From contig OZ316893.1 in NCBI GenBank assembly GCA_973895155.1, positions 7,092,963 to 7,156,962 of the forward strand: a DNA stretch of 64,000 nucleotides, given 5' to 3'. This document shows, piece by piece, positions 1 to 64,000 of this stretch. The first letter of the stretch is position 1, and each line of letters starts with the position of its first letter. The notes under the pieces are model-generated. The model had not been told where the DNA came from and made no database searches. It saw nothing but the letters and a program-made list of their open reading frames with translations. A program made the translations under genes and the position numbers. This DNA is from Marsupella aquatica (taxonomy: Eukaryota; Plantae; Marchantiophyta).

Positions 1-1946
1 CCTACCGCTAGGGGAAAAGTTGGGGAAGCATCATCAAGCCCTCGTAGCTACCTGCTTCCGAGCTGCCACAGGAAAGGTGTGGCTGGAGAGGATGGCATGG
101 CTTCTAACATAACGGCTTACAGGCGAACTGTACACGGAACACCAACAGTTGCGAGACTGCAGCAGACACACACGCTGTGTTCGATTGTCGTGGGGAGGTT
201 TAAGCACACCACCCCTTCTGCTGCCTGTGTGTTAAATTGGCGTGGGGAGGATAAAGCACCCACCCCTTCTGCTGCTCACTATTCACGGTGCTTCAATTTA
301 TTTCATTATACCCTCAACTAATTCTTTGATTTAGAACTCGTAGGCTGATTACTGTAGAGTGTTCTGGGAAGACAATTGGATTTGAATATGTGGAGCCTTT
401 TCCACCATTGGTTGTGAGATTATTTCGTGGTGAATAAAACTCTCCTCACAGTGCGGAGGAATATCATCAGAGCAATCGAGTCCCGGATTTCTGAGGTTGT
501 GTACATTCTCAGGAGAGAAATTATGTTCTTTCCTTCATATGTGAGAACGTTTAACATATGCAAATCGATGGATGCTTTCGCTGTTTTCCCCATTGTGTGT
601 GGTTGTCTACGAGTCCTTGACGAGTTGATCTCTTCGTATCTTCTCAGGCAACGCAACGGCGTGACGATTAACGCTATCTTCTGCAGTATGGCTTTCGTGT
701 TAGATGATTCGCTCTGGACACATTATCGCCATAGGAGAAGGCTGAGGAACGTTGTTCTTCTTTATGGTTCGTGTGAATGGACTTAATTCTCATATCTCAT
801 GTTGATGTTCACTAGGGTGTATGACCAAGATATCGTAAACTGGTTTAGTTTTATTAATGTGAAGGCCATAAAGTAAAAGCTTTTACAAGGATTGGGCTGT
901 TGCTATTCCCCGCTTGTAAGCCTCTGGGTCAAGACTTTCCAGAAGGGTGGTACTTGGCCTTCTTTCGGTTCCTCTCTTCATTCTTCGTTTGAGGAACTCG
1001 TTTAGGGTCATGATTTCAACTAGTCACGGACAGGGGAAGATTGTATCTCTTATGTTGTTAGCTCCGGTCAAGTATTTCCAATCCGGACAAGTATTTCAAA
1101 TGCGGTCAAGTTTGCTTGTTTGGGGGCTGGGGGGAAGCCCCCAGGGAGGCACCTCCATGGTTTGTGAGGCAAGGTTGACCCGGCTCACAAACCACTTCTT
1201 ATTTTCATGACAAGTTTTGTATCACTGATGCACGTAGTACCCAATATATACACTGCTCCGATCAATCGTGTTGATCCACTTCCAAAGCATACTCCAAAGA
1301 GATTTACACGTCCATTGCCCTCATTTCCTCATTTCTCAACAAATGTCCACTGCAATTTTTTGTTCCTAAGTTCAACTATATTTGCCAGTAAAGCGTTCAA
1401 AGATAATTCAGAACTCTACGGCACGGCACAAGGCCTGCGATATCCCCCAAATAGCCATTTTGGCTGTCATAAGCTCTTGCTTTCAACTCCTAGGTTTTCC
1501 ATCAATGTACAAAAAGCGCCTCCCATTTCGTTTCTATTCGCTGATATCCTTGTTCTTTGAGACATCAGAGGTCAGTCCTCTTCCGGATGTGTGTAGTAGC
1601 CCCTCCAACCAGGAGCCAGGCCTAATACAGAAGAACACTCCTCCAAATTTGCTCAGATCAAAGAAGAGTAAGGGAAATATACAGCATATGGCAAGTTGAC
1701 AAAAGCCGAGACCTAAATAAGTGCTTTACTCACTGCCGGACATGACAGTTTCTTCTTCTGCACCAGCTAGGCCACTACAATGCTAGACGTTCAGACAAAG
1801 GATGATCTTAACATGTCCCACTTTGCATAATATGAGATCGGGCAGCCTGACTGAAGTTCGACAGCTCGGGGCCAAGACTGATGCTCCAATACATTTGGAG
1901 AATTTCAGCCATTAACTCCAACACATTCCTGTGAACCATACCTGGC

Positions 1947-4900
1947 CTAGCGATTCCCAGCAGTTCGCTTTAGAGCTGAGAGAAATCCCTTTTTGTGGTC
2001 TCCTCCCTTACGTTCTTCTTCTCCAACCTGCTCCCGCACCCATAGTACAAATATAAACTTCTATCGGTTCACCAGAGCGTTAATTGTTCATTGGCCAGAG
2101 ATACTCATTCTGTATTTTGGTGAGAATTACTCGAGTAAACAGTTTCCAAAAATGTCAGCGCGAGACAATTACCTCTTTCAAGATTTCTTGCAATGTAACT
2201 GTAATCTCAGCAAACTCTGGCCGTAGTGCTGGGTCAGTCTTCCAAGAACGCTCCAACAGATCTGTTATCTTTGGATTGGTATGCTTAGGGATAGTTGGTC
2301 GCAAACCCTGTATTAATCAGTGAAAGGAACACATAAATTTTCCATCCATGAGACGCACCTGAAACTAGAATAGGTGACAAAAAGAAAACAAGGAAAAGGA
2401 GAAAATCTATGATACAGTTTCATGCACTACCTCATGTACTCCACTTCTAACTCTGAGAACAACAACTGACAACACTCACCTTTTGAACCACACCCACAGC
2501 TGCTTGCAAGGGGGTCAAATCCGCATAAGGGAGCTTCAAAGCACAAAGTCGAGGAAAAATGAAGTATCAGTACCACAAAGTTGAAACATACCACATCAGA
2601 CGGATGTTTGATGAAGACAAATCATTCGACTGGGAACCCCACTTACAAGAGGAAAAATAAGAGACACTGAACTGTTTATCTTTCACTACGACATCAAACA
2701 ATGACACTTTCGTCCTACACCAACGAGTGACTGGGTTATGCAGGCCAACGGACGCCGAGATCATTGTAGTTGAAGTGATACATGAAGTAACGCAACACTG
2801 AATACCCCAAAACATTCCATCCTTTGCGGAGTAAACTAAATCACCAAATACAACACGAAACCAGTCAGGCAATGAGAAATTTGTTGATTACCCTTCCAGT
2901 GAGAAGCTCCCACAGAACAATGCCAAAACTGAAAACATCGACTTTCCTATCATATGTTTTGTGCTCTATCACCTGTACATTTGATAAGGTTAGAAACAAT
3001 CACAGAAAGCAAGCATATTACATTTGGGAAGGTAAACATGTTCGAGGCAATAAAGTCAACTTTTCCCACCATGTTCTGGTACTGGGACGCCATTCCAAGA
3101 GACAATGCCTCAACACCAACTCTGCGACGTAAGTCATTCCACATGACAGGTTTGTTCAAAAATAAGTAGCATCTCATTACCTCAGGTGCCATCCACCTGT
3201 AAGTTCCAGTCTCTGCGGTCATTATTCCCCTTTGGTCTTGCACTCGGGCAACTCCAAAATCAGCTACTTTTACAACCTAAAGACGTAGGTACTCATTATT
3301 AGTTGTCCACTGTAACCTTGCAGCCATGGACCCGACCCATCACATTTAGCACTTCCAATATGCCATAAACGATTTCTGTGCGAACTGGCTTGGACCAAAA
3401 GTGCATTTGATAGCAATGGCAGATGGATGGCATTTTCATAGATAAATTGGCTTTTACCTCGTTTTCATCCATGAGAAGGTTTGCAGCTTTGAGATCTCGA
3501 TGTATGATGTTGTTTTGATGCAAGTAATCCATGCCTTTAGATATGTCCAGTGCCACTCTCAGAATCATTGGAAGCTTCAAGAGAGCTTTGTGTTTGTGAA
3601 GAAAGTCATACACACTTCCACCCGACATAAACTCTACAGGCACCCAGACGAATGTCCAATATTCAACACGAGAAGACCAACAAAGTCTAATACTGGGCTG
3701 GTCAACACGAAACACTTCTTCAAAACTTACACCCTGTATTAGCTTCACCATCCTTAAAACAGCAACACGCTACAATGTCATTTTAAGGGTGCAAACATAC
3801 CAGTAACGATTGAGAGATTGGGAGGTTTTGTACAAGCTCCAATGAATTGTACAACATTTTTGTGACGGATTTTCCTGAAGAAGACAAGCAGATCAGGTAG
3901 GTTTGAAAGTTGATATTTACCAAACAGCAACAGGAACATCAGTCAAAAGCGATCTGAAACGTTTCAGATCATTCAAGAGATGTAAGCGGCGATTTTATTT
4001 ATCACCCAACCCGACAGTACCCAGTAACATGACGACTTTTCCAGTAGGTTCGACTGAAAAGAAGCAAATTAAAGCAAAGCACATAAAAACTTCACAAAGT
4101 ACAAAATACCGAATTGAAACAACCAATGTTACGTTACCTCATGATGAAGATTTCTTGCATGAACTCGTGTTGCAAGGTCTCGGAGAGGCGATCGCGCTTT
4201 AGTATCTTTATCGCAACATCCTGTCCACAGTATGTACCTCGAAAACTGCACATCACAACCATTTCACAATTTCTTTGCCCTTAATTGCATTCAGTGCAAG
4301 ATAAAACTCAATCTCTGCCTGACATTCTGTCCTCAAGACAGAATAGGTCCACTCCACAAAACGTGTAGCCGTTACAGTAGAGCGTTTCGTCAACACTCTT
4401 CTCTCAGTGTTCCGCAAAAACTATTGAGGTTCTCTGACTTCCACCGCTTTCCAGTAGTACACACTCGCATGACGGAATATGTTATACGATTTCCCATGTG
4501 ATCATCCAAGCGTTACCATCACTGTTGCCCGTCCATAAGTCTAGCTTTTTTCATACAACCCCGCAGCGTTCCTGAAGCCTTGCTTGAAGTAAAGCAGGGC
4601 TCCTGAGAACTTCAATTCCATATGGAGCATGCAAGAGAAATGCAAGCCTTAACGTCCACAACATGCTCACTGTGCTTGCCGGATCCTCCACTAACTTCAC
4701 ATCAACCAACCGTCTTTCCTGTTGAAATATTTCAAACGAGTCCCTCTCCCACCAACAAATGAGAAGTTTCAATTCGCTTGGACGCCTGACTTGTAATGCA
4801 GAAGCCACACACTCCTTTTGAAACAATGCCGAACGGCAGGCATACACTAATTAATGCTTCCGCAGTAAGATACTTACAGGTCACCAAAAGCACCAGATGC

Positions 4901-7900
4901 AACTTTTTGACCAAGCTTCAGCTGACTGTTGTCAATTTCCCAGTCGTTGGCAGTATTCGCCTTTGCTGTGGGGTCACTTGCCGAGGGTACTGTAGACTGT
5001 GTTGGTGTTAGTCTTTTGGGAGACGCTGGGCGAGATTTCAGCCATACACCGTCCTGGAAGAGCAGGGAACTAAAGATGATCAGCAGAAAGTTTCTCATAA
5101 GGAACTCAACCCCACAGAAGAATTGTACGAAAACTCTCAATTCCTATCAAATACAAATAGCCTGCCACCGATCACGTAATGGAGTGAACAGGGAGAGCCA
5201 GTAGGACCGCAACAAAGAAAAGTCAACACAGATTGATGAAAATTGTTGAAGCTAATTTTCTCCACTAGCTTACTAGCACTCAAGACTCTCACCCAAGCAC
5301 ACAAACCAAAGGAAACGCTTTGGAAGCTTAAAATCTAACACACAATTGGCTTGGACTCACAGAATAGTGAGCACGTTATGAACTAGGCTTTCTGTGTTAT
5401 TTTGCTGAGATCTGGACTTCCCACACAGAAATCGTGTCCTTATTGAACTCTTGGAAATGATTTTATCATAAGTACCTCCATGTTTGCCAGTAATCGCTCC
5501 AATTCTTCCCCTAATTCTTTAGTATCCTGGTCACAATAGTTGCAGATTAGTGCACGAATTTTCAAAACGACCCAAGACATGTCTGTGCAACCGTCGCTCT
5601 CCAATTTCTTGAAAAGAACCTCCATTGAATATTTACCCCTTCCTGATTAAAGGCCAGGCTAATTCAGACTAGAGTGGACGTCCAATATCAGAATTCAAAA
5701 CTACAAAATGCATTAAGATAATTGAACAGAAATAAGAAACTTATTACAATATCGTGCAGGTCGTTCTGCATAGCAATGACATGATTTAATTTTCAATTTG
5801 GTTGACCTGTAGAGCCTACTGAGTTCCCCAGCACTAACTATAGGTATTATTGTAATTGGGTAAAGACACAGGCACCTCAGTTTGCCAGCCATCCACAACG
5901 AAAACGTCCAGTGAGTATCCATCAACGGTAGAAAAGACATGGGCTTCACGGATGTTCAGTCCAACATCGGCCAACAATGATGACAACTGCAAATACAGCA
6001 CGACAGTAAATTTTAAAGGACTCCTTCCATATGCAGGAACTCACAATGATAGATAATAGGTAGAGAAAAGAGTTAGCTGCGCAGCTGATTGAGCACGCCC
6101 CTCAAAAAGCATTAACAAAAACTAGTAAAAGGTCTCTATGCCACCAAATTCATCATCGGTTTTGATCATTTTGTCCATCACAACAGATAACAAGAAGTGG
6201 AATACGATGACAAACGTGTGTTGACCACATAAATTTTGGGAACTCCAATAAGATACTAAGTTAATCTACCAACCTGGCTGAGAAGCTTGGGTTTGTCAAC
6301 AGTCGAAAAGCAAACCTCGTGCATAGGAGCATGTGGGTAATTTCTGCAAAAACAGAAAATAATCAACCAGGAACACAAACACATCGATCCGTCTCAGATT
6401 AGTCTGAACTATCCATCAGTGATTCACTGCAAATCTGTTCAAAGGCTGCAACAATATACGTGAAAGTACTTAGAGTGGTAATTAATCAGCTCTTGATTGC
6501 TTAATCAAAGTGAGCAGACAGTATGCAAGATATCAAACTTTGACAGCTACTGAAGTAGACCAACTGAAATCAAAAGAAAAGCTCAGTAAGCATTCAGCCT
6601 CCCAGCGTTACGGTTTCATCTAAGCGTAAAGCTTCATTTGGGCTAGAATTCAAACAAAGTTGAATAAGGCACGACGCCTGATATGAGACATAGCCAACTT
6701 TCGATGCATGCGATCAATCTCACTCTCTTCTTGTGGGCAAGTACAGAGAGAACTCACGCGTTGAAACCCTGCTCCTCACTGTCTTCTTGGTCATTCTCTG
6801 GGTCTTTATTCTTGTGGTTAATTTCCAGAGCAAGATCTTGAAGATTCGGAGTAGACCCAAACGACGGAGGAGGGTGCACACTATAAACACACTGGAGTCA
6901 TCAGAAGCAATTACAGCCAAGACCAGAACAAACAACAAAATCGCCATCCACAACACAAATTCTTGAGAGACCAATTAAGCTATCGTTTATCCCAAACATG
7001 GGCACCGAGCTCCAAACAGGAAATGAAGGTACCCCCAACTCATCTAGCTACCTTCAAGAAGAACTCAAACCAAGTCTATGAAAAATAAAGCATGTAAAGG
7101 TTTGTGGTTAGAGCAATACTTGATCTTGGGAGGCCTCGCTGACAAACCATCAAGGAGATATTGCATGGGTGAACTCAAGGGTGACGGCTCCTCATCGATT
7201 GTTCCGGGAGACCCCTCTCCAACATCTGAAGAAACGGGAAGAATCTGCCCCCCTTTCCAGTCACTTAAGGTTCAATCAAAGCAGACACAGGCAAATGCTT
7301 TACCAAAACCCTTCCAACAACTATTACTACTGCGGTACCCTGCTCGAGAGACTCTGGAGCCAAATTCCCAATGCATTCAACCGAAATGATTCAACAGGCA
7401 GGAAAGACTAAGACCAGAAATCGAAGGTAAATCCAGCCTCACAATATTGATTTCGGCCTTGGCCAAGACTGTGAACAACCGCTGGTACGAAGGAACCTCT
7501 GTGAAGTTGACGGAGCGTTAAAGCTCAAAACCCTAGGACAGTCCCTAACTACTAGGAGATGGTAAGAACACTCACATGCACAGCTCGGACATGAAACGCA
7601 GGTCTGTTCTCAGGTGATTCGGCAAGTTGCAGCAAATTCTTGTGAACCAGAACGTCTTCAGCTCTCTCCGTATTCACATCCAATGCATACCTACAGACAG
7701 TCAACCGCCGTTTCAGTGTCCTAGAATCCACGCATTCTAAACGGTAGCTCAAAAATAGCTCATTGACAAATACCACTCATCTGAGGTTCATTCGTGCTCA
7801 ACCTAGATGTTGGTCATGATTCCATACTACTTGCCCTAATCTCGTTTGCAAGTTTAAATTCCGAATCCTAACCATACTACTGAACTGCCAAAATCGTTGT

Positions 7901-8179
7901 GCCTCTTCATCAAGCCTTCGGGTACGACTACAGAGCAACAAGTCACGGTCGACCAGATTTTTAACGGGGAGGGCATTCGAACCTGGTGGGAAGTCTATTA
8001 AAATGCGACTGCAATTCCTCGGCAAATCCTGGTTGATTGACGATCTCATTTTCAGCCTCTGCTAGCTTCTTCAAAACCTCATTACATACTTCAACTTTTG
8101 CAGGATGTTTCCCTTGCTGAGTTGGCGAGGAGTCTCTTTCGCTTTTCCTGCTCTGTCTTGCCCTCTCCCCAACTTCCAT
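1947..8179 (-). CDS. ACT-domain Raf-like Ser/Thr/Tyr protein kinase (STY8/STY17/STY46-like), 16 coding exons
   Basis: GT-AG exons read by eye (minus): 8179-7983, 7690-7576, 7244-7120, 6880-6758, 6343-6274, 5986-5876, 5526-5476, 5053-4878, 4245-4138, 3874-3801, 3633-3458, 3276-3181, 2972-2892, 2533-2480, 2307-2173, 2027-1947. Motifs: [17 protein letters not shown] domain [84 protein letters not shown]. Confidence 0.93.
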
Positions 8180-8436
8180 TGTTCCCAATCTCTTCCTCAA
8201 CAATGCTGATATCTACCTACGGTTGCTTAACTACCATCTGTGCTCTATCTCTACACAAAACTTCGAACAGGCCTATTTGTCAATCGCCTGCTGCTAAACA
8301 ACACCAATTCTCTTCCTTCCCTCCCACTTCAAGGCTGGCTCCTTAAGCTCGTCAATCCGAGGATGAACATCGCCTCTCTGCAGCGGGCATCTGACAAACG
8401 CATGGTGATGGCGTTCCGTACATAAGCATGGCCAAC

Positions 8437-8566
8437 CTAACCAGAATCCTCCCCTCACTGCATGATTGTCACCCTCAAACCTGACCAGCATCCTCCCATT
8501 GCTGCATGATTGTCAGCCTCTAACCTGACCAGCATCCTCCCATTGCTGCATGATTGTCCCCCTCAA
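8437..8566. repeat. ~44-bp tandem repeat x3 in the kinase 5' leader region
   Basis: Unit acctgaccagcatcctcccattgctgcatgattgtcagcctcta at ~8479 and ~8523, with a degenerate copy upstream. Confidence 0.8.
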
Positions 8567-9766
8567 GCAGAGTTGGTTCCCAAGCGATAAGAAAGTGCTC
8601 CGCACGTAGAACACTAAACAACGCAGGAATTCGTTCGAACCCAAGAGAAAACGTATGAAGTAAGCCGGGTGCCTCAAATTCGACGGAAGAAAAACTGCTG
8701 ACGAGGCACAGACTGTCAGTATGCTCACACCAGAACACACCAGCCCGAACCAGTCATTTCCCCCCGAGTGAGTTCTGTCGTTCTTCACGAGGTGAGTTGA
8801 CGGAGGTCACAGAACAAGGTGATGATCAAACTTCTATCAGAACCAGACGAACGCCAAGCATCTGCTTCCCTTCATTATAGCTACTGTACATGAAATTATA
8901 CGGTACACATAGAAATCGAAGCTCCTGCTCCATTCTCGACGGAGCACGGAGCAGGAGCAGCTGGACTCAATCAACACCGTACAATTAGGTCAGTGTATTC
9001 CAAAACACACACACCTACAGAGACACACCATACTAAAATTGTAAAAGAGGCCACCAGAACACACCCGCGGCGCCCCGAGCAGAATTATTTAAAAGCGAGA
9101 CATTCCCAGCCACACGGTGTGCTCACATAACTCCTCGCGAGAGTGCGATACACTTTTCACTTCGAACCCCGAGGAATATAAAATAGTCCCCCTCCCCTCT
9201 GGAGTCTGGACCGACCTACCAATTCAAATTCTCCGGTGGCGCGGCCTCCTCATCACAACTCCTCTCTCGTCCACCTCTGTATCTACCGGAATGTGAGGAA
9301 TCAGCAGCAACAACAACAGACGCCTGTGAAAGGGATTTCCGATTTTCCTCCGTGCGCTCGCCTCTCGTCCTCTGGCCACCGAGATTCATTCAGCTTCTTC
9401 TGCGGTGCACGAATCGAGTGCCGAGAGCTCATTCCTTCATTCCTCCCTTCATTCATCGCTCACTCAGTGCCTCGTAGCTTTCTAGACTCGCTGCTGCTGA
9501 ATGCCGATGTTGCTGCTCTTTACAGCAGCTGGACCGACCGGCCCTTCATGTGCTTCAAGAGACGGGCCCGCCCCTACCCCCACCCCCACCCCCCGAGCAG
9601 CCCGAAAGCCTTCCCTAGTTCCATGGCCCGTATATCCTCTCGCCCCCTCGTAGATTCTCCCCTACCCCCGGTCGGCCTTCCTCACTGGTGTAAAACCCCC
9701 TTTCTCGCCACTCTGGCTAATGTCAGCTTCAATGAGAGAAGATGCTAATAATATTCATTATGTCCT

Positions 9767-9840
9767 GAATCATTTTGTGTGTTACATCTGCCTAGATTTA
9801 ATGAATCATTTTGTGTGTTACATCTGCCTAGATTTAATGA
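9767..9840. repeat. 36-bp tandem duplication
   Basis: gaatcattttgtgtgttacatctgcctagatttaat occurs twice in succession. Confidence 0.85.
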
Positions 9841-10960
9841 TGACCGTTAGATTTCTGGCTGATCATGGGGCCTGTGACTAGATGGGAAATTGTCTAATAG
9901 GGCACATAAATCCTAGCCAATTGTATTATGGTTGACTGTTAGATTCTGGCTAATGGGGCTTGTGATTGGGTGGGAATGGATGACGTGGACACATAAAAAC
10001 CTAGCCAATTGCCTGGAGAGGCATGGTTATGTGGTAGCTCACTTGAGTAATGACTCATAGGTCTTGGGTTCAAATGTTGAGACTCATTGTTCCCTTTATG
10101 TGGGGTTTCACAGATTTCCCCCTTAAAATACAAATATCTAAAAAATCTAACCAACTCTAACTAAAAGTGGGGAGTTTTTTGGAGAGATGGATCCTAGCAA
10201 ATTTTCCCACTAAAAACATACTACTCCTCCCCACAAACTCAGGTTATCAATTGTTTGATGGAGTCACTTTGTTCCATGGAGTCCCAACTGCAGTAGACTG
10301 TGAATTAGTCTCATTTGCGAGCCTTGCGGTCAGATCTTCCTATGGAACCACAATGGCTGTCAGATCCTCCTGGGATAAAACAAGAATAGAGTGTGAATGA
10401 GTCATTTACAAAAGTAAGGCATGAGTGATGCCTCTTGGCAAGGTTCTTAGGTGTCAATGCGGCATCAAAACTAGAGCTACAAACACATCAGGTCTCATGT
10501 ATGCCTCGGTGGCTAATTTTCAAGATATATATGATTCCTTCCAGTTTAATTTGGGTTTGGATGATGCATAGTTATATTCACTTTGTAGACTAGTTGACTC
10601 TCCTAAGTTTATCCATTCAGCCTACTTAGGAAGTGTGGGCTGTATTAGCCACAACCACTCCCCAAAGTTAGATCGTGAACACATAAGGAACCATTCTTCA
10701 TAATTTTGTAGTGCCATGTTCAACATAGAGGCTTTACAGTCTAGGTCTACAATGAAAGGGTGCCATCTTGCTAAACTAGTGTACAGGGCTAGAGTCTAGA
10801 GTGAACCCTCTAAACCTGACTTTAAGTGGATAACTAAAAGTGCGTCCTAGAAAACAAGGATGAGAGCAAAGATGAAGGGCAAATGATAAGGTAATTTATT
10901 GTCCCAGATTTTTTTTGTATCATCTCTATTTACCCTCAAGGAACTGGTAACCAGGCTAAT

Positions 10961-12197
10961 GTGACGCACACTAAAGACTTAGACTAGCTAGGGGCTAGTT
11001 GGGTCATGGGAAAGGGCCGGACTCAAGGTCGACCATCTAGACCCATGAACGGACTTTGAGTTCTGAGGGCTTGAGTAACATCTCCTCTTGGGCCCAAGGC
11101 TATTAGAGTTTACTCCATGTAAACGGACGTTTGGGGCACAAGATATGGCTCGACCTAGGTTAGGCCGCTTGGAGTCCCAAGCAATGATGGGTTTTGAGGG
11201 CCCAGACATGAGCACTAGGTTGGCCCAATCACAACGGGCTAACGCACTCTGCCTACGGACGCCTAACTAGAAAGTTATGGGCATAGCTAGTTGGTAGCAT
11301 GCCCAGACGTGCGGATTGGGGTCTAGGTTGGGGGCGAAAATATGGGAGCCAAAGTTGGTCTGGGGGTGACAGGTTTCCAGAAACATATATGAGAGGAGTG
11401 GTTCCCTGGGGGCCAAGGGTGAGCCCAAGTCGCTAAACGGTGATCGCGACACCAAGAGGAAACGTCAAACAAAATGACAATAATTTCTTGGATGCGTTGG
11501 AAATCTCTCATATACATCCTCTTGAGTCTATCTGGGTCTAGGGGTGCCACAGATTCTTGGGGTTTGTAGGGGCTATATTGTCCACTTGCCAAATCCGGCC
11601 AAAACAGCAACCAAGTTGCGTTCAATTTCCCAAGAGAGCTTACTTCCTAGGGGCCAAGTAGGCATAGAGTTGAGTTCCAACCCCTAGGCTATCAGTTGGA
11701 CGAGAACCATGAGTTGGTTGCTAGAATTGGGTCATTATGGTCTTGGCATTTTAGGACAAGCCATGAGAATGTCCTAGGGGCACGACGATCAGTTGGTGAT
11801 GGATAGGTACGAGGGGGAGCACGGGCTGCACCTGAAGAGGGGTTGTTCTAGACAAACAATGGATGTTGGCCCTGACTCCGGCCCATGGCAAAGGGAAGAC
11901 CTATCACTGACCTGCTTACCAATGTTTATTGAGTTTGAGTTAAAATGCTAGACTTTGGAGATCTAGATCCTTTTGGGTTACTTACTAGAGTGTTTGGTTG
12001 CTTGTACAGACATTGAGGGCCATTGAGTGATGATCATGTTAGGGAGCAAGTATGGCTTCATATGGAAGTGGCCGTCGGGGGTGCAAGGTGCATCAAGTTG
12101 CTTGCTCAAGGAGTTCTATGGAGACGTTTGGGCACCAAGGGCACTTAGGCGTCGGTGTTGGGATTGGTGAGGCCGTTGGGTGGTAAGGTCCACCACT
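10961..12197 (+). mobile_element. 5'-truncated, diverged copy of the non-coding AGT...ACT repeat family
   Basis: Colinear with 12659-12809 plus 38472-39952 and ends in the same ggtccaccact terminus. Confidence 0.8.
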
Positions 12198-13504
12198 ACT
12201 TGCCAGGCTATGGCGGATCCCCGTGCGGATGTACTGGGTGTGCAAAAGGATTCTTCTTTTTGCTGTGGATGTAGCCGTCAACCACGTATCTATGTGTCGA
12301 TGTTGATTTCTTGTTTGCGGTAGTTCTCAGTGATGTTGTGTTGTGTGATATTCCAACAATATGATTGGTAGGAATGGTATTCCAGTCCATCCCGGATGAT
12401 CTTATTTGAGGAACGGTTCAAGATTATCTTATGCTATTGTATAATTGTGCAATGTTGTCAAACAAAGTGCATGTGCATTAAACATTGTCAATAGTAAAGT
12501 CGCGGAACTCGACTACCTTAACACTTAGCTCTGGCATTGTTGACTCCGATGCTGAGCTCCCTTATGGTCCAGGCCTGTATAGGCCATCCGGGGAGGACTT
12601 AGCATGGGGAGACTTGTGGGCAATGAGATGTGGCACTGGCAAAGAAGGTGCCAAGCTGGTGACAAACACTAAGAACTTAGACTAGCTGAGAGCTGGTCGG
12701 GTCAAGGGGAAAAGGGCCCGGCTCAAGGTTGACGGTACCCCCAGACGGACTTTGAGTTTTGAGGGCTTGATGAGAGCTCCTCTTGGGCCCAAGGCCAATG
12801 GAGTTGACGAGTGGTGGACCTTGCCACCCAGCGCCCTCACCAATCCCAGTACTCACGCTTAAGTGCCCTTGGTGCCCGAACACCTCCACGAAATACTTTG
12901 AGCAAGCAACCTAGTGCCCCTTGCACCGCTAGCGGCCTCTCCCATACGAAGCCACACTTGCTCTCCAACATGACCGCTACTTAACGGTCCTCATTGTCTG
13001 CACAAATAACCAAGCACTTTGGTAAGTAACGCTTTGGGATCTAGAACTCACCAAGTCTAGCATCCTAACTCAAGCTCAACAGACATAGGTAAATAGGTCA
13101 GTGATAGGTCCTCCCGATGCCATAAGCCAGAACCAGAACCCACAGCCACTGTTCATCCAAAACAACTCCTTCCTTGGGTGCGGTCCGGGTTTCCCCTTGT
13201 ACCTATCCATCACCAACTGACCACCTTGACCCCAGGACATGCTCATGGCCCCAAATTAGTGTAGCTTGTCCTAAAGCTTGTCCCAAGCTTGTCCCACACG
13301 CCGAGACCAGAATGGCCCCGACTCTAGCAACCAACCCCTGGTTCTCGCCCCACTAATGGTCTAGAGGCCGAGCACCCTTGGAACTCAACCTCCACGCCTA
13401 CTTGGCCTTGCCTCCCCAACGCAAGCTCCCTTGGGAGACTGAATGCGGCTTGGCTACTGTTCGGTAGGATTTGGCAAGCGGGCGAGCTAACACCCGCAAA
13501 TCTC

Positions 13505-13836
13505 TGTTAAGGATTGCTCTTAGTCTTGTGACTCAAAGGTTACGGCACTTAGGCTAACCATAGTTAGGGTCTTAGCTGAGGTTAGGTTAGTCGTGTGTGA
13601 CCTTGTATATACCAGGGCTAGTGTAAGTCGCTGGTTAGTGGTGCTTACTCATTGTAACGGAGCAACTTGAGGAAGAGGGAGAACATGTGTGTTTGTTTAC
13701 TCTTGAAGTAAAGCTTGAGTGTTCGTGTGGACGTAGCCTTGGAGAAAAGGTGAACCACGTAGAGATTGTGTCGACTACGTGTGCATGGAATAAGTCATGG
13801 TTGTATGGTCGTTGCGAATAACGTCTTAGTTCAACA
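13505..13836 (+). repeat. Copia A 5' LTR
   Basis: Direct repeat of 34644-34975, followed by the PBS. Confidence 0.95.
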
Positions 13837-13838
13837 AT

Positions 13839-13850
13839 TGGTATTAGAGC
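13839..13850 (+). promoter_or_regulatory. Primer-binding site (initiator tRNA-Met type) of Copia A
   Basis: tggtattagagc versus canonical tggtatcagagc, 2 nt after the LTR end. Confidence 0.88.
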
Positions 13851-14840
13851 AAGCCTGGGAGGTGACGTTGAGGTGATCAAAATTTTCGTGACGTGTTGGT
13901 GACGGTTTTTCCAGCGGTTAGAGTCAGTGGATTTTACGGAGTTTCGTCGCATGAAACTTGGAGGTGTTGGGCTCAACGGATAGATCGGGGCAAGGGCTAT
14001 CTAACGGTGTAAAGAAATCTTTGAACGGAGTTTGTGGTGCGAAAGAATTCATGTTTCCATCGTTCTGGATTTTTTATGATTCGTGTTTTACGGTTTTCTT
14101 TGACGGTTCTTTCGGGGGGGACCTGAGATCGTTTACTCAACGGTGTGAGATTTGCGATGGACGAGGGTGATGTCATGCCGAGGGACAGTGCCTCTTATGC
14201 ACATCAGCATGTCCCTCGCCTGCCCGCTAGGTATGTAGTTAGGGCTAGTGTACTACCTGAGTTAGCGACATGTTCTTGTAGCAAGTCTGAGCCGTTCTTG
14301 AAGCAAATGTGTTTGTTAGTGTGACGCCAGGACTTTGCTTGCTTAGGGCATGTCTTTCTTTGTGGGTTTTTCAGTTCTTCCTGAATCGCTGTGAGACAGA
14401 GTTTTTCAGAGGCTGCTCGTCGGTTCCGTACACGGAATTCACACAGTGATTCGTTAGATACTCCCGGCCGATCTTGGCATCTCGCCGGTTTTCAATTCAA
14501 TTTCAGTACGTTTGTTTCTATCACGCCTTTTATTCAAGAAGAACTCTGATGAGGGAAAAAAGATCGGAGACGCTGTGCTTCTCAATTGCTCGAGATAATT
14601 GACATTTTTCCGTTGATGCCGGTGCAATTTCTATGGAAAAACGTTGAGCGATGGGGTGGAAGTTATGGCTTGTGTGTATACACTTAAGTATATACACTTA
14701 AGTCAAACAGGCCCCCCCTCCCTCTTTTCCTTCGCGCTTTGCTTTCAGGGTTTTTCATTTCCGGCCGCTACCAACTGCTGTTTCAGCGCCTGCCATGACC
14801 TTTTTTTGGACCGTTTTTCGGTGTTCCCCGGCCAATTTCC

Positions 14841-14951
14841 GTCGCGAGCTGTTCCCCGGCCGCGACCCCTTTTTCTTTACTCGGCCTGCCGTCGCGAGCT
14901 GTTCCCCGGCCGCGACCCCTTTTTCTTTACTCGGCCTGCCGTCGCGAGCTG
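14841..14951. repeat. 50-bp perfect tandem duplication
   Basis: gtcgcgagctgttccccggccgcgacccctttttctttactcggcctgcc twice, plus a partial third copy. Confidence 0.9.
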
Positions 14952-15050
14952 CTTCTGGTCCGGCAGCTACCCTGTCGGAGTGCTTGTGTATACACACATT
15001 CGGGGCCCATCAATGCCCCTGGGCTCGCTCCTTTCACTCCGCCTTACGCA

Positions 15051-15451
15051 CATAGGGCATTGTGCCCTGGTCTTAATAGAGTTGTTGGTAGGAGGGGGAG
15101 CCGAGCACGAGGCAGCGCGAGGCGAGGAGGGGGCACGAAGCCCTATGAGGAATTAAAGAGGGGGAGGGGAGTTAAGTCGACTCCCTTCTCGGGAGTACAT
15201 ACGACTCCCTCCTCGGGAGTTTCTGCCAGGGGCACAAGGCCCTATGAGGGATTTAAAGCCAGGAGGAGGGGAGCGAGAGTGCAAGGAGTGGGCACGAGGC
15301 CCTATGCTGCAATAAAAGGAGGCAAGGAGGGGGAGCGAGAGTGCCAGGAGAGGGCACAAGGCCCTAAGCTACATTAAAGGAGGGGAGGGGAGTTCAATTC
15401 GAACTCCCTCACACGGGAGTACTTAGGCCTGCCAGGGCACGAAGCCCCAAG
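15051..15451 (+). repeat. Left subterminal array of the 17-bp motif GGGCACAAGGCCCTATG
   Basis: One reverse copy at 15051, then forward copies at 15131, 15230, 15290, 15352 and 15435, mostly followed by TTAAA and a G-rich tract. Confidence 0.85.
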
Positions 15452-16244
15452 GAGGCTTCGGGAGCTCATAAGGAGGGGGGAGGGGGGTATAAAGCCCTAT
15501 GCACAGGGCTCATTTCTTTTTCTTCGCCTCACTCTTCCCATTTTCTTTTCGCCTTTTTCGGCTTGTCTCGTTTTTTTCGCTGCACGACGATCGACCTGTT
15601 TCCATCTCTCGGGTCCACATCGGGCTGATGTGTATACACTTCAGATCCTATGTCCCACTTGGCCCGATTTTCTTTTCCTGCTGACGCGCGCCTCTTTGGT
15701 TTTCCTTTTCCTACCAGTTTTTGGGTCCACATAGGGGCCCGATGTATACACTTAAGGGAGGGCCACTTCTAGTTTCTTTTCCCGGATTTCTTTATTGCCG
15801 CCAACATTAGGCCTTTCCCGCGTTTTTAAGGGGCTTTTCTTTGCCGACAATTTTTCTTTGTGACCGTTTTTCTGTGTGTTTACACATTCAACACATTGCT
15901 GCCTTGCACCGTTTGTTTCCTTTGTGGGTTTCATTTCCTAGCCTTGGGGCTGCCACTTCTTTTTCTTGTCAGTTTCTTTCCCATTGGCACCCCAAGTGAG
16001 CATGCAGCATGTCAGCAGAGGAGCCGACTCGTAGCAGCTCATTGCCACCAACACCCAGGTACCACTTGCGGAGTGATCCACGACCGTTGGTGCCAATTTC
16101 ATTGGAATCTCAGCAATTTCGACGACGTCCGCAGACAGCAGCAGCACCCACACCACGCAATCCTCCTGCTACATTTGGCGGTCGCTTCACCACTACTCCG
16201 AAGCCTGCTATCACTGTTGGGTATTTACTCTTACGTCTAGGTTA

Positions 16245-16358
16245 GGTATGACGTGGTTGGTACAACAACGTGGGTTGGTACAACTACGTGGTTAGGTACA
16301 ACTACGTGATTAGGTACAACTATGTGGTTAGGTACAACTACGTGGTTAGGTACAACTA
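16245..16358 (+). repeat. 18-bp tandem array with ACGTG(G) cores in the Copia B LTR U3
   Basis: About six copies of ggtacaactacgtggtta. The identical array is at ~20679-20792. Confidence 0.85.
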
Positions 16359-16577
16359 AGTTGCACACTATATCATAAGAGGCATGTGTGCTTGGAGAGG
16401 TAGAACCAAGGCTCATTGTTATGGAGCCACTTGAGAGATAGGGAGAGCTTACACTGTGGAGACTCGGTATAGCCGACGGGCTTAGAGTTCAGTAAAGCTC
16501 TCTTGTGTGTTCCCGTGGACGTAGTCTCAAGGAGGTGAACCACGTATCTCTTGTGTCGACTATTGTGCGTTGGATGG

Positions 16578-19500
16578 AGCAAGTATCACCGCAAGGAGTT
16601 GTCAAACCGGCTCTACACTTCCTACAAACTGATGAGTTTCAGGATGAAGGAATCTGGTACAAAGTTGCAAGACCATGTGGATGCTTTCAACGACATGGTC
16701 GTTGACTTGAAAAAACCTTGGAGAGACTTTGAATGATGAGACGAAGGCTCTGCAGCTTCTTAGTTCATTGCCTCCATCTTACCAGTCCCTATCACGAGTG
16801 TTGTTGCATCGTGATAGGGATACCATTTCATACAATGACGTGGTAAGTTCTCTGCTTAGTGATGATCTTTAGCAGAAGATGCACATCACGTCATAGCCTT
16901 CATCATCTGGTGTTGCCCTCAATGTTAACCGTGGGAGGAGTATGCAACGACCAACTGGGGACCGTAGAACCCAGTTTAGATCTAAATCCAGATCTAAGTC
17001 CAAGGGTAAATCCCCTCAGAGGAGGCAGGTGACATGTTGGAAGTGCAACCAAGTTGGACACTTCAAGCGAGACTGTAAGGGAAAGGCAGCGGAAACTTCA
17101 TCGGCAAATGTGGCTAGGGCTGATGGAGAAGCTGATTTACTCAATGATGAGTATGTTTTATGAAGCCGGGGGTATGCCCTGTGCACGTCATCTAGGAGAG
17201 CAGATGATGTGTGGATTCTTGATTGTGCTTGCTCTTTTCATATTTGTTACATTCGTGAGTTTTTCAGTTCTTACTCTGTTTCAAACGGTTCAATTCTGAT
17301 GGGAAATGATCACTCCTGTCAAATTGAGGGAATTGGGTCTGTGAAGATTCAAATGTTTGATGGCGCTGTGCGCACAATGTCCGGAGTCAGGTATGTATCT
17401 GGCATGCGTAAGAATCTGATTTCACTCAGTGTGTTGGATTCAAATGGTCATCAATGGAGCGTTATTGATGGTGAACTTCAAGTCAGGTCGGGAGAGACAG
17501 TGATTTTAAAGGGAAGTAGACAAAAGAATTTGTATGTGTTACAGGGCAATACTGTATGTGGAGAGGCCAATGTAACCAAGTCTCATGAGGAGATGACTCA
17601 ACTGTGGCATTCACGACTAGGCCACATGACTGAGAAGGGTTTGGCTATCTTACGAAAGAATGGACTCATTTCTGATTTGCAATCTTGTAAATTAGAGTTT
17701 TGTGAGCATTGCATTCTTGGAAAGCAGCATCGTCGTGCTTTTGGTGTTGGAACTCATCGTTCCAAAGCGGTTCTTGAGTACATACATAGTGACGTGTGGG
17801 GTCCATCCTCGACTCCCTCACACTCTGGAAAGTTGTACTATGTATCATTTATTGATGATTACTCAAGATTTGTGTGGATTTATTTCATGACGCATAAGTC
17901 TGATGTCTTGTCCATTTTTAAGAAGTGGAAGGCCTAGGTGGAGAATCAGACTGGAAACAAGATCAAGTGTTTGGATACAAGGGTGAAGAGTCTGAGGTCA
18001 GACAACGGCGGGGAGTACACTTCAATGGAATTTGAAGAGTACTGTTCAGAATAGGGGATAACTCGCCATCTCACCACAGTTTATACTCCGCAGCAGAATG
18101 GTGTCGTTGAGAGGCTCAATCGGACACTATTGGAGCGGTCACGGAGTATGTTGAGCCAATCAGGTTTACCACAAGAATTTTGGGCAGAAGCTGTCAATAC
18201 CGCAGCTTATTTGGTAAATCTTTCTCCTTCTAGTGCTATCAATTTCAAAACGCCGTTTGAGATGCGCTATAAGCGGCAAGCAGACTATCATGGCTTGGTA
18301 GTTTTTGGAAGTGATGCATATGCTCTCACACCGAAGCATAATAGGACCAAGTTGGATCCTACCTCCAAGAAATGTGTTTTTCTTGGGTACCAGAGTGGTG
18401 TGAAAGCCTATAGGCTATTGGATCCTATTGCCTGTAATCTCATTGTCAGTAGGGATGTTTCCTTCAATGAATCCAGATTATTGAAGGAGGGGGAGAATAC
18501 TCATGTCTCCCGTACTGACAAAGGAAAATATCTTATCCCAGATCTCGTTGAGGGGGAGATTGGTTATGAGGTGCATGACCGGAGAGAAGGAGTTGCTCCA
18601 ATTATGGAGCTGGTTCCTGTGCCAGAGGAACCAGAGGAGTTTGTTGATGCTGGTGAGCAGCAAGTGGATGTTGGTGAGCAGCAAGTGGATGCTGTTGAGC
18701 TTCAAATTGTACCAGCACACGCAGATCAACCGGAGTCATCGGCTAGAAGAACATCTGGTCGCACTGTACGCGCTCCACCAAGGTATGGACAGTGGATTGA
18801 TTCATCTCAACTGCAAGAGGATGATTTTGCAAGTGATGATGAGGGTGATGCGTTAATTTTGGAAGAAGGGGAACCTTCTTCATTTCATGAGGCAAGTGCT
18901 TCAAAGGAGAAGCAGAAGTGGACTGCAACAATGCAAACGGAGATGCAGTCACTAAAGGACAACAAAACTTGGGAGCTTGTTAAGCTGCCTAAGGGTCAGC
19001 AAGTGATGGACAGCAAGTGGATTTACAAGCTGAAGGATAATTCCATAGGAGGTGGATCAAAGGTCTACAAGGCTAGGTTGGTAGCAAAGGGATTCACACA
19101 AGAGAAAGGTGTGGATTACAATGAGGTCTTCTCACCAGTTGCTAAGTACTCTACAATACGACTATTATGTGTACTTGTTGTAATGTTTGGTCTGCTGCTA
19201 GATCAAATAGATGTTGTCACAGCTTTCCTCTATGGCACATTGGAAGAGGTGATCTTCATGAGACAACCGCTAGGTTTTGTGAAGAGAGGACAGGAGGAAT
19301 TGGTTTGCAGATTGCTGAAATCCTTGTATGGGTTGAAGCAGTCATCAAGATAGTGGAACAAGCGGTTTGACGATTGGATTCGGTCACAAGGTTTTCACAG
19401 AAGTGTATTTGACCCTTTGTGTGTATTTGAAACCGGTAAAGAATGTTATCTTTGGGTTCATTGTTTTAGTACTTTATGTGGATGATATGCTAATTGCAGC

Positions 19501-20458
19501 CAAGGATAGGTCTGAGATTGTTAAGCTCAAGGCACTACTTAGTGCAGAGTTTAAGATGAAGGACTTAGGGCCAGCTAAGAGGATTTTGGGTATGGAGATC
19601 ACTAGGGACTTGGAGGCTGGCAAGCTATGGTTGACGCAGAGCAGTTATGCGAGGAAGGTAATTGCAAGGTTCAACATGGGGAATAGCAAGCCAGTAAGTA
19701 CCCCGTTGGCTCCACACTTCAAGTTATCATCAGCGTTCTATCCTACGGATGACACAGAGAAGGGGTTGATGTCAAAGGTTCCGTATGACAAGGCAGTGGG
19801 GAGTCTCATGTATTTGATGACTTGCACTAGACCTGATCTTGCCATGACTATGGGCAAGGTAAGCAGGTACATGTCGAATCCAGGGAAGGTACACTGAGAA
19901 GCAGTGAAGTGGATTATCAGGTACTTGAAAGGTACCATGGATCATGGTCTTTTATTTGATGCGAATGCAAAGAATGCTAAATCATTGATTGGCTATGTTG
20001 ATTCTGACTATGGACAAGATTTGGACCGAAGGAGATCAACAACAGGATACGTGTTCACACTTGGCGGTGGATGCATAAGTTGGAGATCTACTTTGCAGAA
20101 GTGTATTGCTCAGTCTACTACAGAAGCGGAGTATGTTGCAGCTACGGAAGCAGCAAAGGAAGCGATTTGGTTGGATAGACTTATCACTGAAATGGGATTG
20201 CCACAGGGGAATGTGAAGCTCCATTGTGATAGTCAAAGTGCGCTCCACCTTGCTGTGAACCAGGTGATGGACAACAGAGTGAAGCACATTGACGTCAGGT
20301 ACCATTTTATCAGGCAGGCTGTGTCTGATAATTTGTTTGAGCTAGTCAAGATTGATGGTAAACTCAACCCGGCTGACGCATTTACCAAAGTGATTCCTTT
20401 GGCGAGTTTCTCTAGACACCGTGACGTATTGCAGGTTTTGCAATTGCATCACAAGTAG
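16578..20458 (+). pseudogene. Copia B gag-pol (gag remnant, PR, INT, RT, RNase H)
   Basis: CWKCNQVGHFKRDC, WILDCAC, WHSRLGH..CEHC, HSDVWGP, YKARLVAKG, YVDD, STTEAEY. Several stops and one frameshift near 19415. Confidence 0.93.
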
Positions 20459-20648
20459 AGTTTTCTTAACATTCATTGTAATTACTGATATATGCTCTTC
20501 CTCATTCCTATGTATTAGGCTACGGCTTAGTTCTGGTTTGCTCTAGTTAGAGAGGGAAACCGGTTTGGTTTTTGTCCAGAACTTCCCGCTGAGGGATCAT
20601 ATACATTGGCAGTATTACTCTCCCCTAGACCAGAGTCAAGGGGAAGAT

Positions 20649-21051
20649 TGTTGGGTATTTACTCTTACGTCTAGGTTAGGTATGACGTGGTTGGTACAAC
20701 AACGTGGGTTGGTACAACTACGTGGTTAGGTACAACTACGTGATTAGGTACAACTATGTGGTTAGGTACAACTACGTGGTTAGGTACAACTAAGTTGCAC
20801 ACTATATCATAAGAGGCATGTGTGCTTGGAGAGGTAGAACCAAGGCTCATTGTTATGGAGCCACTTGAGAGATAGAAAGAGCTTACACTGTGGAGACTCG
20901 GTATAGCCGACGGGCTTAGAGTTCAGTAAAGCTCTCTTGTGTATTCCCGTGGACGTAGCCTCAAGGAGGTGAACCACGTATCTCTTGTGTCGACTATTGT
21001 GCGTTGGATGGTTCATGGGCTTGCCGTTGCGATTGTCGTCTATGCTCAACA
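20649..21051 (+). repeat. Copia B 3' LTR
   Basis: Follows the PPT, ends caaca, followed by the TSD. Confidence 0.95.
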
Positions 21052-23969
21052 ATCACTTCGTTGCCATTTACCCCTTCTGCATCAGTGGTTGTTCCTGCTT
21101 CACCGACATACAGCATGGATGCCAGCCACTCATCTGGCCGCATTGAGCGCTTCAGCGAGCGGCCAGGCACTGTCTCTTTACGTGAGTTCAAATCCACTTT
21201 CTACACTGTCGTTTACGAATTGGAGTTGAAGTACGGCAGCAATTTCACAAATGCGTTTGCATTTAAGCAGCTAGCCAGGTATGTACACCATGAGGCTTTA
21301 GATGTGTATGAGCAGCACTCTCAACGGCTGCTTGCTGTCACACAGTTGCCTAACCCTACCTATGCCAGTGCAATTGCGGCAACTTCACAATTGGCCTTAC
21401 AAAATGCCATTGCAGCCCATGCTGCTGCTCCTGCCACTTCCCCTCCTACTCCAGTTCCTACCACTGCGCCAGTTACTCCCACTGTCTTGGCACAGGCTAC
21501 ATCAGGCATTTCTCCCACCATTGATTCTCTTGCCTTTGCTGATCCAGTGGCTGAGTTTTTCCAGGTTCTTGAATTGGAATTCCCAATCAAGAGTGCTGAC
21601 AAAATCATGCAGTTGGCGACCTTTGTGAGGCAGCGTGATGAAACATTGAAGATGATGTATTGCCGACTTCTCAAGCTGAAGGAGGACACCCAGAGCATCA
21701 CTGACTTGGAAGCTGCTCATCGTTATCTTCGCGCATTGGAGGGCACACCAGCTCTCCATTCACAAGTATTGCAGCAAGTATTCTTAGAGTTTGGGGATAG
21801 CTACACACTGCTCAATGTCTATGACACTACTGAGAAACTTGAGTTGGCCCATGCACATTATGAGGCCAGTATTGCGCGTCCACCGCGATCCAGGTACCAG
21901 GCTGCTGCCCCTCCACTGGCCACTCTTTCTCGTGTGCCACAGTATGGTTCCAAGACCAAGCCAGCACATGCTGCTTTCATGCTGCCATCCTACAACTACT
22001 GTGGTAACCCCAATCACAAGGCTAATGAGTGTGATATTGTTGCTGAGGACCTGTCTTATGATTTTTGCGGAAAAGTGGGTCACTTGGAGGTAGTTTGTTT
22101 TGCCAAATTCCCAGAGAGGAAGCAGCTACGACAGCAGGCCCCTCATCCTGCTCCTGCTTCCACTCCCCCCCCAGCTAGGAGGGCTCCTACTGCATCCACT
22201 GCTCCTCCTTCCAGTGGCAAAGCACCCGGTGCTAACAAATTGCCCAAGCAGCCACAGAAGCAACCAGCTCAGAAGGAGGCTCACAATGCACAGGCAACTC
22301 AACTCCAGTCTCTGACTCATGAGATTGAGTCCTTACGTGCCCAACTTGCCAACATCAAAGGCAAGTCCACTGCCTCTGCTGGTCCTTCTCAACCGGCTGG
22401 TCACGTGCAACCCATCCTTGGCCCAGGCACCGCTGATAGTTCAGCACCTCTACCCCACTCTTTCTATGGCTTACCATTTGATGCTCATATGGGTGAGTGT
22501 GTGCTGTCCTCTGCTACACAGCCTGGCCTTACAGCAGAATTTTCAGATTCATTCTGCCCTTCCTATTTTGCTTACCAGCAGGCCAGTGCTGCCTCCCGTA
22601 TTGCTCCCACCCGCCGCATTGTACAGGCTGATGGTCTTGCTGCTGGTCCTATGACTAGAGCCAGGGAACTCGGGCTGTCATGCCCCAATCTTTTCAGCCC
22701 CTCACACTTGCTGAAGAGCGGACCTTGTTGGCGAGGGGGGAGGGAGCTGCAGCTACATCCATTCCACCACCAGGTGCTGCTGACATTTCACAGGGAGTTG
22801 TTTCTCTTGAGGTACTTGAGCATTTCACCTCCGGTATGGCACAAAGGATTCTTACAACTCCACTTTTTAGTTGCCATGATTTATAGCTGGATGCTAGAGC
22901 TATCATCAGAGCGCTAGAGGGCTCACTGCATTCTTCATCAGCCCCTATGACACCGGTTTTGGAGGTCCAATCTCATGTATATACTGGACCTTCTTCTTCT
23001 TCATTGCATGCTTCCACTAGTTTGGCTATCCCAGTACCGATTTCCAATGGTAGAGATGACAGTATTGTTGCAGATTGTGTGACCAGAGCTACACTGGATT
23101 CTGGTCATGCTGCTTCATCTTTCTTGGCTATGCTGTTGAGTGGGAAGACCGTGGACACTAACTCCCTTCACAAGGTACCTCATCATTTGCCAAAAGTGGT
23201 GCCTAGTGACAGGACTTTAGTTTCCACCACCATTGCCATTGTTGACAATAGGAATTCAGCAGTCAAGTTGGAGGGTCACACTCCTCAGGTGGTCATGCTA
23301 GACATAGGCGCTCAACCAGTAATCTTGGGCATTCAGTTTGCCAAGAAGATGGGACTGTTGACTGATCATTTACAGCAATCCAGGTGGCACATTCGGACTG
23401 CTAGTGGCACTGTGGAGGATGTGCTGGGTGAGAGTTCTACTTTACTTACTCTCACTTTTAATGGAGGTACAGATCAGGAACTGCATTTCCCAGTCAGATG
23501 TTTCGTTACCAATGCCACTACGTATGATGTGCTCATTGGCCAAGAGGCTTTGTTCCCACCAGGTTTTACCATTGACAATTGGCATGAGCATGCATACTAC
23601 AGAGTTGATTGGCATACGGATGGCTCACACTTGGGATACATTCCACTTGATTTGCATGGTGCCCATACCCCTATGGCTCACCACTCTGTGTTGAAAGCAG
23701 TGCACATAGCTACCTATGTCAATCACCCATTGCAAGATTGGATTGAGGAGGATGACGATGAGGTGGCTGCTGCATATGCTGCTGCACGTATAGCAGCACT
23801 TTCCAGCAACGTGGATCATCAACCAGAGGTGGTACAACGGCTCCAAGCAGCCCATGGACCTTTGGTGGCTGCATTGCACAAGTTTGAAGACCTTGGGCAG
23901 CACAATGGACAGCCAATAGCCCCAATCTTGAGCGCACCAGTTAAATGGACTCCTCCTTCAGATGGCCTT

Positions 23970-24900
23970 ACATTGCTTGAGCTTTTTGGTGGCATTTCTA
24001 TAGGCCTGGAAGCTCTCCTACAGTCTGGCATGGTGGTGAAGCAGTACATCTATGTGGACATTGATCCAAGTGCAAGGCAAGTGGCTGAATCCCGTCTGCT
24101 GGAATTTTCCGAGCGATTTCCCCAGCAGTTTCCACATAGTGCATGGAAGTCTGCATTTTCTTTCTTCCCTCCAGACATCCAGCTTGTCCAGCACCGACAC
24201 TTAACCCTTCTTGGCTCCCTTGATTTGATCATAGCTGGTTGGGAATGCCAAGGGTTTTCAGCTGCTGGTCACGGTGTTGGACTGCATGATTCTCGTTCTG
24301 GCCTTTTCACAGCATTGGTTCAGATTCTCACCTGGGCTCAATCCCTTTATCCTGCTGTTGGTTATATCATTGAGAATACTCCATCTCAGTTTGACCAGCG
24401 TCCACAGGTCAAAGAGGATTTTAGTGTGGTCCAACACTACTTGGGACCACCCCTTCTCATTGATGCAGTGCACTGTGGTTCTTATGCACATCGTCTTTGT
24501 AACTTTTGGACTAACCTTGCACCACCTTCCTTGTTGGAGTTAGCTCTTCACCACACATCCAGGGACACTAACCTCACAGTGGACCAGATTTTGGATCCTG
24601 ACAGTTCTTGCCAACCGGTTACACGGCAAGAGCCAGCACCTTGGTATCCAGCTAATACCATTGGACAGCCCCGTGCTGCTTGGCCTACATTTGTGTCCTT
24701 TCCAGGTGCACATGCTTTTCAGGGTGATGGTCCTGGCCTGGTTTATCGACATTCTACCGGTACATGGGATGAACCTAGTCCTGAGGAGAGAGAACGGGCT
24801 ATGGGCTTCCAACCCGGTACTACAGGTCACACCAAAATCACCAGGCTGGCCAGGACTGCTTTACTTGGCAAGGTAATGGATCTTAATGCTCTCACTTGGC
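23970..24900 (+). other. C5 cytosine DNA methyltransferase domain inside pol
   Basis: Motifs in canonical order: I LLELFGGISIG, II YVDID, IV DLIIAGWECQGFS, VI IIENT, VIII HRLCNFWTN, IX ERERAMGF, X LLGKVMD. Confidence 0.9.
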
Positions 24901-27900
24901 TTCTGGTCACTTGCATCCTTTTTCAGATGTACATTCATCCAGCATCAGGAGTGCCAGCCCTACCACTCCATGGTGCTACTACATGGCATCCAGACCAGGT
25001 GCACTTACCTCTGTCCAACACTCACCACTTCAGTCCAAGTGTTGGGGGGGAGGAGGTCCCTTGTAATGTGGCTGACATTATTTCTGAGTTTCATGGTGTG
25101 GAGCAGACCAGAGCAACAAATACAGCAGGCCTTGGAGAGGCCTCATCACCTTATCAGCAGCATGCTAGCAGCTTGGATAGTGGAGAGGCTGGCACTTCTG
25201 GCTCTTCAAGCATGAGTACATCAGGTCCTATTCCTAGTGTTGCCAACTACACATTCATCATGGGCAACCACCTGAGTAAAAGACAGAAGGACCAGCTGCT
25301 GAATTTTCTCCTCAAGCATGAGAATGTGTTTGCTTTCTCTATGAAGGACTTGGGTAAGTGCAAGACTATGCAGTTCTCCATTGAGTTGGCTGATGAAACA
25401 CCTATCTTCAGGCGGAGACACCGTTTGAGTAAGCATGAGTGGCAGCTGGTGGATGAGAGATGCCAAGAGCTCTATGAAGCTAGTCTTATTCAGCCATCTA
25501 CATCAGATTTTGCAGCAGCTACAGTGATGCCAGCAAAGAAGGATTCCAGTGGATTGTGGACAGAGAAGCGCATGTGTGGGGACTACAGGCCACTGAACCT
25601 GGTCACACCCCAGGATAGGTATCCCATGCCACGGCCAGAGGAGCTATTTGACAGCATTGGAGACTTAGACATCTTCACTCTTGTGGATCTAAGGCAAGGC
25701 TTTAACCAGATTTTGCTGCTTGCAAAGGACCGCAAGAAAACAACTTTCCATGGTAGGAACCAACTATGGGAGTGGTTGGTGATGCCATTTGGCTTGAAGA
25801 ATGCGCCCATATTCTTTCAAAGAGTCATGGACCAGGTTCTTCAAGGTGTTGAGTTTATGAAATGCTACATTGATGATGTGTTGGTCCACAGCAAAGGATT
25901 TGACCAGCATCTACTTGACCTTGAGGAGCTATTCATGAGGCTTAAGAAGGTGAATCTAAAGATACACCCCAAGAAGTGTGAATTTGCTGTCAGATCAGTA
26001 GTATACCTTGGGCACCGCATTCTTCCAAATGGAACCATGGCTCACTGGGCCAAGGTGGTATCCATCTTGGAAATGCCCACTCCTACCGATGTTCACACTT
26101 TGAGGAGTTTTATTGGGTTGTGCAATTACTACCGGATCTACATCAAAGATTTCAGTACCATTGCACACCCATTGTATGCTTTGTTGAAAAAGAATGTGAC
26201 TTGGACATGGAGTACAGATGCTGAGGCAGCATTTGCCACTTTGAAGGAGAAGCTCTCAGAATACCCGATGTTGAGAAGACCTAATTTCAGCAAGGTCTTT
26301 GTGCTACACACAGATTGGAGTGCCCTTGGGATTGGTGCCATTCTGGGCCAGCATGATGAGGAAGGTAAAGAGTACGTCATTGCCTATGCATCTAGGAGCA
26401 ACAATCAGGCAGAGAGTCATTATTCTTCTTATGAGGGTGAATGCCTTGCTGTTGTGTGGGCTGTCATACATTATAGGCCCTACCTCTATGGGACCAGGTT
26501 TGTTCTCTACACCGACCACCAGCCCTTGAAGTGGTTGATGACCAATGACAAGCTTACTGGCAAGCTTGCTCGTTGGGCGCTCATACTCTAGGAGTATGAT
26601 TTTGAGGTAATTCATAGGCCTGGTGTGACACATCAGAATGCTGACACTATGTCCCGCAACCCTTTGATTACCTCTGATGATTCCTCAGATGCACGACAAG
26701 ATTTTGACCAGATTTCCATCCTGCCTACATTTCATGCATCGACCTATCTTGCTTTGCTGCCATGCTATGTTGTTGACCAACCTGTGGTGGACATATGGGA
26801 GGACAGCAACACTCTGAGATTTCTGCAGCATGGGGAGTTACCCACACATGTTACTGCTGCCCAGAGAGACCGAATTCAGCAAAGGTCCAAGCGCTACTTG
26901 TGGAAGGGAGATCATCTCGTGCGCTGCTTGCCAGACAGGGAAGTGGTGGTTCCACCCATTCATGAGAGGGTTGGCCTTATCCGTAAGGTACATTCTGAGC
27001 TTGGTCATTTTGGCGTTAAGAGGACTTACAGCCTCTTGGTCCCTCATTATCATTGGAGAGGCATGCATGGCCAGGTTCGAGATGTTATTGCCCGGTGTGA
27101 ACAGTGTGATAGGGTGAGGACTTCTTTCACATCTCGGCAACCCACACTTCATCCACTCCCTATTCAGGGCATGTTTTATCGCTGGTCATGTGATTTGGCT
27201 GGAGAATTACCCCTCACATCTCGGGGTAATCTCTACATCATGATCATGATAGAGCATTTCTCCAAGTGGATAGAACTTGTGGCATTGCCGGATAAGACCT
27301 CCTGTAGCACCAGCCAGGCATTCCTGCAACAAGTTCTCAGCCGCTTTGGAGCTTGTGCAGAATGTCTCACTGACCAGGGCTCAGAGTTTAGAGGAGAGTT
27401 CCAGGAGCTGCTTGATCAGGCCCTCATTGATCATCGCCGGACATCACGAGATCACCCACAGGCAGATGGCTTGGCAGAGCGCATGGTTCAGACATGCAAG
27501 AAGGGTCTCCGGAAGATCTGCCTCACCAAAAACAAGGAGGATTGGGACCTGGCCTTACCCTACATTGCCATGGGGTATAGGATGTCCAGACATGCATCAC
27601 TGTCTAACTTTTCTCCCTACTTCTTGTTGTTTGGTCGTCACCCAGTTCCACCTTCTGCTATCGCTGCTCACATGCTTCAGGTGGTGGACTTGGATTCAGC
27701 TATGACTTGGTCTGATGTGATCTCTGAGAGGGCTACCCTATTCAGGAGGGTTATGCCCATGGCCATGGAGAATTTGGCCATTGCACAGCACAGGGACACA
27801 CTGCGTTATGCACACACACGAGGGGGCACTTTTCAGCCCAAGGTCAGGAAGTTTGATGTGGGAGATTTTGTGTACTTGCAGCGGCAAGCTAACGACACCC

Positions 27901-28085
27901 TGGACACCTCTACCAGTCGAACTATTCTCAGGGTTAAAGCTATTCGACCGTCTGGAGTGCTAGAGTTACAAGGGGCAGATGGGCGCACAATTGCTGACAA
28001 TGCCAAGAATTGCGCCCCTTGTCATCTGCCCAACCTAGATCCCACCATTGTGACTTCTACTTGGATTCCACTTGTGGACTACCCT

Positions 28086-28220
28086 TGCAAGGTGTGTTTG
28101 CGAATTGATGATGCTGACCAGATGCTGTTGTGTGACAATTGCAATGGAGGGTACCATCTTTTCTACCTTCGGCCTGAACTTACCCAGGTGCTAGAAGGGT
28201 TATGGTTTTGCCCTTCTTGT
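28086..28220 (+). other. PHD finger at the integrase C-terminus
   Basis: CKVC..DDADQMLLCDNCNGGYHLFYL.PEL....EGLWFCPSC gives C4HC3 spacing, with one ligand Cys read as Tyr. Confidence 0.9.
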
Positions 28221-29013
28221 GCTCCACGTGCTACCTGAATTTTCTTCAGCTCTCCTTTTGGCTGTGGTCTGGGGGGGATACAGAGGTTTACACCTCCACT
28301 ACATACATACCACTTCATTTGTTTTTTCTTGGCACTTGTGAATGTGATTGGACTTTTTCTATGCATGTTGGTTGCTAGCAGCTTGCACATATGCCTTGCC
28401 GGTGACTTGTATGTTTTTGATACACTATGGCTACGATACTATATGTCACGACAGTGACGCATACTATAGCTCAAATCGTAGATCGGGCAAAGTTGATCGT
28501 TTTGGTAGCTGGTTTGCTATCAAAGGTGTAGCGAGTGCGACGTTCCGAGCAAAAGAGCCGTTCTGAGTTTTTGACCGGCTATGAAGGTCTTCTTTTGACT
28601 GAAGTGGGGTTTCTTGTCGTTACGTTCGACTCAGAGGAAGATTCGTGAAGTACTATGACTTAAAGGAGAGATCGCGGCGAGGTGGTCATTTTGAGTCCGG
28701 GATTGGCACTTAACACGGAGTGAAGGAGTCATGACGGGAAGTTTTTACTCTGCTAGAGTTGCAGACGGCGCCGGTGAAATTTGGAAATATTTCCCGTTGG
28801 TGACGTGCACTTTTCTTGTGTGAAACGACGACATTTTCAGTAAGTAACACGGCAAATTTTTTTTGCGGCAACATTTGTGCGTTTTAAAGGGGTTTTAACC
28901 CCTTATGTGTATACATGTGCACCCACCCCCCCAGGCATACGATAACCCCCCCGGCGCGCGTACAGCGCCATATTCGCGCGCATATACAGTTCCCCCCCCC
29001 TCATTAAAGCCAC

Positions 29014-29292
29014 TTTAGGGCCTTGTGCCCTGGACATCCCCCCCCTCCCCCCTTTCGCTAGCCCTCCTCCCACCTCCTCATTAAAGCCACATAGGGCCTT
29101 GTGCCCTGGACATTCTCCTCCCCTTCCCCCCTCATTAAAGCCACATAGGGCCTTGTGCCCTATTTATTATCTCCCTCCCCTCCCCTCTTTTCTGCACGCC
29201 TCCCCTCCATCATATGGCCTTGTGCCCTAGCATAGGGCCTTGTGAGGCAATTAAAGAGGGGGAGCCAGGCCAGGAGGGCACGCTGCCCTATG
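29014..29292 (-). repeat. Right subterminal array of the same 17-bp motif in inverted orientation
   Basis: CATAGGGCCTTGTGCCC-type copies at 29014, 29090, 29144, 29211 and 29231 (partial), then one forward copy at 29276. Confidence 0.85.
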
Positions 29293-30003
29293 AGCCATTA
29301 AGGCAGAGTACACCCCCTCCCTCCCACCCACGTACGTATCCGCGCAGTACCCCATCCGCGTACTAGCGTACCCCTGGCCCTTAATACACTGTATTTTTTG
29401 AAAAGGGATTCCCCCCCCCTTTAGGGCAATTTTTTCTTCTTTCTCCTCTTTGCTAAGCGGCAACCCGGGCCCGGTGACCCGGCAATTTAACCGCTCTGAC
29501 AGGGGGAACGGCCCCCTGTGAGACCTGCCGCACAATCCAAGGAATATTCTGAAAAAATAGAGAACTATTTTTTGGCCTTTAGTCAAAGATTCCAAGGTCC
29601 GAACGGTAACTTTTTTTGGACCTTTTTTGGCGAGGACGTAGCCACTGAAGCTAGCAACGCGGTGCACCACTTGATTTGCATTTTTGATGACGGGTGGTAC
29701 TTGGAATTTTTCTTATTCCCCGAGGTGGTCAAAACGGGGGAGAATTTTTTGAGTTTTACCCACCCCGATCGAAATGTGAAAAAGTTTTTCATCGGAACTC
29801 GGTTTCAATTTCGGATTTCAGCATTGGCTTGCTAGGCTGGTGGGCTACGTGGCAGTGACAAGTTTCAAGTTTTTTGGAAAGTTGTGAAAAATGATATTTT
29901 TTCATGATTTGGATTTGAGTCAACGGGACGGAAGAAAGGAAAAAGCGACAAAAGGATATAGGGAGCAACAAAGAAATAGCATGTGGAGAATGTCGGGAGG
30001 ATA

Positions 30004-33000
30004 ATGATGGCATCCAAGTTTGGAGGTGTCAAGTTTGAGGTGGAAAAGTATGATGGGCACACGGATTATTTGCTATAGGAGAAGCAGGTTAAGGGAATTC
30101 TTCGTGCTATGGGCCTAGATCATCTACTATCGACTCGGGAGGAGTCTAATAGTGAGGAGGAGATCCCGTTGAGAAATAGAGGCAGGAGCAAGTGATCGTT
30201 GTGAATGCGGTTATGCTGTATCTGAAGCCGCATATCATTAAGAAGTTGGACGACTACGAGGATTGCGTATCCTTATTCAAGGCCCTCAGAGAGAAGTACT
30301 ACCGAGAGGATGCCTCAGATCGGTTGTACAAGAAGTCTCTCTTGATGAGCTTGAGGCTAAAAGAAGGAGGCAAGCTTCGAGATCACTTGGATGAATTCGA
30401 TAGCCTAGCTGTAGATTTATCAAATCTTGGCAAAGGAGTGGAAGATGAAGATAAGGCATTGCTTCTTCTCAGTTTCTTACCCCCATCGTATCAAGGTTTG
30501 AAGCAGGTTCTCTTATATAGAGACCTTAAAACCATTTCATATGATGAGGTGGTAAGCTCTTTGCTGTCAGATGATGCACAGAAGAAACTGGGTCATGCCT
30601 AGACACCATCTTCATCTGGCAGTGCATTGAATGTGAACCGCGGGAGGACTCGACAACGGATGACTGGCGAAAATAGGTTTTTTTCACAAACATACCCCTC
30701 ACGGAATAGAGGCAAGGAGAAGGCTCGGTCTAAGTCTAGATCCAGGTCTAGAGAGAAATCTCTAGAAAGGAAACCAATTATATGCTGGAAATGTAACAAG
30801 CCTGGCCACATAAAACGAGACTGTCGAGTCAAGCAGACTCATCAACCATCAGCGAACGCAGCCACTGATGTTGATATGATTGACTTGCTTGATGATGAAA
30901 TCTTGTGAAGTCCAGATATTGCCCTTTGCATTTCATCCAGTAACAACGGTGATGAATGGATTTTAGATTGTGCCTGTACCTATCATATTTTTTGTATGAA
31001 AGAGTTTTTTACTTCTTACTCAGTATCAACCGGTTCCATGTTGATGGAGAATGATCATCCTTGTCAAATTGTTGGAATTGGATCCGTGAAAATTCGGATG
31101 TTTGATGGAGCTGTGCGAACAGTGAGTAATGTCAGACACATACCTAACATGAAAAAAAACTTGATTTCTCTTGGAATGCTGGAAGCAAATGGATGTCGGT
31201 GGAGTTCTGCTGATGGTATTCTTCAAGTGTCAACCGGAGGCAAGGTTGTCATGAAGGGTAAGCAGCACAGAAATCTATATTTGTTGGAGGGCAATGTGAT
31301 TTGTGAAGAAGCCAATGTAACTAGATCTCAAGGCGAGATGACTCAGTTATGGCACTGCAGATTGGGACACATGAGTGAAAAGGGTTTGGCGGTACTTCAC
31401 AGGAAAGGACTTCTTTCTAATTTGGAATCTACTAAGCTAGATTTTTGTGAACATTGTGTGCTTGGGAAGCAGCACAGGAGAACCTTTGGTGTTGGAACTC
31501 ACAATACCAAAGCTATACTTGAGTATGTACATAGTGATGTGTGGGGTCCAGCCCCAACTCCCTCATTTTCTGGAAAATTGTACTATATCAGGTTCATTGA
31601 TAATTACTCACGGTATGTGTGGATCACATTTCTACACGCCAAGTCTGAATTTTTTGGCACTTTTAAGAAGTGGAAAGCCCAAATTGAGAATCAGACTGGA
31701 TCCAAGGTGAGATATCTGCAATCAGATAACGGCAGGGAGTACAATTCAAGTAAATTTGAACTATATTGTGCAGAGCAAGGGATTACTTGTCATCTCACGA
31801 CAATTTATACTCCTCAATAGAATGGTGTTTGTGAGTGGCTAAACCGAACACTATTGGAGCGATCGAGGAGTATGTTGAGCCAATCAGGTTTACCGCATGA
31901 ATTTTGGGCTGAAGCTATAAATACGGCAACTTATTTGGTAAATCTTTCTCCTTCAAGTGCAATCAATTTCAAGACACCGTTTGAAATGAGCTATGGACGA
32001 CACGCAGACTATCAGGTTTTGAGAGTCTTTGGAAGTGATGCATATGCTCTCACACCTAAGCATAATCGATCTAAACTAGATTCTACTTCCAAGAAGTGTC
32101 TTTTTCTTGGTTATCAACCAGGTGTGAAAGGTTACAGGCTATCTCGGGGGTTTCACTTCCACAAAAATGGCATATCACGTGCGACGAAGGATAGGGTCAT
32201 TTTATTGGTTCTAAGGGAAGACTTAAGAATTTTTGTAGAAGAATAATAGGGTCTTTTAAATTAAATTTTGAGACTTATAAGAACATTAGGGTATTTTTAA
32301 TCCAATTTTTAGAATATTCCAAGAATATTCCAACTTTATAGGGGTTAAAAAATAAAAAAATTTCCTTACATTTTAGGGGGTCCGAGGCCTAAAAACGTCG
32401 TAGGCGATGGGGAGGTCCCCATATAGTGAGACCCTCGAGCAGGCTATCGGATCCAGAAGCTTGTACATTGCTTGTCAGTAGAGATGTATCATTTAATGAA
32501 TCCAGATCATCAAAGGAGGGGGAGAATGCTCAGGCCTCCCGTACTAACAAAGGTAAATCTCCTATCCTGGACCATGTTGTGGGGGAGATTGGTCATGAGA
32601 GTTTTCATGACATAAATGAAGGAGGTGCTCCGAGAATGGAGGTGGTTCCGGTATTGGAACAAGAGGAGCAGGTTTTTGTTGGAATACCTCAAATTCAACC
32701 GACAGAACAAGATCAACCAGAATTATCAGCTAGAAAATCGAGACGTACTACTCGAGCTCCTACAATGTATGGACAATGGACAGATTCATCAAGGTTAGAT
32801 GATGTTGACATTGCACCTGAAGATGATGATAGAGCACTGATCTTGGAAGAAGGAGAACCTTCTTCTTATCATGAGGCGTGCATTTTAGACGAGAAAGATG
32901 AATGGAATGCAGCGATGCAGAGGGAGTTGCAATCTTTAAGTGACAACAGAACATGGGAGCTGGTGCAGCTGCCAAGTGATCAACAAGTGGTGGATAGCAA

Positions 33001-34449
33001 GTGGATTTACAAGCTGAAGGACAACTCTTCAGATGGAGGAGACAAGATATACAAGGCAAGGCTTGTTGCCAAGGGATTCACTCAAGAGAAGGGAGTGGAT
33101 TACAATGAGGTCTTCTCTCCAATTGCCAAGTATTCCATGATATAAATTTTGTGTCAACTTGTTGTGTTTTTTGATCTGGTGTTAGATCAAATGGATGTTG
33201 TTACTGCTTTTCTCTATGGCACCTTGGAAGAACAAATTTTCATGAGGCAACCACTGGGCTTTGTGAAGAAGGGCCAAGAGAGTTTAATTTGCAGGTTGCT
33301 TAAGTCCTTGTATGGATTAAAGCAAGCTCCTCAACAGTGGAACAAGCGGTTTGATGATTTCATGCTTGCAGAAGGATTCACTAGGATGGTGTATGACCCT
33401 TGTGTGTATACGAAATCAATCAAGAATGGTGTGTTTGGTTTGCTCATTCTGGTGCTCTATGTGGATGACATGTTGATTGCGGCTAAGGATCAAACTGAGG
33501 TTGACAAACTCAAAGCAAAATTGAGTTTTGAATTTCGAATGAAGGATCTTGGGAAAGCAAAAAGGATCTTAGGTATGGAGATTACGAGAAACTTTGAAAC
33601 TGGACAATTGTGGCTGAATCAAGGCAAGTATGCTGAAAGGTACTTGCAAGATTCAACATGGAAAATTGTAAGCCAGTAAGTATTCCTTTGGCTCCACATT
33701 TCAAGTTATCATCGGCTTTCTGCCCCACGGATCTAGTGGAGAGAGGCTTGATGACTAAGGTTCCTTATGAGAAGGCAGTGAGCAGTCTAATGTATTTGAT
33801 GACATGTACCAGGCCTGATCTAGCCCTAGCAATGGGCAAAGTGAGTAGATTCATGTCAAATCCAGGGAAGGTACATTGGGAGGCTGTGAAATGGATTATC
33901 AGGTATCTTAAAGGTACAATAGACTATGGTCTGTTGTTTGATAGTAAATCAAACAAAACCAAATCTTTGGTTGGCTATGTAGATTCTGACTATGGAGGCT
34001 GTCTGGAAATAAGGAGGTCAACGACTGCGTATGTGTTTACTCTTGGAGGAGGATGCATAAGTTGGAGATCTACCTTACAGAAGTGTGTATCTCAGTCTAT
34101 TACAAAAGCAGAATATGTTGCAGCATCAGAAGCAGGAAAGGAAGCAATTTGGTTGGATAAGCTGGTCACTGAGATGGGATTGGAGCATGGAAAAATGGCT
34201 CTTCATTGTGACAGCCAGAGTGCGCTTCACCTAGCTATTAACCAGGTGATGGATAGCAGGGTGAAGTGCATTGACATCAGGTACCATTTTATTAGGCAAG
34301 CAATGTCTGATAAAATGTTTGAGCTAGTCAAGATTGATGGAAAACTCAACCTGGCTGATGCTTTTACCAAAGTGATTCCTTGGAGAATTACTCAAGACAC
34401 CGTGCTACTTTGCAGGTTTTGCATTTGCAGCACAAGTAGAATAACTTAA
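30004..34449 (+). pseudogene. Copia A gag-pol
   Basis: MMASKFGGVKFEVEKYDG, CWKCNKPGHIKRDC, WILDCAC, HSDVWGP, YVDD and RNase H motifs. Multiple stops and frameshifts, plus a MITE insertion. Confidence 0.93.
32143..32439. mobile_element. hAT-like MITE in the Copia A integrase region
   Basis: 15-bp TIRs ctcgggggtttcact / agtgagaccctcgag (13/15 match). 8-bp TSD caggctat (32135-32142 / 32440-32447). Absent from the homologous position in Copia B. Confidence 0.88.
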
Positions 34450-34643
34450 CAAGATGTGATTTTTGTATATGATTTACTCAATCCTGTTATGGCTACGGCT
34501 TAATTCTAGTTAACTCTTAGTTAACCTTAAATGGTTTTTAGGGGGACACCTATGGTTTTAGGTGATTGTCTAGAATTTCCCGCTGAGTATCTCATATGGA
34601 TAGCAGAAATTGCAGTCCCCAAGACTAGAGTCAAGAGGGAGTT

Positions 34644-34975
34644 TGTTAAGGATTGCTCTTAGTCTTGTGACTCAAAGGTTACGGCACTTAGGCTAACCAC
34701 AGTTAGGGTCTTAGCTGAGGTTAGGTTAGTCGTGTGTGACCTTGTATATACCAGGGCTAGTGTAAGCCACTGGTTAGTGGTGCTTACTCATTGTAACGGA
34801 GCAACTTGAGGAAGAGGGAGAGCATGTGTGTTTGTTTACTCTTGAAGTAAAGCTTGAGTGTTCGTGTGGACGTAGCCTTGGAGAAGAGGTGAACCACGTA
34901 GAGATTGTGTCGATTACGTGTGCATGGAATAAGTCATGGTTGTATGGTCGTTGCGAATGACGTCTTAGTTCAACA
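34644..34975 (+). repeat. Copia A 3' LTR
   Basis: Direct repeat of 13505-13836, directly after the PPT. Confidence 0.95.
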
Positions 34976-35620
34976 ACCTCGAGAACCCATGACATCCCCA
35001 GACCCAGTTGAGCTCAAGAGGACGTAGCCCTCCTCAAAAGATTTTCAACGCACCCCAAGAAGTCCTCCAATAGACTTCCTGTTGGGAAGATATCGTTGTT
35101 TCCGTTTGGCGCTTTCCCTTAGTGTCGCGACCGCCATGGCTCACGACTTCGGCTCGCCCTTGGCCCCCAGGGAGACACCACTCCCCTCATATATGCTTTT
35201 GGAGACCTGCCACCCCAGACCAATTGTGGTCCCTAAACATTTGGCCTCCAACCCAGATCCTATCGCGCATAGTGGGCGCTACCAACTGGCAACGCCCATA
35301 ACTTTCTCGTTAGGCGTCCGCAAGCGGAGTGCCTTAGCCCGTTGTGATCGGGCCGACCTAGTGCTCATGCCTAGGCCCTCAGGTCTCATTGCCGCTTGGG
35401 GTCTCCAATCGGCCAAACCCGGATCGGGCCCTAACTCACGCCCCAAACATCCGTTGCCCATGGCGTCAACTCCATTGGCCTTGGGCCCAAGAGGAGCTCA
35501 CACTCAAGCCCTCAAAACTCAAAGTCCGTCCGGGGGCCCAAACGGTCGACCTTGAGTCCGGCCCCTTTCCCCTTGACCCGACCAGCTCTCAGCTCGCCTA
35601 AGTCCTTAGTGTGTCTCACC

Positions 35621-38111
35621 TGTGACGCCGATGACATGGTCCTTATTCTTTAATCTGATTAACTAAGTTGCTGTGTGCAAGGAGTAGCTATTGATATTGC
35701 ATAACAATTAGGAAGATGGCAAGAATAAGGGCAATCATGGCGTTAAGAGTAGGGAAATAAAAGCTATGTCGCGGGTGGTCGGCGACCATATCTCTTTCAA
35801 TATGTCACCAAATCCAGATCTGTAAAGAGCATTGGAAAGATCTGGTCAAGGCGAGTAAAATCGATATAAAATACTCGAGAAACATAGGTGTATTAAGGAA
35901 AGATATGATCTTATTAGTGTGACGGGTTAGTGTGTAACCCGGGATAGCGGATACGGATAGAGGTTAGCAGACACGGATAGCGGATACGGATAGAGGTTAG
36001 CGGACACGGATAGCGGATATGGATAGAGGTTAGCGGACATGGATAGCGGATACGGATAGAGGTTAGCGAACACGGATAGCGGATACGGATAGAGGTTAGC
36101 GGACACGGATAGCGGATAGCGAATAGAGGTTAGCGGATACAGATACCGGATAGTGGCTAGTGGCTAGCGGATTTAGATTGGGGTTAGACTAAACCCGGGA
36201 CAACGGACACAGACAATAGATAGCGGACATTGGATGGCGGACAACGGACACAGATAGCGGCTTAGCCTGAAGCCACGGGTTAACTCTTCTAAGGTTAGAT
36301 AGGATAGCTAGCCTAGCCAAACTCAGGTTAGCTATGTAACTCGGGTTAGCGTAGCAATGAGTACCCCCTCTCGGTTGTGGGGGCATAACTTTCTATGTAT
36401 TTGGCCAAATTGGCTATAATTGACCTCGTTGGAAAGAGGAGCTCAAGCCGCTTCCAACGCTGCTATCCACACAGCAAATGGTTGAATAGAGAAATCGGGA
36501 GAGGAGGCGCAAGCTCGCAAAAACCATGGAGGAGGGCCAAATCCGAAGTACATAGCCAATTCGAGATAGAAATAAAGTTGCGAGTTAGGGTTCAGTAGTT
36601 AGAGATAGTGGCGGCTCTGTTAGGGCTGGGATGGGGCTCCAGCAGCGTAGTATCCACCCATTTGGGCTCAGTATGAGAGTATATAGAGCAGCCCCCCGGT
36701 AGAGGCAAAGGGGGGGGGGGAACTTCAGTTGTGTGATCTCACGTAGACTGAGCAACAGGGAGGAGCTCTGTGCAAGCAAGACTGGACTTGGACGCTGCGT
36801 GTTGGGGAGAGCTTGGTTGTGCTATTACTCAGGGAGTAATCAGCCAAGCTTCACAGCAACGGGTTGCTAGGTTTGCGAGCTGGATTGTGACTCTTTCTAG
36901 TGGGTAGCACAACTGGGTTCTTTTCCCCCGATACAGAGCCTTGGTGATAGGTGATGTATTGGTGATTGTAAACTATGGGGAGGATGTCAATTTGATTTGT
37001 GGTGAGCACATTAGGGAGGCTGAGACACTGATTGAGGGGCAGTAGGAGGAGCATTTACAGTTCAGTTTGGCAAGGCTACGTGATCCATGGGGAGTCCCGG
37101 CCTTTGTCTTGTGGAGAGCACTAAGGGATCTATGGCCAGAGCGGAGCTTGCAGGGCAAGCGTGAGGCCGGGCCTCATTGCAGTCTAGGATAGATCGTCGT
37201 TAGGCCTGGTACCAGCTTTGAAGTCGAGTCAACTGTGCATGCGTAACTAGACGTTCTGAATTGGAGGTGTGAGATCTGTATGTGCCCCCAAGAATGAAGT
37301 GCAATGAAGGAGGTTGAGTTCAAGATTGAGTTTGCAAGGCAAGTACGGGATTGGTTTGAGTCCAATCTGCCGTCACAATCTGGAGTGAGCCGGGCTCAGG
37401 TTCAGGATTGAGCTTGCATGACAAGCACGGGGCTTGCAGGGCAAGCACGTCGCAATCTGGAGTAGGCAGCCTTCGGGCCTATTGTTCGGATCAAGTGTTC
37501 TCAATGAACTATTGTGCACATCGTTGAATCTAATTGAGTTTTCCTCTCAGGCCTCATTTCTCTCATGGATGTGTGTGTGTGTGAGGCAATCTGAGTGTAT
37601 GATGGGACTAGCAGCGCCACTGAGAGGTGTACAGGGTGCATTGAAGCGGGCTGGGTGAGGACTGTCATAGCTCTGATTGCTGAGAGTGGAATGGCAGAGT
37701 GGTGGGGCAATGGCTTAGAAGTCCCTAAGCCGGGAATCAGTCAGGAGTCACTGGTTTATGGGTACATTCCGGCGGCGGAATAGAAACATACCTATGACAG
37801 TAAGCATACGTATAGACCTATGCGCACCGTAGCGCTAGGCCCTGTGTGTACGGGCCCGATATGAAGACCCCTTCTCACCAGAACTATCATGAGCGCAGAT
37901 CTGATCCCCAACCTTGGTTCCTTGGGATTGAGCTTGGGTGATGTCGGGGGTGATGTGTGATAGAGTCTTGCTATGATAGTCTGGTGTTAAGGGCATAAAT
38001 TGGTGTTTACCGGCCTTCACAACATCCCTTCGTGATCCTCAGGTACAAGGAGATGGTTTTGGCACCCATAGTGACGTTTTTGGTGTTAAGACCCATGTCA
38101 ATCGCGTGACA
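35621..38111. mobile_element. 2.5-kb solo-LTR-like insertion
   Basis: Termini TGTGAC...GTGACA with an imperfect ~19-bp inverted repeat. Perfect TSD tcacc (35616-35620 / 38112-38116). No coding capacity recognised. Confidence 0.8.
35942..36170. repeat. 33-bp minisatellite, about six copies
   Basis: Unit ggatagcggatacggatagaggttagcggacac, head to tail. Confidence 0.92.
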
Positions 38112-38172
38112 TCACCCCCTTGGCTCCTTGCCTTCGCTAGTGCCACGTCTCATTGCCCACTAGTCTCCCCGT

Positions 38173-38374
38173 CCCTGGGCCCTCACTCCGTGTAAAAGAA
38201 GTGGACCCCCTGTGATCGGGCACTTTTCCTGTTTACCCCTTGTTATTTCTATTTTGCTATTAAAAGTTTCCTTATTACCGGTAATAATTATAATTATTAG
38301 TTCAAAATGAATAAAAATTACCCTTCAAGCTTTCACACGTCCTCCATGTATTAGTTAAGACTGAGGGCCCAGGG
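38173..38374. mobile_element. hAT-like MITE
   Basis: Perfect 13-bp TIR ccctgggccctca / tgagggcccaggg. 8-bp TSD ctccccgt / ctccccat. Confidence 0.85.
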
Positions 38375-38779
38375 CTCCCCATGCTAAGTCCTCCCCGGAT
38401 GGCCTATCCGGGCCTGGACCATAAGGGAGCTCGGCGTCGGAGTTAAGGTAGTCAAGTTCCGTGACTTGATGCCATGGGCAACGGACACTTGGGGCGCGAG
38501 TTATGACCCGATCCGGGTTTGGCCGATCGGGGGCCTTGAGTGGCGATGAGATCTGAGGGCCTAGGCATGAGCACTGGGCCGGCCTGATCACAACGGGCTA
38601 AGGCACTTTGCTTGCGGACGCATAACTAGGAAGTTATGGGCATTGTCAGTTGGTGGCGCGCCTAGACATGCGAGATAGGGTCCGGGTTAGGGACCAAAAG
38701 TTTGGGGACCAAAGTTGGTCCGGGGGTGGCAGGTCTCCAAAAGCATATATGAGGGGAGTTGTGTCTCCTTGGGGGCTAA

Positions 38780-39101
38780 AAGCCAGGTTCCATGGGCCAG
38801 GGGTAGGGAGTACGGTCACTCCCTCTGACATCCCCTAGGGCCCAAATACACCGTATGCCAAGGTGTATACAATATTTTAAATATATGAATTTTGACTCAG
38901 GAGCCAATGAGAATGCCTTGTATCGTTCGTATACAGGGGCAGGGGGTACCCCTGAAGTTTAAGAGGGAGTGTGAGGGAAAATCATACTCCTTGATATAGT
39001 ATTTGTACACCCTTCAGTCCCTGGAAAAGCTGCAATCTTATTGGCTTAAAAATTCTGACAGCATCCGTACTCCTTACTCCCAGCCCCATGGAACCTAGCC
39101 C
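38780..39101. mobile_element. Tourist (PIF/Harbinger-type) MITE
   Basis: ~35-bp imperfect TIRs (..aggttccatggg..ggagtacgg / ccgtactcc..cccatggaacct..). TAA TSD (38777-38779 / 39102-39104). Absent from the sister repeat copies. Confidence 0.85.
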
Positions 39102-40413
39102 TAAGGGCGAGCCAAAGTCGTGAGCCGCAGCGGTCACGACACTAGGGGAAAATGCCAAACGGAAACAGCAATAACTTCCCAGTGAGAAGTCCATTGGGGA
39201 ACTTCTTGGGTGTGCTGGAAAGCTCTCAAGGAGGGTTATATCCTCCTGAGCTCAGCTAGGTCTGGGGGCGCCATAGGTTCTTGAGGTTTGCGGGTGTCAT
39301 CTCGCCCGCTTGCCAAATCCTACCGAAACAACAGCCGAGCCGCGTTTAGTCTCTCAAGGGAGCTTGCATGGGGGAGGCAAGGCCAAGTAGGCGTGGAGGT
39401 TGAGTTCCAAGGGCACTTGGCCCCTAGACCATCAGTGGGCGGGAACCAAGAGTTAGTTGCTAAAGTCAAGGTCGTTCTGGTCCCGACGTGTTGGGACAAG
39501 CTATGTTATTTGGGCCATGAGCATGTCTTGAGGGCAGGGCGGTCAGTTGGTGATGGATAGGTACAAGGGGGAACCCGGGTTGTGCCCAAGGAAGGAGCTG
39601 TTTTGGACAAATAGTGGGCTTCGGTTCTGATTCCGGCTTATGGCATCGGGAGGACCTACCGCTGACCTACTTACCAATGTTTGTTGAACTTGAGTTAGGA
39701 TGCTAGACTAGGGAGATCTAGATCCTGAAGGGTTACTTAATGGGACGCTTGGTTGGTTGTGCAGACAGTGAGGACCATTGAGTAGCTGTCATGTTGGAGA
39801 GCAAGTGCGGCTTCATATGGGAGGGGCCGCAGGTGGTGCAAGGGGCACTAGGTTGCTTGCTTGAGGTATTCTGTGGAGGCGTTCGGGCACCAGGGGCACT
39901 TAGGCGTGGGTGTTGGGATTGGTGAGGGGGTTGGGTGGCAAGGTCCACCACTGTAAGCAATGTTGAGTGGAAATGTTGTCAACAAAGATGTTCCATAAGA
40001 ATGAGCGGTTGTCAATAGTAAATGATGTTGAGTGAAAATGTAGTCAACAAAGATGTTCCAAAAATGCGAGGTTGTTTGCAAGATTGGGACAAGCACTCTC
40101 AAGTTCAAGCTTTACCCATGGAAACCTCATCAAAGTCATCAAATGAAATGTCCCTTCAAATCTACAACTATAATAAGTGATCACGTCTTTTTTCGTCATT
40201 CTCCCAATACAAAAAATCTCTTTGAGAGACATAGTGGAGCACATTTGAATGAGGGTTAGCCTTTTCCATTACTTGGGGCCCATTGTGTACATTTGGGGAG
40301 TGCTATTATTACCAGCACCTGCATCTACATGCTATACTCAACAAATGCAAAAAACTGGGTGACAGTTTCTCGAGAGATATATATGCTTAGTAGACCCCCT
40401 TCTTGAAAAAGAT

Positions 40414-43400
40414 TGTGACGGGGTCCCCGTCACTGAAAATCCTCGATAATTGTTTAACTGGGCTGTGCCGTGTAAATAACCATTGTAAATACAGAGTTTT
40501 TTTTATTTTTGAAGTTACTTTCATCATTATAATTTGGTAATGCCCGGGGCGCTTAACTTATTCTTTTTCTCGCTCACAATAGTCCTGAGGTTTACGACGA
40601 CCTAAGCTAGCAATTGTAGAATTTACCGTTTAACTTGGGCTATTTTTGAGACCTTGCTAAGTTTTATGGTTTAGGGGGGCTTTTAAACAAAAATAATAAT
40701 AAATAAAGGGGGAAACCCTTGTAAATAAGGAGGAGAGGCGAAAGAGCTGCCGGGGCAAGGAAGGCACCCCCTACAGGCATGAGGGGGAATTAAATTCCCC
40801 CGACCTTGGGTGGCGTTGCCGGGGCAAGCAAGGCGCAAGGCGCGACTGGGCGTGACCAGGGAGGAAAATAAAAGGGCAGGGGGGATTAAAACCCCCGTGA
40901 GGGAGGCGAGCCAGACCGGGCCCCGCGAGCCATGAGTTAGATGGCACCCGGGAGACCCAGCCCCCTTGCATAGGGAGGCGTGCTAGGCAGGGCAAGGCGC
41001 GAGCACCGTGGCAAGGCGAAAGGGGCTGCCGGGCGCTTAGAGATTTAGGGAGAAATGGGGGGGTTAAATCCCCCAATAAAGGCCCCGCGAGTACTAAGAC
41101 AGGTGGCGCTCGCGGTAGCAGGCCTTGCATAGGGAGAGGCGCCGCGACGTAGCAGCAGCGAGGCACTATCGGGGCCAAGGAGCGCGCAGGAGTAGGCGTA
41201 CAAGGGGAGGGATTAAAGGGGGTTAAATACCCCATTGGCGCCGCCGCGCGGTGGGAGGCGCATGGACATGAGGCGCATGGACGTGAGGACTGGAGTTAAA
41301 AGGGGAGAACTTGGTTCCCCTTTGTTCTGTTTTGTTTTTTTCCTTTGGTTTTTTCCTCTCCTTTCTCCGCCGCGAGCAATTTCCCTCATTGCCGAAAGCA
41401 ATTTCCCTCATTGCCAAAAGCTCTCTCTAGCTCTTGCAATTATTTTTGAAGCTCTCTCATGGTTGATTATTGGAGATTGGTGGCTCACTTTTTCCAGGCA
41501 TTAGCAGCGGCGGCATTGAGTGGCTTCTGGGGAAATTGAGGGTGGTTTTTGATCGGGATACGGGGGACTGTTCGGGCCAGGATTTGAATATGGTGACGGG
41601 ATTTTGTGATTGCGTATCTTTCTGGAGCATGGATGCTTGACCAGCCCAAGTTCAGTGCGGCTCGCATTCGTAGATACAAGGCCGCTTACCGTCAGTACAT
41701 TGCGATATTGATTGAGAGGGAAAGATAAGAAAGAAGGGCAGCAATGAGCACCGGGCCAGCAGCAAGCCCCGCACCGGTTACGAGGAAGGTATTTTGTCAA
41801 ATTTATCCCAAGACCTCCGCCAAGGTGATGGAGGATTGTAGGAATATTTTTCAAGCCACCGGGCTCACGGAGTTCATGAAGGTGGAGATTACAATCCCTT
41901 TGGGGAAGAGTTGGAACATTGAGGCCGGGATGGAGTTACGTACGGAAGAAATCTACTTTGAATGTCTCCAACGGGTAGTGCCCCATGTGGAGTTAGCTAA
42001 GCTTCTGTTTCTAGAGAACCAACAATTCTCATTCACACCTCGAAACATAAGGGGAGAGCTCACATTGACAATGGTGGCCGGTTGGGTGATTAATCCCACC
42101 TCCACTACTTCCATTCCTCTTTCCGCCATCAAGGATGCTGAGCACAAGGGATTTCTGGCCAAGGTTCATCAACGGGTTCTTGGTAACGTGCAATCCGGGG
42201 TGGTGAATGGAGAGCATTTCGTGGTAGCTATGGACATCAAGAACTATCCAGCCCATGTGTACGGATGGTGGTACTACGGGTTGAAGAAGTTATTGGACGC
42301 CGATCCCGGGAGTGTGAAACCAGGTGGGGCTGTACATTTGACGGGGTCAGTTTTGTTGGCCAAAGCAGAAGGGTGGATTGTTTCCCCGGGACAGGAAGAC
42401 TCTGGATCATCCCTTACCACGGAAATCAGGAGTATTGCCACTACCATCTTGGGGAAACTAACGGAGGGATCATCGTCGGCGGTTGGGGATGATAATAGAG
42501 AGGAAGAAAACCAGGATGAGGACTCCACATTGGAGTGGCTTGAATCACTTGTGGGAGATCCAGAGGAGCCCTTGGTCTACAACATTCCTGATGTCTACCT
42601 GGCGGAGTTACAGGATTTCCGTGAGGGAGTCCATGAGGGACTCAAGCTAGTCCACGCATTGAGAGATTCTCTCAAGCAGGCCACCGCCAGAGTAGAGACT
42701 TTGGAGCAGAGTGCCCTATCTATGAAGGAGGTGATCAAGGCCAAGGAGGAGGCCATTCATGAGAAGGTTAAGCTTCTCCAAGCAGCTCACGTAGAGATCT
42801 TCAACTTGAAAGGAGCCTTGTCCACCAAGGCCAAGGAAGCGGAAGAGGTTGGAGTATTGAAACAAGCATTGGCCAAAGAGAAGCAGAATTTTGGAGAAGT
42901 GGTGGAGTTAAGAGCCCAGGTGGGAGCACTACGGAGTCAAATGGTGATCTTTGAGACAAGGGCTAAGAGGAGTGAGGCCTTGAGTCTGGGGAAACGGAAG
43001 AGCCCCTGCACACCTAGCTCCACTTTCCCCGGATTTGATCTCCAGGGCCATTGAGATGGTGGTGAAGGAAGTCAGTGGGAAGTATGGACCCCTGTTGGAT
43101 GCAGCCAAGAAGAGTCAAGAGAAGAGCAAGAGCTTAGAGAAGAAGCTCAGGGAGGTACGTAAATTGTTACGAGAGGCTCAGGTCAACACGGGGACCCCGG
43201 GGATGCCACCCCGATCTGTCACCCCTGGGACTCCCATGGCCACCGGGCAGGTTTTACCATTGGAGTTGCGGTCCGGTGAAGAGGCGGCCTTATGGAAGGA
43301 CACCATTGGTGAGGGGTACATCAAGGCGTGGCAGGCCTTGGCCAATTTGAGGAAGCAGGGGAGCACTAGCACAAGAAGTACCCCAGTGAAGAAGAAGAGG

Positions 43401-44600
43401 AGTGAAGTGGCACTCACTCCAGTGGAGAGTGATGAGGAGGCCCACTCACGGGGCTCAAGCCAGGGCACCGTGAGTGAAGAGGAGGAGGATTAGAGTGTTC
43501 GTACGGATGTGGTTATACGGCCCCTTGACTTTCCAAATTTTTTGTGAGGGGTCACTCACGGGCTTTTTGGAAAGAGCTCGCGGAGCTGATTCCAACAAGA
43601 GGCAGCGCTCCTCAAACGGAGCAAGGATGAGCAAGTTAGGGCCCGACGAAGTTGGGTTTACGGGATACTGAAACGGCCATAACTTGGTCGTCCATTGTCC
43701 GTTTCAAGAGAGGTTGAGTAATTCATGATCAGGAGGAGGAGGGCTATCCAAGGATGAACTCAGAAGTTCAAGTGGAAGGGCACCTAGTTTCGGCCATTGT
43801 GGGGTTCCTTGCAATTTCACGGTTCACGGAGTAATGTTGGGGCGTCGTCGAAGGCACCGTCGGCCCCATTGTTAGTTTAGGGTTTAGGGTTTTAGAAGCT
43901 TGTGTGTGCCGCATGCTTTTAGTTTAGGGGTTTCTTAGTGAAGGGTTTAGCGGCGCCGCTAGGGTAAGCCGCCATCGTTGTGGCCCCGTGAGGGGTGCTT
44001 TGGTGTGTTTTTTGGTATTTAAGGGGAGAGCCCCGGAGTAGTTAGGGGGGGAACTCAGTCTAGTGTTGGTGTTAGGGAAGTTAGCTCATAGCCAGAAGGG
44101 AAATTAAAGCTAGAGTAGTGAGGTAGAGGTGTAGCGCTTGCCCTAGTGAGGCAGGAGTTGGGCAGACGACAGGAGGCCAGGTTGTCCTTGCAATGTGTTA
44201 CCACTTTTTTCCAAAAGATATGGATTTGGTTTCATTGATTCCTCAAGTTTTGGTGTGGCGTCATCGTTTTTGGCTCACGATTGTGTTCTTTCCCAAGAAG
44301 TGTCTAAGGAATACTTGCACGGGTTGGTCGACCGTGTGAGTAGGTGGGGTGGTGACAGCACTCCACCAGCGACCAGTAGGAGTGTGTGTGGCGTAGTCCA
44401 TGGGACTTGATCAAAAGCAGAGGGACTAGTCAGTAGACTTGATCAAAAATTACATTTCCGGGAGCGGAAATAAACATACTCATCCTACATGCAATAGAAT
44501 CCTAATAGCGTCCCTCCATGTTCCTGTCATACGATAACAAACGATTTTAGTAGGAGTAAATACGTACTTGTTGTGTAAATCGTGTGATAAGTAGGTGACA
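40414..44600 (+). mobile_element. 4.2-kb TG...CA solo-LTR-like insertion carrying an ORF
   Basis: Termini tgtgac...gtgaca. Perfect TSD aagat (40409-40413 / 44601-44605). The empty site is seen in the MITE copy at ~56850-56900. Confidence 0.85.
41744..43493 (+). CDS. Unknown TE-borne protein (436 aa plus an overlapping 152-aa frame; acidic segment and coiled coil)
   Basis: Long ATG-initiated ORF with protein-like composition and an E/K/A/L-rich heptad region. The second ORF overlaps in the +1 frame, probably one frameshifted gene. No gag/pol motif recognised. Confidence 0.65.
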
Positions 44601-46862
44601 AAGATTGCTTAATCAACCCCCTCCATGCTTTTCTCCAATCTGGACCGTTGATAGACCTCAGGGGGTTGATCAAGTAACAAGTTTCATTTTGGGGGTCAAT
44701 CAAGCAAATACCTCGTGACTTCTCTCAAGCTTAGATTTCAATCAGTATTCAATAGTGCCAATCAATGTGAGATGCAGTAGACATCAGTAGACACAGACAT
44801 GTATTTAGTTGCTGTAAGCATGGATTTAATAGAATCCACTGATGTTTTCCCTGTATCTGAATCATGAGATCAATTTCTAAATGCTCATGCTAAATTACTG
44901 AGTGAAGATAATCAAGATGAGTCCACTGAGAAACCGACTAAATTCCCTGCCATCAAGTGATTTGGCTTGGTACCAAACCCGAGGCCAAACCAAGGGACGC
45001 TGGCTACCCTAGTAGGGCGTCTCAAATATGAGGCGTCTCGGACTTTTTGTTGGACCGGGGGTCAGCGGTCAGGGACGAGGGCCAAAGGTGGTCGGTCGCC
45101 CATTTTTGTGACCTCTATTTTGTGTCCGGACGAGTTGCCGTGACCGCAAACTTCCAGCCAAGGTTTATGGTTAAGTTAACTTAACCAGCCAGTGACTGCC
45201 CGTCTGCCAAACGGGCTGTTTGAAAGTGCAAGGTTCGACTGTGAGAAACATCGGTTTCAATCCAATAAGCACCTTCGACACTACACCAACAAAAGGTCAG
45301 GGCTGTGTGCGAGTTGCTCAGCTGCTACCTCACGCCATCTTTTTGGTGGTACCTCAATTTGAAGTTGCATCTAAAGCTGGATGGACAGGAGTGTGCGTGA
45401 TGAGTTGTGCTCCCTCACTTACTGGAGTGGAGACCGATTGATTGATTTTATTTTGCTCGACTCCTCTCGCTCCTTGCTGTTGGTACGACTCGCTCTGTCA
45501 CTCTCTTTGCTCCTCTGCTCCTCTGCCTTGTGCCTAGGTTCTATCGTTCAGCTGGAGCATAAGGGACTGGAGGCAGCGGATGACGACTTCATATAGCAGC
45601 CCAGGAGCCCCTGAGTCTTGGTGAATTTGACCTAGACTCGTTGGGAGACTCGTTACTCTATAGTGTAGTCTCTCTAGCTATTGAAAATTTGTGTTCACAC
45701 CTGTGTAGGAAATTGCTACCATGCTGTAGCTTTGAATGAATCATGTGGAGCAGAGAATTGAAATGATGTGTTGCAATTCGTTTTTGCCTGAGGCCATATG
45801 AGTTGCTCGAGGAGTATTGCAGTAATTGAGTGCAATTAGGTAAGTAAATGATGAATGTGTAATATGCACTGTAACTCTACATGTGTAACTAAGAAATTGA
45901 GTTTTCTTCACAACAGGGGAAAAGAATTAGCCAACGGGAGAACGGGCTTGAAATTGAAGCAGCTCCTAGTACTGTTAGGCTCTAGCCACCATGCCAAGCC
46001 AGCTGCATTTGCAAGAAAATTTCAGCTCAAAGTCGATATCAAACATTGAAAAGGAGGTGGTGTGCTTCACCATTGCAATGCCACACATGACGGCGATGAT
46101 TTTCTGGCTACCAATTGTTCCCAGATAGAACCTTCGGCCTACAAAACAAATTCAAAACAAAAAGCTTGTTTAGATTAATACATGCAAAACGGGCATTCAG
46201 TGGACGTTGCTAAGGAAGTTTGATCCTCCAAGGTAATGTTCTCAGTACTTTATCCACTGTATTGATTGCAAGCATTTCATAGATTTTGAATATTTATTTA
46301 ATGAATTAACTACGACCGAGCTGAGGAACTTGCAATTAAACTGTCGGTTTATAAAATTCTGTACTAATTTAGCCTGGACATGGTAACTTGATGCATTCTC
46401 TCATTTGCCCCCTAAAGCAATGAATTACGAGTGTAACTTGTTGACTCCTTGGTGACTAAGACGATTTTTTATTCCTAATGTTTTTGGCATAGTTGTCTGT
46501 ATGGCTGAGTGAACTTTCTTTTCAGACGTAGAGAATAATAGGGTTGATGACAAAAGCCATCAATTTCCACAAGCGCTTGTCTGAGCAGGAAATTCAGTGT
46601 TCATGTAAAAAATCCGTATCCCTCGAAAATCATATGTGCAGTCCAGCCGACTCTGGCCTTCCATGCAATTAAATCTCCTTGTGGCATTTCCTGTTTGGAG
46701 AGCCTATGTTTTGGTTCCAGCTGAAGCAGGTTTATGTTGTTAGTGGAGATAGCAAACCGTTGAAAGCTCTGTCAGATTTTGGTGTCAAATGTACTTTGTT
46801 TTGTCAAGTTCTTAGTGACAGTCCTGCTTGTTCTATTTTTCAGATTTGTCATTTCATTCAAG

Positions 46863-48384
46863 ATGCCTCAAATTTCAGACCGCCAAAAACAATTGAGAGT
46901 GGTCAAGCAAAACCTTGAATTCTGTATTGCTCTTCAAAGCTCATCTAGTGACTCTGATGTGGACTCCATCAACACTGTTGGATCACTTGAGTCAATTGAA
47001 ATCACCAATTTTGACACAGATACAGAGGATGACACCACATTTCACCTGGATTCCTCATCAGACTCGGACAGAGGAGAAGAGCAAGGGGAGTTTGATGCTA
47101 ACCCAACTGACCTGTTTGAGTTATATTTCGTCCTGTACAATACCCAGTATTTTGTGCCTCGTCATGTTACAACCAAGTCGAATGAATTTGCAACACAATT
47201 TTTCCATAATTTGCCTGACAGATTGTTTCGTCAACTCACAAGGATGAGTAAGACCTCTTTTTTTCATTTGCTAGACTTGATTGTGCCTCACCCAATCTTT
47301 CAAAACAATTCAAATTATGATCAGACACCTATTGTTCGTCAACTGGCTGTTTGTCTAGACCGCCTGGGGCATCAAGGGAATGGAGCATGCTTGAACCACA
47401 TGATTCCTACTTGGGGTGTTAGCAATGGGAGTTTGATTAATTTTTCTAGCCGATGTTTTAAGGCACTGGAAAGTGTGCTTGCAGACCAGATTTCATGGCC
47501 TACCAGATCTGAAAGGTACTTGCTTAATGAGGAATTTGCAAAGCATGGATTTCCTGGTTGTGTTGGTCTCATAGACGGATCTCTCCTTCCATTATCACAA
47601 TGGCCAAAGGCACATGGAGAGTGCTACTATGATTGCAAGTGCAACTACTCTGTGAATGTCCAGGTGGTCTGTGATCACCGTCGAAAGATTATTTTTATGT
47701 TCACAGGTAATTCCTCCTCTCCCTTCATTGCAATATTGTGCAGATTTGAATTCGAAGCCATTTGCTTGGATTTGTCTCATCTAAATTATGTATCATTTCT
47801 TCTGCCAAATTGCAGGGATGCCCGGATCATGCTCAGACCTCACTTGCGTGAGGCGGTCCCCTCTATGGCAATATTGCACTGATGTTCAAAGTAACATGCT
47901 TTTTGATGATGAACAACATATTATCGGTGATTCCGGATACCAGGCATTGCCACATCTTGTTTGTGCTTTTAAGAGGGCGGACATTGTACTTGATAAAGAA
48001 GATTTCAACACATGTGTCGCCAAGTGTTGTGTTACAAACGAGCATTGCATTGGCGTTCTAAAGTCACGATGGCATTCACTGAAGGAGATCAGAGTTCAAT
48101 TGAATAAAAAGAAAGACAGTGTGTGGATGTTTAGGTGGGTAATGCTATGCGGTAAATTACACAATTATGTCATGAGTCAAAATGACGAGTGGACACTAGA
48201 TGATGAGGAAATAGAATTACCAGAGGTCCTGCCCAATGAGGAGGTAGGGGCTACTGAATGCACTGGGCGAGTTTCAACGCGAGGGATTATAGCAGCGGGC
48301 AATGCTTTGTTAGTAAGAGTGATGGACGAGGCTTTGGCATTCAACAGACAACATGGAAGGTTTTTGTGGTCTCCTAGGGAGTAG
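46863..48384 (+). CDS. PIF/Harbinger DDE transposase (HARBI1-like), 2 exons
   Basis: Exons 46863-47706 and 47816-48384 (GT-AG, frame preserved). Motifs GFPGCVGLIDGS, NVQVVCD, PGSCSD, IGDSGY, EHCIGVLKSRW, LHN. Confidence 0.9.
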
Positions 48385-48817
48385 TACATCACATTCGGTA
48401 GTACTTGCCCCTATCATTTTGCAGTAGGATTTCAGACTTGGTCAGTACAAATGAGGTAGAGTTACTCCTTGGATTGGAAACTAGTATTTTCTGATTTACC
48501 TGGAAGGCTTGTACCTGGATTTTCGCCAATGAATACGACCACGTTTTGGAATGAGAATCAGCACTGCATTTGCTCACAATTTTTGCACTCCATCATTATG
48601 CTTTTTTCATCCTTCTTCAAATGTGTAGGCTTGCAATTGCAAGCACTTTGCAAAAACGTAACACTGGCACAAGTCAATCTGAAATGTGCTGATAGTACCA
48701 GAGTGGATAATATTACCTCCATTCAACTGTTTCATAAAACAAATGCTCACATGTCTCACAATATTCTGACTTAGTCTAAGTCAACTGTCTCACAATTGCT
48801 TTCTGTCCTAAAATGTC

Positions 48818-50169
48818 AACTAGGACCTGGATTTACTACTGGAGATGGAGTTGGCACACTAGATGCAGGTCCTGGGACGAGTGCCAGTAAGGAACGCATC
48901 TCCTCCTGGCTTCTATTTGATTTGAATAGCTCACTTAGTGAGGAGGTTGTCTTTTGTTTCAATCATTTGCTGCCTATAGTGACTTTTCTCAGAAAGTTTC
49001 TCCATATAAACCTCTGCCAAATTGGGTCGAGATGTGACTTGTGATGCAACAGGCCTTTTCAAATGTCTTCTACCCTGGTGGCCCCTATCACCTGTTGGAT
49101 TTGGATCCAGAGTAGATGTAGCTCTTGATGCTTGGCCATCGACAGCAGTGGGATTGGTGTGGGCAGGAGTAGCTGGGGCTGGTTGAGACGGGAGGACCTC
49201 CTCTATGGCTTCACTAGCTTCCTGTTGTGCCTCCATCCTGGTTTCATGGACACCCCCAACTAATCCAGTCCCAAAATCAAACTGAGACTCTTCTCCTTCA
49301 TCGCCCACATCTACAATTGAGATTATTTCACAGAGAAATCATTTTCAAAATCCACAACAAATGAAAAGAGATAGCACTCAAATAGAAAGTTCAAAAAACA
49401 ACTCGAAGTGGATTGAAAACTGCACTTTACATGTTCAATCTGAAATCTTGAGGCCAAATACGAACCAAGCAGGAAGCTTAAAAATTAGCAATCAAGGATG
49501 GATGAATTGAGTACCTCTATGTTGCGACTCATTATCGTGCTCCTGAGGTCTCTCCATGTCACCCTGATCATCCTCATCAGACCCAGGGTCAACATACAAT
49601 TCTGGGAACCCAGGCAATCCTGCCGCTCCTATGCTTGGAGGAGAGACATTGGCCCTTTCTCCATACAAGCAATGCATCCTGGCGAAGTGTGGGCATATTT
49701 TGTCAAGCTTATCCTCCAGTGTGATACCCAACCTAAGCTCAGCCAACATGAGACCAGCTCCCGAGTCCTGTTTCATGGCCAGGGCCTCCTTGTACTTTTT
49801 GACGTAGCGATTGAATCTTTTCCCAAGATTCTCTCCAGTGCATACAAATTTTGGGAACCCCTTCGTATGCAACACAAGGAGCATAATTCTGAAAACTGTT
49901 TTCTTGGAAGGATGCCGTGTCCCTACAGGCAGCCTACAGCTGGAGCCATTCAACATTGCAAAATTATCAGGCTCCTCCAGCCAGTCTACGATCTTGGAGA
50001 GGTGATCAGAAGTGAGCTTATGAGTATCGCCACTACAGGCCTGAACATTTTGAAAGGCGACCATGTCTATCTCTGTGTCTAGCTGCGAGTCAATCACAAA
50101 ATCTGTCACCTGCGAATTGAGTGTTCCTGGAATTGAAGTTTGAGAATCAGGCGAAAATGAATTGGCCAT
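48818..50169 (-). CDS. PIF/Harbinger accessory Myb/SANT-like DNA-binding protein (3' end possibly frameshifted)
   Basis: Exons 50169-49515 and 49310-~48930. IVDWLEEPDNF..KYKEA..KICPHFARMHCLYGER pattern. Lies inside the TIRs, convergent with the transposase. Confidence 0.7.
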
Positions 50170-53100
50170 GGTGCAATCCACTTGCTGGAAATGTACCGGC
50201 AGAAACGCTGGAGATGGTAGTGGGATCGCAGATCATCACAGAGTGGAGTGCGGAGCATGCAAAATGTCTTGGTCAGGCATAGTGCAACGCATCAAGGTTT
50301 GCGGAGTGGTTGAAAAGGCTGAAATATTTTTTCTGCGGGCAACCCTCTAACCACCGTTAAACTAGGCTTTAACCCAAGGTAGAGTGGCCCATGGGCCCTC
50401 TCAAAACAACGCGCCCCTGCACGGATGTGTTCCGAGAATAGGGACCCGGACAGCCTTTCGGACCTCTTTTTTTACGGGCAGAAGTCCGGACACGACGTTG
50501 GAGATAGCATATTTGAGATGCCCTAGTAGAGTCCTGGCTCATTGAGCAAAGTCAAAATTGAGCTCAGCCCATCAAATTGACATAAGGACTATTCGTCATG
50601 GACTGAGCCCTAGAACTCACCCAAATGGACAAGACTCCAATGCCAAGCTGCGCTGCAATTAGGAGGAAAACCGGCTACTACAGATGGACCACCTCCTGGA
50701 ATAAACAGAAAACGGGTTGCAACCGGTATCACTCATTTCACAGGTCACATTTCAAATTGAACGGTTAAAAGTACTATCGGAGTCAAATGTGACGTTTTCC
50801 AGAGGTCTATGGGGGTTCTCGAAATCCATGTGGGCATTTTGGCTTAGGTAGAGGTCCATCGGGCATCCTTTTCTCACAAATCTGTCAGTAAGTTCACAAG
50901 ACAATATGCCCAATCAAATCTCTGGAGGAACAAAATTAGTTCGTGGACCCCTTGGCTAATAAAATCAGGGGGAAGAGTCGATCTGAGCCGTCTCCATTTC
51001 TTATCTCCGGAAATCTCATCCGTACGTCCATCATAATGGCCAATCTATGGCTCAAAAGAAAGATCTCAAATAGATCTATGGATGGGTTATGTCTGTTTTG
51101 CAAATGGGTTAATATTTTTCAAATGAAAAATTAAACAAATCCAAGCCTTCCTAGCCGTCGATTTTGTTGATTTTACGATCTTTGCCGTCCATTTTGTAAT
51201 GCCTCTAGAAATCTTATTCATCCATGTTAGAAGGCGATCTAGGGTGCAAAAGAAAGATCTCAATGAGATCTACGACTGGGTATTTTTTGTTTTGAGAATG
51301 AGTAAATAGTTTTGAGTATAAAATTCGATGAACTTTCAAGATTCCAGCCATTCCTCCTCCCCGATCCTGGGTTTCTATGTGCTCTTCTCAGCATTAATGG
51401 CCGTACAATACGAGAGGTCCTTACATATCGGGAGTTGCGGTTTAACAAGGAAGTTATCTAGTTAGTTATTAGTCATTATTTATTATATGAAAAATACTTT
51501 TTATAAATCTTTGAATTTAAATTTTAAAATTGGAAATGTAACTAAAACGGTTATATAGTGACAGTTTTAGCCGTCTTGCTCTTTGTATTTCCAATGTTTT
51601 TACTTTTCTTTTTACGGCACGGCGTCCCAAAATTTACACCCAAATTGACACAAACACTAATGAAACTATAAGTTTGATTCACAAAACCGACGAGTCTTGT
51701 TTGTTGCGGTTGTTGTTGACGTGGCACACTCTGGTGCCAGGAATTTTGGAAGGGACCTCTCATGGGGTCCATAATGAGATTGTCGCTGTTACTGCAGTCA
51801 CAGTAACTACAAACAAAGAGAGAAGAAGAGCTTCTGAAAATTCCCCAGTCTGCAATTGAGAACTCAACTGGGGACAGAAGGCCATCCAATCCGTGCCAAA
51901 AAATTAATAATCCTCCACATACCAAATCTATTGCACTTCTCCCGTGACTACACAAAACAACTGTGGCTGGATTGGAGGGATCCAGTTTTACCCCGAAGGA
52001 TTACCCAAGTGTGCCACAGACTGAGCATCTTTCATGATGCTCCTCTCGAAGAGGCCCCTAATACATTTTACCGTTTGCTCACTACACTTGATATTTTTTA
52101 GACTAATCGGTAAATGTGTAGGGTAACATCTTGCTGTTTGCTGACTAATTGGTAAATGTGTAGGGTAACCCATCCACAAGAGGGTGTTGAGCTAGGGGGG
52201 GTTATAGCCCATTATCCCCAAGTGGGGATGAGGTACCAAGCATAAAGCCTGAGGTTTTTTCTTTAACCATTCACTTCGTGTTACACTGCAAAGTTTTATT
52301 ATCTATCATTGTCTGTCACTTGCACTTTAATGAATTTCTCTCATTCAAATCTCAGAATCCCAGGCCAGGCTGACATGGGGTTCATGGGGTGATGCCTCAT
52401 AACCATGTATAGGCATACAAAGGGAACAAATTCAGGAGGGGTTTATGAGCAACATGAATGCCGACAACTGCAACGCATATGTCAAAATTTGCGAAAATGC
52501 AGCAAATGGGAAATCTTATGGTCATTACCGAAGGGCTTTGGCACTGGTTTGACAAGCTCTTTTGAATTCCTGACTACATTATTGAGCCATCTAGTCTTCA
52601 CATGTGATGAGTGAAATCAACAAGCAGATCAATAAAAGTAGGTCTTCGTCTTTTGACAGGTCACAATGCTCAAGCCAACATACATGAGATGTAGAAACCC
52701 CAAGGCGACATACATAAGATGTAAAGCCAATCAAAACCCTCTTAATAAGATAGTGCAGGCCCCATCTAGAATATTACTCGGGAAGACTTTCTACTGCGAA
52801 GGGCAAAATTGTAGGGCGTAACCTGTTGTGGTAAAACCTTTCGCGTGCAGCTGTTCTTTTATAACAGAGGTATCAACATAAAACACAAAGGCCCTCTGCT
52901 CTGTTTTGAAATTGTTACCGCACCATGACACTCCTGTAGCTGTTAAACAATTAAGCTGTAATTTGACACTGGACAAACTTTTGCACCTCTCTCTCGCGGC
53001 TTCCAATTCGTGAACTATAAATAAAGGATGGGTAGCACAGTCCACCGTAGACTGAGCGACACAAACGAACCCAACTGACACAGAATACAGGAATGAGGAG

Positions 53101-54218
53101 ATCACATCAGATATACCAATTCAATAATAATATGACGATCTCCATGTTCGTACGTCACTGAGTTACAGAAGAGAAGACAAGAGATGGCTAAAATGCATGA
53201 AGCGGGACACAAGGCTGCACAAACAAAACGAATCTTACACATCAATTGGAGTAGTCATGTACAATGAATTTGGACTCAATCCCAGCAAAGGCAAAGCCAA
53301 ACATCTTCAGATCGATGCCAGATTTGTTGCTAATGTGGATGTAGAGTTTCAGTAGACGACGAGGAAAGACCATAAATGCTGTAAAGCAATCCACTCTTAG
53401 CCATCCCGAGAGACGAAAATATTTCATCAATTGAAGCTAAGGAACAATCTTTTATGGCGGCACGTACTAATTTTCCAGATGAATTTACCCATTCGTAAAT
53501 CGATGAGCATTCTAGCACGAAGAAGAAATCAAGGCATATGGCAGTACTTACAGATTTATCCAATCTACTCACAAATATTTTTCAAGATACTCTTACATGT
53601 TCCACTCTCTCACCATCAGTAGAACGCTTGCAGCCATATAGGTTCACATCTCTCTCAGATCCGTTCTACCTCTAGCTTCCAATTCGAAATGGAAAACATT
53701 ATCCAATAGTTGTGCTCAGTAACAGCGCAATCTCCACTTCCACGAATACTGTTAATATGCCTCTACCTTCCATCAATTTCCTCCCGATGTCAATAGAAAT
53801 AAGAAGGAGAACTAGAGTCTGTACTACATTCTTGATAGAAAACTAAATACAATCGATTGGCTGACCTCTCTGTTCTTCAGAATTTCCGCAATGAAGAGAT
53901 TTGCATGAGAGTCAAGAGGGGCAGGCTTCCTGGTGTAGACAAAGATATTCTTTCACGTACTGTGACTATAGTCAAGTGGAGACAGAGCTATGTATCTAGA
54001 ACGTAATCCAGCTTGATAAATCAAGCTAGAATTGTCTCCTGATGCTGGAGTGCACATGAACCTTTAGCGTCCTAAAACCAGATGCCCCTTTGTCATCATG
54101 CGTATTCCAATGTCCACCAGAACCGACCAAGCGAAATCCCATAATTCATGCATGTAGCTACCTCCAGCCTCGCAGCTCTGGAGCAATAAATATTAGGCAA
54201 GGTTTCGAAAAGAACCGT

Positions 54219-54521
54219 TCAACTCTTGAACTTGTTGGCCCAACGCTTCTTGTTGGACTCCTTGGTAGATTGATACTTGCGGTAGTACCATATCCCGGCC
54301 ATCAATAGCACTAGAGCATCATCCAAGAAGCCGAACACCCCGAACACGGCCTCCGGAATCAGATCCAGAGGAGACAGGACGTACAACGCGGCGCCGACCA
54401 TCATGATCCAATCTCTAGTGCCCTTGAGTACCGGTTCTGCTTGGTTTGGATCGATATTGAATTTCTTGGCAATCTCATTCGGGGCCATGTTTAGCTGATC
54501 CGCTATCCTCTGCGGGTCCAT
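54219..54521 (-). CDS. Small DUF1232 (YkvA-like) membrane protein, 100 aa
   Basis: Signature LYVLSPLDLIPEAVFGVFGFLDD flanked by hydrophobic segments. Splice acceptor-like site ~50 bp upstream of the ATG. Confidence 0.85.
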   Translation of the reverse strand: MDPQRIADQLNMAPNEIAKKFNIDPNQAEPVLKGTRDWIMMVGAALYVLSPLDLIPEAVFGVFGFLDDALVLLMAGIWYYRKYQSTKESNKKRWANKFKS

Positions 54522-55608
54522 GGTTTCCGAGCTTCCGGGCTGTCTATCGAGAAGACTTGGTAACCAGACTGAAAGTACAACCTGTCACAAATTCCAAGAA
54601 TGAGTAAAACTCTAAATCGTCCAGACCGTCAACAGACCCACAACAAGCGCGGCGGCTGGCACGAACATTTAGACGATCCACCACAAGTAAAGCAATCCAA
54701 GCCAATCCATCCCAGCTTCGAGCTCCGAATCTACTCTAAGTGGTGCTCCTCACCTGCTCTTCACCGTGGAGAGCGAGCTCCAATCAAGTCGGAGCTGCAC
54801 AGCGAATTTGTCTCGAGTTCGCTTACTAGATTCGAAAGCAATCACCAATTGGGTAGCGAACAGCGCAAATTAACCTCGACACAAATTGCTATCGCGCTCC
54901 TCCTGTTCACCCCCACTAACAAAGCTCTAGTTTCATGGATTTTGCCCAATAATTGCAATTCGCTCTCTCCTCTGAAAACTCGGGGATAGACTGCAGCTTT
55001 GGAAGGGAGACTGGCAGAGACAACGGTGTCCAATTCGCTCAGGATTGGTGATGAGACTGCTGCACACTCCACACGACGGATTCTCTTGGACAGGCGGAGG
55101 GTCGGCCGGTTGCTTTGCGAGATCTCCTGCTTGGCCAGTTCCGCTTCTCCGTGGGAAAATATCTGCCAATTCTCTGTGGACGCGTGTTGTTGCTTTTCGG
55201 ACCATGAACACGTGTAGGCGAACTGTGCGAGGTGGGAGGGTGGTGTCCAGGTAAGCAGACCGTCCAGGACAAAACTCAAAAAGCAGGATTGATCACTATG
55301 TGAGAAATTTGATGGGTGGGTCAAGTGAAACAGGTTTGGACTTGCCCTACAAAAGAGGGGTCAGAGGGGTCCAGACCCTGTCCTCCGTCACACCACCAGT
55401 CACCTGGGGTTGGGCCGGGTGGGGTGGCAGGGCCGGGAGGGGTTCGGGAGAGTTCGGGACCGGCCGGGGAATATAGGCGAATATATGACATTTGGCCCCT
55501 TTTGGAACCGGAATCTGGTGAGTTGTCATGTCAAACAACAGGTAAACATGCCTGTCAGTTCAACCGGGCCAGTGAACAAATAGTAGCTTTGTGAGGCAAA
55601 GTTTTGGA

Positions 55609-55697
55609 GTCCAGTGAGTATCCATCAGCAGTAGCAAAGACATGGGCTTCACGGATGTTCAGTCAAACATCGGCCAACAACGATGACCACTGCAAAT
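55609..55697 (-). pseudogene. Isolated copy of kinase exon 6 (ACT domain) with its splice acceptor
   Basis: gtccagtgagtatccatca..catgggcttcacggatgttcagtc..catcggccaacaa..ctgcaaat matches 5906-5994. Confidence 0.88.
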
Positions 55698-56725
55698 GTT
55701 GCAAGGTGGTGTGATAAGCCGCCCACTCAGTCTACTATATGGGAAGTTTCAGCCCACATATAACACTTAATTTAGCCACTCCCCATAACTTTTGATGTAT
55801 GAAGGGGTTGTTGTGCAATTTAGGGTGGCAGAGCGCACTCTCCGTTGGGCAAGAGTGCACTAAACTTTCTTGTGTGTTCCTGATTCAAGGCAAATTGAGG
55901 GGGTACTATCTGCTGTCACTAGCTTTACACTTTCATTACCATAAAACATAGCCTTTTTGGTGAGACCCAAAAAACCATGGAAGGGTGGAGATCTAAGCAA
56001 TGCAATTGCTTTAGTTGAATAAGTACTAAGCATTAATGCCATCCATACCGCATTTATATCATTACAAGGCTAGTGCATCTAAATCTTTATTATAGAATCA
56101 GATATGTCTTGTGTTGACTATTCGCTCATTAAATTTCAAAATGCAAACTTAGATTCCTTTGCACCTTTGATTAGTGATTTCTAAGCACCATTAGAAAGCC
56201 CTCGCGCCCATGTATCCGTTGAGCCCACAACCTCTGAGTTTTGTGCGATGGAACTCCGGAAACCCACTAACTCTAAACACTGGAAAAATCATTATAAAAA
56301 CACATCTTCACCTCCCAAGAATGTTCTGATACCAATTGTTAAGCAAACGTTACATTCATGATCTACGACAAGCGCATGATCAACCAACGCACAAGTAGTC
56401 AACATAGAGAGATATGTGATTTACCTTAGCTAAGGCTATCTACAAGAACACACAAGAGATTTATCGCACTCTAGGTCTACTCGAGGTTTGTCGATCATAC
56501 ACATATTTGTCGGTCAAATTCTGCTTGTTTACAAAGTCCGTGTCACTTTTTGTCTCTTTCTCAAATCAAAGATTGGGACTTGAATGGCCTGAAACTTTCC
56601 AGCCGTTGACATTGAATATGCTGAAATGCCCTTCCAGACTGTCAGGAGGGGGTTGAGGCATGAAAGTCATTCAGTCATTCATCATTACACTTAAAGGGCC
56701 AATGTTTTGAGCACCATCACATGCA

Positions 56726-56905
56726 GAGGTATTCGCTTGATCAACCCCCAAAATGAATGAAAGTTGTTACTTGATAAACCCCCTGAGGTCTATCAACGGT
56801 CCAGATCTGACAAAAGGTCCATCAACAGCCCAGATTGGAGAAAAGTATGGAGGGGGTTGATTAAGCAAACTTTTCCAAGAAGGGGGTCTACTAAGCATAT
56901 CTCTC
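56726..56905. mobile_element. Mutator-like MITE
   Basis: ~24-bp imperfect TIRs starting GAG. Perfect 9-bp TSD tcacatgca (56717-56725 / 56906-56914). Confidence 0.85.
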
Positions 56906-59900
56906 TCACATGCAAGATGTCCCAAAGTCATGTGGCTTTGAGTGGAGGTTATCTGTGGGCATGGCTAGGTTGTGGAACTCCAGCTCCTGTATGTTGTTGG
57001 GTAAACAGAAGTATCAATTTAATGGTTCCTAGTAGGAAGTACATCGTGAATAAACAACCATAGTTACCCTTCTCTAAGTGCATGCTCTTGGGAAGACAGA
57101 TCCAACATGCACTAAACCAGGTGTTACTAAAGGCTTGTTTTCCTTGATAAGTGCACACGCCCTAAAAAGAAGTGCACTTATCAGTTTGTATAAATGATTT
57201 ACAACCCTTTGTTAAATGTGTAATGGCTATAGGTATTGTAAGTAAAATTGCACACATTCATCAATCATGGCTGCCTCAAGAGTGTAAAGCATCAGGCACA
57301 TCATTCACCAATCATGGGAGACTCAAGAGTGTAAGTAATCAGGCACCTGTGAGCAGCACTGCTGCACGAAACACGATAGCAGCACCCCGCCGCTGCCATA
57401 GTCTAAATGTGTATCCATGATGTTTATTCGTGCTGTTGTAAAATCCGTACCATTACGTAGATCGAATTCTGATGAACTTCTTGACTGGCTCGCCAGAGAC
57501 CAATTTGTCGGTTAAGTACCTCGATCACCCCTTCTACACTACACGGTCCAAGCGAGTATGTGTTGTTTGTGGCTTCCGCGGAGGTGGTGCTCACCCTGTA
57601 TATAGGCTTGTTTGTGACTTTAGGAAGTCTTCAAATGGTCATATATGTCGCTGGTGACACAGTTATGCCTAATTGCAGTGCGGTCAGATAATCATTCCAT
57701 ATCTCAGTCCTGATGACAGAGGCGTATAATAATGTAAGCTGAGTGAGCGTCCAACGATTGCTTTTAGTTAACGGACCCTTCCCAAACCAGCTCGAGAAAG
57801 CTGAAGCTTGCCACTGGCAACTGGCACGTGAAGGTCCTGATCCAAGGTTTGTGTAAGATTGCATTGTTGCCTTGGGATACTCTGGAATAGTCTTTTGCAC
57901 CGTCCACACTACCTGTGCATTTCGAATTTTCAAAGAAGCACTGTCCTTTTCATACATGGACAATGCTCATTCATTGCATGTGTACACTCTGTACTTCAAA
58001 ATGATCACAAACCTTCTTGCCGGTGTCGTACGTCAATGTGCTGCCGTGGTTCTCATTTGGCCGTGTTGCCCAACTTCCTGATGAAAATCTTCGTTCTACT
58101 TTGAACTTAAACCGCCACTGGCCCTAAAAACCCAGAAAAGCCAAAGTTGGGTCAGTTCATTCCTGGCCTGCTAAGGCTCGCGACCCCAGCTAGAGCCTCG
58201 TCACTATTTTTCAATCATGGCGTGAAACTTTCGATCGTCAGACATCATCTATCATGTCGTGAAATCCGGCGTGAAATTGTGATTTGTCGGAGGCTAGCCA
58301 TCTGGAAGATCTTACTACACCATGCAGTCCCCTTGCAGCGATTGGAATTCTAATTCCTGCGGCGAAACTACAGTGACCACATTGGCTACTATGTCTATCG
58401 GAATCGCTAGACTGCTCCGTTTTCAGCCGGTACAAAGTACAAGAGTCTTCTGTATCGGTGCTTTCACTCTGTAAAAAGCTTCCTGTTCTAGGAAAGGGTA
58501 CAAGATTCTTACATCTACACGAACGAGTAGATCACATACAAATGACCGATGAAGAAAAGCCACAACAAAAGCGATGTGAGAATTGCGAACAGTCGAGCGA
58601 GAAATAGTTTACTCAGCCATCAAATTTCTTCGCTCCACTCATGTGGTTAAAAATTAAGAAGGGAGAAATTTTGAGTGACTGGGACTGGATACCTTCATTC
58701 CAGGTGCATGGCAACGAAACATCTTCCGCGGGATATTGTTGGAACAGTTCAAGAATTTACATTGTTAACCTGAAGATGAAGGAAGGTGATTTGTTAATTC
58801 TTTGATTGATTGATTAGAGTCGGTTCCCTGTCACTTCCCGTCAAGAGTTTGCATTATTAACCTGAAGATGAAAAAACTAAGATGCTTTGTAGATTCCAGT
58901 AAATGATTGGAAGCATCTATCACCTCTCTCTGCTTTCGAACATTGTGAAACGATGGTGATGGGTAAGATCAGGATTCAGGAGGATTCAGGACGGTAAAAG
59001 CTTTCGAGTGGTGCTTTCCCCAGATTGACCTAAGCAATCATTTTAACGAAGTCAGTCCCTTGCTTTCTATATGACTAGGCAGTATTGTGTTGAGAATAAG
59101 TACGCCTGTCGTATGGAAACCCAAACTGTTCTCAAGCCCATCGTCAATTTTGTATGACGAAAGGCTGGGATGCATGAGAATGTTTAGTTCGATTCCAGTG
59201 ACTCAAAAATTAAAAAAACAATAACCACTTCCCACCATAGTTTGAACAACGATTCGCAAGAATTCCCGAGCACAAGTGGCACCACTTCGTTGGGTCTCTT
59301 CCCCAAGAAGTTTGAACAACGATTCCTTGCGATGGTCAGACAGCCGACAGTGACGAGCATTGTTCCGACAACAGACACTGCTGTGGATCTGTTATCACGA
59401 CTCAGTCCCCCGCTCATCCCTGATTTGATGATATATAACTGGCGGGCACTTTGAAAAGTGCAAGTGTAGGGGTCGACGTAGGTGGTAGCCGAAGGCCGAG
59501 CCGAAAAAGGCAGACTACTATACTTCCTTGAAGAGATTCACACTGCCTCCCCTCAAAACTGTGGGTGCTTTGAGAGAACATGTAGTTCTCAAAATTTGCC
59601 GGTGCGCATGATTAAACAGTATCTTGAGCCAAGCTGACAAACTTCCATTCCAGTATCGAAACTGAAGTTTCCCAAGCGTGGATATACAACTACAGCATGA
59701 AGAGAAAAGGCACTACAACATCAAGGCTACCTCCTTACCCGCCCCTTCCCTCCGTAATTGACGCTTCCGAATGTTGGGGATTATAAATGTTCGTCCGGAT
59801 TAAACTTGTTCGTAGGCATAGTGAATTTTACAAACTTCATTGCAAAATATCGTAAGTCCATCACTGCAGGCATATTGCAAAAAGTCAAAATAGGGTGTTT

Positions 59901-60127
59901 ATTATATATTAAGCTGAAAAAGGCGGGAAGGCACTAGAAACTTTCTTGGGCACAACTTGCGCCATAGGTGTGATATTTAACTCATCATCAGATTCAAAAC
60001 TATCAGTTAAATAACAGATTACACACCAATATCATAGAGAGTAAGAACTTCAGATGATGAGCTACATATGGCACAGGGGAGTCATTACATTTCAAAGCAG
60101 CGCTTCAACCGAGTTTCAAAAGTTCGT

Positions 60128-60664
60128 TTCGTGCTCGAGTTTCATGGGCAACAAGAAAATTACATAGTCCCAGGTAGAGCATCGTGCATCAGCCACCCGG
60201 GGAGTAGACAACTAGATTACATAGTACCAGGTAGAGCTTCACCGTATCGTGCATCAGCCACCCGGGGAGTAGACAACGAGATTACATAGTCCCAGGTAGA
60301 GCTTCACCGTATCGTGCATCACCCACCCGGGGAGTAGACAACGAGACATTCGTGCTCGAGTTTCATGGGCAACAAGACAATTACATAGTCCCAGGTAGAG
60401 CATCGTGCATCAGCCACCCGGGGAGTAGACAACGAGATTACATAGTCCCAGGTAGAGCTTCACCGTATCGTGCATCAGCCACCCGGGGAGTAGACAACGA
60501 GACATTCGTGCTCGAGTTTCATGGGCAACAAGAAAATTACATAGTCCCAGGTAGAGCATCGTGCATCGGCCACCCGGGGAGTAGACAACGAGATTACATA
60601 GTCCCAGGTAGAGCTTCACCGTATCGTGCATCAGCCACCCGGGGAGTAGACAACGAGACATTCG
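60128..60664. repeat. Higher-order tandem repeat (156-bp unit built from ~56- and 65-bp subunits)
   Basis: ttcgtgctcgagtttcatgggc starts at 60128, 60349 and 60505. The core attacatagtcccaggtagagc..gccacccggggagtagacaac occurs 7 times. Confidence 0.92.
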
Positions 60665-61351
60665 AAGGACCACATGCATCTAACACAGAACCAGACAATA
60701 CAAGCGAATTGAACTTGCAATGTGAAGCAGACATGCGAGAACCGGGTGCTTTATATCCTTTCCAGCAGAGTACAAAAATACACTCGGTTCAATGCGGAAA
60801 ACAGAAAACAGATAGAAGTGGGTGACAGTACCGGCTCACCTCAACATTCCATCAAGTAGGCTTATGAACGCAAGGCAGACAGAAGTGGGTGAAACGAGCC
60901 CACCTCAAACTTCTACCGACTTCGCTCAGACGAACTACTGTAGGCTGGTGACTACACATGCTACCACAGCTTCAGAGTACGTCCAACAGTTCAGAAGAAC
61001 GTACCAACATCTTACTAAATCGTCACGTAGGTCTTGACTGTTTGACAGCGGGTGACTTCGGTTATATCACCTCGGCACTACGACAAGACGGAGGACGGTT
61101 TCTCTCCAAAAACACGAAAAGCTTATCATAATATTATACTAAGCGGGTGGCTGTGAAGCACACCACTGCCTCCTCTAACATCAAACTACATTCACCACCT
61201 GCTCTTATCGTGAGTCAACGTTCGGATCACTCTCATCGACTCAAGAGTATAACTAGAATCGATATTAGCTCAAGTCCTGTCAAATCCACCGCATTCTCTA
61301 TCAGCTGGGACAAAAGCCTCGATTGGGGCGATCCACATTCAAGCCTGGATT

Positions 61352-62086
61352 CTAGAAATTGGATCCTGAATAGGTTTGACCGTAGCTCCACCCTGATCCG
61401 ACACAGTTGTTGCTGTAAGAGGTCCTTCCATCGCTGCCCATGACTTGGAATGACAGGGTCTGTCCATCGAGAACTGTACCAGTGGAGAAGTTCACACCCC
61501 AAGTCCTCGACAGGGTGATCCAGTAGCCCGACTTCGAACCCTTCACAGAAACCGAGCTAAGGTCTCCAGACCCTCCCACGTTATAGACGAGCACAAAGAA
61601 GTAATAAGTGTGGCCTTGAATCCAGAATTTGATACCTCCACTTCTGCTACATGAAACCTTCTGGAATGACAATGGCACATGTCCTGCTGAGATGGTAGCA
61701 ATCCTGGCGAATGCCGGATACGATAGATCGAAATGCTCTTTCGGGGCGTCGCACCATCCTCCGTAGCTGCCTTGGGGACAATTGTTCGTGGCTGTGACAG
61801 TAACGGAGCCGCCATTGCAAGCACTGGCACCACTGCATGTGATAGTGTAGCAGGCGCCACAGGCTCGACCGCTATTGAACAGAGCGTTGCTCAAAGCAGT
61901 GGTATAAGAACCGTACCCAAGGGAGTACAAATTGGTGTACCCGCATGCACCATTGTTTGTGCCCTGAGCGTCCTGTCCCCCGTAGTAAGTCGCAGTGGCT
62001 GATCCCGCTTCCACACTGACAATTGCCTGCTGTGCTAACAGCACAGAGAGAACTGTGACAATGGCAACAGCGACTCTTCCAGCCAT
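61352..62086 (-). CDS. Alpha-expansin, intronless
   Basis: Signal peptide, ATYYGG.DAQGT..GACGY, CGACY, TATN.CP, HFDLS, VYNVGGSGD, conserved C-terminal Trp residues. TATA-like tatataaa on the minus strand at ~62216-62223. Confidence 0.95.
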   Translation of the reverse strand: MAGRVAVAIVTVLSVLLAQQAIVSVEAGSATATYYGGQDAQGTNNGACGYTNLYSLGYGSYTTALSNALFNSGRACGACYTITCSGASACNGGSVTVTATNNCPQGSYGGWCDAPKEHFDLSYPAFARIATISAGHVPLSFQKVSCSRSGGIKFWIQGHTYYFFVLVYNVGGSGDLSSVSVKGSKSGYWITLSRTWGVNFSTGTVLDGQTLSFQVMGSDGRTSYSNNCVGSGWSYGQTYSGSNF

Positions 62087-64000
62087 TGTGAGCGAACTGA
62101 AGGGAAGAATCCTTCTCACAAGCTACTGAGTTGATCAATTGGATCCAAATTTCACTTCGAGTACCAGCTTCAACGGTGGCTGCCACAACTGCTGTTCTGA
62201 GAGCTGAATCGACTGTTTATATATCGACGCTGTCCATGCAAACTCTTGGACCGCATCAATCTTACTTCCGATTGGCGAGGCAGTTTTGTCTGTATGCTTG
62301 GAACTTTTTTTCACGCCTCCGGGCACTCCGGCACTGGTTCCAATGCACCGCTGAGAATTGCTCAGAAATCATTATAAAAATGTTGCCCGTGTGAACCACG
62401 GAGACGAGCATTGAAGGCTACACTGACCTTTTTCGCCGTGATTTAGGGTGAAGTTAGTGGTAACTCCGTATCGCCTTCCGCTTGAGGTCGTCTGTCGACG
62501 TCGTCTAGACCGTGGTCTGTTGTGGAGATCAGGAGATGTCCTTGTCCGCTGTTTTTTCTTTCGTCCAGATGGTGATGTTTCCAATCAGATCAAATTGCAA
62601 CGTGCAAACTCCCGCCGATATATGGGATGTGATTGTATCAGTCTATGTTTTAACGACCTGGACCAAAAGTTAGAAGGGCCCCTATCGTTAGATCTTTTCA
62701 CCTAACGATTAAAATATGATTTTGGGTACACGGGCTGAGGAGAAGCAGTAATTATTTACTCGTTAGTTTGCACATTCAATGATTGCTACGAAGGTACAGA
62801 ATTGCAATCCTGACTGCTCATTCGTCTGATGGGCGGCTCCGATTACTTCACGGGCTTCACGATTAGCTTCAACTTTCGTCACCTTAAGAGCACCACCCCA
62901 TATTACACTCATATCACGAGAAAATCAGAATGTCTACTGTGCAAATACCATTTCTCATGTACAGTGTTTAGAAGCCGGAAGAATTCTGCCTACTGTGCTG
63001 AAATGCTCATGGTGCTGTACATTGACGTCAAATAGCATCAGTTACACTTAAACTTTTGGCAAGCTGGTTGGCCTGTTTAAGAGAACATTGTTTATTTACA
63101 AGAAAGACGAAAAGTACCGATCAGGACAAATTCTGAAGGGTGTGGTAGTGATTTTTCTGGGAATTAAGGGCGAGTTCAATGTGAGCCTCAACGAAGGGTG
63201 GAAGGGCTCAACATTGGGGATTTCCTTTTGGCAGTGATCTATCAGATCGAGTCAATAAGCTTGATCTTTGCTTCCAAGGTTACTGGAGCAACGGATTCAT
63301 TCAGTCAACTTATTAGTTCCTTTCTGTAAAATGTCATTGCTCAAAATTGTGGCATTAGCCTGTGAATCAACTGGTGACGAAGGGCATGAAATTTCACTGG
63401 GTATTGTACAGAAATACAGTAGTATGCCTAAGGTGATCATGACTCTTTCGCAAGATGGAATCTGTGCAAGTGAGGTCACTTTTTCAGAAAGAAGGACGTG
63501 CGCGCTCATACCACTTTGGACCTCTCATGCTGTTCAAATTTGCACCCACAATCTGTCCAGTGAGAGACGTAAGCATTTCACATGGCGACTACGGTAATCG
63601 ATCATGTCTTAGACCTCTTTCTTCTTTTTGCCTCGAAATTGAACATTGTTAGAGAAATCCGACCCGCAAAAGAGGGACAAGACGACCACCCCTGCCAGGC
63701 CTTGGAACTCTTTTGGTAAAGACGAGGCTACAATGATCACAGAACAGATAGGCCCAGTAGGAGCTCTCGAGAAGCCTGCAGCCAACATCCTGGACAAAAA
63801 GGACCTGATCAATTGGCGACTGACAGCCGACGATGCCGGACGCCGTGATGATTCAACTTGTATTGTGAGCACTGAGCATGATCATCGCCTAAACAACCGT
63901 TCCCACCCGCCGTTTGGCAGGGTTTGTGGGCCAGCCGGACTCATCAGATCATCCGAGGTCAACACCATCGCGCCTGACCTGATGAGGAGTTCCGAATTAG

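Follow-up and report, generated by a model that had tools for sequence, protein, structure and literature searches.

KnitGypsy-Dnmt3 of Klebsormidium nitens combines Gypsy domains with a Dnmt3-related methyltransferase in Pol, and its repeats are arranged as in DIRS elements according to the legend of Fig. 4c, an order that Fig. 1e of the same paper defines as A-coding region-B-A-B (de Mendoza et al. 2018, PMC5890265). There, the element is treated as an acquisition of the K. nitens lineage (PMC5890265). The element analysed here lies in a stretch of 64,000 nucleotides from the liverwort Marsupella aquatica (the window), and its family resembles KnitGypsy-Dnmt3, by description, in the Dnmt3-related DNA methyltransferase (DNMT) inside Pol and, at 21 of 51 classifiable sites of relatives, in the A-cds-B-A-B layout (cds, coding region). 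This layout of a Dnmt3-Gypsy element was already noted once, in the 2018 legend on Klebsormidium; the passages of that account devoted to the element (PMC5890265) do not give termini, target-site duplication (TSD), primer site, junction, mechanism, PHD finger or repeat-free form. Our literature search returned no description of the internal junction, of its self-priming, of the repeat-free form or of members in land plants, and no Klebsormidium-named protein occurs among the matches of our protein homologue searches.

Split direct repeats in the order A1-cds-B1-A2-B2 are described for the tyrosine-recombinase retroelements PAT, Kangaroo, TOC and Ngaro (PMC4157794). The window family has the same split repeats as portrayed in that source, but shows a DDE integrase, TG...CA ends, 4-bp TSDs, a polypurine tract (PPT) and a predicted self-priming site. 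Self-priming in place of a tRNA primer is described for the Tf1/Sushi group and the Tcn1 chromoviruses of bryophytes (PMC6317226), which have in common with the window element a Ty3-type reverse transcriptase (RT) and self-priming, the latter predicted here. As presented in that paper, these groups have ordinary LTR pairs and mostly a chromodomain, whereas the window element is marked by a PHD finger, a DNMT and split repeats. Gypsy-7a_cRei of Chlamydomonas reinhardtii is an active green-algal Gypsy with a PHD finger, and a legend mentions LTR subparts (PMC9940879); in this description, which is our basis for the comparison, no DNMT is listed and the left and right LTRs are nearly complete. 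We also considered Troyka, likewise an LTR lineage with non-standard ends, and rejected it because its report (PMC12440569) gives CG...CG ends, a 3-bp TSD, an ordinary LTR pair and occurrence in animals only, as against TG...CA and 4 bp here.

The integrases of foamy virus (PMC1180852) and HIV-1 (PMC1905944) are reported to cut palindromes at 2-LTR junctions as a side activity. The window family is similar in having a DDE integrase and an internal palindrome whose cutting would yield processed ends, as deduced here from sequence. In the viral accounts, however, the palindrome arises from joined cDNA tips and serves a side route, whereas here it is encoded inside the LTR and would define every integrated end.

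Termini, insertion site and coding region

The preliminary description had noted that the DNMT-Gypsy element is without an LTR pair, and a self-BLAST of the window confirms this. The element is a Ty3/Gypsy-type retrotransposon without end repeats that extends from 14171 to 28453 on the forward strand, where all features given below also lie. It starts with TGTCA and ends with CGACA (TG...CA ends), and is flanked by an exact 4-bp TSD, GTGA, at 14167-14170 and 28454-28457. Its terminal segments, A (14171-14533, about 363 bp) and B (28278-28453, 176 bp, ending in CACGACA), are unrelated to each other, with scores of 16 in direct and 19 in inverted orientation against shuffle means of 18.5 and 16.6. 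The left end is backed by contigs, as five of the 32 pieces listed start at 14171 and cross 14231 unbroken, and by global alignment of 14171-14550 with the 5' repeat (A1) of the relative L020, end to end (score 133, shuffles 31.9 +/- 11.2); the right edge of A is placed by the primer site and is accurate within a few bases. The right end is placed by the TSD and by alignment of B with the region PPT-B1 of L020 (score 90, shuffles 25.7 +/- 10.1). We infer that B and A together make up an LTR, with B at the left and A, which would hold the end of U3, R and U5, at the right. Just inside the left end, 14179-14218 form a hairpin (DNA fold z -2.5), which is similar in L020 (z -3.2) and weak in the distant relative L087 (z -0.9). 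Contig depth over A exceeds the depth over the gag start about twofold in three runs and roughly equals it in one, depth not being the same as copy number.

Compared with the ends proposed before, 14231 and 29830, the element is 60 bp longer at the left and 1.4 kb shorter at the right. The earlier ends are wrong, since contigs cross 14231 and 14171-14230 aligns with the family terminus, and the statement that the ends are not TG...CA does not hold for the true, GTGA-flanked termini. A single hexamer such as gctagg, which had been taken as the boundary, is uninformative, the two flanks having 1,807 hexamer position pairs in common. The diverged patches reported between the flanks are at chance level (best local score 24 against 20.2 +/- 2.3, shuffle maximum 27), and both right-hand patches fall outside the element. 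The stems thought to be restored in the Copia leader on removal of the insert use tgtcatgcc as left arm, which is the element's own terminus, with 14179-14218 making its own hairpin. Several other candidates were dropped: ends at 14171-29860 (TGTCA...TGACA), which have no TSD; a diverged LTR pair at 14171-15984 and 28444-29860, whose terminal patches are at chance level and whose above-chance global score (-173, shuffles -319 +/- 25) comes from a shared motif array; and a candidate that keeps this right end and has its 6-bp match at 13888-13893, because contigs and alignment fix the left end at 14171.

As previously stated, the element is inserted in the leader of Copia A (13505-34975), which shows 7 differences over 332 sites between its LTRs (13505-13836 and 34644-34975); the 5-bp TSD of Copia A has one mismatch (ATCTC/ACCTC). 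The window copy is younger than this host (2.1% LTR divergence), which leaves little time for a later loss of repeats. Beyond the right TSD, 28458-29985 lies outside the Gypsy and is most likely the remainder of the leader of Copia A; a search of this region for a match to A gave none above chance. A second element, Copia B (16215-21051, TSD ATCAC, LTRs differing at 4 of 363 sites, 5' LTR truncated at 16577), is nested in the Gypsy and foreign to it, and its empty site is visible in contigs as loose ends at 16215.

A variable 5' leader with repeat arrays (14545-16008) precedes the start of gag (16009-16214), which has a matching ATG region in L020 and is split by Copia B. The remaining gag (21057-22886) has matches in two frames, the frame being broken near 22690-22900 in this copy, and gag-like clusters are a further line of evidence for it. 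Next comes pol (22887-26591), with protease, a Dnmt3-like methyltransferase (23952-24893), RT and RNase H, and an in-frame stop at 26589-26591 in the window copy, followed by the integrase (26592-28238) with its H2C2 zinc finger, DDE core and C-terminal PHD finger. The domains of the window element are protease, C5-DNMT, RT, RNase H, integrase and PHD. A domain search of the three Gypsy ORFs found rve, H2C2 and PHD domains, and no match to a tyrosine recombinase or a chromodomain. The PR-RT-RH-IN order (Pfam), the best PDB match of the RT (Ty3 RT, E 9e-65), the TG...CA ends with a TSD in the 4-6 bp range, the PPT and the primer site, predicted to be of the self-priming type, agree with Ty3/Gypsy (Metaviridae). 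The DNMT inside Pol (PF00145) has DNMT3A as top PDB matches (E 6e-5), the closest among solved structures. By name, homologues of the DNMT-bearing Pol occur in Calypogeia, Marchantia, Closterium and several chlorophytes, which takes DNMT-carrying Gypsy elements well beyond Klebsormidium.

The G-rich tract at 28271 that had been described as PPT-like is a real PPT (G7, 28271-28277) by alignment to a relative, and a G-run precedes B in close and distant relatives alike. The PBS-like motif at 15985, in turn, is absent from the matching place in L020 (read by eye), and a tRNA primer site there was rejected; the family primer site lies directly after A. This predicted self-priming site (14534-14544) has the same position in 16 of 16 close relatives. 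The predicted transcript 5' end, or self-primer, at 14373-14386 is complementary to 14532-14545 at 13 of 14 positions, and at the single mismatch, 14381, contigs from all four runs read the pairing base. The pair is the best 14-nt complement in the window and in all 16 close relatives, and the self-primer lies about 33 nt past a TATA motif in the 14 of these 16 that yielded such a motif; in the alignment, A of the window copy is without the TATAAAA motif of its relatives. The distant L087 and L090 have complementary pairs of different sequence, and no such pair was found in L089. Compensating changes in the pairing between primer site and A occur across four lineages, pointing to probable self-priming of the Tf1 type. 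In L020 the predicted helix coincides with the minimum-energy fold (z -3.7), which is not so for the window copy (z -0.7).

Repeat layouts and junctions among relatives

We collected 80 relatives, which represent 63 distinct sites: 24 end at B, 21 show B-A-B, three have B-A followed by other DNA, three run into a contig end and 12 lack a scorable B. Absence of an LTR pair is a family trait (24 of 51 classifiable sites), and most of the others have split repeats. The A-cds-B-A-B layout is found at 21 of the 51 sites, in copies from another genus-level lineage whose non-coding flanks give no BLAST match to the window, the window copy itself being A-cds-B. Four scans of viral_contigs returned only six phage-type methylase loci (L001-L006) or nothing, and these loci are excluded from all counts.

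Both family forms, A-cds-PPT-B-(2 nt)-A-B and A-cds-PPT-B, carry 4-bp TSDs; the 14 loci with both ends comprise eight exact 4-bp duplications, three with one mismatch and three that are absent or unclear. Each of the 14 complete close relatives is missing a full LTR at one end or both, and B is never upstream of A at the 16 sites with a 5' end. Eight copies are complete A-cds-B-A-B, and by simple arithmetic such an asymmetry would have a probability of 0.004 if either junction were used equally. In two further copies, L036 and L063, the element breaks off at the tip of A2 and unrelated DNA follows, as would be expected of a mis-repaired free tip.

The two kinds of junction differ in precision. 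The B|A junction is precise: it is a palindrome, CA-GC-TG (generally CA-NN-TG), with a spacer of exactly 2 nt in 24 of 25 cases (GC 8, AC 8, GT 6, AT 2), where AC, GT and AT are all explicable as deaminated GC. Its core, GACAGCTGTC, is also present 55-106 bp past the G-run in four of eight distant loci (L087-L090, integrase 46-51% identical); the four without it are two that end too early, one with a weak partial match, and L093. The circle junctions of the IS3 family and IS30 are built similarly, from abutted ends 2-3 bp apart that an integrase-like DDE enzyme cuts; these are bacterial DNA transposons, in which the junction is made by the transposase and not by reverse transcription. The A|B junction is imprecise, with nine of 21 A2|B2 sites blunt, seven short by 1-2 nt, three with one extra base and two with larger deletions (read by eye; L012 and L024 are probably not independent in these counts). 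It falls in a short AT repeat, and some of the 1-2 nt losses may postdate insertion.

B1 and B2 of the same element differ by 3.4 transversions and indels, compared with 6.4-7.4 between elements. On this count, which was adopted after raw identity had placed the own copy nearest in only 7 of 19 cases, the own copy is nearest or joint nearest for 11 of 19 B and 5 of 7 A segments, and B2 is not nearest to its own B1 in 8 of 19. Such a likeness is as expected if one template per cycle duplicates each repeat.

Proposed integration at an internal palindrome

On balance, we lean towards the view that the family holds both integration ends back-to-back in an LTR-internal palindrome, and that the integrase likely cuts there and not at the cDNA tips. 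An A-cds-B-A-B copy would be transcribed from inside A1 to inside A2, with self-priming as in Tf1, and ordinary reverse transcription would turn the RNA into a linear cDNA that bears a B+A LTR at either end. If each strand of a palindrome were then nicked once after CA, the products would be two recessed CA-3' ends carrying 2-nt overhangs, which matches the geometry of processed retroviral ends. We suppose that the integrase uses the junction of the 5' LTR and inserts both of these ends, while the two cDNA tips stay behind as a break; the 5' junction might be preferred if it becomes double-stranded first, which is a conjecture. End-joining of the tips would restore A-cds-B-A-B, while annealing of the two B copies would produce A-cds-B, the form in the window. 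The first strand transfer needs a second A, which A-cds-B does not have; the window copy is therefore predicted to be a dead end, and this is likely its status; it is further damaged by a frameshift, a stop and the nested Copia.

A possible, though less probable, course is that circles come first: the linear cDNA would be closed into a 2-LTR circle by end-joining, or into a 1-LTR circle, and the integrase would open the palindrome, with A-cds-B arising from a 1-LTR circle or from later chromosomal recombination between B1 and B2, as in solo-LTR formation. This would account equally well for the imprecise A|B, the precise B|A and the TSDs of both forms, and it has a precedent in the cleavage of the 2-LTR junction palindrome by foamy virus integrase, as reported in PMC1180852. 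L087 also assembles as a circle (PPT-B-palindrome-A-primer site), although collapsed repeats would look alike. However, a 2-LTR circle has two equal palindromes, so that A-B-A-cds-B should be equally common, and it is seen at none of the 16 5' ends; copies ending at the A2 tip (L036, L063) are not predicted either, and a later B1/B2 loss had little time in a copy younger than its host Copia. In a cycle like that of PAT and Ngaro, the RNA would extend from A1 through B2, the internal B1-A2 copy would act as a splint for the cDNA ends, and the DDE integrase would replace the tyrosine recombinase for the final joining only; such a cycle is unlikely. The repeat order is that of PAT and Ngaro as described (PMC4157794; PMC5890265), and the single orientation of the extra repeats would be accounted for, but B begins just past the PPT and A stops just before the primer site, like LTR ends, the A2|B2 junction varies as though newly made, and B2 on average follows its own B1 and not other B2 copies.

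We regard it as very improbable that the window holds an ordinary LTR element whose pair was lost by recombination or deletion: the copy is otherwise damaged, which would fit, but an exact TSD surrounds A...B and full LTRs at both ends are missing from the complete close relatives. The least credible reading places the unit at 14231-29830 with gctagg as its boundary, and takes it for a gag-pol cassette that another mobile unit carries. The hexamer does occur at both sites and the flanks share a motif array (inverted local score 81 against 24 +/- 2), but the unbroken contigs, the family terminus at 14171-14230, hexamer pairs that follow from composition and the chance level of the patches argue against it, and the cassette is not supported. 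The other option of the preliminary description, a derived Gypsy that replicates or integrates by a different route, is supported, in that the absence of an LTR pair is a family trait, with split repeats in most other copies. The label "LTR-less" is apt for the missing pair but not for an element with TG...CA ends, a 4-bp TSD, a PPT and a primer site. Ordinary identical LTRs in other copies, or junctions elsewhere with TG...CA ends, had been named as evidence against the earlier reading; such LTRs are absent from other copies, and the junctions do lie elsewhere and are TG...CA.

Implications for integration and genome annotation

The usual picture of a retroviral-type integrase has it acting at the tips of linear cDNA. 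Here, the genomic record suggests a lineage whose integrated ends are all set by an internal palindrome. We consider it probable that a Ty3/Gypsy clade whose range extends from chlorophyte algae to mosses and liverworts has shifted its integrase attachment site away from the tips, to one LTR-internal palindrome, and that every insertion cuts this junction to give either a replication-competent split-repeat copy or a repeat-free dead end. Whether junction DNA can serve as an integration substrate is an old question, which could be tested with a natural enzyme and a 10-bp site. A normal LTR cycle with no tyrosine recombinase involved might be one way in which split repeats like those of DIRS/PAT elements arise. 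As about half of the copies are devoid of any terminal repeat, LTR-pair finders would miss or misdate these copies. If the proposal is correct, this would be the first LTR-retroelement lineage with an internal junction as obligatory integrase substrate, and would represent a largely unannotated share of bryophyte and algal genomes, carrying its own DNA methyltransferase and PHD reader.

Ends of the Gypsy and its setting

The window contains plant retroelements nested in one another. Copia A, whose LTRs (13505-13836 and 34644-34975) differ at 7 of 332 sites and whose TSD reads ATCTC/ACCTC, houses in its leader a Ty3/Gypsy element, here the Gypsy, with protease, C5-methyltransferase, RT, RNase H, integrase, and PHD, while Copia B (16215-21051, 4 of 363 LTR sites differing) lies inside the Gypsy gag. 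Since the Gypsy sits in Copia A and Copia B sits in the Gypsy, its insertion falls between two recent events.

The preliminary description found no LTR pair in the Gypsy, which we confirm within the window. It also placed the ends at 14231 and 29830, and these do not hold: of contigs from four public runs mapped to 13400-16300, at least five pieces from three runs, among the 32 listed, begin at 14171 and read through 14231, covering 60 letters or more to its left and right. The two patch pairs said to be shared by the flanks (14265-14301/28537-28566 and 14604-14643/28788-28827) score at chance level, and gctagg, proposed as the boundary, is one hexamer where the flanks have 1,807 hexamer pairs in common. 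Ends derived from the family give a Gypsy of 14171-28453 with GTGA flanking both sides and a terminal segment B of 176 bp, which makes the window copy an A-cds-B form, A and B being the family's two unrelated terminal segments and cds the coding region. In global alignment with L020, a close metagenome relative, 14171-14550 scores 133 against the 5' repeat (shuffles 31.9 ± 11.2) and 28231-28453 scores 90 against the PPT and first 3' repeat (shuffles 25.7 ± 10.1). With the right end at 28453, 28458-29985 lies outside the Gypsy; without the insert, the Copia A leader, to which this stretch most likely belongs, would measure about 1.85 kb. The Gypsy at 14171-28453 is a real, young element devoid of an LTR pair, and its anatomy is well supported.

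In Copia B, the 5' LTR is truncated at 16577 and followed directly by gag, with primer site and leader absent; its TSD, ATCAC, is intact, and the LTR holds tandem 20-bp units. The target of Copia A is another repeat, present in several copies, 72-88% similar, in both orientations (10961-13504, 34976-35620, 38112-39952). At 35909-36171 and 60128-60664 the sequence is tandemly repeated, with periods of 33 bp and 156 bp. The stretches 41729-43493, 46764-48384, and 61352-62122 hold two Pfam-less ORFs, a DDE_Tnp_4 transposase of Harbinger type that is split, and an expansin ORF free of interruptions. The closest named match of a window expansin is from the liverwort Calypogeia fissa (71%), which makes a bryophyte host probable.

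Terminal segments in relatives

Close relatives were collected by integrase alignment against metagenome contigs (the best 80 of 460 confirmed loci, 66-81% identical), collapsing to 63 distinct sites, and distant relatives comprise 8 loci from genome contigs, 28-51% identical to the Gypsy integrase. Contigs of the distant relatives L087-L093 sit in prokaryote genome bins (cyanobacterial, Halorubrum, Mollicutes, others) yet encode a eukaryotic retroelement, probably through binning contamination by eukaryotic DNA. The non-coding ends of close relatives gave no BLAST match to the window but do match in global alignment. Segment A (about 290-340 bp) begins TGTCATG, and segment B (about 176 bp) runs from the first base after the G-run to CACGACA. 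Among the 63 sites, the 3' end is PPT-B-A-B in 21 and PPT-B in 24; in three, B-A is followed by foreign DNA, in another three the contig ends first, and in the remaining 12 no B could be scored. The 14 two-ended loci within the best 80 divide into eight A-cds-B-A-B, with 4-bp TSDs (six exact, two with one mismatch), and six A-cds-B (two exact, one with one mismatch, three none or unclear). B was found upstream of A at none of the 16 sites with a 5' end within these 80 loci. In L036 (4840) and L063 (3985), B-A stops exactly at the tip of A2, the second copy of A, with unrelated DNA beyond, which in L036 is followed by a further family member in reverse orientation; L014 (1805-1929) shows an inverted partial A directly after B.

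The junction of B1, the first B, with A2 is CA-NN-TG, with a 2-nt spacer at 24 of 25 sites from the best 80 loci (GC 8, AC 8, GT 6, AT 2), and its core, GACAGCTGTC, is a palindrome. The same core occurs 55-106 bp past a G-run in L087-L090 (46-51% integrase identity), of which L088 is likewise B-A-B; it was not found in the distant relatives L093 and L094, and L091 and L092 end too early. The A2-B2 junction is imprecise, being, at 21 sites read by eye, blunt in nine, 1-2 nt short in seven, extended by a base in three, and more largely deleted in two. Repeats of one element are closer than those of different elements: B copies differ by 3.4 transversions plus indels within elements versus 6.4-7.4 between them, and the element's own copy is the nearest in 11/19 cases for B and 5/7 for A.

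One legend in PMC5890265 likens the repeat arrangement of KnitGypsy-Dnmt3 to DIRS, and the Fig. 6 legend of PMC9940879 gives Gypsy-7a_cRei, laboratory-active in Chlamydomonas, a PHD finger and 'LTR subparts'. We found no description of the internal junction, TSD, self-priming, repeat-free form, or land-plant members in the accessible literature, including the available portions of PMC5890265 with its supplement text, PMC12440569 (Troyka), PMC9940879, PMC4157794 (PAT/Ngaro layout), PMC1180852 (foamy virus junction cleavage), and bioRxiv 10.64898/2026.05.21.726589; a curated one (Repbase, theses) may exist.

Coding region and leader module

The coding region of the window copy loses its frame near 22690-22900, and there is a stop at 26589-26591. 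In its DNMT, closest to DNMT3A, catalytic Cys and EN motif are both retained, but motif VIII has Cys in place of its second Arg, a position that is Arg in most relatives, so that this enzyme is likely impaired. In many protein homologues (P0008, P0010, P0013, P0016, P0022, and others) the DNMT follows RNase H and precedes integrase rather than standing between protease and RT, which indicates that the domain moved, or was gained more than once, within the clade.

A related motif array occurs in opposite orientation in the Gypsy leader (15030-15500) and in the assigned Copia A leader (28987-29310), with a local score of 81 versus 24 ± 2, and these two unrelated retroelements seem to have a leader module in common. 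The Gypsy's copy of the array is covered by contigs at low depth, contrary to what a high-copy MITE would give. Palindromes of the TGTGTATACAC type are seen at 14669-15756 and near 28905.

Priming and the proposed internal cut

No tRNA-type primer site was found after A. Self-priming in Tf1 involves 11 nt. In each of 16 close relatives compared, when the first 430 nt are scanned for complementary 14-mers, the best match joins the end of A and the next bases to a site about 33 nt past a TATA motif, this motif being present in 14 of the 16. The window pair differs, 14373-14386 matching 14532-14545 at 13 of 14 positions, and contigs of all four runs have the pairing base at the mismatched position. 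Two further complementary pairs come from L087 and L090, and none was found in the distant relative L089. Changes on one side of the pair are mirrored on the other. Minimum-energy folding yields the predicted helix in L020 (z -3.7) but not in the window copy (z -0.7). PMC6317226 describes self-priming for Tf1/Sushi and Tcn1.

From these sequence comparisons we infer how the family may replicate. Because B starts at the PPT and A stops at the primer site, the LTR arising from reverse transcription would be B+A, and the cDNA would have B at its left tip and A at its right. Integrated copies, by contrast, start with the left end of A and finish with the right end of B, and these ends together make up the internal palindrome. 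If both of its strands were nicked after CA, recessed CA ends with 2-nt overhangs would result, which is the geometry of processed retroviral ends. The cDNA tips would have to be either joined or lost, whether ahead of insertion or following it.

We lean toward the tips being dealt with after insertion, since no copy shows the A-B-A-cds-B order and the A2 tip is where two copies break off. Circles formed first, or later B-B recombination, could instead account for the integrated forms, a possibility we regard as rather doubtful, and a PAT-like route appears improbable. The after-insertion reading and the circle or B-B reading have the internal cut in common, and such a cut very probably operates in this Gypsy family.

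Follow-up and report, generated by a model that had tools for sequence, protein, structure and literature searches.

A decayed retroelement of the KnitGypsy-Dnmt3 kind, probably from a land plant, with split repeats and a DNMT3-like methyltransferase domain

The closest described system is KnitGypsy-Dnmt3 of the alga Klebsormidium nitens (de Mendoza 2018, PMC5890265), whose accessible description lists a Gypsy Pol, DIRS-like A-coding-B-A-B repeats and a Dnmt3-like domain that has no introns and evolves under purifying selection. According to this description, KnitGypsy-Dnmt3 produced no methylation in yeast, DNMT3B failed there too, and the authors regarded the outcome as inconclusive; the SymbioDIRS-Dnmt3 enzymes carried out de novo CG methylation in yeast. 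In the literature we found, Gypsy-borne DNMT3 is described from this one alga, and its role is called unclear.

Here we describe an element in a stretch of 64,000 nucleotides, hereafter the window, that belongs to the same kind and represents it in land plants, the host being likely a bryophyte, either a liverwort or a moss. We lean towards the overall reading of a decayed copy of this kind whose active relatives likely use their protease to free the methyltransferase, methylate CG sites of their cDNA, and integrate by cutting inside the LTR.

Organization of the copy in the window

The element lies on the forward (+) strand, as do all features described below, and spans positions 14171-28453 in the form A-coding-B, with the ends TGTCATG and CACGACA and a 4-bp target site duplication (TSD), GTGA, at 14167-14170 and 28454-28457. 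The same termini are found, allowing for decay, in 15 metagenome loci that have both ends. An earlier note on this DNA had placed the element at 22680-28238, which is too short, and its inventory of parts missed gag, the PHD finger of the integrase and the element ends. The actual span includes a Copia insertion (Copia B, 16215-21051; TSD ATCAC; LTRs identical at 358/362 positions), which splits the 5' leader of about 1.75 kb (14534-21114; joint from 16209 to 21052 in other copies) and is younger than the Gypsy insertion. The Gypsy element in turn sits in the leader of an older host element, Copia A (13505-34975; LTRs 326/333 identical), with an empty-site joint from 14134 to 28459. No conventional LTRs of the element were found in the window and no direct repeat flanks it; a canonical two-LTR Ty3/Gypsy structure was therefore rejected, the relatives also having the form A-coding-B(-A-B).

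The polyprotein has the order gag-protease-DNMT3-like methyltransferase-RT-RNase H-integrase-PHD. The gag region (21115-22660) includes a degenerate zinc-knuckle region, and a frame break near 22650-22710 places it in another frame than pol; in the relatives P0152 and P0003, gag and pol form a single ORF. Downstream lie the aspartic protease (23262-23552; active site DIG here, DTG in the relatives P0003 and P0036), the methyltransferase domain (23940-24920), reverse transcriptase (25560-26021), RNase H (26208-26588) and a DDE integrase (26955-27875) with HHCC, the D, D and E residues in the regions of 27186, 27369 and 27474, and a GPF/Y-like GDFVY at 27861. Pfam matches to protease, RT, RNase H, integrase H2C2 and rve, in Gypsy order, bear out the earlier assignment to Gypsy. 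That note also read these parts in one reading frame. All of the motifs are in-frame, but the frame is not open, being interrupted by TAG at 22884-22886 and, directly after RNase H, at 26589-26591. The window copy is dead and decayed.

The C-terminus of the integrase carries a PHD finger (28086-28220; 36.8 bits in Pfam), one zinc-ligand Cys of which is Tyr in the window copy; among 24 distinct loci, this position is Cys in 18 and Tyr in six. The best matches are the PHDs of WSTF, KDM5 (PHD1), BAZ2A/B, ATXR5, CHD4 and UHRF1. These PHDs are known readers of unmethylated H3K4. The finger of the element is predicted to read the same mark, and it would thereby steer insertion to inactive chromatin.

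The methyltransferase domain and its candidate substrates

The C5 methyltransferase motifs that had been noticed between protease and reverse transcriptase are indeed present in order and in one frame: LELFGGI at 23976, VDID at 24054, GWECQGFS at 24237, IENT at 24369, HRLCNFWTN at 24489, ERAMGF at 24792 and LLGK at 24861, all after LDIGA at 23298 and before YIDD at 25866. The proposed check against PF00145 gave 28.8 bits for a cut-off of 22 (E 1e-6). In a profile comparison with PDB, the domain scores 80 bits with DNMT3A, 45-52 with DRM and 41 with M.HhaI. Its AlphaFold model (pLDDT 86.5, with low confidence for residues 104-110, the loop at the catalytic Cys) aligns with DNMT3A at Z 24.8 (rmsd 2.9, 263 aligned residues), compared with 19.1 for M.HhaI and 16.0 for DNMT1, and every Foldseek match listed is DNMT3A or DNMT3B. 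By this ranked similarity of sequence and predicted structure, the domain is best classed as a DNMT3-like C5 methyltransferase. It is intronless and non-rearranged within the polyprotein, and the region gave no Pfam match to DUF3444.

Motifs I, IV, VI, VIII, IX and X are kept family-wide together with the catalytic Cys, Glu and Arg (80 family loci were kept out of 320 confirmed). The catalytic Cys is present in 56/56 distinct loci, the motif VI Glu in 51/56 and the Asn in 55/56, and the RxR pattern of motif VIII occurs in 140 of 150 representatives. The window copy lacks the second Arg of motif VIII (codon 24498-24500), reading RLC, which the earlier note attributed to a probable CGT>TGT change in this copy. 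This attribution holds, as the Arg is found in 37/56 distinct loci, and contigs from three of the four sequencing runs have an Arg codon at essentially all depth. The 19 loci without it have His in 11 cases and Cys in seven, replacements that match CpG decay and so point to a private change of this type. The claim that the catalytic Cys is retained also stood, and the WEC context noted with it proved to be a lineage-wide trait (56/56 distinct loci), with Glu in place of the usual Pro before the Cys.

Between the window and the other loci, omega is 0.096 for the DNMT domain, 0.054 for RT, 0.067 for the integrase and 0.149 for the protease, with dS near saturation (saturated pairs number 8/56 for DNMT and 21/41 for RT). 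The unsaturated pairs L001-L002 and L001-L003 give values of about 0.09-0.10, and mostly dead sister copies give 0.36, the same as for RT. Recurrent CpG decay blurs the comparison of shared with private selection. The DNMT domain is under purifying selection, with an omega of about 0.1. In sum, HMM and structural matches are present, the domain is family-wide and under purifying selection, and its catalytic residues are kept across the family; none of the outcomes that the earlier note named as refuting was seen, and this is a real C5 methyltransferase domain in a Gypsy Pol.

We consider it probable that the methyltransferase is active in live copies. It could instead have been retained for a task that needs little or no catalysis, for example binding and protecting cDNA or shaping the particle, with no appreciable methylation. 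Such a role would fit the inactivity of KnitGypsy-Dnmt3 in yeast (in the accessible text of PMC5890265), and there is little constraint on the residue that precedes the catalytic Cys (EC in 71, PC in 48 and others in five of 124 readable representatives). However, the SAM-binding FGG loop, the Cys, Glu-Asn and RxR are kept across lineages that are only 35-45% identical. Pseudo-enzymes usually lose their SAM-binding and catalytic residues, and we regard this alternative as unlikely.

In active copies, the enzyme would likely be released from the polyprotein by the protease, might be packaged as the earlier note proposed, and would likely methylate CG sites of new cDNA. We give about even chances to the element's own cDNA being the substrate, so that a new copy would enter the genome already marked like host DNA. 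The CG observed/expected ratio is 0.27 in the element, below the 0.43-0.47 of Copia A and Copia B (p 1.5e-5), a difference that weakens to p 0.038 once codons are controlled for. CpG is kept in repeat A (0.87) and in the leader (0.75), and metagenome copies are not more CG-depleted than their own flanks. The depletion is weak evidence of methylation of the element, and host methylation alone could cause it.

The substrate of the enzyme might instead be the chromatin of the host, either where the element inserts or at other places, with access through a complex of integrase and PHD finger. The predicted H3K4me0 reader would be a counterpart to the ADD domain of animal DNMT3, which serves in H3K4me0 reading, and chlorophyte-type elements have the DNMT directly before the integrase. 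In the window lineage, however, RT and RNase H lie between the two, and the element has no clear gain from methylation of its flanks. Action on host chromatin appears distinctly improbable, and methylation of the cDNA is the reading carried forward here.

Split repeats and the route of integration

Members of the family take two forms, A-coding-B, as in the window, and A-coding-B-A-B, which is represented by contig joints in four sequencing runs and by about 14 distinct metagenome sites; contig depth here does not equal copy number. Repeat A (14171-14533) starts with a TG attachment half-site, at the same base as in the metagenome loci, and contig joints run from 28453/4 to 14171 and from 14533 to 28278. 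Repeat B (28278-28453) ends in a CA attachment half-site and begins directly 3' of the polypurine tract, a G run at 28266-28277; where a second B is present, it starts at the same base. We infer that B is the 5' portion of U3, and that A comprises the rest of U3 together with R and U5. Between B and A lies a spacer of 2 nt, which reads AC, GC, GT or AT. Two loci (L054 and L058) differ at the A|B joint despite a common 3' flank, and the 2-nt variants may therefore post-date insertion.

The putative primer-binding site, where A ends (14531-14545), does not begin with the TGG typical of tRNA priming. It is complementary at 13/15 positions to a predicted self-primer at 14373-14387, a match reached by 2/2000 shuffles, and carries two compensatory changes relative to the metagenome loci. 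The self-primer is presumably the 5' end of the transcript. A duplex of at least 12/15 is found in 22/26 distinct 5' ends, with a TATA box some 30 nt upstream, although repeat A of the window has no clear TATA box. The TG...CA ends, a TSD within the range of 4-6 bp and the polypurine tract are present as in canonical Ty3/Gypsy elements. We are fairly confident that the true LTR is B+A, that reverse transcription is self-primed as in Tf1/Tj1, and that the linear cDNA is BA-coding-BA with CA-nn-TG at each B|A junction. Tf1/Tj1 and Tcn1 themselves have two ordinary LTRs and terminal attachment sites.

Among the 15 loci with both ends, the 4-bp TSD is exact in nine and has one mismatch in four, with both forms represented. 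Because A-coding-B and A-coding-B-A-B alike have target duplications, the integrase likely cuts inside the LTR, at the internal attachment site rather than at the cDNA ends. The route that we judge reasonably likely is that a cut at the left site, with joining of the free cDNA ends, yields A-coding-B-A-B, whereas a cut at both sites or in a one-LTR circle yields A-coding-B. The free ends would be joined either before integration, as a two-LTR circle, or afterwards by host end-joining. Being the first to become double-stranded, the left site is probably preferred. The A-coding-B form, which lacks the 3' R, would be unable to copy itself; it could also come from recombination between B1 and B2.

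The converse form, A-B-A-coding-B, was seen in 0/26 distinct 5' ends, 24 of which are flanked by over 500 nt. Since this form is expected under a symmetric circle model, the asymmetry needs an extra assumption. A process like that of PAT and Ngaro would account for its absence: the RNA would include the last B, repair of the ends would be templated by the internal B|A junction, and the A-coding-B of the window would be a later B1 x B2 deletion. The repeat order is also the same as in PAT, Ngaro and VIPER, as far as the accessible descriptions go. Several features speak against this process. The last B starts at the base defined by the polypurine tract, and the end of A abuts the self-priming site. 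Paired repeats are homogenised (within-copy distances of 0.091 for B and 0.118 for A, against 0.13 and 0.18 between copies), and neither B1 and B2 nor A1 and A2 differ at any position-specific column. In two loci (L029 and L072), nearly all of the last B is gone from the A|B joint onward, with the terminal CGACA kept, and L029 still has its TSD. Furthermore, the element has a DDE integrase and TSDs rather than a tyrosine recombinase, and we find a PAT/Ngaro-like origin improbable.

Another explanation would tie the asymmetry to the methyltransferase, whose own methylation would mark one of the two identical internal sites, set the cut of the integrase and yield the replication-competent A-coding-B-A-B. 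The missing A-B-A-coding-B form would agree with this, as would the concentration of CpG in the last 45 nt of B (1-6, against 0-2 in the other 118-147 nt, at eight loci) and the co-occurrence of split repeats and a methyltransferase in KnitGypsy-Dnmt3 and SymbioDIRS-Dnmt3 (accessible text of PMC5890265). Yet the order of strand synthesis accounts for the asymmetry without methylation, and the split-repeat elements VIPER and TATE are described, in the portions available, with gag, YR and RT/RH only; we consider site marking very unlikely. Internal cutting without such marking remains our preferred account. We propose only tentatively that a large and ancient green-plant lineage combines an attachment site inside the LTR, routine integration of cDNA that is circular or end-joined, and cDNA methylation by its own DNMT3-like enzyme, possibly choosing the cut site.

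Distribution and relation to known systems

A profile search returned 542 clusters at E 1e-30 or better, with retroelement domains in 98 of the best 150. Named relatives come from Calypogeia, Marchantia, Sphagnum, Closterium and chlorophytes. The Calypogeia record CAM6101866.1 is of the WEC type, and Mp4g09160 of Marchantia of the WPC type. Marchantia polymorpha has several copies (e.g. Mp4g09160), and the question of the role of the enzyme can therefore be put in a genetic model plant. Our quick DNMT tree is unrooted and omits most of the fragments as well as nine long rows that are near-duplicates. A separate analysis of chlorophyte-type rows sampled 25/69 and 25/89 of them. A recent bacterial or phage origin was rejected, given that viral contigs have weak partial matches only (best E 6e-11 and 1e-9) and the best match in prokaryote genomes has E 4e-8 (7/64 parts). 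No chlorophyte-type element was found in the viral contigs or prokaryote genomes scanned (7/64 prokaryote parts).

To judge from its termini, this may be an LTR retrotransposon with an integrase that acts internally. For DDE integrases, circles bearing LTRs generally count as a dead end; integration from circles or at an internal site would, if true, be an exception to this view. It would also mean that software searching for a pair of flanking LTRs is prone to overlook the family. In addition, the number of DNMT genes given for a bryophyte genome can come out too high when element-borne domains are counted in.

A literature search whose scope excluded most subscription papers and Repbase found no land-plant report of the family or of its integration mechanism, although supplements of bioRxiv 10.64898/2026.05.21.726589, PMC5890265 and PMC12344493 may list bryophyte copies. 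The accessible parts of PMC11982613 and PMC7027989 hold nothing bearing on the family. What is new here is that the real LTR appears to be B+A and to have a self-priming site and an internal CA-nn-TG attachment site.

Several described elements share single features with this family. Like SymbioDIRS-Dnmt3 and SymbioLINE-Dnmt of Symbiodinium and the EpiLTRs (bioRxiv 10.64898/2026.05.21.726589), it is retrotransposon-borne and encodes a C5 methyltransferase. SymbioDIRS also combines a Dnmt3 in Pol with split repeats, and its CG activity has been shown. According to the available text, however, the Symbiodinium elements use tyrosine recombinase or LINE machinery, and the EpiLTR DNMTs are sister to DNMT4 and occur with DAM and a chromodomain. 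Membership in the DIRS order was rejected because the element has an rve integrase and TSDs and no tyrosine recombinase. The A1-coding-B1-A2-B2 layout of PAT, Ngaro, VIPER and TATE (PMC6681497, PMC7192593, in part) is likewise shared, but those elements rely on a tyrosine recombinase, in contrast to the DDE integrase, TG...CA ends and 4-bp TSD found here.

A primer-binding site that pairs with the start of the element's transcript, along with a DDE integrase, is known from Tf1/Tj1 and the plant element Tcn1 (accessible text of PMC4600332 and PMC6317226). Chromoviruses also have a chromatin reader on the integrase, which is a chromodomain in Tcn1 and a PHD here, and Tf1/Tj1 and Tcn1 are not known to carry a DNMT. 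Membership in the chromoviruses (Tcn1, Chlamyvir) was rejected, as the ORF ends in a PHD and has no chromodomain match. Troyka was rejected as well, since it has CG...CG ends, a 3-bp TSD and animal hosts (PMC12440569), as opposed to TG...CA and 4 bp. Host DNMT3 of non-flowering streptophytes (Yaari et al. 2019, PMC6453930, in part) shares the DNMT3-type catalytic domain and canonical motif order, but carries DUF3444, whereas the domain in the window is intronless and lies inside Pol.

KnitGypsy-Dnmt3 itself agrees with the window element in the set and order of Gypsy domains, the Dnmt3-like domain, the A-coding-B-A-B form (at the level of the family) and a Ka/Ks below 0.2 (0.096). The K. nitens protein GAQ93235.1 has the same protease-DNMT order and matches with a profile E of 7.5e-135 and a pairwise E of 1e-59 (30% of 575 aa, covering protease and DNMT); from its layout, we infer that it is a KnitGypsy-Dnmt3 copy. 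The layout, repeats and homology with K. nitens replace the idea of a separate land-plant capture, as the earlier note had implied, with an element of the same kind. The two differ in that DNMT identity is 36%, with WEC in the window element and FPC in GAQ93235.1, and in that the window element likely has a land-plant host and KnitGypsy-Dnmt3 an alga. Neither the PHD finger and the TSDs nor the TG...CA ends, the predicted self-priming or the form A-coding-B is mentioned in the accessible text on KnitGypsy-Dnmt3 (PMC5890265).

A DNMT3-like domain within a Gypsy polyprotein

All seven C5-MTase motifs claimed in the earlier note were found in order, with the protease on one side and the reverse transcriptase (RT) on the other, and the methyltransferase (DNMT) domain matches Pfam PF00145 at 28.8 bits against a cut-off of 22 bits. 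Pfam also bears out the protease, RT, RNase H and integrase, in the order typical of Gypsy elements, and identifies the integrase C-terminus as a PHD finger, which had been overlooked. A PDB search with the single DNMT sequence placed DNMT3A first (E 4e-5), and a 20-sequence profile scored DNMT3A at 80 bits, above DRM (45-52), M.HhaI (41) and DNMT2 (34). The AlphaFold model of the domain (pLDDT 86.5, pTM 0.88) gave structural Z scores of 24.8 for DNMT3A, 21.0 for M.MpeI, 19.1 for M.HhaI and 16.0 for DNMT1, and among the Foldseek matches listed there were DNMT3A/3B entries only. The affinity to DNMT3 is thus a ranking by similarity, in sequence profile and modelled fold.

The Gypsy-DNMT family is real. 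Of 343 candidates from a metagenome scan, 320 were confirmed; the best 80 of these, retained at 58-76% identity, carry their covered domains in the same order as the window, with internal deletions in some. Removal of near-duplicates left 56 loci for residue counts. The catalytic Cys, noted earlier as retained in a WEC context, is present in 56/56 loci, as is the Glu preceding it, and the motif VI Glu in 51/56. The second motif VIII Arg is found in 37/56 (the remaining 19 being 11 His, 7 Cys and 1 Pro), and in contigs of sequencing runs X1-X3 essentially the full depth carries the Arg codon, which agrees with the earlier suggestion that RLC is a change in the window copy; in contigs of run X5, this codon accounts for a small share of depth only. 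Between the window and the loci, omega (dN/dS) is 0.096 for the DNMT, 0.054 for RT, 0.067 for integrase and 0.149 for protease, with dS near saturation; it is about 0.1 in unsaturated pairs, and 0.36 among sister copies for both DNMT and RT.

The window copy is dead. It has a frame break near 22650-22710, a region contained in a single ORF in the related proteins P0152 and P0003, and in-frame stops at 22884 and 26589. Its protease active site reads DIG in place of DTG, its motif VIII Arg is Cys, and a PHD zinc ligand that is Cys in 18/24 loci is Tyr. Most metagenome copies are also dead, with mapped DNMT codons interrupted by a stop in 55/57 rows.

Termini, replication and the surrounding sequence

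Repeat searches of the window found no LTR pair flanking the Gypsy element. Its metagenome relatives carry split repeats, termed A (14171..14533 in the window) and B (28278..28453). With 3' ends merged by shared site and three unclear ends excluded, about 14 end in B-A-B, 2 in B-A plus a B stub, and 8-9 in a single B. Contig joints of the window's family run from 28453/4 to 14171 (B to A, with spacer AC or GC) and from 14533 to 28278 (A to B), and the empty site is also represented. These repeat forms and joints define the element as 14171-28453 (+), TGTCATG...CACGACA, with a GTGA target duplication. Of 15 loci with both ends, covering both repeat forms, 9 show an exact 4-bp duplication, 4 a duplication with one mismatch and 2 none; L050 and L057, where a microsatellite stands in place of an end, were excluded. 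Another copy (L007:5964) begins right behind the RNase H region of a copy of the same family.

The structure of the termini suggests that integration takes place at an internal site. B starts directly 3' of a polypurine tract (28266..28277), and the site at which A terminates can pair with an internal stretch of A. The complementarity is 13/15 in the window (reached by 2/2000 shuffles) and at least 12/15 in 22/26 distinct 5' ends of loci, with a TATA box about 30 nt upstream of the internal stretch in the loci. Between window and loci there are two compensatory changes in this duplex. In the likely replication scheme, the polypurine tract and primer site would yield a linear cDNA of the form BA-coding-BA, in which the TG and CA used by integrase would be internal, at CA-nn-TG between B and A. 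A cut at the left site and joining of the free ends would give A-coding-B-A-B, while cutting at both sites, or of a one-LTR circle, would give A-coding-B. The internal-site model is supported by homogenisation of the A pair and of the B pair, with zero position-specific columns, and by two copies in which the last B is almost wholly deleted, starting at the joint, with its terminus preserved. Counting against it, the A-B-A-coding-B form occurs in 0/26 distinct 5' ends, so one attachment site must be preferred; comparison of loci L054 and L058 indicates that minor differences at the joint can appear once a copy has been inserted; and recombination of the two B copies yields A-coding-B as well.

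The copy is young, although it has no flanking LTR pair: it is nested in Copia A (13505..34975; LTRs identical at 326/333) and itself holds Copia B (16215..21051; 358/362). The 5' LTR of Copia B (16215-16577) lacks its final ~40 bases and the sequence beyond, with the 3' LTR and TSD intact. GC-rich stretches in the leaders of the Gypsy element (~14670-15780) and Copia A (~28900-29400) contain short CATAGGGCC-TGTGCCCT type repeats and GTGTATACA palindromes; contig depth falls roughly 10- to 40-fold over both, suggesting that they are private insertions of a non-autonomous element yet to be recognised. Copia A sits within one copy of a non-coding repeat present in several inverted copies, 72-93% alike (10961-13504, 34976-35620, 38112-39952). 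The window also includes protein kinase gene exons and a DUF1232 match (2953-3769 and 54222-54584, both -), a fragmented Harbinger/PIF-type DDE_Tnp_4 transposase (46764-48381, +), an apparently intronless expansin gene (61355-62086, -), two ORFs without a Pfam match (441 codons, 41729-43051, +; 246 codons, 49495-50232, -), and tandem arrays at 35909-36171 and 60128-60664 (a 33-nt unit of GGATAGCGGATAC-like blocks, plus a longer degenerate array).

Possible roles of the methyltransferase and PHD finger

Judging from its position in the polyprotein, its conserved catalytic residues and its DNMT3 fold, the DNMT is likely a particle-carried enzyme with cDNA as its nearest substrate. The accessible text of de Mendoza et al. 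(PMC5890265) proposes the same role for DIRS-borne enzymes, shown to methylate CG, and reports the Klebsormidium enzyme to be inactive in yeast, as is DNMT3B. Coding CpG o/e is 0.27 in the element versus 0.43-0.47 in the neighbouring Copias (p 1.5e-5), a contrast that is marginal under codon control (p 0.038), and CHG is not depleted. Host methylation could instead have caused this CpG depletion. The closest fingers to the PHD are those of WSTF, KDM5 PHD1, BAZ2, ATXR5, CHD4 and UHRF1, which are readers of unmethylated H3K4. Insertion of a Gypsy copy in the leader of another transposon would fit an H3K4-reading PHD, as a single case.

Range in green plants and relation to known elements

The nearest named relative is from Calypogeia fissa (78% over 327 columns). 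The expansin gene places the host among the streptophytes, and this relative, together with the loss of CG but not of CHG, suggests a bryophyte, most probably a liverwort. Others occur in the mosses Sphagnum compactum and S. magellanicum, in Marchantia polymorpha (five proteins in one search, one in another), and in the algae Closterium, Klebsormidium nitens (GAQ93235.1), Haematococcus and Chlamydomonas eustigma. One family member, P0062, is labelled as a Candidatus Obscuribacterales MAG and is likely eukaryotic DNA in a bin. At a threshold of E 1e-30, the DNMT profile matches 542 clusters. Among the best 150 of these, the domain lies after the protease or before RT in 17 and between RT/RNase H and integrase in 81, including both named chlorophyte proteins (52 lack an assigned layout). 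The protease-side layout forms one group on the RT-RNase H tree (10 rows, support 100) and on the integrase tree (6 rows, support 99), and the other layout forms one 41-row group on the DNMT tree (support 95). The simplest reading would be a single DNMT capture followed by relocation inside Pol, in either direction, the DNMT tree being unrooted.

Many gag-protease-DNMT proteins (among them P0004-P0009, P0011, P0015, P0016, P0018, P0019, P0021, P0026, P0161-P0165 and P0205) end without RT, 8-170 residues past the DNMT, and Marchantia and Klebsormidium proteins are among those ending soon after it. If this break is programmed, those lineages would produce as much DNMT as Gag. Two distant DNMT relatives have a PPC motif: P0201, also with RT, PHD and PF12237, and P0202, with RNase H PF00075. 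These are possibly DIRS-like elements, one bearing two methyltransferases.

Our literature search found neither a land-plant report of the family nor an account of its termini, either of which supplements, Repbase or subscription papers could hold. In their accessible parts, PMC12344493 and bioRxiv 10.64898/2026.05.21.726589 call the kind streptophyte and do not name land plants. The kind itself is already known as KnitGypsy-Dnmt3 of Klebsormidium nitens, described in PMC5890265, and its range here is far wider than in the published descriptions found. The repeat order stated there for KnitGypsy-Dnmt3 matches that of the present family, and the complementarity between the end of A and its internal stretch has the same arrangement as Tf1/Tj1 self-priming.
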